From contig OZ076417.1 in NCBI GenBank assembly GCA_964187785.1, forward strand, positions 23,126,001 through 23,190,000: 64,000 nt of DNA, given 5' to 3'. The notes under the pieces are model-generated. The model made no database searches. It saw only the letters and a list, made by a program, of their open reading frames with translations, and had not been told where the DNA came from. Within the stretch, counting starts at the first letter, position 1. Each line of letters begins with the position of its first letter. Below, piece after piece: positions 1 to 64,000 of this stretch. The stretch comes from Amphiscolops sp. MND2022. Taxonomy: Eukaryota. Both the position numbers and the translations under genes were made by a program.

Positions 1-122
1 TCTAATTGCTTGGGTCTAAAAGAATTAGATCTAACTGTTAGGTCTAACTTTCAGATCTAATTTTATCTAAAATACTTAGGTCTAACCCCTTTATGATCTA
101 ATATGTGTTCTGAAAGTGAAAG

Positions 123-325
123 TATAATGTAGGGCATATGCGATGTATGCACGCTCGCTCTCACCGTCGCAAAGACCAGCTGCCACTACGATCACTTCGC
201 GACCTCCGTTCCCGCTAGGTCTTTGCTCCTGTTCGACCTCGCTTAGCAACTGGGAATATAAGCGGCCCCAAGGGGCCGCTGGGCACTAGAGGAAATCGGG
301 ACATATCCGATGCACGTTTTATACT
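123..325 (-). repeat. ~200-bp GC-rich structured repeat, copy 1 (inverted relative to copies 2 and 3)
   Basis: Reverse complement of 923-1126 and ~1489-1678. Contains the hairpin GCGGCCCC-AA-GGGGCCGC. Confidence 0.85.
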
Positions 326-922
326 TTATCACTTTTTAGTTTTGGATCCTAATTGACTTATTTTTTCTCCCAAATTAGATCAAATTAGAAGAGATTTTTA
401 GACCTGATTATTTAGATCAATTTATTTAGATCTCACTTTTGCACCCTCTCTTAGATCTATTTCATTAGACCTGATTCCACGTAGCCACTGTATATGACCC
501 CATTTTAGGTGAGGAGAAGTACCTAATCTATTTTAAACGCTTCGCAGGAGCAAAAACTGGATACGGGACAATTGGTAAATGGTCACTTGGCTTAATGCTA
601 TTTGGCTTGAAGTTATTTGGCCTAATATAATTGGCCACTTGGCTTAAGCTAAGTGTCTCGGGTATTGGTCACTTGGGGTGACACGAAACGGGTCGAAATA
701 ATCCGGTCGAATTGCAAGGGCGAAACTGTGATCGAACGAAATTGATCGAAGTAAAATGATCGAATAAAATGGTCGAAAGTTTGCAAAAAACGGACCTATA
801 CCGAATAGAAAAATAGGAAAAGCGTCGAACAACTAGAAAGTGGTCAGAAATGCTCAAAAAATGTCAAAGCGTTCAGAAATGCGATTTTTTGCAGAATGGA
901 CGGACTTTAACGCGGTTTTTTT

Positions 923-1126
923 AGTACAAAACGTGCCTCGGATATGTCCCCATTTACACTAGTGCCCCGCGGCCCCTTGGGGCCGCTTATATTCCCATCT
1001 TGCTAAGCGAGGTCGAACAGGAGCAAAGACCTAGCGGGAACGGAGATCGCGAAGCGATCGTAGTGGGAGCTGGTCTTTGCGACGGTGAGGGCGAGCGTGC
1101 ATACATCGCATATGCCCCACATTATA
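923..1126 (+). repeat. ~200-bp GC-rich structured repeat, copy 2
   Basis: Near-identical to ~1489-1678 and the inverted partner of 123-325. Confidence 0.85.
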
Positions 1127-1488
1127 TAAACTAAAAGTCTCTGCCATTTGATGTGTTCACGACCGCGGTCACCCATAACCAAACCTGAAATTAGATTAAA
1201 TAAGATTGTTGGTTAATTTTTTCGACTAAATTCTATCTTGAAAAGCAGTTCGACCTTAATCGTTCGATCAAAAAATGCTACATATTCAATTTCGACCCAA
1301 TTATTTTTCGACCAGTTTCGACCTCAGTTTTTTCGACCAAACTTTTTCGACCTGGTTATACGTCGCCGGTCACTTGGCTTAAAGTCATTTGACCTAAAAC
1401 CACTTAGTTGAAAACACGTGGCAGGTTTTGTCGAATTTATCTTTATAACGTAGTCAGCGTATTATTATAACATGTCATATCAAGTACC

Positions 1489-1678
1489 CCTCGGATATGT
1501 CCCCATTTCCTCTAGTGCCCTGCGGCCCTTTGGGGCCGCCTATATTCCCATCTTGCTAAGCGAGGTCGAACAGGAGCAAAGACCTAGCGGGAACGAAGAT
1601 CGCGAAGCGATCGTAGTGGGAGCTGGTCTTTGCGACGGTGAGGGCGAGCGTGCATACACTGCATATGTCCCACATTAT
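1489..1678 (+). repeat. ~200-bp GC-rich structured repeat, copy 3
   Basis: Direct repeat of ~936-1124 with a few substitutions. Confidence 0.85.
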
Positions 1679-2650
1679 GATATTTCCGGGAGTTGACATA
1701 TTTATTCCTTGAGTTGGAATGGAGTTGGCTTAATTTTGTGGTCACTTGGCTTAAAATTTTTAAGTCGAATGACTCGACAAAAATATTAAGCCAAATGGTA
1801 TTAAGCCAAGTGACTGGTAACCGGACAATTTGCCGAACGTGAAGGACAATTTGCCGAAAGTTATTCGGCAAATTGTCCCGTATCCAAACGGAACACTTCG
1901 ATCTCAAAATTTTCGATCCATTTTCGATCTCGCTTTTCTATCACACCAAAATTCGATCTCAAATTACCCTACCCTTTTTTATAGATTCACGAAAAATAGT
2001 GAACATCCTTGAAGCTGAACATCTTGAATTGCGATCAGAAAAGTCAAACACCAGCTACTCCAATTGTTTTGGAAGAAGTTTGCAGACTTCGATGAAAGTC
2101 TTTCTTGTTCATGGAGAATTGGTTGCGATTGGACTAGAAACAATTGCCGGGGCAAGTGGAACTAGGCGAAGTATCACGGGTCGTTTGCTATAGCTCAATC
2201 CGCTGACGACCTGCAAGAGAAAAACCGGAGGCAGCTCCTTGAAAGAAGAAATCTCACTTACCACGTGATTGAGTGACTGTGGCAGTGTGAGAAACCGCTT
2301 GCGTATCTCCGCAGAAGCCGCTTGCGGATCTCCACAGAAGCCCTACTATTACTATTGATACCTTGCTTCAAGAAGCTTCCGGCTCACTGGCCACCGTGCG
2401 AACGACATAAGTTTACAGATACTCTTGACGCTTGTTTTCGCGGTTGTGGATATGTCAATCGTTTGATTCGCGTTCGTTTTTCGGATTAGTTTCTTTTCAA
2501 ATACAGATTTCGGCAAATGACGGAGGCCAACGGGGAAAGAAATTTTGTCTTGGATGTACAATTCTTTGTATCGTTACGATGAGCAGACATTGGGGAATTA
2601 AGAATTGCCATATCTCACCTGGCGAAATATGACTTTTCAGAACTTCTGCT

Positions 2651-5600
2651 ATGGCTGATTACCGGGGCGCAGCGAGCGAGGCGAAGAGGGCGATGGTGCT
2701 GATTCGCAAACGAGAAAAAGAGAAGGAAGAAATGGAAATGAAGAAACAAAAAATTACGGATGTACGTTTTGATTACTGATTTTCTTATCTCCCGTAGCAC
2801 ACAATCAAGATTGTCGTTTTATCCATTGAAAATCCTTGTTTCACTACTGTTGCCTTCATTTTTAGTGCTTCTCCGGAAAAAGCAGGCAGGATTTTTTGAG
2901 GTTTTCATTGGCGAGAAACAACTTTTAAAAGATACCCCCCCCCCAGAAATGGAATATATAACCAATATATATGAACACTCAAAACCGAAGCCAAATTATA
3001 AAAAAAACTGCAGGGGAATCTCTTGAAAAATTAAGTTTTTCATGAAAAAGTCGCACACAGTACTGAAAATGACCCTCAATTTTTCTCAAAAACTCACTTT
3101 AATTTTTATGAAATTTAACAGTAATTCTACACCCAAAGGTGCTCTTTTGTGTACTATGACATCAAAATCTTATGACTGGGATTTAAGAAAGAGCCAAATT
3201 TAGTCTAAAAATGTCAGAAAACAGTCATTTTTGGACTTTTTCCATTGGAACGAAACTTTTTAAACAATCATTCTACACCGTATTAGGGTCCTATGTGTGC
3301 AATGACATCAAAATCGTATGACTGGGATCTAAGAAACCTAGCCGAAATTAGTCCAGAATTATATACGTTTTTGCTGTTTTCTGCGTAAAATAGCTTTCAT
3401 TTTGTATTTAGTTTCCACACTAACTTTTTATGCGTAAGAAATTTGCTTTTTACGTATAAAGAGTAATATAGTGTTTTTTTTAGAGTGGCGAACATGAATT
3501 TAAAGATCGTTTCTGTCCGAGGTGTCCAAACGGAGTTCTTCCCAAACAATGTTTAATAGAAAGTCTATGATATTTCGATTGAATCAAGTGAACCAGTATT
3601 GCGCTTTTTCGTTTTTTTTGGAGCATCTCTTAGGTTCCCGAGAAACTATAAATGAAATTGAAAATTTCAGTTTTTCGAGAAGTTTCCCTTATGAGTTAAT
3701 AACTTATGACTAGAAGTCAATTCCTTTGTGTGCAGTCACCTTTCAAGAAAACAGTACACCCACTCGTGTGCAAGTGCATTTTGCTCCCATTTTTGAAAAC
3801 GTGTTGTAAGAAATGCTTGTTTCCTGTGTTTTAGCTTTGCCCACCATTTATGTGTCTATTATTTAAATGTAAACTTTTTTGGTTGCTATTTGTCTTATAT
3901 CATGACTTTTTGACTGTTTAGGAAGCCGCCGCTGCAGCGGACATCAAAAACAAGTTCGCTTCCTATTATGACGTCTTCGAAGAGCAACTCAAAGATAGCA
4001 CAGTTGGTTAGTTCAAGTTTCGTTATTCTTACGAATGATAGTATTATATTGAATATTGAAAAGAGCGTTTTTTTGGGAAACGTCATTTGTGAGAACGTCT
4101 GATGATGACCTAATGAAATAATATTTTGAATGGAAAAAATTTGTTGCTTTCAACTATTATCAATATAGGGATCCCGGATATAAGAAACCCAACCTATAAG
4201 AAGCACCCGTTTAAATATAATCAATGCCTATCTTGGCCCCGACTTATTATTTTTGATCCCGCTTATCGAAAAAGTTTTATATTAAACACCGCTAGTCGCT
4301 CCGTTGACGTTGATTATCCGGGATCCACTGTAATATCTCACAAAAAATCGTGTTTGTCTTTTTTCACCGTGTGAGCCAAGTTTTTTGTCGCGCTGAACTC
4401 TCTAATCCTCATCCTCTTAACCCTAATTGACCTGGGCGTTTTTGCAAGTTTTCAAAAAAATTGGAAAAAGATTTTTTTTAATTATAATATCTCAACAACT
4501 ACGCGTACAAGAGAACTATAGCGCTTTTAAAAGGTCTGGTATTGGGCTTCCATTTTGCTCAGGTTAGCCCCTGTCGCCGCGCGCCCCCTTCTCCAGAATT
4601 TTAGTTTCTTTTTCCGGTATCTCCGCTTCGCGGCATTTCTGCACTACGTGCGGCCCGCTGCGCGGGGCTTGTAGTAACAACAGGATATTATTGGGGTTTG
4701 TTGCACAAGCACTTGTCGTGGAAGGGTAAGGGGCTGCTTTTTCTATTGGTAAAGACATTTGAGAAAACTGGATTTCGCCAAAAAGTGAATTTTGGAAAAG
4801 TATAACCATTTTTTGCGCAAAAGAAAACATTTTTCCCAGATTTGGAAACATTCACTTTTACTAATGCTTGTGCCATTCAAATCCATCTGGGTACCAAAGA
4901 ACAGATGAAACAAAAATTTGCTAGAGGATATGGGCTGTTGGCGCAAAGAAACAACAATTGAAAACGGTAGGCTGCTTTAACCTTAAGTTGACCAGGAAAA
5001 TTCTGGATCCATCCAAAAATCGGGTGCTTGAACTTTAAACCGCAATATCTCCTCAACTATTCAAGTCCGACGAACAATTTTTACAGCGTTCGAAACAGGA
5101 GCATCACGGCTTTCAAACCAATTTCTAAACTTTTGTTGACACTTGGATCAAAGCGAACAAAATGAAATGCAACTTCGACAAGTCTAAAGCTGATATATTC
5201 TCTACGAGTTCTTCACCACTGGATCTTGGTCAGCTAGATATAGTCATTAAACCTCATTTGAAATACCTTGGAGTCGAAATCAATGAACGTTTGCCTTTCA
5301 AAGATCACATTCATAAAATTAAAACTAAATTATTTTTCTGTAATTACATTGTCTTACGTTCAGGAGCGCTTCTAACCAGAACTGAGTTGTTAATCTATTA
5401 CAGAACATATGTCAAGCCGATTGTACAGTATGGCGTTTTAGTTGATGGTTGCACTGCCTATTCTAATCTCCACGAAAGTATTCGATCTATCTGTTTTCTA
5501 CCTAAATACGCTAATGTGACTGATTATATGACTGAACATGAACTTCCAGCTGTTTACGAGCTACACATTTATGAGCTTTTCAAATTTGTTTTGACCTGAA

Positions 5601-8600
5601 TTCGGGAAGAACATTCGCATGAATCGCTAAATGAAATGTTAACACTCCAAAATTCTAATTATTCTTTACGCTCTATGGATAGACTAGAGTCTTCGGTTCC
5701 TTTCGGAAACACGAAGAAATTCAATCATTCGTTAGCGAAACGGGTTCCTAAATTAGTCAATAACTTATCTAGAAATGGTATCTTACCTGACAATTCAACA
5801 CCTGACAATTCAACAATAAAATCCTACAGTCTCTATCAGATTAATCGTAACCGTGATAATATTTTCAAAAGTTTCATCATAGGTAATCCAGAGTTTGTAG
5901 ACTTCGTCCTCGATGTCCGGAAATGATCGTTTCAGATTATCGAACACGACTTTTTTCATTTTCTGTTGGGATGACTGACAAAAAGAATCATTGGAATCTT
6001 CCTATCTCCCATTAGCTTCCGCCCCTGATGTAAAAAATCCTGCGTTAGTGTTCCAATGAGCTCTTATCTATGGTCCCGTGATCATCGTAGGCTCTTGGAC
6101 CAGTTAAGTCGAGTATCAGGTGTGCGGAAGCTGTTATTATAATGAGGGTTATCAGTGCTCACGAGTTTCAATTTTTTCACCTTTTTCGTGCTGGTTTCAG
6201 TCATTTATTCGTCTCCTCTGTAAAATAGCAATCAAACTTGAAAAAAAACGTGGCCCCCACCCGAAGTAAACAATATAAACTTGTGCTTCTAAATGTTCGA
6301 GGCATTAAAAGCAAACTTAAGCTGAATGAAATCTACAATGTAGTAACTGAACATGATGTAATTGGGTTAACAGAAACGCTGTCAAACGCTTTTGATTTTG
6401 AGAATCTAGAAACTCATGAAGTTTTCAGTGGAAGTGATAAATTAAATCTCAAAGGTTTTAGGGGTCTTGCCCTTGTTGTACGGAAGTCGTTAAAATACAA
6501 ATTTTCGGAAACTGATCCAGGGCTTTGGGTCCATGTTGAAGTAGGAGGATACAACTTTTCGATTGGGCTGTATTATGCGCCTTGCGAGGGATCAAAACAC
6601 TGGGATGTAAACTTCTTCGACGAGATCCAAGCAGACGTACTACATTACAAGTGTCAGGACCGTAATGTGATTATAATGGGAGACTTTAATGGGCGTACTG
6701 GAGAAAACGATGATTACATAGAAATTGAAGATGAATTAAATGATATGATTCATAGGAGTAACTGTGACAAGCTAGTAAATACTAATGGACGCCTATTGTT
6801 GGATATGTGCAAAACTACTGAAATGAGTATTGTTAACGGAAGGGTAGGGGATGACAAGGGGATTGGTGCTTTCACTTGTCACACTCATAATGGTAGGAGC
6901 CTTATTGACTACTTCCTTGTCAACAGCTCGGCCTTAAGCCTAATTGACAATATCACAGTCTGGCCATTTGACCCTTGTCTCTCCGACGTTCACTGTGTGA
7001 TCGTAATGAGAATATCAAATACCGAAAAGCATACCGCTCCAATGAAGGAATGTGTCTCTAAAAGAATTAGGAAATGGAACGATGAAATGAAAAGCAGCTA
7101 CAAATGTGATCCACACTTCAATGAAATGACGGACATTGATGCACTCCTGGAATCTGAATTGAATACCCTTCAAGCCCTGAACGAAACAAATTCCTTATTA
7201 GTGAATGTCATAAAAAAATCAGCCCTGAATTGTGGCGCACTACGTTATGTTTCGGGCCAAACTAAAGCAAAGTATAGTTCGTGGTTTGATAGGGACTGTA
7301 AACTCCAGCGGTCAATTTATCGGAGAAAACTACGAAATGCTTTGAGGCGAAATGACCAAGACCGTAGGAGATCCGCATTTCGTGAATACAAGCGTTTCTT
7401 GCAGAAAAAAAGGTCTGCAATGTCTGCAAAAACTAACGGTTTTTTGCGGAACATGAAGTCTAGTGATCCTAAGGGCTATTGGTCTTTGCTGAAAAGTTTT
7501 ACTAAGAGCGATGTAAACATACCGATTGATAAGACAACTGTCTTCCAACATTTCAAAAACCTCAGTAGTGCCTCGAACTCTAATATAGTTGAAAGTCATT
7601 ATAATGTTGCTGAAGTGAATGTGACTATTAATAAAAGTTTTAGTGTTGATGAAATTTGTTGCTGTTTAAAAAAAATAAAGAATGGAAAGTCAGCTGGTCA
7701 TGATGATATCTTTCCGGAGTTTCTTAAGTATGCACCTGAGAAACTTGTTGTGGTGATTACGAAGTTCTTTAATGCAATTCTTGATAGAGGGGAAGTGCCC
7801 GATGATTGGGCACTTTCAGTGTACTGCCCAGTCTATAAAAAAGGTGATAGAAAAGACATAAATAACTACAGAGGAATATCTCTTGCAAATTGTCTGTGTA
7901 AATTGTTTACCTCTCTTCTAGCGGAAAGAATGCAGAAAGACCTAGAGAGCAGACGAGTGTTAGGAATAGAACAAGCAGGTTTTAGGGAAAGTATGGGGTG
8001 CACTGATCACGCTTTTGTCCTTTATACTATAGTATCATTCTACTTAGCCCAAAGAAAAAGGCTGTTTGTCACATTCATTGACTATGAGAAAGCGTTCGAT
8101 CGCGTTGATCATAATTTACTCTGGATGAAGTTGGCTTCATGTACGATTAATGGTAAAGTCCTGTCGGTCATAAAGAACCTTTATGAAAAAACAAAAGCGT
8201 GTGTAAACGTTAATGGGTCTCTTACCGATGTTTTTGAATGTCGAATAGGAGTAAGGCAAGGTGATAATCTATCACCTCTACTCTTCATTGTGTTTTTGAA
8301 TGACTTCCAAACCTTCGTGTCGTCGAAGTTCACTGGCCTGCAACCAGATGTTTTAGCCCAAAATGTACAATGTTTTTTGAAGCTTTTTGTGCTTCTGTAT
8401 GCGGATGATACACTGCTGTTAACCGAAACAGAGAGTGACATGCAGAGAGCAGTTGATGCGACCTTGCTATACTGCAAGCAAAACAGAATGAATATAAATA
8501 TTGATAAAACAAAGTATATGATTTTTTCTAGGGGTAAAGTACGAAAAACCGTTCCCATACTTGCTGAAGGTAAAGCACTTGAGCGTGTTGACACATTCTG

Positions 8601-11600
8601 CTACTTGGGAATCGTCTTTCGGTATAACAATATGTTTCAAGCTGCCATGAAATATAACATCGATAAAGCAAAAAAAGCAATGTTCAAAATGGAAACCCTG
8701 CTTGGTAAAGTTGATCTAGAAATTGAGACGAAGCTACATCTTTTTGATACGATGGTTCTACCGATCTTGATCTATGGGTGCGAGGTTTGGGGTTTTGAAG
8801 AAATTGAGCAAATTGAAGTTTTCCATAGGAATTTTTTGCGGCGTGTTTTACGTGTACGGAAAAGTGTCCCAAAAGGTATGATATATGGTGAACTAGGACG
8901 TCAAGAACTTAAATTTATTATCTGGCAAAGAATGGCTAACTTCTGGAAGAAAATCAATGTGCAACATAATTCATTTTCAAGTATAACGTTCCAATGGATG
9001 AATAAAAATGTCCAGATAACAGCATGGCACCAAAGAATAAGGCAAATTTTGATTAACTGTGGTATACCATTTGCCGAGATGTATGCAGGCTATATCGCTG
9101 ATGCAGAATTCAAAAAGTATGTGAAAGACAGATGCAATGAACTTGCATTTCAATCGTGGCAAGGTATGATACATAATAACTCGCTCTGTGACAACTACCG
9201 ACTGTATAAACATCGATTGGAACTTGAAACTTACTTGAAATTACTGAAGGGTCCAGCGAAATGGAGATTAGTTGACTTCAGGTGTGCTTCGTCAGCACAC
9301 CCCAAAGTAATAACACGATATCTAGGACGTCCGGCAGAAGAATGTACACTATGTGGGCTGCCAGGAACTCCAGATGAGTACCATCTCCTGTTTGTGTGTG
9401 TAAAAAGTTTGAAAATAGACGTAAGATCCTTTTACCCGGACTTTATCAATCATCCCCGAATGTTATCAAGTATGACCAGCTGATGAATACCAATAATATA
9501 AAGCTCTTGAAAAATCTTTCTGTTTTATGTGGTGCTATCCATGATATGCTTCTACACACCTCAGCTGAAACAATGTTTAGTTCGTTAAATTTGTAAGCCT
9601 GCGGGCAACAAATAATAATAATAAATCTTCATGCAAATCTTCATGCTGTCAATGGCGACTCCTCCCACAGGAAGGTATTCCACGGGATGAAAACCTTCCA
9701 TCAAGATGTTTCAGCTAGACTAGGATACTACTTTTTTCATTGACAATAATTGCGGGTATATTGAATTTTCGTTATCCACAAGAAGTTATATCCATGCATG
9801 AGTTTTTTCTCACTTCATCTGATCGAGTATTCATTTGTCCTTAACAACGTCGCCAGTACACTAGGGGTATCTCTCAGGAACAGTTACTGTCGCTTCTAGA
9901 TTCGGTCTCGAAGCTTTTATTTTGTTAGAACTCGGCTTTCTTTTTCTCTGCAATGCAAGAAAAGTCCATACAAGAGAAAAGTAAAAAAAATAATATATTA
10001 CAAAAAACAATATAGGACACAACTCATTTCGATTGCGTGGATTAAGACGTCCGTCAAGCGGGCGTTTGCCTTTGGAAGTCTTTTCTGTTGAATTTCTGTA
10101 TTTTTCTTCTTGATATTGTTCTTTATTATTCAACAGATAAAATTATATTATAATGTCGTCTGAAAATCTTTTTCAAGAGTTTTCTTTACCATACAATCAG
10201 CTGGTGCGTTTAGAATTTCCAGAAACTGAATTGCCGAATTCGGCACAGTGGCCAAGTTAAGGTTAAAGTACCACTAGGTTAATTAGGGTTAACTATTATG
10301 TTCATATTTCGAAAGATTAATATCTATTTTTTTTCAATACATCGTGTTCAACGAATAACATTTTTAGGTCTTATCTCATTGGATGAAATGAAGGCTAAAC
10401 AGACACAGATAATCAAGGACAAAGAGTCGGAACTCATCTCTAAAGCTGTTGTGGATACCAGGTAAAAGCTTTTTCTTGCTTCAATCTTGCTATTGTAATT
10501 CTCAAAGCTGTTTCTTTCTGAACTTATGGAAAATATTGTTTCAATTAATAAATTATAGCACCTTCAAATCACCAGAACCCGGTTTCTATACAGCTCCCCC
10601 GACAGGTTCTTTGTCATTCGCATTTGACGACGAAGAAAAAGACAGCGAAGACGAAGATGAAGAGTCAAGTGAAAAAGTTGATGTTTCCAAGTTCAAGAAA
10701 TTCAAAAAGAATCCAAATGTCGATACTAGTTTTCTCCCTGATGCCGCACGAGACGTGAGTTTTGTTATTTTCTATCGTTAGATTTCTGTTAACACCAATT
10801 GTTCACTATTTTCTCAACTTGAGTTTTCTAGAAACGCATCATGTTTGAAAACATCCGATAGGAACCAATTTTAGCGTTTCACTTTAACTGTTAAAAGTGA
10901 CAGCCAAATGTTGTTGCAAGATCGCAATGCAGCAATACTTTGACGATTTTCCTTATTGCTTCTTCAATACTTGGCCTAATTTGTCATAATTTCGCAGAGA
11001 AACCACCTTCTGATCAATCATTGACCATATAAGCAATCCCGAAAGCATCCTGATCTGTCAACACGTTTGCAGTATCCATAATGGTTAACGGTCGACTGAA
11101 AGCGTGACGTTGTTTACCGCGTCATTCATGGTTGTTGTTTCGTTTTTTGATTGAATGATTGTGTGTTGTATTGTTTGTTGTTCTTTGTTTGAGGTCCTTT
11201 CCAGGAGCAGGAGGCGGAGCTGAGGGAGAGTCTGAAGCAAGACTGGCTGCAGAGACAACAGAGGATAAAAGACCAGGTGCTCAAGATTGAGTACTCCTAC
11301 TGGGACGGGTCCGGACACAAACGCGAAATGCTGGTACGCAGTTGCATACACGTGCATGTTAAATCCCTTTACTGTGGAATCCGCCTAATTCGTATCGCAA
11401 GGGACCCAATAAAACAGTACGCATAATGAGAAATATGAAGTAACCGGAGGTCTTCGCAAAATGGGGTGTCAGATACATACGAATTGACAAAGACCCGAAT
11501 TAGCCGGATACCAATTAGCCGGAGTTGACTGTATATTTGTTTAATGGTAAAAACCGATTAAGAATGTATAAACACATATGGGTCTGCTCTTCAATGTGAA

Positions 11601-13670
11601 CAGGAACTCATGATTAAAGCTTAATACAGTTGAACCCGCCTAATTCGTATCACTAGGGACCGAATATAAATGATACGAAAAGTGAGGATACGAATTAACC
11701 AGATATTACCTTGGTCGTCACAGGGTATCAGATGCATACATATCAACCGAAGATCAGAATTATCCGGATACGAATTAACCGGAGTTGACTGCGGTTGCTA
11801 ACTATAGTAGCTAATTCGGATGAATGACCTTTTAGGTGGACAAAAACATCACAATAGAAGGCTGCCTGCTTGGTGACTAGATTGTGTCGTGGTATTCCAG
11901 GCTCTCCTTTTTGTCTTTTTTCGAAGTTTGAGGTGAAAAACTTGCGTTTCTGAAAAACTCCCCAGTAACAAACGTATAATGAAAGATTGGTATAAATGCA
12001 TGTAGTGTAGAGCATACCCTACTCATTGTTCCTGTCGGTGTCGTATGAAGGAAGAAATCATTGTAGTGGATCTCAAAATTGTGTATTTTTGTCAAAAAAA
12101 TTTTGATGTTGAAGTTTAACGTTAATGAAAATGTCTCGTTTATGCCGATTTTCAAAAGTTGATATTGATTGATATTCAGCTAACGATTTCAGCATCATTC
12201 TGAACCAAAAGATTGATTTTTGTTGTTTCCGTTATCAATCAGTCTTTCAATAATGTTTTCTTTTTAGGTTAAAAAAGGTGTGACAATTCATCAATTCCTG
12301 TTCAAGTGTCTCGAGCAACTCAGAGCCGAGGGCCAGTTCCCAGAACTCAGGTTTGTTGTTGAATGCTGGTCGCTTTTGATCTGATCCGGCAAGAGTCTGT
12401 TTCAAACACATCACATTTAATTTCTGAATGTTTGTTGTAGATCAGTCGGAGTTGATCAACTCATGTTCATCAAAGATGATCTCATTCTGCCTCATGTAAG
12501 TAAAATACATTTTCTTTTGTCACACGTTTAATAAATTTTACACCAAGACTCAAAAGGCGCAAATATCCTAAAAGGCTGTTTTCACTCGGCGCTTTTTTTG
12601 GAAGAAAAATGCCCGACTCTTACAGTGGCAAGGTTTTTCGTAATATGACAATTTTCACCCAAAGGTCTCTACAATCTCTTTACAAGGTCACCGCCTTGTT
12701 ATGAAACTTTCAACGTGCCAAGAAGCTTTGAGCTTTAAAGGGCTTTTTCCTGGCTGAAAATGTCAAAAAAGTTGTGAAATGGTTAAAATTTTTGCCGAAA
12801 AAATCTCAAAAGGGAACCTTTTGCACTCTTCTAAATTCGAAGGTCATTTAAAATTGCGGGAAATTGAAAGGGAGGCCCCTTGAGCTCCTGTTAATTATCA
12901 GTCTAGACGATTGTAAAAAGTGCACCTTTCAGAGTAGATTGTAATTTTGAAAAAAAAAATTAGTCACTGCACAGTATGACTCCGGCACGTAAGAAAAGCA
13001 CCGACTAAAAAGATGCAATTTTTCGTTGCAATTTCGCACTTTCCTGAAACTGAAATCATGTATTGTTGAACACATAATTTCCATTGTTTGATGATGTTCA
13101 TGTATTGCTGATTTGTCGAGTTTGACAGCTACTGTTTTGAACCGGTTCCATTATTCTGTTAATTGGCATTTAATTTTAGCATTCAAGTTTCTATGACCTG
13201 ACTATAATGAAAGCCCGATGTCGAAATGGCAATCTCATCTTCCCACCTTCTGACAAACCCAGCAGTAGTTCCAGTGAATTAGCAGCCAGTAGTGCACATA
13301 CCAGCAAATCCTCAATTTCTACCAGCCCAGATAAAGAAAGCGCCAAAGTTGAGAGAGTTGACGTAAGTTTGCTCTCCTACATTCCAGAGCTTCCGAAAAT
13401 TCTCCACTTTCTAGAAACCTTCATCAATTCTTCATTTTTATTGCTGCAAAAGAAAAAAAATTGGATTATTTAAGCGACTAGTTTTGTATTTGGATCCTGG
13501 AACCTTTAGTCACTGGTTTACATTTTGAAAAATGGCTACCTTTTGCTGATGGTGTTTTTTTCTAGAATGCTAAAGTAGCCCTGAGAAATTGGTACGACAA
13601 ACACAAACATATCTACCCGGCCAGCAGGTGGAATGCATTCGACCCAGAGAAAGTTTCGGAGCCTCAATAA
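2651..13670 (+). CDS. FAM50A: FAM50/XAP5 family nuclear protein (8 coding exons)
   Basis: GT-AG exons with consistent phase: 2651-2761 ([28 protein letters not shown]), 3922-4006 ([23 protein letters not shown]), 10368-10461 ([11 protein letters not shown]), 10559-10754 ([13 protein letters not shown]), 11205-11333 ([15 protein letters not shown]), 12268-12350 ([10 protein letters not shown]), 12441-12495 ([13 protein letters not shown]), 13180-13362 ([13 protein letters not shown]), 13566-13670 ([24 protein letters not shown]). That is nine segments if all are counted, so the exon count needs cDNA. Motifs match XAP5/FAM50 hallmarks ([14 protein letters not shown]). AATAAA at 13866. The A/B paralog label is nominal. 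Confidence 0.95.
4166..4330. mobile_element. MITE, CAGTGGATCCCGGATA-type TIR family; related copies at 53206-53380 and from ~61427
   Basis: Terminal inverted repeats GGATCCCGGATA / TATCCGGGATCCACTG with flanking TA. The shared internal TATCTTGGCCCCGA motif recurs at ~4228, ~53267 and ~61467. Confidence 0.7.
5162..5926 (+). pseudogene. 5'-truncated, decayed LINE (CR1/L2-like) RT C-terminus
   Basis: [30 protein letters not shown] thumb-domain motifs, interrupted by a stop at 5599, continuing as [20 protein letters not shown]. Confidence 0.8.
6229..9625 (+). mobile_element. Non-LTR retrotransposon (LINE) ORF2: AP endonuclease, RT and C-terminal CCHC; ORF1 absent; in FAM50 intron 2
   Basis: EN motifs [25 protein letters not shown] motifs [41 protein letters not shown]-terminal [12 protein letters not shown]. 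(TAA)n tail at ~9611-9625. Clade not resolved (CR1/L2-group or RTEX-like). Confidence 0.93.
11370..11793. mobile_element. Two adjacent related MITEs (CAGT..GAGTTGACTG ends) in a FAM50 intron
   Basis: The units CCGCCTAATTCGTATC...CCGGAGTTGACTG occur at ~11370-11531 and ~11627-11793. Confidence 0.6.
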
Positions 13671-14194
13671 CGAAATTAGCTTCTGGAAGGACCTTCATAG
13701 GACTATGCAGTTGAAAATATCCTCTATCCGATAGTTTCTAACAGTTGAAGAATCTGGAAATTGTATTAGTCTCATGCACACTGACTGGGATGTATGAACA
13801 ATTGTTGTTACTTATTTTTGTGTTTTCATTTAAACTTATTACATTTTTTCTCGACTTGATATTGGAATAAAAGTTGATATTGTGATTTCTTCGGTAAAAA
13901 TCATATTGTTGAAACTGGCAAACTGCGGCAAAAACCGCAATACAATACATAATCTTAGGAAAATACAGGGATTCAGGTATTACATGGATCCATTATGTTG
14001 GTAATAGCTGGAATAGCACAACCCGAAAAAAACTTATTCAATCTAATAGAAAACTTTTTAACCATTTTATGAACAATCTTTGGTTTGATATTACTAAATT
14101 AAGCTTTTTTCCTGGCGCTTTTCAGTTTTTTACCTCATTTCAGAACTTATGAGTTGATTTTAACCCTTAACAACTCCTTCCCTTCCCAACAGAG

Positions 14195-17100
14195 ATGTCT
14201 TACGTAACCTCTGCCGATTGCCCTTCCTACCGACCAATCCACCAGACCCTGTGCATAAGAAAGATCAACTTCGACAAACAATCGCTTTTCGGGGTCGTCG
14301 AAATAAAGCTCAAAGTTCACAGGTTTGTTTGTTCACATGAAGTCAAGAACTGTGTCCGCAACTGATCGAATCAATTTTTTCTCCATATTTTGCTTCGCGA
14401 GTTGATTGCTTTCAGTAAAATTGTTTAAAATTTTTTTTTAAATTAAAACAAGTATCTAAATTTATACAACAGTTATATACAAGTATATAAAACAACTTGT
14501 ATTATTGATTGGAGGAATACACCTGAAATTGGGAAATCACTGAGTGATCAAAAAGCAAATCACACCTGCATTTTTTTTACAAAACAGGGAACTTAATGAT
14601 AATTTGGCAGTCATTTCACTTGAGACTTTTGGCTGTTTCAATTGAGAATGAACGTTTAAACAGTACTTCTTCAGTTTAATGTAGATACTAATCCGGAAAT
14701 TTCGCTGTCCTTTGTTTTTCAATCCCACTCCACTGTTTATTTTTGTAGAATTATTTTCGTTTTGGATTTTCTTTTGCTCATTAAAATTTATTTTGCATAT
14801 CCGAAAAATCTTTGTGACTTCCGAAGATGTCGATTTGAGAAACTGTCATTGTATATTAGATGTATCTATCCGAGCGACACTTAATTAAACTACTTCTATA
14901 AAACTTCAAATCCAAAATTTATATGCGCAAAAATTAATGTTTGAAAGTGATGCAATCCGGTTTTCTAGGCGAAAGTGTTCAAGTTCAATTCATTTTTGAT
15001 ATTCTACTTCACACAATGATGAAATTACTGCTGTAATTTTGATTTATATTTTGAGGAAGTTCAATCTTTTTCACACTCATTTTCTCCAGCTGGTTGCTTC
15101 TCTCTTCTGAATAATGTGTTTCCCACCTTTTTTGGGTTTTTCCATTTCTCGAATTTTCTTTCCAATGTGTGAGAATTCGGTTTCTTCTGAATGTATTCAT
15201 CCAAAAATAGTACGAGCAGGAAGAATATCACGTATAATAATATAAGGTGGCTAAAATTTTGTTTCAGATTCCCACTGGAGAAAGTGACCCTCAACTGCAG
15301 ACACGCGAGGCTGTACAGAGTGACTCTGAATGGAAGCAAACAAATTGGGTTCGAGTACCGCGACCCCACCCTTCTCGTGTGCCCGGACGACATCAAACAG
15401 AGAAACCTGGACTACTTCTGTGGGGCCTACATGCAGGCCATACAGGCTACCAGCTTCGAAAATGGTTGGTGGTACTTCGGTCGTTGTTGTTTTTGAAGAC
15501 AAATTCAAATTTGCGCTTATGAGATCTTCGGCTCTTTTTCCTTTTCCACACACTTTCGAAGAAAAAAATGCAACATAAAGGATTATGTTGAGACTAGAAT
15601 ACAAAGAAGAAGAATTCGTTCAATTAAACTGACGTTATTGATTCAATCAGATTTTGACACATTGCTTAACATGTTTGAATGACTTTTTCACGCCTTGTTC
15701 ACATTTGATTTCTTGCTGCCATTTTCGATAATACAAATCAGTCTGTTTTCTCTTTTTCAATTCATTGCTCTCCCGAAACACAACATTATTTGGTGCATTG
15801 CGACCAGGGAATTATCAGAAATTCATCACAAAGATGACAAGCAGATACGAAAGCAAAAGTTTGGATCAACTCAAAAGATCACGTTCAGCAATCAGTGGTG
15901 TGATCACCAAAAACAAAGTTCAAATCGACGCAATTTTGACACAAAAAATTGCCGATATCGACACAGCTAAAATTAGTTTCTTAGAAGGGCTACAGGAAAA
16001 GCTCGAAGAACGACTAGCAGACTCAGCTCATCTGAATGCTGCTATCTTAGAGAAAACACCAGACGAAGATGCCGCAGTGGAACAAGAATTCGTAAACGCA
16101 GAAGAGTTCGAAGAGAGAATTCGAACACTAATCAAGACAATTGACAATTTCCTGCAGCAATTGGAAAAGCCAGACCCAGCACTGGTCACCGCAGTCGCAG
16201 CTACTACTTCCTCGACGGGCACAGCCTCGGGAACAGGACATTTGAAGATGCCGAAATTCGACTTACCAAAGTTTGACGGGCAATACACGAAATGGGTTCC
16301 TTTTTACGAACAATTTATCGCTTCCGTGGATAGCAACAGCTCCATTCCGGACATACAGAAGTTCAACTACTTAAAGTCAGCACTTTCAGGTGAAGCTCTG
16401 CAGTTAGTAGCACATATACCTCTTTCTACTTCTAACTATAAGGTTGCCTTGAAATCATTGCGAGAAAGATACAATATAAAACGGCTAATTATCAATTCTC
16501 ACATTGATAAAATCTTGCAATTGAAGCCACTAGTCAATGAATCAGCAGTTGAATTGCGAAAATTGATGGTCGCCTTTGAAGAAAATTTGATGGCATTGGA
16601 CGCTTTGAACGTCAAAGGTGGAGATCCATATTTGATTCGATTTCTTTGGCAAAAATTAGACGAAGAATCTCGAAAACAATGGGAATTACACTGTCCTGGT
16701 ACTGGTTTGGAAACGTTAGACGAGTTCAAGGATTTCATCAACAAGCGTGTTCGCGCCTTAGAGTCATATATCGACCCTTCAACTCAAAATAAGAGTTCCC
16801 AAAAAACGTCATTTTCAAGAGAAATTCACCGCCAAAAAACACATTTTCCGGCTTCACAAAGTTACAAGGCCACAATTGAAATTTGTCCATGCTGTAATGA
16901 AGCTCACAAGCTTTTCATGTGCAAAAAATTCGAGTCCTTAAATGTCAAGGATAGAAAAAATGTTGCTTACAACTCCAAGCTTTGTTTCAACTGCCTATCA
17001 TCTGGACACGTTACAAAAGACTGTATGTCCAAAAGTTCATGCAAAAAATGTCAAGCCAGGCATAATACGCTTCTACACGTTGAACCCCACTCCAACAACG

Positions 17101-20100
17101 GAGAGACCTCCAGCTCAGTTGTTTTGGGGCATCAGGGGACATTTTTTTCGGCGGGAATTTTGCCAACCGCGATAGTCACGATTGAAGATCAGGCTTCTAA
17201 CATTCATACTTGCCGAGCCCTACTTGACACAGGCTCTCAAATAAACCTCATTAGCGAGGAAGCAGCTCAGAGAATGGGGCTGAAACGAGAAAAACGGTCT
17301 TTGACAGTCAATGTAGTTGGAAACATCTCAAAAACTCATAATTCAGGACTTGTTCAGTTGCATCTCAAGTCCAAAAATTATGGAAAATCAATTTCTATAC
17401 AAGCTTTTGTTCTGCCCAAGCTAACGCAGAATGTTCCCAGCAAAACGTTTCTCACAGATGGTCTTTTACATATGAAGACAGTTGAACTCGCCGATCCAAC
17501 TTTCAACAACACAGGCTCAATTGATTTGATCTTGGGATCCGAAATCATAGAAGATATTTATCTGGATGGAAAATTCGAGGAATCGAACGGTCTCAAATTT
17601 CGCAATACAATTTTTGGTTGGGTTGCCTCTGGCAAGCATCCGCAAGGTCACAGTCCATCCTTCACAACTTCCCTTTGCATAAATGAAACATTTGATCTAA
17701 AGAAATTCTGGGAATTAGAAGAACTTCCACCCGCAGAAAAGTTCACACAAGAAGAAATAGATTGTGAAAAACATTTCACTGATACTACCAAAGTAGTGAA
17801 TAACAGGTTCACAGTTCAAATGCCATTCAAAGAAAATTCTCAAAAACTTGGAGATACATACGTTCAAGCAAAAAGACGATTTCTCAGTCTAGAAAGAAGA
17901 CTTCATGCCAATGACAAATTGAAACAAGATTATACAGATTTTGTGAATGAATTCATAACTTTGCAGCATTTAGAGAAGGTTCCTGAAGAGGAATACGAGA
18001 TTGACTCAGAAAAGGTCAATTTTCTACCGCATCATTGTGTCCATAAAGAAGATTCAACAACAACTAAAATCAGAGTAGTTTTTGATGGTTCCTCCAAATC
18101 CACATCAGGTGTTTCACTAAATGACACTCTCATGGTTGGACCAACGATTCAACAGGATCTGTTTTCAATTTTGATAAGATTTAGACTTCATCAAGTCGCA
18201 CTTTCGGCCGACATTGCAAAAATGTACAGACAGATCGCACTCAGTAAAGAAGCACAAAACTTCCATAGAATTCTTTGGAGAGAAGATCCCTCGAAGCCAA
18301 TAGAACAATTTCGCATGACACGTGTTACATACGGGATAGCCTCGTCCGCATTCCATTCGACCAGATCATTAGTAGAAGTTGGAAATTTGTGCAAAAACGA
18401 AGAAATTGGACATTCGATAAAGTTTGACTTCTATGTCGATGACTATCTTTCTGGAGCGGAAACTTTAGAAGATGCAAAGCAAAAGGTACACGAAATTTGC
18501 ACCCAACTCAAGCAGTATGGTATGGAACTCCGAAAGTGGGCCTCCAGTCACAGTGACATCATTGTAGAATTGCCGCAACATCTCCGAGAAAGTTCAGATG
18601 AAGAAAAATTCATGGATCAGAATTACAAAATCAAAACTCTCGGAATATCTTGGAAGCCAAATCTCGACAGTTTCATATTTCACTCCAATTTTTCAGACAC
18701 TTCACAAATAACCAAACGCAAGCTCTTGTCTGAAACAGCGAAACTATTTGATCCAGTTGGTTGGCTAGGACCAGTAGTCATTCAATTTAAAATACTTCTT
18801 CAAAAGATTTGGACACACGGTGTCGGTTGGGATGACATATTACCAGCCGAAACAGAACAACAGTGGATTGAAATGAAGTCTGATTTGTTAACTCTACAAG
18901 ACTTCACACTTCCGCGTTGCATAGTACCTTCTTCAAGAATTGTAAATGTACAATTTCATCTTTTCACGGATGCATCAGAATCAGCATACTCAGCAGTTGT
19001 TTACAGTCGCATAATTGATGAGAATGGGTTCATCAGCACGAATCTAGTAGCAGGAAAAACTCGCGTCGCACCTATTAAAACAATCTCTCTTCCACGATTG
19101 GAACTATGTGGTGCACATCTTGGAACAAAACTTCTGACAAAGGTTTTAGCAGTAATGAAAATATCCAAGTTTCAAAAGATCGAATCTTTTGGTTGGACAG
19201 ACGCAACAATAGTTCTTCAATGGTTAGCACAGTTGCCACGTACATGGACAACATTTGTAGCAAACCGTGTATCTGAGATACAGCAAACTTTGCCAAGATC
19301 ACACTGGAATCATGTTCGATCAACTTCAAATCCAGCTGATCTTTCTTCAAGAGGTTCAAGGTTCACAGACCTCAAGGTATCCACGCTCTGGTGGAATGGG
19401 CCAGATTGGCTTGCCATGCCATCAGACACTTGGCAAAAGACACCTCTAGTTGTAGATTCATCAATTCGACACAAAGTCACCGAAGAAGAAAGAAACAAAA
19501 AGTCACGCGAAAACAATCAACCAGAAACAGTTACAACAAGTCTATCTACAACATCAACACAGCCAATTTATGATGAGAATGTCTACTCAACATTGCATAA
19601 GCTATTTCGAGTGATTGCCACAGTCAAAATAGCCATTTCCAGATTCAAGAAAGACAAGATTCCTTGTCAAATCACATCACAACTACTACAACATGCAAAA
19701 TTGCATTTTCTCATCCATCACCAAACCACACATTTTCACGAGGAATACAGCCTTCTACAATCACAAAAGGAATTGCCCAAAACAAGCAAATTACTCAATC
19801 TCTGTCCATTCTTCGACACAGAAACAAACACCATTAGAGTCGGAGGACGACTTTCGCAAGGTAATTTTCTTGAAAAGAATTTTCCATTTCTCGTCAAAGC
19901 CAATTCAAACTTCGCCAGCTTGATACTACAGCATTTTCATGAAGCTACCCTTCATGGTGGGGGGCAGCTCACTTTGAATACCAGTCGCGAAGAATATTGG
20001 ATTCCCAAAGGAAAAAATCTCGTCACAAAGATCATAAAGAATTGCGTCAAATGTAGCCGATTCTCAAATGAAATTCCAGCTCAAGTCATGGCCGATTTAC

Positions 20101-23100
20101 CAGCAGAAAGAATCACCGAATCACGCCCTTTCACTAACACTGGAATCGACCTAGCAGGACCATTAACCACGAAGCCAGACAACAAAACATACATCGCAGT
20201 CTTTGTTTGTTTTACTACCAAGGCAACTCATTTGGAAATCGTACAAGATTTGACAAAGGAATCGTGCATATCTGCGCTCAAACGATTCATTGGTAGACGA
20301 GGAAAGCCAGAGAAAATATTCAGCGACAATGGAACCAATTTTATTGGAGCCAGAAACGATCTCCTAAAGATGCAATCATTATTCAGCAAGGAGAACACTA
20401 AAGATTCAATTTCAAACTTTATCTCTCAGAAAGGCATCGAATGGGTCACGATCCCACCGCGAGCTCCACACTTTGGCGGGCTGTGGGAAGCCGCAGTCAA
20501 AAGTATGAAGCGCCACTTACGAAGAACAGTCGGATTACAGAAACTTTCTTATGAAGAACTCAATACTTTCATCATACAAATAGAAGCCATCTTGAACTCA
20601 AGACCAATAACAGCTATGTCGAATGACCCAAATGATCTTCGTCCACTTACCCCTGCACATTTTCTCATTGGTACTCACATGGAGCAGATCCCGCAAGGCT
20701 GCAAGGGTAAAGACATTTCAATGAACCAAAGATTCAATTTACTGGAAAAGCTCAAATCCTCATTTTGGTCATCATGGCACCGCGACTATCTTGTTACACT
20801 TCAAATACGGAAGAAATGGCTCACAGCAGGACCGAAATTTGCCGTTGGTGTATTAGTGCTACTCGCGGAAGACAACATACCAGCATTAAAGTGGAAAATG
20901 GCTCGTATCCAAAAATTATTCTCCGGCAATGACGATGTAAACAGAGTAGCAGAATTGAAAACAGCCAATGGAAACCTCATCCGACCTATTATCAAACTCA
21001 GGAGGCTGCCAATAACGTATGGTGAACCACAGAGCAACAGAGGATAACTTACAGATTGATTTTACTTAAATTTTCATTGAAATTTCATGTTCGCAAAAAT
21101 TCCCAAAAATTGACTTTCGCAATTTTTGTCCCCTGTTGCCCCGTTTGATGTTACACGCATAAATTGTGTACCGTTACCTCACTAGGTCCCTAGTGCATGC
21201 ATTCATATAGGTTACACCGCTCAAAAAAGTTATATCACTGAGATAATTGCATTTTCAACCAAAATTTTCAGGTTTTTTGAAAAATCCTTCTTGAGTTTTG
21301 GTTAAGTTTATTTCACTTCTCCCAATTTCTGGATAAATTTATGGGTACAGCAGCATTCTATAGCTACATGGGTTTCTTTCTACAGTTTATGGCACTATAC
21401 TTTCTACAACCTTATGATTTACTGGCATAGAGACAGTCTGCACATCACCACTATCACATACTTTATTCGGCTTATCAAAGTATTTACCTGCAATAGTCAA
21501 TTTTGTTGACTGCTACCTGGCTGCTGCCTTCGACAGGCAACCGCAGTATACTTGTTGGCAAGAGTAAGCTGCTGTTGCGCCCTCTCCTCGTCCACAAACA
21601 TCTCAACAGAGAACATTGGACAAATGCGGCCCTCCTCCACATCTGTCCAGACTGAGTGCAGCCAGCCATAAGGAAGGTATAGAGACTGCCCAGGCTCCAG
21701 AAGGACCCAGAAAACCTGCTTGGCCATCGTCTTCTTCAGGCTCTGCAAATAGCGAAGGGTTCTACTTGCTGCCTCTCTACGATCCCTTCCCAGACGATCC
21801 AGCTCTCGCGCGACATTTGACAGGTTGCACATTACCCACAACTTCTTTCCTCTCAGCAATGTCAGAAATGCATCACCTTCCTCATGTAGATCATGATGAA
21901 AGGCTCGGAAACTGGACTGCTCTACCAGAATCAACAATCCTCGCCTTTCCTCCACCACACTCGGAAGGGGCTGCCGCAGCACAACTGACCCCTCACAGAA
22001 TCCTCCAGTCAAAACCCTTGACGGCAACTCCAAGGCGTTCTGCACCTCTCTCCCTCTCTGCACTGACGTTGGCAGATTCTCAAAGCTGCTAGCAGACAAC
22101 AGCGCCTCCTATAAGCATCAAGTACAACAGATATTTGCAATTTTATTCATTTTTTGTTCTAGTACAATTCTGGACACCTTTTGTTTATATGATTCATTGT
22201 TTCAACAAGAAAGAATTCTTACCGATTCTGCTTCGGGCAGCCACCCAACGCTCGAGGTCAACAAAGCAGGTTCCTCGCGACGCTGCAGAACCTCATCCAC
22301 CCCTCGAACAGGCACCTTTGAGAAATTGGAGCCCCTCAACCACAGAAGAAACTCATCGAAGGTCGGCAAGGCTTCCTTCTTCTCATCTCTTCTGGGCCTC
22401 TTGAAGGACTCCTCAAACTCGGGCATCTTGGGCTGTCTTCCACTCCTCTTTCTTCCCTCCTCAGATCCCATATACTCAGCCATTGCAAAATCTGAAAATA
22501 TTTGAATCATCTCTGACGGATCCTTCAAGGTGGGCGGGATGTTGAGACTAGAATACAAAGAAGAAGAATTCGTTCAATTAAACTGACGTTATTGATTCAA
22601 TCAGATTTTGACACATTGCTTAACATGTTTGAATGACTTTTTCACGCCTTGTTCACATTTGATTTCTTGCTGCCATTTTCGATAATACAAATCAGTCTGT
22701 TTTCTCTTTTTCAATTCATTGCTCTCCCGAAACACAACAGATTATATTTGGCTATATCGTTTAAGATTTCTTCAAATAAATCTTTTCCTTTGCTTTGTTG
22801 TTTCCACATGAAATCTCACAAGTAACTGTCAACCATTCTTCAATGTATACCCTTTTGTGTGTACGCCATCTGACTCAATCCTGTGGAATTCCGAGTTAAA
22901 GAGTCATTTCAGTATTACAATGGAAACAATTTTGAGTTTTAAATAAAAGATAACGATCCTGAAGAAATTTGACAACTTCATTTTTTTTCGTTCACGCTAA
23001 CACAATTTTGCGAAATTCATTATTATTTCTGGGATAATATTGAAATCTGAATTATTGAACTTTTTTCAGTTCAATTTTTGTCGTGATTTTGAGTACCTAC

Positions 23101-26100
23101 AGTAACATTCAGATATTTTGTTCGGCAGTGAGTATAAGCGTGAGATTTAAATTTCTCAAGCTGCCGACAATTCGTTTCTCGTGCGATGGAACGAGCGAGT
23201 GGTAATTATGCTTTCATACGCCGAGTTATTGAGATGAAGCGAACGAGCGTTAATTATTCGTTCACCGAGAGCTTCGCCTGCATTCATGTGCGAATGCGAA
23301 GCTTCGTCTACGCTTAGTAGTTGTTTTCTTTAGTCCGAGAAGAATAAAAGGCGGTGTAAACTGGTAGTGATTAATTGTGCGCTATATAAATGATTAAGAT
23401 ATGCTCCTATTATCGAACAATACTGTGCCCCGCAGGGGCTATTTTTGCGAATCAGAATAAAACCGGAAGCGAGATGAAAATTTTTTTAAAAAGGCTTGCA
23501 TGGTATTGTTCTACGTACTGGTTTTATGAAAGTCTTAATAATTGTGTCATGATACAATCATGATACATTTACAAAAATTCGATGACAGAATGTATTTAGC
23601 CAATAAAAGTTGTGGACCAATCAGAGGCTGACAACACTGAGATGGATGACGATACGACGAAGTGGTCAAACACAAGAACAGAAGATAACTTTCTCAATCT
23701 AAAGAACACTCGCTCTAACTGTTGTAAATTATATTACTCAGTTGTAACTTCTCTTCAACTTTTCTTCAACATTAAAACTAATTTCTTCAATAAAACTTTA
23801 TTCACTCTGAGTAAAGGAAAATAACCCAGGCTAAATCTGAAGTATAAAAGCGATACAAAATGTTCTTTATAAAACTCATAGTCCACCGCTCGGACCAACC
23901 TCATGACATGGTGACAGGAGTCTCTTTTCCTGTTCACTCAGCCTTCTTTCTGAACAACTGAAACACAACAACTTCTGATTAAAACATAGCTATGTTCATC
24001 GATTCCAGTTGATAATTCTACAAAATTTTGCCTGAAATTCTCCATAAAATTTTCTTTCTACACACATTCTTCATAATTGTTTCTCTTCACAAAACTTTCA
24101 AATGGCCGCTATTCAACCTTTCGTTAACCTACAGCCTTTTAAATGCACAGAAAAGGAAAACCTCAATGAATTTTTACGACAACTTGAAAGCTGTATTCAA
24201 GTTGCTGCTGTACCTAATGATGACAGACATAGATACCTACACCTTCATCTAAAAGGAGGTGCACTCACATTTTTCGACCAACAAGAAGCAGCAGTTCGAG
24301 ATGACTACGATCAAGCAGTAGCAGCCCTACGTGACAGATATCAAAATGATCAGAGAATTCAGCTTCAAAAGTTGCTTTTCAACTCCCGCAAAATGAAACC
24401 CTCTGAGGAAAGCGCTCAGGATTTTCTTACTGAATTGCAACGATTGGCTTTGGAAGCCTACCCCAACGTTGTAGCAAGAGCCGCCGCAGGAGGACGACCT
24501 GCAGTAGCAGCAGAAGATCGTGCTCAAGAAAGATTACGACGAGTGAGAGAAGCATTCATTAATGGAATGCCTATCAAACTCAAACGTTTCTTAATGACAC
24601 AACCAGACGAAACTCCAATTGAGGAGTTATGCACAAAAGCTTCTAGCAGAATGATTGTAGATCGTCTTTACCGTAAGGAAGATGACGACACCGCCTTCAA
24701 CGAGCTTCAGAATTTCTCCACAAAAGATCTCACAGGAATCCATGAGTTGTCAAAAGCACAAGATGTTCTCAAGCAAGAAACTGGAAAGCTGTCCACCGAA
24801 TTGCAAGAATTGACCAAAACCTTGCAACCGACCATTAACCAGCTCACTACAGCCCAAACTTCCAACAACAATAATAATAATAACAGAAACAATAACAACT
24901 ACAACAAAAACAAGCAGCAAAATTGGAACAAAAATAATGGTCCCCGTGGAAACAACCCTCAGCAATGGAGAAACAACCGGCAGAACTGGAAAAATAACAA
25001 CAACAATCAGCAAAATTGGCGACCGCCAAACCCAAATTGGCAAAATCAGAAACCCAACTGGAATCAGCAACGAAACAATAATACTGCGCAATCTAGTCAG
25101 AAATACTGCAACTACTGCAACAAGTTCGGACACATACTCTCACAATGCTGGTTTCGTCCACAACAACACCAACCTCCAGCCCTACCATACACCCAATACT
25201 CAGCGCCGAACTTCACAGCTCCACAACCCATGATGCAGCCCCAGCAGATGGTACCCATCACTCAAATGCCTCCATATTGGTCACCCCACTATGACGTCAA
25301 TCAACAAGCCTCCAATCCAAAAAACTAAGTAAGCCACACATCGCCCATATTTCTCCTTCTTTATCTACTAATATGACTAACTCTTCATCATTTATAAACA
25401 TCCTTTCCTCAAAGCCTCGCACTTCACTTTTCTCTGTACCACTTAATTTTTCTTTCCCAGTTAAAGCTTTAATCGATACAGGTGCTTTCTCAAGCGTCAT
25501 GCCCATAACCATTTTCCAAAAACTACAACGTCTTTGTCCAAAAGCTATAACAAACTATAATCCAGCAACTAGCTCTGTGAAAGTGGCAAATGGTGACTCT
25601 GTAACCACCTATGGTACTTTTCGAGCTTCTTTTAAAATTGCAGGTGAATCTTTCACTGAAACTTTCATTTTAATGCAAACCATGAACCAGACACTTTTGG
25701 GATTACCATTTTTCGAGAAAAATGATATTTCTATTCACCCGAGAACGAGAACGCTTAAACTACCCAATATGACTTTACAATTGACCGAACGGATACATAA
25801 AGACGGAAAAGTAAGTTCTCTTACTCCGAAGAAAAACCTTTTCTTACACTCTATTCAAAACTATTCGATACAACCGAATACATCCGAAATAATCACTTGT
25901 TCTCTCTCAGCTGAATCCTTCCCTGAAGGAACAGTAGCTATTGTAGAACCGAATCCGCGTTTTGAAAAACAAACAGGACTTTGCGTCACCAGCGCAATTG
26001 TAAAACTGAACGACCAAAAACAAGTTTCCCTCGGGATACTTAATATCTTGCCATACAAAGTAACAGTCACAAAAAATGTTCCTGTTGCAAAAGTAACAAT

Positions 26101-29100
26101 CTTGACAGCCAAGCAAGCTCAATACTTGCACCCTATCGATCCTGAACATCTTTTTGACCATTTAACTAAAAGCATTAATGGTCTCATTGAAGACTCTGAA
26201 ACCAAAGTATACCCATCAACAGATGAGTTTTTGTTTCCTACACCGGAAAATTGCAAAGACCCAGAAAACCTCACAGGAATTCACAAAAGAATTTATGACG
26301 AGATCGTTGCTCTAAAAGCACGAGAAAAGCTAGAACCAGACAAAAATTTAGAAGACCGAAAGAAATTTCTATCACAATTTACATGGGAAAACTGTTTTTA
26401 ACGCTGAACAGATTAACATAGTTGAAACGTTACTTTTAAAATACCACCGAATTTTTGCAAGACATCCCTTAGACATTGGAGCAAATGAAGAATTTAAAGT
26501 GAAACTTACTCCTGAAAATGATAAGCCGATGTATACCCAAGGTCCACCGACCCCGATTCACTACCGCGATGAAGTTCTAGTGGAATTGGCATTTTTGCAA
26601 TATTGGGGAGTAATAACAACCATGACGTACTCTAAGTACTCAAGCCCAATTTTTGCCGTCCGTAAACCCTCGGGTAAATTGCGAATTTTAGTAGACCTTA
26701 GACGAATTAATCATTTAATCAGGCATGATTACGATAATCACAATTTTCCAATAGCAACACTAGCAGATGTAAATGCGCATCTTGCAGGCAAGAAGTATTT
26801 TGCAAAATTGGATTGCAGTCAAGCGTATCATGTCCTACAAATGGCTGACCCATTGTCAGTGCAACTGCTGGCTTTCAATTTTCTTTCAAGGACATTCGCA
26901 TATTTGCGCTTAGCTCAAGGACTAAGCCGCTCAGTTAGCGCCTTTAGTTCCTTCATGCGAAAATACTTATACCCTTGTATAGTTGCCGACCAGTGCTTTC
27001 AATATGTTGATGATCTAGGCACTGCAGGCAAAACTTTTGAAGAATTTATTGTCAACTTAGAAGCCATCTTTCAATGTGTACAAAAGACAGGTCTAAGACT
27101 CACACCCAGTAAATGCGAATTTGGTCTAAAAGAAATGATTTTTGGGAAATACGATTACAAGCGAAGGAATGTCTCCCAACAAAACGAAAGTAACAGATTT
27201 TTTAGCCACTCTGAAACCACCTAAAACCATAAAGCAGATTCGACGATTTATTGGTTTTTTCCAGTATTTTCGTTCATTTATTCCCAAACTTGGTGAAAAA
27301 CTGCTACCATTCTACCAATTGTTACGAAAAGAATCAGACATTGTTTTAACAGAAGAACACCATAAAAGTATCACTACTTTACGAAAAGCATGTCAAATGT
27401 CGCTTCGCCTACCTAAACCAAACGCACAATATGTAATCTTGACTGATGCTAGTTTCTACGCAGCTGGATACGTCCTCTTAATTGAAGACTATTCCATTGA
27501 TCAAACAGGCAAAACTCACAAGACATATGTGCCAGTCTCTTTTGGTTCTAAAATCTTCACCCCAACCTATCTAAAGCTGTCCATTTATGCTAAGGAATTT
27601 TTAGCTGTGCACTTTGCATTTGACACATTTGCACATATCCTATGGGGAAGTTCTAAACCAGTGTTAGTTCTAGCCGATAATAAAAGTCTAACTAGATTTT
27701 TTCAAGCTGAAACAAGTCCGTCAAGCCTTTGGACGTGTGTGGATCACGTTTTGAATTTTAACTTTGTCCTAGGTCACATACCAGGAAAAGCCAATGCAGC
27801 GGCAGATTATCTGTCTAGAATTCATATCCAACCACACACTAAGCTAGAACTCCGCTTCAATTCTAAAATACCTGTAGCTGATGTCCACCTCCATATGGGC
27901 ATGCAGGTCCCTGATAATTCAGTAAATTCTTTTAAATTTGACTGTGAAACCTTCAGTCTTCCGAAAAGTCTCCGTGAATCTTTTCCCGAAATTAACGCCC
28001 TCCATTCTCCGAACCCTTTGGATGACTTGGACCTTTCTGATAAATTAACACCCTTAAACTTGCGTGAGGAACAACAGAAAGATAACACTATTAGATTAGT
28101 GTTATCATGGTTAGAAACAGGACCGCCTTCTGACTTTCCTTATATGAGTACGGAACTTCGAAAGTATCTCAAACACTTTGACCGTTTAGAAAATCACCAT
28201 GGTATTTTATACCGTAAATTTTTTGATGACACTGGCCGAAATTTTATTCGCCAATATGTCGTTCCCCAACATTTGCGAAATGAAGTTCTCTATCGAGTCC
28301 ATAATAGCAAGTATGCAGGCCACCCTGGCATTGCTAAAACAGCAGAACTCTGTCGTAAACATTTCTATTTCCCTGGTTTTGTTGAATTTCTAGCCAATTA
28401 TGTAAAAAATTGTAGCTCTTGTCTACAAATCAAACCCGTTAAACATCAAACGTTGAAAACACCACTTTTGTCCCTTGCGACTGACAAATACTATCCAGGT
28501 GATATGCTTCAAGTAGATCTTGTAGGTAAACTACCCGATTCTGCTGGGTACACACATATCCTCACAGCCAAAGACACTTTTAGTAAATATCTTTTTGCGA
28601 CTCCTCTGCGCAACGCCAGCGCACCGATTGTTGCGAAACAGTTATTTCACATTTTTATGAGATCCGCCTATATACCAAAAGTTGTTCTTTCGGATATGGG
28701 AACAGCGTTTACCTCCCGTGTCATGACTGAACTAAGTCGATTACTTGAAATCAAACTAGAATGTGCCACTGTGAAACACCCACAAACTGTTGGGTCCGTC
28801 GAGCGCTCTCATGCGTCTCTGAAACAGTATCTGGGCATATGTGAGAACAAAATTAAACGTGATTGGCACCAATACGTAGATCTGGCCGTGTTTGTACATA
28901 ATACGGCTTACCATGCTTCAATTGGATGCACTCCAACATTTTTGTTCCATGGCCGACAACCCCATTCACAACTTGATTTACGGTTCGATAATAAACTTTT
29001 GCAAACTCTTGAAACACGCTATGAATTCACGAGTACTCTTCAAGATAAAATGAACGAAGTTTTCTCTCTAGCACGGTATGCTACCATCACTGCTTACAAT

Positions 29101-32100
29101 AAATACAGACATTTCTATGACCGAAAAGCGTCAGCCGCCCCATTGAAAAAGCATTCGTTTTGTTTACTCTTAAATCCAAAACTTTCAAATACCAACGACC
29201 ATATGGGAAAATCGCTCACCAAATGGCTACATCTGTATAGAGTTGAATCTGTACTAACGAACTCAAACTACATCGTTCGAAAGGTAGGAACCAATTACAC
29301 TCAGTGTGTACATCGAATTCGACTTCGTCCCATCACACCACAATACACAGTCGATGATATTTCTAATATCAACCAGTCTAATTTTGTTCCTGACCCCTCT
29401 ACGAGACACGTCTCAGAGCCTGCCCTCTTTGATCAGGCTCTTCCAGACCTTTTAACCGATCGTACGTTCACTACGGCATTCGAAGTTGATGACACGCCAG
29501 CCGTCGTATTTCACTATGTTCCCCGTCGCGTGCCACCGGCGCCACCACCGGCTCCCCCGGCACCTCAGGCTCTCCTGGTACCCCCTCCGGGTCTACCGCA
29601 GCCTTTACATGCCCTACCTCCTCCTGAAGTCCCTCCTAACCGCGACTTCCCACACGTAGAAAATCATGTTGATCTTCCTCCCGTTATTTATCAAGCTCGG
29701 CTTGATACTTCGACTGTACCACTCCACGATCAACACCATCATCCGTTTTTCGTTTCCTCCTCCTCAGGAACACCGTTTTCTTCAATAAACATGCCCCATT
29801 CTTCATTTTTTCCCACCCCAGAAACAACATTTACTTCTGACGATGTTTTTACTGTCGCTCACCCGACTTCTGGTATAGCAACGACTATTACCTCTTCGAC
29901 ACGTCGCCAACCTCTGATGCACTCTACCCCTATTTCAAGTCATGTTTCATCCTCTAACTTTCCTAGTCCTTCTGGATTACCCAATGCACCTATACCAACC
30001 CGGGACTTTGAACAATCAGCTTCGCCCCCTTATCACTCGGAACGTATACCGATATATACCCCCGGTCATGAGAGTTCGCCCTCTTCGTTTTCGGTATTTT
30101 CGGAAACTCTCGTTAATCGAGCACGCGCTATTGCGTCACCACCTCGTAATAACCCTCATTTGAATCCACCACCTCTCTTTGACCTTTGTAATACCCCTTT
30201 TTATCCAAGCCAACCTAACTCGAAACAGGTATATCTTCGCCCACCATTATCACGCATTCCGCGTCCTACTACCCCTACACCTCCAACCTCCCCCCTACGG
30301 CACCCTTTTGATTCTTCTCCTTTCCCACGAGGAACCCCGTCATACCGCCTATCTACTACACCTGTGTTACGTATCACCGATCTTGATGCTTTCATTCGAG
30401 ATCACACTGTACCCACTACTCTTATTCGAAACACTCTTGCTCCTACCACCCCATCCACTATTACGATCACCACCTCAGCTTCCTCTAACCGTCGTGACAC
30501 TCGTTTACGACCCAAACCGAGCCGTACAACCTTTTAGTTCCAAACCATGGAAATAACACCCCTTTTTTACTGTAATTTTTCACACCATTTTTTCCATGAT
30601 TTTGGATAAATTTTCTATTTTTTCCTACCTAACCTTTCTTAATGTACCCTTTGCGCCTTCTACTACCCTCTGCTATCCCTCTAGTTCCTATTTCACCCAC
30701 CTAAAGCCCTGAATTACCCCCTTTTCATTGACATTTTTTGATTAAATTTTCGATTTTTTTTCGAAAATCGCTGTTTTTCGACCATTTTTGACTAGAAATT
30801 GCATCATACTTTTTCCCTATTGACCTGAATGATACCCCATTCTCACTCTGGGATCCCCCACACCCTCTAGGTATAGTTTTCAGGCCCCTTGGTCCCATAC
30901 CAACCCCTTTTACTTAGCAGTTTTTCAGAAAAAATTGACCATTTTTTGACCCCTGAAAAATCTGACCCTCAAAGACCCCTAAAAATCCCATTTTTTGGAA
31001 TTTTGATCCCGGAATAGCGGTGATCCCCTTTTTTACCCCAAACTTTCGATTTAGGCCAAAAAAATCGGAAAAATCGAAAAAAAGTGTAAAAAGTTTTTAT
31101 GGGGGACTTTTTGGCTCTTTAGTCTCTTTTTTTGCCAATTTTATGTATTTTTCTCTTTTTTTCTCAACCGTAATGGCCCCCAAACCTCTCTCCTAGCTTC
31201 CTATGATATTCATTTGCAAAAAGTTACCCCATACCTATCGCTTTCCTAGGAGTTTGACCCACAAAACATGAAAAAAAATCGGTATTTTTTGATTTTTCCT
31301 ATATTTTTCCATAAATAAGCGCATTTTCTTACCTTTGTCTGCATGGAGCTACTTCCACAGGCTTCCTGCTCTTCCTCCTCTTCCCAGGGATCCACAACAG
31401 GCCCTCGCACCCTCACTGACGTCAGCAATCTAATAAAAATACCCCTCTTTCTATAGAATCACCCTAAAAGCCTTACTGACTCTATGTAATAATTTATATT
31501 ACTCACTCTGGCTCAGGAAAATCGGGTAATGGTTCGCAATGGAAGCGAGTCCGAAACCTCTCGCCTCCCTGGATGGCTTGGCACAAGAAGCTGCCACCTC
31601 GCCCATTGCTTGCTGGTCCGTATTTGTAACGGATCCATCCGCCCATATTCCAGTACTGCCAGTACACAATGAGGTCTGTTTGCAGTACCCAGGCAGTTGC
31701 TAAGATCTGAAATATTTTTTTTGCCTTCACATAACCTCTCATCCTTACAATGGAAATACACATATGATAAGGCCACCATCTGACCCTTACCGCCGCCTCG
31801 GAAATGCTGGCCGTCACTTTTGCACACTCCTGTGCCAAGAAATCGTTGGGCGCGGTCCCAAGACATGAACGGCAGTACTCCTTAAATTCGGCAGTCTGCA
31901 TCGCCTCTGTAGCTGCCACGCGCAGCCCCTTGCACTTCCTACTTGGTGCACTGTTCTTCCGTTCTATATATAACGAACTTTTCGCTCACAGTTTTTTTAA
32001 TGCTTCACAATTTTTTTTAAATCCTCTTACCTGATTTCCTTCCAACCATCAAATAGTATATACTGGAGAAGAAACACTCGCCTCCGACTTCTGCCAGCTC

Positions 32101-35100
32101 GCCCAATGGCTCCTTCCTCTTCGGACAGTCCAATACCACTGCCGTGCTATTGGTCTTTTTCCCACTGATGGGTTCCCAGATACACGTATAACCGAACTTT
32201 TCACAAAGCTCGACTCTCCGTTTCAGTGGTACAGGCATATACAATTGTGACCGCTTTCCCTCCTCACTGTCGAAGTAGCAAGTTTGGCAATCATGCAAGA
32301 ACCTGTCAACACTCCTACCTGTATACTCTGTGTTTTCTTTGCATTCCTATTTCTTTTTGCATATTGCACACTATATTTTACAAGAAAGACAACGCATATT
32401 GTACATATATATTAAAAAATGTCCAAAGTAACTTCCTCTTCTTCTGCTAGCGCCTTCAGGCCTCCCAGTGATGCTGGATACGCCCACCCGGCTCCAGACA
32501 AGGCGTCGATGTGAAGCTGTACCCCCCGGTAGTGCTTCTTTCCGACATCGCTCTCTCCTTCTTTCCACTTTTTTACGTGAACTTTGTATAGGAGATTGTC
32601 CACTTGTTCTGGCGTTGGAACTGGCAAGAACTCGTTTCTTCTCCCCTTATACATAAGCACACCCTTCTCCACCTTCAGACTGCGACACACCTTCTTAAAA
32701 TTCTCCCTCTTCTCTGACGTCTTCAATACTGATGTATCGAGCACTCCATCATTCAAGTACTTCACGATAGCTTCGTGCAAAAATCTCTCCATTATGACGA
32801 TCTGAAATACAAACCACCGATTTCGTTAGACCACAACCAAAATATGTTCTTTTTACTGCTACTTTCTTCTCACTACTTGCTAACTCAAACAAAAGACTTT
32901 GCAGCCAAACTTTTACTCTTTTCACTACTACTTCTTTTTTTCTCTTTTCCTTTCCGTTTCCATTTTTTTCTTTCTTTCCTTTTTTTACTGGCCATACTAC
33001 GTACTATGCGTACTTTAGCACTCTATATACATATATATACCAATACTACACATAGTTTCACAGTTTAGACGACAGTTTTTATTTTCTTCTTCTTTTCTCA
33101 CTGTAATTTTTTTCTCTTTGTCTTCTAACTTCTGTTGTCAGTTTTTCTTTTTTTTCTTTCTTCCTTTTTGGTAACTATACAACTACTGTTTGGCACCGTT
33201 TTTTTTCTTCTTTTTCTTCTCTTTTTCTTTTGACATCTTAGTTTCTCTTCTTCTTCATTTTCCTTTCTTTTTGTTTTCGTTCAAATTCTTTTTTCGCTCG
33301 GAAGCCAACTGACTTCTTTTTCTTTTCTTTTTTGACAGTTCTTTTTTCTCCTCGCCTTTCTCTTTCTTCTTCTCTCTTTTTTATTTTTTGTTGCTTACGG
33401 CAGGCCCGGCACCACAAACACACAAACAGGGTGATGAGTACTGACAACGTCAGACTCACCCACAGACCGATAGAACTTTCCCCTGTGTCCTCTGTCATTG
33501 TGGCCGATGGCAGGGCACACTCGGGACGGGGATCCCTGCTGAATGAGAGGAGGCGCCCCCCTCGTTCAGCATATGTCCCCTCGGGACAACCCCAGAGGAC
33601 GAAATCCTCAAAATTAGCCTTTGGGCAATTCATTTTGACAGACTCTGAAGAACTCGAATACACATGTTAAACACACTTACGTTTGAAGTTAGTAGTAGAT
33701 AAACGACTTTTGATGATACTCAACAAGACTGCAACAATGAGACTCAAACAAGACAACTACTTTTTAAACGAATAATTCACAAACTCAAATACGAAACTTG
33801 GTCTCATTTCTTGAAGATTCGACAAAACTTCTCAAACATCCGGTTTAAATAGCAAACTACGCATTTGTTCATCCTTATATCGTACGATTTCCATTTTTGA
33901 TCGATCATTCGACTTCTGAATCTTTCTTGTGATCACACCACCTACTCGAACAAAAGAATTTCAACTTTGATATTTTCTTTTCACAAACTTGCACTTTCAA
34001 TTCGAAATATCACATTGTTATAAACCAAATTTCTCCACATACCAATAATTCTAAAGATCATCGTCCCATCGCGTTTTGCCCTGAACCATCTCGCAGAATG
34101 TTTGGAATTTGCATATCCTTTTTGTTTCTCTTCCTTCCATATTTGGGCATTACTCAATCGCCGATTGCTGCTTTCGACGATTCTGATGGTCCTTTGAAAA
34201 AAGGCATCATCTTTCATGAGAACAAAAAAATATTGCTCGCTGAAAAGTTTATTAATGTGGAATTTCTCCTTCCCTTCCCTCAGTTCGCCGTCTCCATCGA
34301 ACTTAGCCATGTAACTCCTTTTACATCCACTATAATAATAGGCATAGCAAGTTTTATAATATCGATGTTGTTACATTTGTTATTCATGTACATTTTTCAT
34401 CCTTGTAACAATTTACATAAATTCATGCCATTTAAACACACTTATAAAGATAAAGATGAAATGCAACATAAAGTAAAACTGAAACCCGTGCTATCTGTCC
34501 CTAAACAGCACCTGAATGTCATACAAAATGACCCCAACTTCCGTTGGCAGGGTCGTTGCCTTCTTACAGAACACCCAAATGATACACATGATGATCAACG
34601 ATACACAACCCTCCCCCTCTGATTTATCAAGGCGTTCTCTGATAGCGCCATTTCGCCCGTCCTTTTGGACTTTCGAGTGCTGTGTGTTTTTTTTTCAGTA
34701 CATTTTTATTGTACTTTCATGTTACTCTGTTCGTAACTTACCGCTCCACTCAAACAGTCTCTGACTGCTTCACAGTCAGATTCTAACATCAATCTTTTTT
34801 TTCAAAACATTCTGTGCTCTGTTACTCTGATATTGTAACCCCTTCCTTTTGGTGTCTTCTCAGCAGTTCTGTTTTTCATTAATATATACCCGCTTCTTTA
34901 ATAATTTCTGATCACAGTGCGATATTCTTCTCACTGACCTTTGGACGATCTTTTGTCCGCTTGTATCTTCGTTGTATATTTCATTGTCTTTTGCTCTTGA
35001 GTCATTGCTTCATATTTGACTCTGGCCCCCTCTTACTGCTTACTCTGTAATCCACATCCGCTATCCATGTATTTATTTTCTTGAGACATTGTACACTTTC

Positions 35101-38100
35101 CGCTTTGGTTTTGTTATACATTTCTCTTCGTGTTTGTTATACACAGATTAACCGATCACTGTAATAATAAAAGTTTCCGTCCTTTGTTATTTTGCACTCT
35201 TTGCATTCTGCACTCTTTTCCATATCTTTGCACTCTTAATCATCGACAAGGCCCTCTCTTGCCTTATCTGCGACTATCTCAGCCCGTTTTCTTGCTCAGC
35301 AAATACCATAGCTTACACTTGGCACACGTTGCCACGTGCCCTCCCGAGCATAAGTTGTGTTAACAAACAACGTTGCTCTTTCTCTGCTTCACCCAGTCAA
35401 CATTGATTCACTGTTTACTGATTTGCTGCCTTCTTTTCATATAGTCACCCCTTGTAACTTTTAGCATAACCTTCTCTGCATTGCATGCTTCACATGCTCT
35501 TTTCTTTTCTTCCTTCTTTTCGAGGCACCCCCCCTTATGTCATATGTATTCTTTAATTTTTTTCCTTTCGGGCATTTGTGTTGGCTCTTCTTGGTTTCAC
35601 GGATTCATTGCGTTCTTTTGTTTCATGCCACTTCACCATCTCCGCCCTGAAATGGACTACAACCCGGCAGTTCCCCTTTTTCTCAAAAGTGGGGAGTGTC
35701 ATGATACAATCATGATACATTTACAAAAATTCGATGACAGAATGTATTTAGCCAATAAAAGTTGTGGACCAATCAGAGGCTGACAACACTGAGATGGATG
35801 ACGATACGACGAAGTGGTCAAACACAAGAACAGAAGATAACTTTCTCAATCTAAAGAACACTCGCTCTAACTGTTGTAAATTATATTACTCAGTTGTAAC
35901 TTCTCTTCAACTTTTCTTCAACATTAAAACTAATTTCTTCAATAAAACTTTATTCACTCTGAGTAAAGGAAAATAACCCAGGCTAAATCTGAAGTATAAA
36001 AGCGATACAAAATGTTCTTTATAAAACTCATAGTCCACCGCTCGGACCAACCTCATGACAAATTGAGATGTCGGAAACCTACAATAATGTATGTTTTAAA
36101 TTAATACTTTCGTATCCCGAGAATCAACTGTTTTTTCTCAAAATACAAGACTTCGTTCCTTGAGACCCCTACTATGGTACTTAGTATTTGAAGTATAGTG
36201 AATAAGTTTCTGAATGAAGGTTAGTGATCTAATTTCTCTTGCACATGGAGAATTGCAATGAGGCTGAAATGAAAAATAAGGCATAAAGAAATTGAATTGA
36301 ATTTTTTTTTTACAGGAAACGGAGAACTTGCATTCTCAATTCCTTACGATATCCAAAGTGAAGTGACCAGATCTGAAGAACTCACAGTCAGGGCCGAATT
36401 CTCCCTCGAGTCTCAAAACTCGGGGCTCCACTTCGTGAACAACTGTGACGTTTCATCTCAACGTGAACCTAACAAAGACACGTCATCATCATCGTCATCC
36501 CATTCATACAAAGATTGCCACATGTTCACGTATTATTACGAGAGCTGCAATAAACTTTGGTTTCCCCATGTCGATAGTCCTGTGATGCCTTGTACATGGA
36601 GAATTGAGATAACAGTTCCCAGTGAGTTGGTCGCAATCAGTTCTGGAGACTTGGTCGATGTCATTGCAAGTGACGACAATGGGTCCCGAATTGCGACATT
36701 CATATACCAACTGGACTTGCCAGTTTGTGCCAACAAAATTGCAGTTGTGGTCGGGGACTTCGAGGTATTGTTGCAAATCAATTTCTGAAACGTAAACTCC
36801 TAATTTGTACGCCATGGCAAATGAACCAAATACAAGTTCAAGAATTCATTTAAATTTCGCCGTTGAATGGTTCGAAAATCATTGATAAAGGTTCGGAAAT
36901 CGGAATTATGCTCGAACTGTTTAATGTTCAACGGTATTTTTTTTCGGTGTTTTCATGAGCGAGAAAGTTGGAGTTCGATGAAACTATGTATGAGTTTGGG
37001 TTATGTTATCCGGTCGGTTTTCTTGGTATGTGAGTTGAAAAATTTTCAGCATTCAACGAGCATTCTAACAATCAATCAAATAATTATTTAATTGAAATCA
37101 TTGACCTAAAAAAGTCTACATTGATAGGTTATTCTTGCTCGTTTCAGGTTCATCCGGACAAATATGTGAGTGACATGACCCATTTCTGCCCCCCTGGGTT
37201 GGGTCAAGTCATGATGCACACTGTGGACTGCATACACGAGATAATTGAGTTCATGGAGCAACTGCTCAGCGTGCGACTTCCCTTCTCTTGCTTCAAAACA
37301 GTCTTCGTCAATGAGTCATACGCCGATTTCCTCTCCTTCGCCGGGGTGTCAGTCTTCAGTGTGGGGTTGCTCTTTTCAGAGAAGATTATCGACCAAGTAC
37401 CAAAAACAATGAGGAAACTTTTAAATGTAAAAAATTGCATTGACTCGCAATTGCACATTCCTGGTTTCTTGTGACGTCATTTTTGCAAGGCCGGCTGTGG
37501 TTTTTTTTGTGCTTTTCGTTTCCATTTTGGACTCGAAATAAGGTCAACTCATGTCCCAAAAACTTGTGTTCTGTTTCACAAGATTCATCTAACATGGCCA
37601 ATTTTTGTACTACCTTTTCATTAAGGCCATAGGGGATTACAAATGGAACATAATCGGTTTTCTTCTTTCCAAGTTGATGTCATGAAAATCTTGATTGCAC
37701 AGGAACAGATCCGTTCAAGTTGACACGATGTTAGTTTCGTTTCAATGTTGCTACTCGCTTCGCAACCTGTTAAAATGCACTATTAACTGACTTTATTTGA
37801 AAAATTTTTTTAAGAATGTCTTGTGAAGCAAAGTTCATCGTTTCTGGAAGTAAAAGGATCAAAGATGAATTGTTTCAACGTATTCGACAATCAATGTCAT
37901 CATCAGAAATCTAAAAATGTTCACATTTGAAGTGCAAGTAAGAATGATACTACAAAAAACTGAAATGATTTTAGTCCCATAAAGTGTTGTGCTTGTACCA
38001 TTTCTGTGCCCGTGTTCTAAGTCCCAATGCTAATTTCTTACAGACCAGACTATGTATATGAAGTATACAGATATCCCAGGATGGCCGGACCTGCGTTCTT

Positions 38101-41100
38101 TTTCATAAAAGGATTATTATGAAGCATTTTTGTATATCTATTTCTTTATATATTTCCCTTTTAAATGCAACGTATATATTTTTATACCGTCTCATTAAAA
38201 TGTTCCCATTATACGAAAAAAAACTTTTCTTGTGTCCGTGTGAAGTTTCCTCATTATCTCCTCATTGCCTACCTCGAAGGTTGTTGGCTGATTCAGTGGC
38301 GTGTCAGTTGTTCGGCTGTTTCATCACTGCCGCCAGCTGGAGTGACTCATGGGCTCTGTATGGAGTGAGCAAGTACCTCTCCGAAGAGTACGCCAGAGAA
38401 ACGTTCGGCACTAACGAGTACTTCTACACTGTGCGACAAGCTATCAAGGAGGTACGTGTCATGATGCATTTATTCCAATTAATTGATCACGAGTCGCATT
38501 TTAAGTTTTCCATTTTCCACGAGTCGCATTTTAAGGCTTCGCCGGGCCTTTCAAATGACACTCGAACTTTTCGCTGAAGCTTCATTAAAAAAACTTCTGT
38601 ATGCGGTTTCAATGGTGGCAAACTGTGTTACTAGAGTGTGACAGTAACTTAGCAAACAGTTGCTGTGTTATTGAGAAAAAGTTAATTTTCTGAAAAGTAT
38701 TTTTTTGCAAGTTTTCACTTTTTTCTAGTTACCTTTTTGCCGGTAGTTCGGAAAACAAACTATATTGACACAAATAACAACTCGCTCCAGGTAGTCCAAT
38801 AGATTGTTGATTAGAAAAACAAAACTTAGTTTTCCTATAAGCTTTTTGCGTTTCGTAATATTTTATTGATTGTGAAAAAAATCGCTGTCCTCATTTGGGG
38901 ACAAAAGCACTGTCGAGGATATATTTGCTTTAGTCCGAGATTTACTACTATTACTACTAAAAGACTGAATTGATTCTAGAGAGAAATACTTGATGATATT
39001 TACATGTACAGATTTTTTAACAACAGATTTAAAGGCGGTATAGACTGGTATAGTGCTTAATTGTGCGCTAAATAATGATTAAACAGGAGTGTATTTGTAT
39101 TCCAGATATGATTCTATTATCAATGAAAGATTAAAGCAGAAATAGTAGGACCTATTTTTTAAAAAAATGAAGCTAAAGCGAAAGACGTTTTTTTTGCGTT
39201 CGTTTTTTTTCGGAATATTTTTACACTTGCGATAAGCAAGTGTTATGGGAACGTGCGATTTTTTTTCCGGGTGACAACTCTCTCATTTCAGACCGCAAGT
39301 CGCATAATTCAGACTTTTTTGGTCTAGTGGTAAGATGCTTGCTTTTCAACCCAGAGGGCCTGGGTTCGAACCCGTGCCTATGCACTATTTTTTTACAAGC
39401 TGTGCTGCTTCCAATACTTGCAATTGTTTTGAAACACTTGCTTTTCAACCCAGAGGGTCTGGGTTCGAACCCGTGCCTATGCACTAATTTTTTTACAAGC
39501 TGTGCTTCTTCCAATACTTGCAATTGTTTTGAAACACATTTTTTAAATGATCAAGTTGAGTTCATGCATTCATGTAACATGTAATGATGTACCTAGCAAG
39601 GTTTTATTTTTGAGTGTATGAGGTGTACCTGAAAAACGTTCCGGCAAATCTTGGTACAAATCAGCCATAATAAAAAGGTTTGTTAGGCTGAAGATTGCAG
39701 CAGTTGATGTCGACGACGAAATACAAAATTTCAAGAGTTGAGACATGGCGTACCAAGACTGTCGAGTCCGAGATTTTAGCAAGTTGCATGTAGAAGGGGT
39801 GCGAAACTAGCGAGTCCTTCCCGGGCAGGTCGTTCCGGGCCACCCAAGGTTAAACACATGTAACAAAATATGAAACTGAGTTCACCGAATTAAAATTTTT
39901 TTTAGTATAATTATGGTTCATTTTGTTTTTCGTATTTTCACAATGTGTTTTGGCGGACGTTTTATGTTACATCAGTTTATGGATGTTTTCCTATTGCGGA
40001 ATCATTTGATCCCTAAGATGTCATTTTTTTGGTCCTCAACTGAGCAGAGGTTGCTGGCCTTTTTTTCGGTAATTTAGCTTTTCATATAAAGACTGAGGAA
40101 ACTTTTCAGGTTGTTTCAACATTTTTTTCGAACTCAGTTGATCCATTTTTTAATGAAACATTATTCTACCCAAAAATGCCAAATTTAAGTTGCATGTAGA
40201 AGGGGTGCGAAACTAGCGAGTCTTTCCCGGGCACGTCGTTCCGGGCCACCCAAGGTTAAACACATGTAACAAAATATGAAACTGAGTTCATCGAATTAAA
40301 AATTTTTTTAGTATAAATATGGTTCACTTGTTTTTCGTATTTTCACAATGTGTTTTGGCGGACATTTTATGTTACATCAGTTTATGGATGTTTTCCTATT
40401 GGGAAATGATTTGATCCCTAAGATGTCATTTTTTGGTCCTCAACTGAGCACATGTTGCTCGCCTTTTTTCGGTAATTCAGCTTTTCATATTAAGACTGAG
40501 GAAACTTTTCAGGTTGTTTCAACATTTTTTTCGAACTCAGTTGATCCATTTTTTAATGAAACATCATTCTATCCAAAAATGCCAAATTTGAAGCGATCGT
40601 CCCAATTTTTAACGGACGCCATTCGTGCTTGAATTCACTCAATACGATCTCGAACAGTATCTCTCGATGTTGCTCAGAAGAAAACTTTGTTAAACCTAAA
40701 ATCTGAGACCGCAAACCGGGTTCGACCTTGCCCTGATCCAGTTTTGTGATGAAATAGAACTTCTCAGCCCCGACGAACTGGAACGAATTAACACCTTCTT
40801 GCAAGACGAAGACGAAAACTTGCAAACGGAAGCAGTAACTCATCTGGACGATACGGAGTCTCCAATTGTCACCATTGGTCAACTACCTGCCCTGATAACA
40901 GAAGCTGACTTCGTCTCGCTAATTGCTAGTTTTAACCCCGAGCAGTCAATGATCTTTCATTCCATTTTACATGAGCTTATTCGGAAATCACAGACTTTAA
41001 GGGTTTTCGTTACAGGTGGTGCCGGTACTGGCAAAACAGTTCTTGTTCAAGCTCTTTACCATGCTATATCCCGAACGAATGATCAACCCGGACGTTCACT

Positions 41101-44100
41101 CGACCAACCGCTCGTCCTTTTATGTTCCTACACAGGCTTCGCTGCTTCCCATATTAAAGGAACTACTATTCACAGCGCTTTGGGGTTTACGAGTCGATCC
41201 AATAACCCAAACGAGCTTTTGAAAGTATCTCGCTCTCGACTTCATACCTTACAAATTCGATACCAATTGTGATTATAGATGAAATTTCATTTCTTGGGTC
41301 GAACTTTCTTTGCCTTGTTGATTACCGCCTGCGAGAAATTCGCGCGTCTACTTTACCCTTTGGTGGCTTGACCGTTTTGTTTTTCGGTGATTTATACCAA
41401 TTACCTCCAGTCAAAGATAGGTTGATTTTCCAACAACCTTCTGATGTGATAGAGTTTCCACGCTTCAACGTCCAACTGTGGAAACTTTTCTCAATGTTTG
41501 AGCTCAAAATAATCATGCGACAATCGGATGACTTGCCTTTCGCTGAGCAGTTTGTGTTCTCATCGAACAGGAAATCTCGAAAGCAGTTTGTGTGTCGCAA
41601 CCGGTGCTCGTGTTATGCTAACTTGCAATCTTAACTTAGACGATTCACTGTGCAATGGAAAGATTGCTGTTCTCAAAAAAGTTCAATTAACGAATGGTGA
41701 ACCAGTCATACTTTGGCTCCATTTCGAAAACAGTGATGTTGGCCAACTTCAACGAATAAAGCATCACCGTTTGTATCGTGACGGCATTCAATCGAATTGG
41801 GTCCCCATTTTCAAATTATCTCAAAGCTTCGATGTAACTCATGGAACAACATCAACTAGAGTTACCAGAATTCAGTTTCCTGTCGTTCCTGCATCTGCTA
41901 TCACCATTCACAAATCGCAAGGTGAGCTATTTTTGTTCTTTTCGGGAACGTATTTTAGCACTTGTTACTAATCGTTTCAACCTGAAGTGAAACGCTATCT
42001 TCCTTTTATATTAGATTTCACAACTCCCTGGTTTTTTTCTCGGAGAATGAATCTGTTAATACTTCGGGCGATACCTTCAATGACTTGGAGTGTGACTTCC
42101 GTTCTCGACCAACAATTCATCATTTGTTGTACACAGCACTGAGTAGAGTCCGAAAGTTGGAAAATTTGTTCATTGTCGATGAATTCCTCTCCAGAAAGAT
42201 ATCTGTTCACCCAGAAGTTAGTTCAATCGTTGTCGACCCTGCTTCGGTTTTTGAACTGCTCTACAGCCAATTGTTACTTTCCCTGAGTTGTTTGGTTATA
42301 CTGAATCCTCTTGCTCAATATACACTTTTTTCGTTACAGGTTACGCTGGAGATGGACCGACTTAGACAAGAGGCTGTTTTTCCAACTTTACAATCTCTGT
42401 CCAAGTGTTGCAAAATCCGCCTATTGTTCCAAAATGTACAGTCTTCGAAAAAAAAATTTGCATTGCTACCAAGCAACCATTTTTCGACACTGCAACTTTC
42501 AACATTTTCTGTGAAACTTGGTTGATGTCATCAGACACACTTCCATCCACATTCAATGATATGTTCATCACACGACTTGATTTTCCTACGTGTAATTCGA
42601 ATCAGAGACACAGAGGAGGATTTGTAATTTTCTCGAAAGTTCGTCTCGACATAACATCCGAAGTCACGAACAATGTGCAAATAGCATGTTTCGAATTCAT
42701 GAATCTTCTTTTAATTTTTGTTCATCGACGACCGTCAGAAACACCAATATCATTGTTCAAAGAATGTCTTTCTCAGAAGTTTCGCCAACAGAAGAAACCA
42801 ACCATTGTTATGGGTGATTTCAATGTAAACTTGAAATGCGACAACAGCTCCTTTTTACGCTTTATGGGGTCAGAAGGTTTCCACTGTCTAATTGATGATA
42901 CCACCACGAAAGAGCACACACTTCTTGATCACGTATACTGCAATGAATCGAATCTTCTTCATAAGTTGAACTGTTTTGTGGCCTACAATGTTTATAGTTT
43001 CCATGAGCCCATTGTTTTAGAAGTTTGTGATTGATTTTGTTTCAGTAGTTTAGCTTGTTTATCTTATCTTGAATTATATCCAGCTGAGATGAGAAATTTC
43101 GAAACAAGAAAAATGATAGCGTATAATGTTTTTTCTCGCTTTTCGATTTTCGGAAATCCAGGCACCATATGTGCAAAGATTTTCGCGCTTAGTCAAAAGC
43201 CTACTTCACGTTGCGAGCCATGATTGCTAACATTTGAGAGAAAGCTTTAGGCCATCTTATCGGGCCGAATGAGTTGCCGGAGTTGTTTTTAAAGAGATTC
43301 CACAGTTTGAAGTTGAAGGCCGGAGGCTCGAGAAGTGAACTCAAGGTTAAAACTCAATAATTTCTATTTTCAATTCCAAATTACAACCCAATGATTTTCT
43401 CTTTAGAATTAGTACCCACTTTTGTAGTATGATTTATTAGTGCTAATGAATATGATTTATTTTCAGAGGTGTAAAATGCATTTTCGTTGGTAAAATCTCA
43501 AATGTTGCCTGGCAAATAGCGATGTGACGTGTTGTGCTTTAATAAAAGCGATGTGTTTTGCGCTGTGCTGTTGCCTTCGTCAAGAATGCAGGCTTTTTTT
43601 CAGAGGAAATCGGCCACTCAAGACATTTTTTGGCTGGTTCCCCCAACAAGCATTTTCATTTCAGGACCTAATTTGTGTCTTTTTGTGCTGTTTTTAAATT
43701 GATCAGTAAGTAAAAAATTGTCTTGCCTTTTAAGCCATGGTCCTTCGTGTGATATTGCTTATGCGGTTTTTTCAAAATTTGCAACTTCGCAAGTGTTTGC
43801 GAAGCACGGCTTCGCCTCTGTGTTTGATTTTGTATTTCGCCATTTTTCGAAATATAAAAATATAACCAATCAGGCCTGCTTTCAATAGGCGAATGCCCCA
43901 CTTGTGAACGACAATTACTATATTGAACCTGTAATTCTAAACCTCGCCTGTATGAAGGAGCGGTCGCCTGTATGAAGTCTCGATCTACCCGTTAGTAGAG
44001 CGTTCGCTTCCGCTACCGAAGAACGGAGTTCGAATCTAGTAGTGTCCAGTTTTTGTGCCGACTTTGAGCTGCTCTCAGCTTGTTCATTGTTAAAATCCAT

Positions 44101-47100
44101 GAGGATTTTTTCATTGCAGGTCTGCAGTTACGAAGAAGAGAGCGGTGAGATAATCCTGGATAACAGCATTGCAGTCTCGAACGGACACAAGAGTGACAAT
44201 GTGAATGCATGTAGACTGTATGCCAACCTCATTTCGCCCAGCTACGTTGAGATGATGAAGCTGAAGGCTTTTCTGGTGGTCAGGCTGATAGGAGAGAAAA
44301 TTGGACCTGAGATTTTGATACAAGTTAACTTTTTGCTTGAAAACATTCTGTTGGAAGAGAATTGTTCAGAATACAAGCATCGAAAACTACACAAATGTGA
44401 ATGGATTTGAATATGGAAGTCAGAATAGCATGCTATAGGGTTTCGATGTCGCTAATCACGCAACAATTTATTCCCAAAATTACTTTCTCTGAAAATGTTT
44501 TCAAAATACTAAATCTTTAAACTTGAGAAATTTAGACTTAAAAAAGACTATTTTTTTTAACTGTGTAAGTTTTACGAGGGCAAGAGTTGAAATTCACGCC
44601 GTTAAATCGCAAATTAGTGGTGTCAAAACTCTGGTATGCTATTCAAGTTAGCTTCGTTCTAATTAATGCCTATCAGATTTCAATTTACAGTTTTAATTTT
44701 AATGCCTCGTCCAGGCAAAACGTTCATGTTGAAGGTATCTTGACGTCCGTTTAAACTAAGTTCTCACGAAATTACTTCGCTTGCATTATTATTAATAGTA
44801 ATATCATGTTCAAAAGAAAGTTTTTGTGTTGCTCCAGGTTATCAACAAGATGGTTTGCCTCGCAATGAACTCTTCGAAACAATCTTGCGTTTCGTGGAAC
44901 AGCATGCAAATCTCAACTAATTCCCTCATCAACAGTGTGGCTACTTTGTGTGGCAAAGACCTCACGGAAGTTGTCAACATGTGGGTCTTCAATGGCGGAC
45001 ATCCCCAGTTCATCGTCTCGTTCGACTTCAACCGAAAACGCAACTGCATCGAACTGGAGGTTGGTACTAAATGAATTGATAATCTACATGTAGTCAATGA
45101 TAAGCAATTCGACAAGGATTGTAAAGGTTCTAAGTGAAATTTTGAAAGACATGGACGAATATTTTTTAAATGAAACCTAAGGGTAGAAAATCTATCCGCC
45201 TGAGAATTTTCTGACAAAAAACACTTTTACAATAGTTTTAGCGTTGTGCGTGAAACTTTTATTGTCTCTTTGAAGCATCGATAGGAATCAACCAATTGAT
45301 GTTCCTCAGCGGGTTGTTCTACCGAAATAGTTCGCAATTGTTCTTCAATATCAACAAAAACGATTATCACTGCATCTAGTTCTGGAAGTCGGGGCGCAGT
45401 TTTGTATTACACTCAACTCCGCTCATAACGATTGCTCGGGGACCGGCGTTTTCTAATCGTTATACCGAATATCGTTATAGGCGAAAATCGTTATATACTA
45501 GCATCGTGGCCGGGACCGTGAAACTCTATCGCTATAACCGGAATATCGTTATAAACGTAATCGTTATAAACGGAGCTGAGTGTATCGCAAAGTGAGTTGA
45601 ACAAAATTAAATTGTTCTACTGACATGGCCTATACAAATTTGGACGCTTTTAAATTTGTAGGGAAATACTTTGAACCCGATATAGTTGATTTTCTGAATG
45701 ATGATGATCTGATTCATTCTGATTGACCTCGGTAAATACAGAATCTTGTTGCTGTCGTGAAATCAATTTTTGCCATTTGTTGTTTTCTGGAACCTATTTT
45801 CATATTTACATTTGATATTTATTTTTAATGTCACTTTTAATATTCACCAATTCATATATATATTTTTAAAAAAATCAATGTGTACTCGTATTACGTTGAT
45901 AAAATGTTGGTTAGTATGATATTCGCTGTTGAGTTTGAGGTCAACTGGTCACAATACCCTTTCATTATTTTCAGGTCAAACAATCTGACCTGACCTCCGG
46001 CAAAAAGGGAATTTTCAAATACATCGGCCCAATATCGATAGCTCTCCAAGAACTTGATGGTCCATTCAATCACGTAGTGCAATGTGAAGATGTTATGTCG
46101 AAACATGACATAGCGTGTCACTCGAAAAGTCGCAGGATAAAGAAGAAGAAAATTCCCATGTCGTATGGCGAAGAAATAGATATGGATTTCCGGAGTCTGG
46201 ATCCCGATGTTCCTCTACTCTGGATGACGGTTGATCCAAAAATGCATCTTATCGCCAAGATCAAAATTAACATGCAAGATGTTCTCTGGCAGTTTCTATT
46301 GAAGTGAGTCCAGTTTCTGAATTTTTTGATGGCCTATGAAAACTGTATTAGCTACCTTGATTGATGAACCTTCTGTTGAAAATCTGGAAAAAAGCGTCAC
46401 TTTGCTAAAAATTCTTTTGATTTTTTCTTCAATTTTGATCCACATTCCTTTTACGTAACTTTCAAAATGATGCTTAGTATCACGATAAGTGTTACAAAGT
46501 TTTGGCAATAACAGAAAATGAACGAAGTGTATCATGGTAAACAGTTATCAGATATCAGTAGACCCCAAGCTGCCGATTGTGATTAGTTTTCGTTCATCTA
46601 CAGTAGTAGAAAAACATGTAGATGTTATTATAAGGAATAGATTAAAATTTTGTCTAGTTAGATCTATATAGTTCAATATTGAATGGTTCAATTTCAGATA
46701 TGAACGAATTGCAATGGCTCAACTGGACGCTGCTGAAAACTTGCGACGTTTTGACAGCCACGAAAGTCGCCAAGCCCTCATTTTTGCAATCGAACAGAAC
46801 CAGTATTACTACAGAGTTAGAGTTGCGGCCATTCTGTCTTTGGTTTCCATAGCAACCAAGTTCTCTAGAACCTGGTCGGGCGCTCAAACTCTCATAGACA
46901 TTGGGCAGAACTTGTTCTCATCCGGGTCTTGTGCCGAGATTGTGCGAAGCAATGACTTCTCTGATTTTGCTGAGTATTTCCTTCAGAAGGTAGTAGAGAT
47001 TATCAAAAAACTTTGCGATCTTTGATGAAATTTAAAGAAGGCTCCACTTATATCATTAGGTGGTTTTTCAAACTTGACTCATTGCAATTATCCTTTCAAA

Positions 47101-50100
47101 TCTTTCTTAGAATAACTTAAGGAACAAGAATATGGATTACGATAACTTTTAGCCAATTATCAGTTTTGATAATCTCTGGCGACAACAGGAGTATATTTCA
47201 ACCCTTGGAACCTACCGCAATAGTCAGAAACTGTGTCCGACGGAGGTTGTTTCCTTCATTCTCAGTTGGGCGAAATATAATGACAACAGAAGAAATGTGT
47301 ATTCGGATGCCATGTACAAGGCGCATTTGATAGATGCGATTTCGGCTTCAGTTTCGCCTTCAGCTACAATTGTTTCGTCTCCTGACATGTTAACTGTCGG
47401 TTAGTCCTTCTTTGCTTCTGACAATTGTTGTTTAGTAATAGCACATTTCCAAAATGGCTTCCCAATCTTGAAAATAGTGTATAAAAAACTTTGAATAAGG
47501 TTGGAAAACGCTCAATTAGATCCTTGTTATTAGAACAAATCAACTTAATTTTGAAACAAAGCAGTGTAAAATACCATGACTAGAAAGGACATTCAAGTTG
47601 AACTAATTAGGAAGAGTATTTCATCATAGACTTTACAGAAATCTAATCTAAAACTATTCCAACACTTTTTACTCAATTCGGTTGATATGCGATAAATTGT
47701 ATAATAAACAAGGCCCGCTGACCAGCGAGATATTTTCCGCCCCAAACTGTTCTACAACTACATAAATTTGAGGCTCAAGAATAGCCAATGCACTATAAAA
47801 ACGCAAAGAAGTTCGAATAAAAGAAAGCTTTGATTCATTTTAGCCCATTTTTAGTCGGCGCTTTTCCATTAAGGGAAAATGCCCGACTATAGCAGTGACT
47901 GTTTTTAGTCGGCGTCTTTTCCCTTAAGGAAAAAAGCCCGACTATTACAGTGGGTAGTTTTTTTTAGTCGGCGCTTTTCTAGGGAAAAGTGCCCGACGCT
48001 TACAGTGGCTAGTTTTTTTTTCTTTTTTTTTTCGTCAGACTACAATCTCACTCTGATTGGGCCACTTTTCTTACAATCGAAACTACTAAAACTACTAGCA
48101 TAAGAGGCCAAGTCCGGTCAGCGGAAATTAGTGCAAAAGGGTCCCCCCTTTCATTTTTTACCTTTTTTACGTAACCTACAAAACCGGAAGAGACCAAAGG
48201 GTCCCCCCTTTCAATTTTTTTTCGGCACTGTGCGAAATTTTTTTCGAAAATTTTTTAAGGTCTCAAAAGAGTCCCCCCTTCGAGTTTTTTGATATTTTGC
48301 AACAAAATGTATGTTAATAAATCCCAAAGGGTCCCCCCTTTTCATTTTTCGGCACTATGCGACATTTTCGAAGTTTTTTCAAAAAAAAATTTTTCAAAAA
48401 AATTTTCAAATTTTATTTTGTTCCCAGTCGGGAAACAGTGATTTTCCAGTCATATAGAGCATGAAAGGCACACTTTGGGTGTCTCCAAAGTGTTTTCAAA
48501 GCTTTTCATGAATACGTCCTGAGCATATTTAGAAAACTTTGCGCTTCTTGAGCCTTAGATATAGCGCCGACTTTAGACGTTCCCGTCTTGTTTCTTTTTC
48601 AGCCTACAATCTCACTCTGAATGGTCCACTTTTTACAATTTGTTCATCTGTTCTGTTGTTCATCTTCGACTAAATTTCTGAAGCCGGAGAGCGGGGGTTC
48701 GATTCTCGCACTAAACCATAATATTTTTATGCTTCCAAAAGTACAGCAGGTGAGACCAAAGGGTCCCCCCTTTGGGTTTTTTTCGGCACTATGCGACTTT
48801 TTTTCGAAAATTTTCGGATTCTATCAAAGGGTAACCCCTTGCATATTTTGAAGTTTTCGGTTTGTAAAAACGTTTAATGAGCCTGAATGGCCTCTTTTTG
48901 AGTTTTTTGGCATTGTGCGACTTTCTAAAAAAATACTTTTTTCGAAAAAAAAATTTCAAAAAAATTTTTTATGAAAATAATTTTTCCAAATGTTTCCAAT
49001 AGTTGTTCTTTGAATATTTTCGAGCCTTAGATATGGCGCCGACTTGAGACGATCCCGTCTTGTTTTTCTTCAGACTACAATCCTCACACTGATCGGTCCA
49101 CCTTTCTTACAATTCTTACAATCTTAAAATCTTACAATTCTTACTTAGCAAATTTAAATAAAATACTTTAAAAACTTGCGAAGTAGTATTTTTACATCAT
49201 CTAAGAAACTCAAAGGGACTCAGAGTATTTTCGGCTCTGTGAGACTTTTTATCGAAAAATTTTTTCCCCAAAGGGTCCTCCTTCAATTTTTTTGGAGTTT
49301 TCCGACAGAACGGATGTTGAAAAATCGCAAAGGGTCCCCCTTTCAGTTTTTTCGGCATTGTGAGACTTTGAAAAAAATTTCACCAAAAGTGTTTCTCCTT
49401 TTTTGATGATTTGCGACAATGGATGAAAAATTTCAAAGTGTCGCCTCTGGTGTGCCAATTCGGTTCTTGTTCATTGTTTCTCATTCATTGTTTTTGCTTT
49501 TTCGATTTTCGAGTACTGTAAATTGACTCTTGGAAGTCCTTTTGCTGTTTTTGAGCCTTAGATATGGCGCCGACTTGGGCTGTTCCCGGCTTGTTAAAGG
49601 AAACACCTATTTTATTATTTCTGCGATAGCTGGCCTCATCGTTTTTTTCGGCACAGTGCGACTTACCGAGTAAGGAGAAAGTTTTCGATAAAATTTTTCT
49701 ATAATAATTTTTGAAAAACATTTTTCGAAATTTTTAGTTTTTGAGATTTTCTGTAATGGAAATAAGTTTCTCGAGTCTTGAGTTTGACCTCTTTGTTACT
49801 TTTGATTATGTGGAACTGATGAGTTTTCTTATTGATAGTGGAAAATACCTCATTTCAGTTTTTTTGGCTCTGTGTGTCTTTCTGAAACATTCATTTGGCC
49901 GAAGGGATACCTTGCTTTTTTTAGGAGATTTCGGCTTGCTTTAGAAAAGTAGTTTTGCGAGCTGAAACTTGTTCCCCCATCATAGGACTTCACCGAAAAA
50001 ATTTAAAAAATTGAATTTCGTTGGTATTCCTGTTGGGGAAAAATGGTTTCGGAGGCTCAGGCGTATTTTTTGGGGTAATTTTTGGCACTGCGAAATAGGA

Positions 50101-53100
50101 AAAGCCTGGAACTAGGTCTTTTGCAAGTTTAAGAAGCTTGAACGGTCCCGGTTTGTTATATTATTGCACATAGTTTCACCTGAAGTGTCAAATATGGGAA
50201 ATGTTTTCGACAACTTTGGGGTCAATTTCAGGAACTTTTTTAACATGAATTTAGATATGTCTCTTCAAAAATAAGCCTACTGGACACCGAGTTTAATTGT
50301 TGTTGATTGTTCACACCATTCTAACCCACAAAATAGCTAGAAACAATTTCCTTTGGAAGGTCTACTCCGTATCTAGTGATTTTGCTTGGAGCCTATTGAA
50401 TATTAAATATTGTACAAATAAGGTAGGAATTCTACGTTTTCGAGGAAAGTTTTTGAAAGTTGGAAAAATAAACTTGTCTGATATCTTTTTGAAACATTAC
50501 CGGTAGGTACTTGTTTCAATCCTGAGCCTATGGTGTTTCTTATTGAATAAACTTTCGGAAAGGGTCCAAAATTGGGACTATGTTTGAGAATTAGGAAATC
50601 TCGGAAATTTTGACAGCTTTGTAAGCTCGATGAATGTCATCCCACTTTTTTCCTAAATTGCAACTTGAATACTGTTTCAGCGCTCAGGTCAATAGATGTT
50701 CAGTTCTTCAAAAACTTTCGTGGTTTTTACAAAAATTGTGAATAAATTGTCAAAAAACGTGCTTTTTGTTTCATGGATTTTGGGAGTGAGGCTAATTCCA
50801 GCAAAAAATTAAAGATTTTTTTTTCAAAATTGCCTACTGGATACCAGGATTAGTTATTGCTGAGTTTTTAAAACCATTTTGGGCAAGGAAGTAGCTAAAT
50901 AATTGACGAGAAAACTGCCCAAATATGCAAAAAATATTTTTTTCAGCTTTTGCATTCTTTGGGTCATTTCGAGGAATTTTTTCCATAAAATATGCGAATT
51001 CCATTTTGAAATCTTGCTGTGGACCTAGTTTTATCCTTTGGAGCTTTTCGAAGCTCTTATTTTACCAAAATTTTCTGATGTCAAAAATTCACTGAAAATG
51101 TCAAGTCGGCAAAAATTGAAATTTTCGAGTTTTTGCGGTCCGTTTTGAGCCATTTAACAACCGAAGTCCTCAAATACTTCCTTAAAAACTTACTGAATTA
51201 TGAGTTCAATCTTCGTTGAATGATTGCCAACATTCTGACTCCAAATCGATACAAAAAGTTTCATCAAATTGACCAAAGATCATCAATACAAGTTGTCCCA
51301 TTGTTTAGGGGTTTTATCTTTTTAGGCCAACGTGTCTATCGTTAGTTTGACAAAAGTTCAACAATAATGTTAAAAATCGGAAATTTTTCGAATTTTTGTC
51401 TTTTTCGATGTCAATTCCAAACTTTTTTCATTTGGAATACTGCCTTTATCTCTTTGCTAAGCATACTGGACAACACAATCTTTCCTTGTTAGGTTTTCTC
51501 AACATTCCAATCCACGAAGTCTGTCAAATTTGTGAAAATGCATAAAAACTTTGAAAATTGGAAAAGTTTTGGCTTTTCGACACTTTCGGTGTCAATTTGA
51601 GACACTTTTCATTTCGAAAACTGCAATTATCTTTTCATAAAAGACTACTCGACAACTATCACTTTCCTTTGTTCACCCTCCTAATCATTCCAATCCACGA
51701 AGTCTGTCAAAACAATTGCACAAATGCATAAAAACTTTGAAAATTGGACAACTTTGGGTTTTTTGTCATTTTCGGTCAATTTGGGACATTTTTCATTCAG
51801 AAAACTGCATTTATCTCTTCATTAAAAAAGACTACTGGACAACAAATCTTTACCTTGATGAAAGATTTCAACATTCCAATCCTCTGAGTCTGTTGGAATT
51901 TTGACAGAAATTGCATAAAAACTTCAAAATTAGGAAAATTTTTTCGATGCCAATTTGAAACTTTTCCATCTATGAAACTCCAATAAACTCTTCGAAAAAG
52001 CCTACTGGACGACAAATTCTTCCCGTGTTGACCATTTCCAACAATCCAATCCACGAAGCCTGGCGAAAATTTGACAAAAATGCATGAAAACTTTGAAAAT
52101 GGAAAATTTTCGGTTTTTTGTCCTTTTCCGTGTCAATTTGAGATTTTTCATTTGGAAAACAGCTATTAGCTCTTGAGAAAAGCCTACTGAACAAAAATTT
52201 CGTGCCATGTTGAGCTTTTTCGACATCTTAATCCGCGAAGTCTAACAAAAATTTGACAGAAATCGCAATAAAAACTTTAAAAATCGGGACCATTTTGTTT
52301 TTTTTTTGTCATTTTCAATTTCAATTTGAAATGTTTTTATTTGGAAAGCAGCAATTTTCTCTTCATAGAAGACTATTGGATAACGAGTTTGTGCCTTGTT
52401 GAACGTTTTCAACATTCTAATCCACGATATCTATCGAAAAATTGACAAAAACTGCTATAAAAAAATAAAAAATTGAAAAAGTTTCTTATTTTTGGGGTCA
52501 TTCTGGGGTCCTTGGTCAACCAAAAAAAGTCCAAAAATATCCACAAATACATATCGCACGAAGCTAAATTTATGTGAGTGGAATTCTATGTGTAACACTC
52601 TTGAAGTTAAATATAAATGTAAAAACCCGTTTGATTTAATTATTTTCCTTTCCCTTATGAAATATGGGCGGAAAATAACAATTCAAACAAAGTTTCCATC
52701 ACCTTCAAAATGGTTTTTAAAAGTAGACCTATGACTTCTGAAAGTTATGGACAGCACTTGTATCTGAAGTTTTGATGAAAATTTGAAGCTTTCATCAATT
52801 TGCACGATGAATGCAGGCATTCCTTCGCCTATGATAGACCATGAACTCCGTAACAGCTCGATAATAATCAAAAAACATTTATTTGATTTAGAAATGAAGA
52901 TGGTTGTGGAAGAAATTGTGCGTTTCCTTAATCTGGAAAAATTAGTTCCCTCCTACAAGTTCTGTGTCACCGTCAGTTGTCTACGAGCCATGCGCAATCT
53001 CCAGAGAAACGGCCACCTTCCAAACGACCCCACTCTGTTCAAGAACTACTGCAGTGAGAACCAGTTCGTGGACGTGCGACTGGCCGCCATTGAGAGTCTG

Positions 53101-56100
53101 ATAGACTTCACACGAGATGATGCCAACAGTTACATTCTGTCGTTTCTGTTGGACATAATTGAGACAGGTGGGTCACGTTTTGTTCACGGGTTTGAAAAAC
53201 AGATACAGTGGATCCCGGATATAAGAAACCCGCTTATGAAAATAGTACCCGCTTATATTCAATGTGTATCTTGGCCCCGACTGTCAATTCAATTCCTTTC
53301 TGAACCCGCATATAAAAAGTTAGGTTATAAGAACCACCACTAGTCGTTCCCCTGGCGTTGATTGTATCCATAATCCACTGTACTGATGAGCGACAGCAAA
53401 GGGAAGAAGAGTTTGATAGCTTCCGTTTCCTTCGTTTGTGCAATGTAGATGATGTTGAACTCGTTCAGAAAGAATACTTTCAAAATTCAAGAAAATTTGA
53501 ATTGATTTAATAATCATAGTGTGTGTTAGTCTAGTCTGGCAATAATGGCATTTGTTGAAGTTTTTGATCATTAGATGTAAGTATTCATTTGGACTTTTTG
53601 TCTAGATCGTCATCCGTATGTGCGTCACAGAACTCTACAGATGCTGAGCATAAGTCCCCCGTTCAACAGGACAGATGCGAACCCTCTCAACACGGAAGCC
53701 ACTGTAGACAGACTGTGGAACCTCGTCAATCGTGTCACTGTCGGAGGTAATGTTACATAACATCCACGCAGTTCTTTCACGTAATGCTTTTAAATATTTT
53801 TCTTGAAAGGGAGAAGTGCAAATAGATAAATTTTTGTAAGGACGTTTCTGGAAGCGGAATGATCCTTCCATCATGAAATGAAGCGGGCCTACTATAGTGA
53901 CTTTTCGTCGTGTTTTTTTTTCAATCCGCCCGGCTGCCAAAATTTTAGGAAATTTCTACAAAATAGCAATTTTGTCGGAAAGGTTCAAATTTTGACAAAG
54001 TTATTTGAATAAAAAAGATTTGGAGGTTATTTTCGGTACTGTAAAAGTGAGAATTTATTTGAAAGAAGCCTTGACGCTCTGAAGTACTTTTGCCTTTTTG
54101 TTCCCGGCTTGCTTTTAACCATACACTGATGAAAGTAATTCGGGGAATAAGGTGCAATAGCATTTTGCATAGTGATTTTCTTGAACAATAATCTCAAATA
54201 GCTGATATCTAAGTTCGTTCATTCAACTCTCAACGAATGCATAAAATTGTCTATTCTGATCAACGAATTATCCCAATGTAAGATTTTAGCAGCTATTATT
54301 TGATATGGCAGCTAAATTTTCATCACCGGCCGTGTTTCGTCAATTTTTTCCCTAGTCTTTCATCACTTTTTGCTTAGATGCGCGTCTGCGATGCAGTGCC
54401 ATAGAGTTTTACCACGCTCTGTACGGAAGAGGACGGCCTTACTGTTTGCCCAAACCAGAACTGGGCGTGGTTGTCAATCTGCGCGAGAAAAGGGCTGACG
54501 TCACAAGGGGCGAGGTGGCCCAACTGGTCAGTCAGGTCAGTACAATTTAATTCAATACTTCTACAAGGACATATAAAAATTAATTATAAACGATACGAAG
54601 ACAGAAAGTTATGGTTCCAAACCAACTTTACAAGGGGAGCAGCAAAAGGAAAACTAAGCTCGGTTTTTATAAAGAAATAAATCTGCTTTTCTCAGGCCCA
54701 GCACGCTATATCCGATTTTTTTTTTAAAAAAGACCGGTGTTTTTTCTATGCGACTTTTTTCAAATTTGTTTTCACCGAAGCTCCTCCTCAATTTTTACAA
54801 GAAACGAAACGTTTTGCGAGCGTTAAGGACTCCTCAAGGTTTTCGGCACTATGCGACTTACCGGAGACCATCAAAAAAATTTTCGAAAAATTTCGAAATT
54901 TTTTCCCTTAATTTTCTGTTTTTTTGAAAGGTTTACCGTTTAGATGGGTTTTTTCTTGTTTCCAGTTGGGGAAGAATGGTTTTCCAGACTTAAGCGTATC
55001 CCTTTGGGTATTTTTTGGCGCTATAACAATGATGAAATTTTAATGTCCTTTTACCATTGGTTCGTATGATATTGCTTATTTGGTTTTCTTCAAAAGTTCG
55101 CAAGTGTTTGCGCAGCACGGCTTCGCCTCTGTGCTTGAAGTGGTTTTTTGAAGACGGCTTTTAATGAAAGATAAATTCGGTTCTCACTCATCCATTAACC
55201 GCACCGTGTCTTCTTTTTCTCAATGAAGTCTGTTCAAGGAGCTACGGTCCGCGAGTAGAATTCACGATGCTTACAAAACAGCATGCTTCTACTTGCCGCG
55301 ACTTCTAATTACGAAAATTACAACATTAACAAGGTTAAGAATGGCATAAGTCGGGCCATGTCTAAGGCTCAAAAATAGCAAAAGGACTTCAAAGTATTTT
55401 TTCACAGTACCTGAAAAACCCAAAAGTTGGACCGAATTGGAGGACCTCTTCGGATTTTTCAACATTTCTGTCGCAAAACATCAAAAAATTTGAAGAGGTG
55501 GACTATTTGCAGACATTAGTTAGCTTCACCCGGTATTGTATGTTGCGCTGAAAAAAAGGAACAACTCTTTTGTTTAAGTTCCTTGGGCCAAATAGTCCAA
55601 TTCGACACTTTAAAGTTTCGTAGAACTATTTTGGTCAGTTCGTGTGGACTGAACAAAAAAGAGTCACTAGTATAGTTGCGTTTCACTTTATGATGCGGTT
55701 TGGGTGTTACTGAAGAATTCTCCTTCCTTGAGGGGCTACTCAAGAGCCTATAAATACGAAAGTGAAATATATGTTATAGTCGGTGATTGGAGTCTCATTG
55801 TTGGTTGCCTCCTACAAGTTTGTAGTCAAAATTCAAATATCACAATCTCGAGGCGACTCAAGTTGGCGAAAAAGCGCTAAGATCTTAATTATGCTCAGGG
55901 ATAGTTTTTAACGAGGAAACACCCAATGCCCAAATTGGATAGAAGGGATTTTTCGGCTCGAAAATGAGGTAACTGATAAAGTCGACGAATGTACCCTTCA
56001 GTCAAATTTGACATTCTTTAAGTTTCAAGAAACAAAAAGTGACCCCGTAGTCTTACCGGGGAATAGTGGGCCATTCAATGACATTCTGTGGTTTACAGGA

Positions 56101-57828
56101 AAAGCTATTGCAAAAATTGCTTGTTGAAAAATCTGCGGTAATTTTTGGATTGTATGTTTTGACCCTTCTCCTTCTGGGGCGGCTCACATCCTATCTAATT
56201 CGACCCATGTCAAATCCAGCTGCAGATCTTGTAATGGCATGTCGCTTTGATAATTGCTTAGGGCGCAAGAATTGTCAACTTTCAGTTTGTTGACTTTTAG
56301 AGATAGTTTCAATTTGAAATCTTTCCACGTTGTGGGGTATCGTTTTCAGTGATGTAGGACTTCACCAATTCAAGTTTACCTGTTTTTTAATGGCGAGTGT
56401 GGAAAATGTTGTCAATTGACGTCGTTAGTTCTTCTTTTGAAATGTTTCCATTGTCAGGCGGACAAAGACGAAGACCTGAACAAGAGCATGGATACTTCGA
56501 TTGAGTCTCTAAATATCACTGTGAGTGCCGATCAATTGATGGATGTACATCCCAGGGGAGGAGCCGCGAATGATGAAACCAGGTGAGGATCCAATTAAGT
56601 TAATTTTTTTCCATCTACAGACCGGTTTGGTACTTTCATCTTAAAGTTTGCATTAGCCTGAAGTTGCACCGCGCAATCGTTGGTCGTTTTTGTTAGCAGT
56701 TAAAGGTTTCACCCACTGTTTGGAGCGTTCTATTTCGATTTGTGGAAAGCATGAATAGGCCAGGTCCATGACCAAAATTTGTATATCTCAATTAAAAAAT
56801 TAAATCAAGGTCGTCTGCAAACAAGCTCTTTCAATCTTCACCTTTTCTTTTTTCTCCGCCTTTGAATAAGTTAACGCTTAATAAACGAAATGAAACGGAA
56901 TCATATTTCAACAGTCTTCGACTTTGTTCATATATATACTTCACTTTTCGTTTCGTTATTTACGAAAATCATCTTATAAAGCAAGTGTTACTTGTAGTGT
57001 TAATGTTCGCTATGAAGTTTAACAAACTTCGGACCTAAACTTTCGTGTGCTTCTTTTTCTCAGCTACGAGCCCCGTCTGGAACTGCCTTCGATGTCGTCA
57101 TCATCCCACTCGGCTTCTCACTCCTCATCCTTCAAACAGGGCTCCCCAGACCACTCTTCCAGGCACCACCTGGTGGAACAAGACCCCTACAACGAATTCG
57201 ACGAGGACCACAACTTCTTCGCCGCCACCAACGTCGAGAGAGTCACGGACGAGGAATTCCACTCCAAGCGACAGCCCATGTACTTGGCTCCTTTTGTGAC
57301 GTCAACCACCGATAAGGTGTGTGAAACATTGTTGCATTGTCTTCTTTTGCAACCCATCCGACTAATTTTAAGTGCTCTTGAGACCTTGGTTTATATAGCG
57401 TGGAGGCTCGGAAGTGGTTTTTGATGGTGACTAACTTTGCCTCATTAAGAGAAAACTGCTCAATCGGATCCTAGCAATGTTTTGCACGATTTTAATTTAG
57501 TTTTTCCTACGTTCACCCCGTTGTAATGAATTTTGACAGGTTCTGTGAAAATTTTCATTTTAAATATTCATAGGAATCTAATGCTAATCAGTTGAATGTT
57601 CATCTTTTGCAGGCCAAAAAACGGGGCAAGAAAGAGAAGAAGCGGAAGAAGAAAAGGCAACAGGGTGGCAGTAGCCGGAGCATGGTGAACGAACTGGATT
57701 TCTCAGAATTTGGAACTCTTAATGCGGATTACGATAGCGGGAAAGAGGGTAGTACCAAGAGAGGCGGGGGCAATAGTACTGTGAAATTATCTCCCCCGAG
57801 CAGTGCGGATGAGTCATCCGATGATTGA
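14195..57828 (+). CDS. TAF2: TFIID subunit 2 (TAF2/TAFII150), inactive M1-aminopeptidase fold; about 16 coding exons
   Basis: Exons read by eye: 14195-14322, 15268-15464 (DPTLLVCPDDIKQRNLDYF), 36316-36764 (GNGEL..LWFPHVDS..CTWRIEITV), 37148-~37396 (THFC..PFSCFKTVF), ~38273-38451 (FGCFITAASWSD), 44120-44323, 44838-45059 (FDFNRKRNCIELE), 45975-46303 (CHSKSRRIKKKKIP), 46698-46989, 47189-47399 (KYNDNRRNVYSD), 52892-53167 (EEIVRFLNLEKL), 53606-53746, 54378-~54526, 56458-56582, 57064-57316, 57613-57828 (basic KKRGKKEKKRKKKR patch, stop). The motifs are colinear with TAF2 as I recall it. One junction is unresolved (see findings). Confidence 0.93.
15834..21047 (+). CDS. BEL/Pao gag-pol polyprotein (single uninterrupted ORF)
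   Basis: ATG at 15834 (MTSRYESK). Gag LPKFDG motif and three Cys-His knuckles (CPCCNEAHKLFMC, CFNCLSSGHVTKDC, CKKCQARHNTLLH). Protease LLDTGS, RT YVDD, RNase H FTDASESAY, integrase HHCC plus D-D-E (GIDLAGP, SDNGTNF, LWEAAVK). The PR-RT-RH-IN order and WDD/RVAP/PRLEL motifs are typical of BEL/Pao. Confidence 0.96.
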   Translation: MTSRYESKSLDQLKRSRSAISGVITKNKVQIDAILTQKIADIDTAKISFLEGLQEKLEERLADSAHLNAAILEKTPDEDAAVEQEFVNAEEFEERIRTLIKTIDNFLQQLEKPDPALVTAVAATTSSTGTASGTGHLKMPKFDLPKFDGQYTKWVPFYEQFIASVDSNSSIPDIQKFNYLKSALSGEALQLVAHIPLSTSNYKVALKSLRERYNIKRLIINSHIDKILQLKPLVNESAVELRKLMVAFEENLMALDALNVKGGDPYLIRFLWQKLDEESRKQWELHCPGTGLETLDEFKDFINKRVRALESYIDPSTQNKSSQKTSFSREIHRQKTHFPASQSYKATIEICPCCNEAHKLFMCKKFESLNVKDRKNVAYNSKLCFNCLSSGHVTKDCMSKSSCKKCQARHNTLLHVEPHSNNGETSSSVVLGHQGTFFSAGILPTAIVTIEDQASNIHTCRALLDTGSQINLISEEAAQRMGLKREKRSLTVNVVGNISKTHNSGLVQLHLKSKNYGKSISIQAFVLPKLTQNVPSKTFLTDGLLHMKTVELADPTFNNTGSIDLILGSEIIEDIYLDGKFEESNGLKFRNTIFGWVASGKHPQGHSPSFTTSLCINETFDLKKFWELEELPPAEKFTQEEIDCEKHFTDTTKVVNNRFTVQMPFKENSQKLGDTYVQAKRRFLSLERRLHANDKLKQDYTDFVNEFITLQHLEKVPEEEYEIDSEKVNFLPHHCVHKEDSTTTKIRVVFDGSSKSTSGVSLNDTLMVGPTIQQDLFSILIRFRLHQVALSADIAKMYRQIALSKEAQNFHRILWREDPSKPIEQFRMTRVTYGIASSAFHSTRSLVEVGNLCKNEEIGHSIKFDFYVDDYLSGAETLEDAKQKVHEICTQLKQYGMELRKWASSHSDIIVELPQHLRESSDEEKFMDQNYKIKTLGISWKPNLDSFIFHSNFSDTSQITKRKLLSETAKLFDPVGWLGPVVIQFKILLQKIWTHGVGWDDILPAETEQQWIEMKSDLLTLQDFTLPRCIVPSSRIVNVQFHLFTDASESAYSAVVYSRIIDENGFISTNLVAGKTRVAPIKTISLPRLELCGAHLGTKLLTKVLAVMKISKFQKIESFGWTDATIVLQWLAQLPRTWTTFVANRVSEIQQTLPRSHWNHVRSTSNPADLSSRGSRFTDLKVSTLWWNGPDWLAMPSDTWQKTPLVVDSSIRHKVTEEERNKKSRENNQPETVTTSLSTTSTQPIYDENVYSTLHKLFRVIATVKIAISRFKKDKIPCQITSQLLQHAKLHFLIHHQTTHFHEEYSLLQSQKELPKTSKLLNLCPFFDTETNTIRVGGRLSQGNFLEKNFPFLVKANSNFASLILQHFHEATLHGGGQLTLNTSREEYWIPKGKNLVTKIIKNCVKCSRFSNEIPAQVMADLPAERITESRPFTNTGIDLAGPLTTKPDNKTYIAVFVCFTTKATHLEIVQDLTKESCISALKRFIGRRGKPEKIFSDNGTNFIGARNDLLKMQSLFSKENTKDSISNFISQKGIEWVTIPPRAPHFGGLWEAAVKSMKRHLRRTVGLQKLSYEELNTFIIQIEAILNSRPITAMSNDPNDLRPLTPAHFLIGTHMEQIPQGCKGKDISMNQRFNLLEKLKSSFWSSWHRDYLVTLQIRKKWLTAGPKFAVGVLVLLAEDNIPALKWKMARIQKLFSGNDDVNRVAELKTANGNLIRPIIKLRRLPITYGEPQSNRG
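21497..22483 (-). CDS. Antisense cargo gene of the BEL element: JmjC-type Fe(II)/2OG dioxygenase, about 290 aa, 2 exons
   Basis: Exon 1 is 22483-22223 (MAEYMGSEEGRKRSGRQPK..KRPRR). Phase-0 intron 22222-22109 (GTAAGA..TTATAG). Exon 2 is 22108-21497, in frame. JmjC motifs: FHHD (HxD), LLRGKKLW, LEPGQSLYLPYGWLHSVWT (distal His). AATAAA on the minus strand at 21467-21462, 30 nt after the stop. Confidence 0.8.
23215..23470 (+). repeat. Dispersed repeat shared with ~58880-59030 and partly ~38925-39130
   Basis: Shared segments CGCCGAGAGCTT..GCGAATG.GAA.CTTCGTC.ACGCTTAGTAGTT..TTTAG.CC.AGAAGAAT and TACTGTGCCCC.C.GGGG. Confidence 0.6.
24102..25328 (+). CDS. Gypsy Gag
   Basis: 408-aa ORF with a capsid-like N-terminus, an Asn/Gln-rich linker and a CCHC knuckle (CNYCNKFGHILSQC). 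It ends in CCA AAA AAC TAA, overlapping the pol frame. Confidence 0.9.
   Translation: MAAIQPFVNLQPFKCTEKENLNEFLRQLESCIQVAAVPNDDRHRYLHLHLKGGALTFFDQQEAAVRDDYDQAVAALRDRYQNDQRIQLQKLLFNSRKMKPSEESAQDFLTELQRLALEAYPNVVARAAAGGRPAVAAEDRAQERLRRVREAFINGMPIKLKRFLMTQPDETPIEELCTKASSRMIVDRLYRKEDDDTAFNELQNFSTKDLTGIHELSKAQDVLKQETGKLSTELQELTKTLQPTINQLTTAQTSNNNNNNNRNNNNYNKNKQQNWNKNNGPRGNNPQQWRNNRQNWKNNNNNQQNWRPPNPNWQNQKPNWNQQRNNNTAQSSQKYCNYCNKFGHILSQCWFRPQQHQPPALPYTQYSAPNFTAPQPMMQPQQMVPITQMPPYWSPHYDVNQQASNPKN
25373..30537 (+). pseudogene. Gypsy Pol (PR-RT-RNase H-IN) split by two frameshifts
   Basis: Protease LIDTGA in ORF 25373-26401. RT with YVDD in ORF 26499-27224. RNase H (LTDAS) and integrase HHCC plus DDE (QVDLVG, SDMGTAF, SVERSH) in ORF 27142-30537. 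Frame breaks fall at ~26395 and ~27140, both at T-runs. Confidence 0.9.
31141..32792 (-). CDS. Antisense multi-exon cargo gene of the gypsy element, about 420 aa, with an N-terminal integrase-type HHCC zinc-binding domain
   Basis: Exon model: 32792-32433, 32325-32031, 31963-31507, 31429-31333, optional 11-nt microexon 31245-31235, last exon from 31200. Introns 32030-31964, 31506-31430 and the donor at 31332 are strong canonical sites (GTAAGA/GTGAGT..TAG) with matching phases. The first intron has weak sites and is tentative. Motif: KVH..HYRG..W..VDRFLHDCQTC. Confidence 0.6.
33238..33894 (-). CDS. Antisense cargo gene of the gypsy element: small type-I membrane protein, about 163 aa
   Basis: The main exon 33644-33238 encodes a Cys-containing ectodomain (NCPK..GCPEGTY..EC), a hydrophobic helix (IGLWVSLTLSVLITLFVCLWC) and a Lys/Arg/Glu-rich tail. 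Candidate upstream exons 33894-33886 and 33756-33681 add a signal-peptide-like MEILSCLSLIVAVLLSIIKS in frame; one of the introns is only 36 nt, so this is tentative. Minus-strand AATAAA at 33083-33078. Confidence 0.5.
34098..34315 (+). pseudogene. Truncated env-like ORF remnant
   Basis: Signal-peptide-like start MFGICISFLFLFLPYLGITQS, followed by KGIIFHENKKILLAEKFINVEFLLPFPQF, then an abrupt switch to AT-rich low-information sequence. It lies on the sense strand between pol and the 3' LTR. The env-like label rests on position and on my recollection of similar ORFs, not on a search. Confidence 0.4.
39316..39536 (+). mobile_element. tRNA-derived SINE-like head with a ~99-bp tandem duplication
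   Basis: A box TGGTCTAGTGG and B box GGTTCGAACCC in a tRNA-Glu-like context (TTTTCAA), followed by a T-run. Units at 39338-39436 and 39437-39536. There is no closed cloverleaf. Confidence 0.65.
39630..43034 (+). mobile_element. Decayed Helitron/Helentron-like gene: Pif1-family helicase followed by AP endonuclease, with introns, in a TAF2 intron
   Basis: Helicase motifs VTGGAGTGKT, TTIHSAL, IIDEIS, PFGG..GDLYQLPPV, IMRQ, QFPV..AITIHKSQG, YTALSRVR. Then EN motifs QNVQS, CETWL, VMGDFNV, LLDHVYC, FHEP. Upstream IIKRFVRL segment resembles the RepHel linker. Frameshifts and stops at ~41270, ~41540 and ~42460. Intron-like GT..AG segments at ~41922 and ~42217-42340. Termini not identified. Confidence 0.8.
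39781..40589 (+). repeat. ~406-bp tandem duplication
   Basis: AAGTTGCATGTAGAAGGGGTGCG starts at 39781 and again at 40187. Both units end in AAAATGCCAAATTT and differ by scattered substitutions. Confidence 0.9.
45410..45582. mobile_element. MITE with TA target site
   Basis: TA-CACTCAACTCCG...CGGAGCTGAGTG-TA, with internal CGTTATA repeats. Confidence 0.75.
47850..50150. repeat. Cluster of nested copies of an abundant dispersed repeat family (AAAGGGTCCCCC and GAGCCTTAGATATRGCGCCGACTT motifs)
   Basis: Motifs recur at ~48137, 48197, 48326, 48549, 48759, 49023, 49330 and 49552. Related copies lie at ~54690-55500, ~60750-60990 and ~61520-62050. Confidence 0.75.
51330..52450 (+). repeat. Diverged tandem array, ~180-bp unit, about 6 copies
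   Basis: The anchor (G/C)(A/C)CTACTGGACAAC..CAACATTCCAATCCACGAAGTCT recurs at ~51465, 51645, 51830, 52000, 52180 and 52370. Confidence 0.75.
53206..53380. mobile_element. MITE with TA target site (Tc1/mariner/pogo-like ends)
   Basis: TA-CAGTGGAT...ATCCACTG-TA; same family as 4166-4330. Confidence 0.75.
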
Positions 57829-59252
57829 TCGACATGATTAAGTAATTAGTTATGAAAACTATAAATTATAAATGGATATATTTCTATTTCTGATGATAAT
57901 TCTGTTTCTTTGAAAGAATATTTGTGTTTGATATATTTGTGCTTGACATTTTTTTCGTCTGAAAACGTTTTATTTTCACAATTCTTGTTTTGTTTTGCGT
58001 GAAAGGTGAAAAGAACAATTAATGTTCATCTCAAATGTTCTCCAGTAGATAGTATGGTACTATTTCGTTCTTTCCTATTTTTATTTAGTCGGCGCTCATA
58101 ACCTCGACAGTACACCGAGAAGTTGAAAAATTTGGCAATAATTTGGCTCCACGAATAAATCGGGTTTCTGCTCCTGGAAGCCTTTTACTTAAGCTTTCAA
58201 TTGCCGGTCGAACTCATAACATAAGCTTCTTCGAGAAAAACTTCTATATGCGTTTTCAATGGTGGTTTCCTACTGTGTTACTAGAGGCCAATTTTCTCAA
58301 ATGTATTTCTTGCAAATTTTCATTTTTAGTACTTTTCATTTTTTACGCTTTTGCCGGTGGCTCGGAAAAAAACTATATTGACACAAATAAAAACTCACCC
58401 CAAATAATTTGGCCAATTCGAGTGAAATTTTCATAGGGTCAAACGTCGAGATTGTTCGGTGAAATCAGTCAAATCAATCGGTTCACTAGTAGAATTTGAT
58501 CAAAGGATTTTGTTTTTTAAGATATTTGTTTGAAAACAAGAAGTATGCTTCATAATTCCTCGGTTGTTGCGGTTTGAGTTATCACCCCGAACTATCTTAT
58601 TTATTCAGGCGCACATAATCAGAGTTTTTTAAATATGATTTGTCAGGTATTTCCTGAGATTTTTTGAATATCTTGACTAACTAATGCCATGAACTTGCTA
58701 CGATTGTGTAAGCTGAAATATAGAAACCGTACATGTGATCTTTTTACCAGACCTATTTGTCGACCCATTTTATTCGCCGGTTTTGATAGGCTTCTCCAAC
58801 TCTTTGGTTAGTTTGTTTAAAACTCGTAAGAGCCATGCAGTTCTTTATTGAGATGAAGCAAGAGTGTTAATTATTTGTACGCCGAGAGCTTTACTTGCAT
58901 TCAATTGCGAATGTGAAACTTCGTCGACGCTTAGTAGTTATTTCTTTAGGCCAAGAAGAATCAAAGACAGTGTAAACGTTACTGTAGCCTAAAGAGGAAT
59001 AGTTACTGTGCCCCACGGGGGCCTATTTTCAAATGGAAATTGTAGTGAATAAATTGGCGATTTCCTTTCCTTGAGGACCCAGTAAATTGGCATCTTGAAT
59101 CATTTCGACCATAAAGCATCTTGCATTTGAGCTTATTTAACGACCAGTTTTCAACCAAACTGTTCTGCCAATGGTTAACCTATTGGTTTAATTGGACACC
59201 TTTGCGAGGCCACGGTTTCGCACAATTAATATTGTAAGACTATTATACAATG

Positions 59253-59482
59253 CGCAAGCCCTACTAGATATGATTTTGCTAGATGATTAATGAAATTTGT
59301 GATATTAAAACACCTAAAGGAAACCAAAACTTGTCTTTTCTGAAAAAAACCAGGGAGGTGCTTTAGATCTAAAGCACCTCCCTGGTTTTTTTCAGAAAAG
59401 ACAAGTTTTGGTTTCCTTTAGGTGTTTTAATATCACAAATTTCATTAATCATCTAGCAAAATCATATCTAGTAGGGCTTGCG
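59253..59482. repeat. Perfect 230-bp palindrome with no spacer
   Basis: 115-bp arms centred on TTTAGA|TCTAAA at 59367/59368. The arm ends CGCAAGCCCTACTAG and CTAGTAGGGCTTGCG are exact reverse complements. Confidence 0.92.
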
Positions 59483-60120
59483 TATCGATACTTGAAGCAT
59501 CTCGAGTTAATTTTCTTTTATTCTTCTCATTTTAATATAGTAAAAAATAAGGACCGCGCGTACTGGAACCGGGGTTTGGTGTTGTAAGAGAAAATACTTT
59601 TTTGCCCTTATTACATGGCGGGCGTGTCAGTGAAAAGAGTTTGGGTGTCAGTACGCTGCAAGCTGCAGAGCCTCCTTACAGTGTCAATAACGGTCCTATA
59701 AAGTAAATTTGGAAAACATCGGTAAGTGGAGGGTAATTTACAAATTAGGACAATGTATCTCAAACTTTATTGATCGTCAAATCGAGCATCTCGAGTTAAT
59801 TGAATTTCGAACGGCAAGCTGTTTTCAGCAGTTCCTGTTTGCTGCTGAAATCAGCTTGAAAAGAATTCTCGAAATGTGCAATATACAGTGCTGTGTATTG
59901 GACTTTCTCTGTCAATTTTCTGCCAATATCGGATACAAATATAGCCGGAAAAACCGTATTGGTGGTGCGAATGTCTTCCAAACGTGCTAAAATTTTTTCT
60001 TACTAAAGACATGAATTTTTCTCATTTCCATATTTTTCATGTTCACATTATGCTGCATGTATTGGTACGTGACGCTGTTTTTCAACTACGTTGATCTTTT
60101 CTAGATTAGTCTTTGTCGCC

Positions 60121-61201
60121 ATGTCAGTTCTGTTGCGCAGATCCCTGCAACCACTTCGCCTATCCCCCCTATTCGCAGCCCTCCCCCAACACCTCAGAGC
60201 CGGCATGTGTGCATCCTCGAGCGACGAAATCCAGAAGAAGCTCTCGGAGTTAGTGGCCGCCAAAGACGTGGTTGTATTTATGAAAGGGGTACCCGAGGCT
60301 CCAATGTGCGGTTTCAGTAATGCAGTTGTACAGATTCTGAAGATGCACGGGGTTGAGAACTTTGATGCGCATAATGTTTTGGAGGATAATGAGATCCGGG
60401 AGGTTGGTATTACATCTGCTTGTTGGTGCTATCTAAATATTTCGTTTCTCATGTTGACTTTCAAACTGACTAATCAGGAACTAGCACATAAAAATGTGCA
60501 TGAAAAACTTCAAACTGTCGGGCATTTGCCACGTTTATTCACACTCTCCCTACTTCCTCGACCTAAGTTAAATTCAATCATTTCATAATACATCGTTTCA
60601 CTCAACACTGCTGTCAAAAAACTTAGTTGTCGAATAGCATTATCGTGCCTTAGCCAGTCGGATCAATGCTTGAGGCACTACATGGCGGTTATTATGATAT
60701 CTGCTAGTTAACTACCAACAGCGAACTTGTGAGACTTTTTTTTCCAAAAATTTTAGAAGTCATCAAAGGGTCCCCCTTTCATTTTTGATATTTTGCAACA
60801 GAATGGATGCTAAAGAATCCGAAAGGGTCCCCCTTTTAGCGCGCCAGTGGCCCGCGGCCCCAGGCGCGCCATTTCGGTCCAACTTTTGTTTTTTTTTCGG
60901 GTACTGTAAAAGAATGCTTGACAATTTGAAGTCCTTTTGCTATTTTTGAGCCTCAGATATGGCGCCGACATATGCCGTCCCGGCTTGTTATTGAAATTTT
61001 TGAATTTAGGGCGTGAAGAAGTTTTCCAACTGGCCAACAATTCCTCAGATCTACTTTAAAGGCGAGTTCATTGGTGGCTGTGACCTCATGATTCAGATGC
61101 ACCAGTCGGGAGAAATAGTTCAGGAATTACAGAAACTTGGGATCACTTCGCGGCTCGCTGACCAATACAAAAAAAGTGAAGACGAAAGCAAGAATACCTG
61201 A
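60121..61201 (+). CDS. GLRX5: Mitochondrial monothiol glutaredoxin-5 (2 exons)
   Basis: Exon 1 is 60121-60402: Arg/Leu-rich presequence, then [24 protein letters not shown] with the CGFS active site. Phase-0 GT-AG intron 60403-61009. Exon 2 is 61010-61201 ([20 protein letters not shown]). AATAAA at 61277. Confidence 0.96.
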
Positions 61202-64000
61202 TGCTGCCACTCGTGAACATTCTTTTTCTTCTAATTAATATTTAACAGATTTGATTTTTTTCAGAGCTATAAGTTGAATAAAATCTTAGTTTTGAAGACC
61301 TATCTAATCAAATTTATCGAGTCTGTTTTCAGTTCGTTGAAATCAAGTAAATTTAAGATCTGAAAATTTTTCATATCAAATGTATAACGTGGGTTGATTT
61401 TTGTATTGTTTATTTGGATAGGTATTACAGTGGATCGCGGATTTAAGAAACACGCTTATAGTACGTATCTTGGCCCCGAATTCGAATTTAATTCCTTTTC
61501 AAACCCGCATGTAAGCAAGTTCAAGTATACAAGAACAAGCCGGGAACGGCCCAAGTTGGCACCATATCTAAGGCTCAAAAATAGCAAAAGGACTTCAAAG
61601 TGTCAAAGTATTCTCTTCTAAAGCACCCGCACGAGATGAAAATTGAAAAAAATCGGATTTTTTTTTGAAGTTTCAGGTAAGTCGCATAGTGCCGAAAAAT
61701 GTAAAAGGGGGACCCTTTGGGATTTTTTGAACGTCCATTCTGTTGCAAAATAAAAAAAATTGAAGGGAGGACCTTTTGGAGACATTAAAAAATTTGCGAG
61801 AAAAAAGTCTCACAAAGCCGAAATTACATGCACAAAAAATTTGGTCAAGGGTGAGATTCGAACCCACGTCCTCCTGCTTGGCAGACATCAAAAACTATCC
61901 TAAATAACCTGTATGCTAAGTGGCAGTAGAATATACAAGTGTGGCAGTTAGTGGACGCAGCTTATAAAGCTTATGAAATCTGTCACTTCGTTGGTCTTAA
62001 AAAAATGAAAAGTCACTACTATAGTCCGCGTTTTTCTACGAAAAGCGCCTACTAAAAAGATATATAAGAAACGCCACTTGTCGTTCCGCTGAAGTTGATT
62101 ATATCCATGGTCCACTGTATTACGAATCAAGTCTGGTGAAGAATTTCAAAACCAATTTGAGCCCATATAAACTGAGGCTTTTTGGTGAAACATCTTATGT
62201 TGATGACTTTAGCATCCAAATCATTTTTGTTAAGAAGCAAAGTTATTTCAGTAATTCGTTTCAAGTTATCCGTTGCTTGTTTTGAAAAAGCATCGCATGT
62301 TTTGAGTCGGATCAGTTATTTTTTCTATGTCATTAAATTATGCCTATCGGCTGACCTTTGGCTCAGTTTCGGTCAAACCCCTGTGGCTGCTTCTCCATTC
62401 AGTAAATTTTCAAGAAATAATCGGAAATTCAAACACGTCTCTTGCCAGTATTATGCCCTTTGGATACTAGACCACGTCTTGAATTCCTAATTCAACTCAG
62501 TAACCAGTCGACAAATGCAATTAAATCAAGACTTGTCAGCATTGAATACTTCTCTACAGAAACGTCACTCAAAATAGGGAGATAAAAATCTCGAGTAACT
62601 AAGAAAACTGCTTCTGCTTTTGGCAAAAACAGCAGCATTGTTAGCACTATTCGAACGGGAACCAATTAATTGCAGTTCAATCCGCTGAACTCTGAATAAC
62701 CCGTTTTTCCTTTTCCAAATCTTATCATTGTAAAGTATGCCATCCTTCGAAAAACATCCCCTCTGCTTGAAATTAATGAGACTTGAGAGGTCACCGGTGT
62801 TTTACAGTAATGACATCAAATAATTTATGGATAAAGTTACAGGGCGCTGAGGCGAAAAGATGTCATAGCTGGTATTTTTTGGGGAAAACCACGGTTGATT
62901 TAAAGTACAATATGGACCGCGGACTCTGAATTTAAGATCGAACGTAATGTTAGGAACTCGTAGCGACATTTGGAACAAGATTTCCTCCAGAACAACGTAT
63001 AAAAATTTCCTCATTATTCTCTTGGGTACCCTTAGAGCAAATTTGGGTCAGTGTATCATACTAGGTTTGTTCATTCAAGCTCTGTTTGATTAGAACCATT
63101 GTTGAATGCTGGGTGATTAGCTTCGTTTAAGTTCAACTAACGGACTCAAAAAAATACAAAGCTATAGCCCGGGGATGTAGTATTGTTCTCTATTATCAAA
63201 CAGATAATTTATCTCTTGACATTATTTCGATAAAACACCCTCACTGAGTTGCCCGGTTTGAACCTCTGCACGTTGCATTCAAGTGCGCGAATTTAGTTGC
63301 ATAGGAAATCATTATTTGAAATCTTACCAAGTTGGCAAAGTCTTGATGTTCACAACAATTGAGAAACGAAACTGTGGAATACTAAAGACTTTGCAAACTG
63401 AATTGATTGAACTTCAATCCTACGATGTTTCTCGAAATTGCGTGAATTAATCAATTAGAGATTAATTGAGATAAAACAAATTTCTAATTTCAAACATAGT
63501 TTCCCTTTGCTCAATGGCTACCATTTGAAAGGATTCCAATTGAACAGGTTTCGTTATAGTTTACTTATCGCCTTTACAGAATGAGTCGTCAAACTTGGTT
63601 GAATACTGAACTTAGGAGTTTATTTTCCGCCAACTTTGTTTGCACCTCAGTAGAATTTGGGGCAAAGCACCTTAGAGTTGCAACTTCGAATGCTTGGTCA
63701 ATTTCTCACATTTCTTGGAAGTGAACAATTTGTATGAAATCAATTGTGAGAATTCTGCCATAATGCTCTATAAAATGTAGAATATAAAATGTGGAAATTT
63801 GCAGTGGTTCAAACAGCGTTAAGTGTATTTTGTTAATCGGTCGAACTTATAACGATAGCTCGTTTGAATGTTTTTACAAAAGTCATTTTTTTCCAAATCT
63901 GCAAAATTCAAGCTGTTCCTGTTTGTTTGAATTACGCCTCAAAGCAGGCTTATCTCTAAAATATTATAGCAGTTATAACCAATTATAGTTTGTTTCAGAA

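Follow-up and report, generated by a model that had tools for sequence, protein, structure and literature searches.

The BEL/Pao element and its antisense gene

The window analysed here, a 64,000-nucleotide stretch of contig OZ076417.1 from Amphiscolops sp. MND2022, contained an intact young BEL/Pao element at positions 15586-22739. The element carried two 200-bp LTRs, and its gag-pol ORF matched the Pfam domains DUF1759, Asp_protease_2, RVT_1, Peptidase_A17 (E 4e-48), Integrase_H2C2, and DUF5641. The features by which a BEL/Pao element is recognised, namely the Peptidase_A17 protease, reverse transcriptase, integrase, DUF5641, LTRs, and target duplication, were all present. On the minus strand, between pol and the 3' LTR, we found a two-exon gene encoding 290 aa, which lay tail-to-tail with gag-pol. 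The features of the element are as follows.

15581-15585, no strand: 5' target-site duplication GATTA; the same 5-mer recurs at 22740-22744
15586-15785, plus strand: 5' LTR, 200 bp, TG..CA, 100% identical to 22540-22739
15791-15809, plus strand: primer-binding-site-like sequence (TGGTGC...), 5 nt past the 5' LTR, from reading the sequence
15834-21047, plus strand: BEL/Pao gag-pol ORF, identified with Pfam; first ATG at 15834, frame open from 15765
21462-21467, minus strand: AATAAA poly(A) signal, 30 nt past the stop codon of the antisense gene
21497-22108, minus strand: exon 2, 203 codons plus TGA; JmjC core including H158, D160, K176, and H238
22109-22222, minus strand: intron, 114 nt, GT..AG, phase 0 (GTAAGA...TTATAG)
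22223-22483, minus strand: exon 1, 87 codons; disordered basic N-terminus, then the first helices and strands of the JmjC domain, from the alignment of relatives
22527-22539, plus strand: polypurine tract AAGGTGGGCGGGA, abutting the 3' LTR, from reading the sequence
22540-22739, plus strand: 3' LTR, 200 bp, its edge 56 nt upstream of the ATG of the antisense gene
22740-22744, no strand: 3' target-site duplication GATTA, a copy of 15581-15585

The primer-binding-site-like stretch at 15791-15809 may pair with the 3' end of a tRNA. When contigs from public runs were aligned to the window, positions 22540 and 22739 were precisely where they parted into a variety of flanking sequences. The identical LTRs, the GATTA duplication, and these contig breaks at the LTR ends bore out the preliminary description of this DNA, which had placed the gene inside the boundaries of a young, intact BEL/Pao element. 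That description had also predicted an antisense, spliced ORF of two exons, and every coordinate of it stood. The exon junction was supported by the intronless relatives, to which the spliced protein was colinear and aligned without a gap over the junction. In exon 1, the alignment with relatives revealed a conserved S-G-R-x-x-[KR]-x-P motif in the basic, disordered N-terminus. The AATAAA signal was found at an equal distance from the stop codon in the L019 family, and the sense-strand ORFs that overlap the antisense gene gave no Pfam match. The 3' LTR is presumably the source of the antisense promoter, from which transcription would start within the LTR and run backwards.

The phase-0 intron occupied the same position in several lineages and was missing from one clade. 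Its GT..AG ends were retained in 11 of the 12 copies of the clade to which the window element belongs, and the homologous position was also occupied in L031, L036, L041, and L044. A search of public runs found the sequence in no RNA run and only in runs of unlabelled type, whose contigs read through the intron without joints and thus behave as DNA. From the geometry of the element, an intron that is antisense to the genomic RNA could not be spliced from that RNA and would be copied faithfully at each retrotransposition.

Predicted fold and active-site residues

Compared with Pfam, the spliced protein gave marginal matches, which fell in the part encoded by exon 2. JmjC_2 was the sole model to reach its cut-off, and did so narrowly (22.9 bits against 22), whereas Cupin_8 (23.9 bits against 27.4; E 4.7e-5) and JmjC (13.9 bits against 24) stayed below theirs. 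The Pfam check suggested in the preliminary description, which named JmjC and Cupin_8, thus came out mixed. A homologue with 47% identity had no Pfam match, and a more distant relative (P0047) passed the JmjC model at 25.8 bits. When a profile of the family was searched against the PDB, the best match was PHF8 (E 1e-3), and in this alignment the HxD motif, the G-x-K lysine, and the distal histidine of the family fell on PHF8's own equivalents.

On the minus strand, the active-site codons were located at 21898-21896 (H158), 21892-21890 (D160), 21844-21842 (K176), and 21658-21656 (H238). In a comparison of 20 relatives, including those from other samples, D160, G174, K176, and W178 were invariant, and H158 and H238 were at least 90% conserved. 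K176 sits in an invariant G-x-K-L-W, 18 residues downstream of H158, and its counterpart in the alignment is the lysine of the PHF8 G-E-K. Both elements of an Fe(II)/2-oxoglutarate (2OG) oxygenase site, the His-x-Asp...His triad and a basic residue for the C5-carboxylate of 2OG, were therefore present and conserved, which agreed with the full set of metal and 2OG residues reported earlier from this sequence. The catalytic histidines were lost in some copies (L038, L037, and P0028). The threonine that stands three residues before the first histidine in PHF8 is an arginine or lysine in the BEL-borne protein.

Structure prediction was consistent with the residue analysis. Two AlphaFold models were obtained, with pLDDT values of 83 and 85 and a pTM of 0.80, and both matched solved JmjC domains. 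The JmjC domain was predicted to span approximately residues 40-285 of 290 and to adopt a double-stranded beta-helix fold. The model with a pLDDT of 85, which includes the core encoded by exon 2, matched KDM7, PHF2, and PHF8 at E 5e-7. In the model of a 287-aa homologue, residues 1-40 had low pLDDT and residues 43-100 exceeded 90, and the alignment to PHF2 began at residue 37. The Foldseek search against the PDB yielded at least 447 matches at E <= 1e-3, and all 50 of those listed were JmjC or related 2OG oxygenases, JMJD6 and NO66 among them. The best were PHF2, ceKDM7A, PHF8, and KDM7A (E 2e-8 to 5e-7), and for both models the top 16 all belonged to the KDM7/PHF/KDM2 demethylase group. With VIA-align, the KDM7/PHF group and KDM2A scored Z 14.0-14.6 over about 220 residues, with PHF2 the best at 14.6; FIH (13.7) and JMJD5 (13.0) trailed PHF2 by about 1.5 Z at most. 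Sequence identity to the solved JmjC domains was 10-14% throughout. The likeness to KDM2 and KDM7 (PHF8) first remarked on from short motifs was thus recovered, since this group ranked first by profile, Foldseek, and Z score, with FIH and JMJD5 close behind. No chromatin-reader or targeting module (PHD, CXXC, or F-box/LRR) was found, there being no other Pfam domain in the 290 aa. Profile, fold, and conservation agreed that the antisense ORF is more than a chance reading frame.

Copies, selection, and origin

At least 151 related matches were found in the genome. Of the 48 copies inspected, 45 had the JmjC gene behind a BEL pol in tail-to-tail orientation, including where the pol was only 45-60% identical, and the same arrangement was observed in two other assemblies. 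The only pol-free copies seen were L038, a tandem relic whose catalytic residues are lost, and L049, an orphan in another assembly. A word-indexed protein search matched only near-identical ENA proteins, and a search with DUF5641, aimed at BEL elements that lack the gene, returned 6215 first-look candidates. The JmjC gene tree and the pol tree had their major clades in common. The dN/dS of the JmjC gene was 0.15-0.32 at a dS of about 0.27, similar to that of pol. These results indicated that the antisense JmjC gene is under purifying selection.

Regarding its origin, a diverse BEL/Pao lineage has long possessed the gene as an accessory gene under selection, and it is not a recent capture from the host, because it co-diverges with pol (45-60% identity) and because a search of 1.84 billion representative proteins turned up no cellular protein closely related to it. 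The term "cargo", under which it was first described, was accordingly abandoned. Recent capture of a host JmjC gene by this one BEL family had in its favour the intron and the separate poly(A) signal, both of which are like those of a cellular gene; however, the position and orientation of the gene were constant among BEL elements with divergent pol, its tree followed that of pol, no cellular homologue without pol scored better than about E 1e-4 among the representatives, and the copies seen away from pol were the relic and the orphan. Host-gene capture was rejected on the conserved placement across BEL lineages, the pol-like tree, and the lack of a close cellular homologue among the representative proteins, and we regard it as very improbable. 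An even smaller, practically negligible chance was assigned to the reading in which the ORF has arisen by chance or as a shadow frame and the antisense RNA alone has a role, such as regulating the element. Some retrotransposons are known to produce antisense non-coding transcripts (PMC7264820), but this reading was contradicted by the dN/dS, the confident predicted fold that matches solved JmjC domains, and the conserved catalytic motifs, and the shadow ORFs of the sense strand had no Pfam match. Both the chance ORF and the RNA-only role were rejected on these grounds.

Candidate functions and comparison with known systems

The analysis favours a BEL accessory gene that encodes a JmjC oxygenase for the benefit of the element, and we put the probability of this reading at roughly 0.55. 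According to this model, the gene would form a separate transcription unit opposite gag-pol, with a transcript that runs backwards from the 3' LTR, contains one intron, and ends at its own AATAAA. The product would be a single JmjC domain with an iron site formed by His158-x-Asp160...His238 and with Lys176 contacting 2-oxoglutarate. Most likely, it functions as an Fe(II)/2-oxoglutarate oxygenase, and the element itself profits from its activity. The enzyme may strip repressive lysine methylation from histones on the element's copies, acting like KDM7/PHF8/KDM2, which would constitute transposon-encoded anti-silencing. Histone lysine demethylation at these copies is the leading single mechanism, though a tentative one, and it is about as likely that the enzyme hydroxylates a protein of the host or of the element. 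The complete claim, that an animal LTR-retrotransposon lineage encodes an active histone lysine demethylase, driven backwards from the 3' LTR and erasing repressive marks on its own copies, has to be put more cautiously still and must be called doubtful.

The evidence on the substrate pointed in two directions. JmjC-only proteins are mostly hydroxylases, and the BEL-borne protein is a single-domain "JmjC-only" protein of 290 aa without reader domains. The same enzyme could accordingly be a protein hydroxylase like FIH, JMJD4/5/6/7, or NO66, aimed at a host factor or at the Gag or integrase that the element itself encodes. Its Pfam matches, Cupin_8 and JmjC_2, are hydroxylase-rich models; FIH and JMJD5 scored high in the structural comparison, JMJD6 and NO66 were within the top 50, and in the search of all proteins (1.84 billion representatives) the nearest cellular matches carried JMJD6-like motifs and Cupin_8 and thus resembled JMJD6-type proteins rather than KDM7, which counts against a demethylase. 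On the other side, PHF8 was the best profile match, the KDM7/PHF/KDM2 group filled the top 16 Foldseek positions for both models, and no candidate substrate for hydroxylation is known, so that a hydroxylase likewise remained a tentative reading. It was judged unlikely that the protein is a non-catalytic scaffold with a JmjC fold, working against heterochromatin or by binding to a host factor. The fission-yeast protein Epe1 offers a precedent, since this putative JmjC demethylase is reported to have a non-enzymatic anti-silencing role (PMC7192584); the linear motif in the disordered N-terminus suggested docking, and catalytic histidines were missing in some copies. However, the copies without them were decayed or were tandem relics without an adjoining pol, and the metal ligands and the 2OG lysine were invariant or nearly so over lineages only 18-45% identical, which is the pattern of selection on catalysis.

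Among cellular proteins, KDM7/PHF8/PHF2 and KDM2 (JHDM1) provided the best profile (PHF8) and structure matches, with the HxD, G-x-K, and distal histidine in alignment. The BEL protein differs from them in its low identity (10-14%), in lacking PHD, CXXC, and F-box/LRR modules, in having Arg/Lys for Thr, in its length (290 aa versus about 1000 aa), and in being encoded by a retrotransposon. FIH, JMJD5, JMJD6, and NO66/MINA53 share with it the single-domain form, the Cupin_8/JmjC_2 matches, and Z scores of 13.0-13.7; their scores were slightly under those of the KDM7 group, and their dimerisation or winged-helix extensions have no counterpart in the BEL protein. Epe1 resembles the product as a JmjC-fold factor opposing H3K9me heterochromatin, but it is a larger protein encoded by a host gene, and its reported action is non-enzymatic (PMC7192584).

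With respect to its position, the gene resembles the antisense ORFs of plant Ty3/gypsy elements (Grande gene23, RIRE2, and Retand), which also lie between pol and the 3' LTR in this orientation and are conserved among copies. For Grande, a separate antisense promoter has been demonstrated (PMC7264820). The plant ORFs belong to another superfamily and have no recognisable domain or known function, whereas the BEL/Pao gene has an enzyme fold and an intron. Like other antisense accessory genes, it occupies the opposite strand of the pol-3' LTR interval and is kept among copies and lineages. HBZ of HTLV-1, which has a spliced form, is likewise an antisense gene adjoining the 3' LTR; it encodes a bZIP regulator, not an enzyme, and has no sequence relation to the JmjC gene. 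In HTLV, an antisense promoter lies within the 3' LTR, as cited in PMC7264820. Mobile-element factors that act on silencing marks include fungal TET/JBP, VANC of Arabidopsis VANDAL, and SET of oomycete HarbingerS/MuDR (PMC12730594, PMC5735166), and TET/JBP, too, belongs to the Fe(II)/2OG dioxygenases (PMC12730594). In contrast to the present case of an LTR retrotransposon and the JmjC family, these known transposon-borne epigenetic modifiers are all on DNA transposons. A survey of December 2025 found no retrotransposon with TET/JBP and listed no JmjC (PMC12730594).

The full-text literature that could be searched yielded no description of a retroelement with a JmjC gene, and the text of the BEL/Pao survey PMC3118150 contains neither "antisense" nor "JmjC"; the remark in the preliminary description that no JmjC cargo had been described in BEL/Pao elements was upheld to this extent. 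Retrotransposons seldom carry accessory genes, and for most of these no function can be recognised. Here, a putative JmjC-class Fe(II)/2OG oxygenase has long been kept under selection by a diverse BEL/Pao lineage that has young, apparently intact copies. Whatever its substrate, the antisense gene would be a clear example of a gene with an intron crossing reverse transcription unchanged. Through its product, the element could influence host chromatin or proteins. If histone methylation is the target, retrotransposons would have their first known enzymatic counter-silencing factor, and an animal would offer a direct test of the arms race in which retroelements and chromatin silencing are engaged.

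BEL/Pao element and its antisense gene

We observed that the BEL/Pao element in the window was complete. Its LTRs, the GATTA duplication and the gag-pol domains bore out the preliminary description, which had placed the gene inside an intact element, and the two-exon minus-strand gene described there was matched exactly in coordinates, intron, phase and poly(A) signal. Contigs from public runs, aligned to the region, switched to a variety of flanking sequences precisely at 22540 and 22739, which marked the LTR ends independently and indicated many insertions.

Features of the element and its antisense gene (window positions)
15586-15785 and 22540-22739: 5' LTR and 3' LTR, 200 bp, 100% identical, TG at start, CA at end
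15581-15585 and 22740-22744: target duplication GATTA, the same 5-mer flanking both LTRs
after the 5' LTR: primer-binding-like TGGTGC...
abutting the 3' LTR: purine tract
ending at 21047, plus strand: gag-pol, a single long frame with DUF1759, aspartyl protease, RVT_1, Peptidase_A17 (E 4e-48), Integrase_H2C2 and DUF5641
between pol and the 3' LTR, minus strand: antisense gene, ATG at 22483, exon 1 ending at 22223
22222-22109, minus strand: intron, 114 nt, GTAAGA...TTATAG, phase 0
22108 to TGA at 21499-21497, minus strand: exon 2
30 nt beyond the TGA, minus strand: AATAAA
21898-21890, minus strand: HxD codons
21850-21836, minus strand: G-K-K-L-W strand
21658-21656, minus strand: distal His codon

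The antisense gene was a separate coding unit under selection, with its own poly(A) signal, a complete cofactor-binding set and a single JmjC domain. According to the AlphaFold model and the alignments, the first 40 residues of the protein were disordered and basic. Within this N-terminus, a short motif, S-G-R-x-x-[KR]-x-P, was conserved in exon 1 (22400-22470) and in relatives, and the lineages keeping it shared ~30% identity in that region; the motif may serve in nuclear import or docking. Elsewhere in the window, a neighbouring Ty3/gypsy-like element (24102-30537, on to ~36000) had an Asn/Gln-rich gag tail and a pol ORF ending in a very long Pro/Ser/Thr-rich tail. The window further contained a LINE-type ORF with AP endonuclease and reverse transcriptase (6238-9483, open over 1081 aa), and another endonuclease fragment was located at 42405-43034.

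The spliced window protein aligned without gaps across the exon junction to intronless relatives. An intron of 95-130 nt with GT..AG ends was present at the equivalent phase-0 site of no fewer than four further lineages (L031, L036, L041 and L044) and was absent at the same codon boundary from one clade of seven sampled copies in the JmjC tree, as well as from the most divergent lineage, L039; the intronless loci compared with these and the window were L015, L016, L019, L040, L048 and L039. This distribution fits a single gain or a single loss, in either direction, in a gene carried antisense through reverse transcription. Of the 12 window-clade copies, nearly all retained the start codon, both splice sites and the stop codon, with one acceptor and one ATG mutated. 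We infer from the geometry that the intron survived retrotransposition because splicing cannot excise it from the genomic RNA, to which it is antisense. The same intron (22109-22222; L007-L012) showed 8-13% divergence between the young and older subfamilies, which was not above that of the exons overall and was well below the exon dS of ~0.27; CpG decay in exons or sense-strand RNA constraint is a possible cause.

JmjC fold and active-site residues

The Pfam search of exon 2 was marginal: JmjC_2 scored 22.9 bits (cut-off 22), Cupin_8 (E 4.7e-5) fell below its own cut-off and JmjC reached E 0.078. A family profile built from 14 genomic relatives was searched against the PDB; it matched PHF8 first (E 1e-3), then KDM7, PHF2 and ceKDM7A, and its F-H-x-D, G-x-K-L-W and P-Y-G-W-x-H aligned with F-H-I-D, G-E-K-I-F and P-T-G-W-I-H of PHF8. 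AlphaFold models were obtained for a 287-aa relative that has no intron and shares 47% identity over the exon-2 region (pLDDT 83, pTM 0.80), and for the window's own exon 2 (pLDDT 85, pTM 0.80). With both models, Foldseek placed PHF2, ceKDM7A, PHF8 and KDM7A on top (2e-8 and 5e-7), followed by JMJD5, KDM2A, JMJD6, FIH and NO66. VIA-align, spanning ~210-230 residues (model residues 37-285), yielded Z scores of 14.6 for PHF2, 14.4 for KDM2A, 14.3 for ceKDM7A, 14.0 for PHF8, 13.7 for FIH and 13.0 for JMJD5. Across a set of 20 relatives, which included sequences from other samples at only 18-27% identity, D160, G174, K176 and W178 were invariant, and H158 and H238 were at least 90% conserved. A language-model atlas likewise placed the protein among JmjC/Cupin_8 clusters. 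These structural matches and the conserved metal and 2OG residues upheld the predicted JmjC fold, which we regard as settled on the models; the assignment stops short of a subfamily because the structural scores were nearly tied and identity was only 10-14%.

Distribution and age of the JmjC gene

A search of the 1.07-Gb genome with exon 2 gave 327 first-look candidates and no fewer than 151 matches, in identity tiers of 98-99%, 83-93%, 42-51% and 32-40%. We inspected 48 loci drawn from all tiers, and in 45 the JmjC gene lay tail-to-tail directly after the BEL pol C-terminus, with identity of the adjoining pol only 57-62% at middle-tier loci and 44-52% at lowest-tier ones. The exceptions were two rearranged copies and one pol-less tandem array lacking the catalytic histidines. 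That array (L038, G000:C8:31637600-31647500) consisted of three JmjC-like 196-aa ORFs spaced at 4.08 kb, and BEL pol was lacking to a distance of 10 kb. Its HxD motif had lost the His (F-L-Y-D), and Asn stood at the distal His position; the array is either a relic without catalysis or domesticated.

The JmjC tree and the tree built from the neighbouring pol C-terminus agreed in their major clades: the five-member window clade, L015/L021, L016/L027/L040, L034/L035, L039 with a copy from an outside assembly, and a 12-member clade. In one clear conflict, L042 had a pol like that of L037 and a JmjC gene like that of L044, which indicated that the gene is exchangeable between BEL lineages by recombination. 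The pol C-termini of L037 (G000:C7:8939155-8949120) and L042 (G000:C10:2107240-2117180) differed by a dN of 0.018, and their JmjC genes, of different clades, by 0.46. When the young family was set against the older subfamily, exon 2 gave a dN/dS of 0.15-0.32 (dS ~0.27), comparable to or lower than that of the pol C-terminus (0.11-0.61), which indicates selection on the antisense gene.

When 1.84 billion representative proteins were searched exhaustively with a profile, no more than 89 clusters reached E <= 1e-3. Strong matches were to short, unnamed proteins of this type, and the tail consisted of cellular Cupin_8/JmjC proteins (E ~1e-4). Relatives in two other assemblies, L050 (ENA ERZ25074608) and L051 (a 2859-bp contig of NCBI GCA_013332895.1), were again tail-to-tail with BEL pol. 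Another relative, L049 (ENA ERZ26859043), was an orphan of 294 aa whose surroundings lacked pol to a distance of 8 kb. Several more occupied 1-1.6 kb contigs barely exceeding the ORF (ERR10503124, SRR14219491, ERR12380048/9), which could be transcripts.

The pol-adjacent position, shared clades, dN/dS and protein search together indicated that the JmjC gene is an old accessory gene of a BEL/Pao lineage and no recent capture; the preliminary description of a captured cargo was not sustained. DUF5641, the BEL pol C-terminal domain, gave 6215 first-look candidates genome-wide versus 327 for exon 2. BEL/Pao is very abundant in this genome, JmjC-bearing elements are a minority, and the gene is not universal in BEL/Pao.

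Proposed function and comparison with known systems

The public runs containing the antisense-gene sequence were DNA. With its ATG a mere 56 nt away from the LTR, the gene would presumably be transcribed backwards from a start inside the 3' LTR. An antisense promoter within the 3' LTR is described for HTLV, as related in PMC7264820, and one upstream of the antisense gene for maize Grande (PMC7264820). The protein would act as an Fe(II)/2OG oxygenase to the benefit of the element. The best matches, to KDM7, PHF and KDM2, make histone lysine demethylation a tentative candidate activity (probability roughly 0.3). Protein hydroxylation is a similarly tentative proposal, to which the JmjC-only architecture, the profile matches to Cupin_8/JmjC_2 and the almost equal scores of FIH, JMJD5 and JMJD6 point. 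A non-catalytic role, by analogy with Epe1 as portrayed in PMC7192584, seems improbable, and the remainder falls to some other function.

Plant Ty3/gypsy elements carry antisense extra ORFs in the same position, between pol and the 3' LTR (PMC7264820); these lack a recognisable domain, whereas the gene described here encodes a JmjC fold. Bdelloid LTR elements have sense ORF3s of several enzyme types, with JmjC and cupin unmentioned (PMC5408684), and env was the sole extra gene mentioned in a BEL/Pao survey of 62 non-mammalian and 11 mammalian metazoan genomes (PMC3118150). A 2025 paper lists VANC, SET and TET/JBP as transposon-borne epigenetic factors, all on DNA transposons, with TET/JBP on no retrotransposon (PMC12730594). 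The combination of JmjC with a retroelement accessory gene was not found in the open-access papers searched, and an earlier report is possible. The antisense JmjC gene joins two known kinds, the antisense accessory gene of LTR retroelements and the transposon-borne enzyme of epigenetic type.
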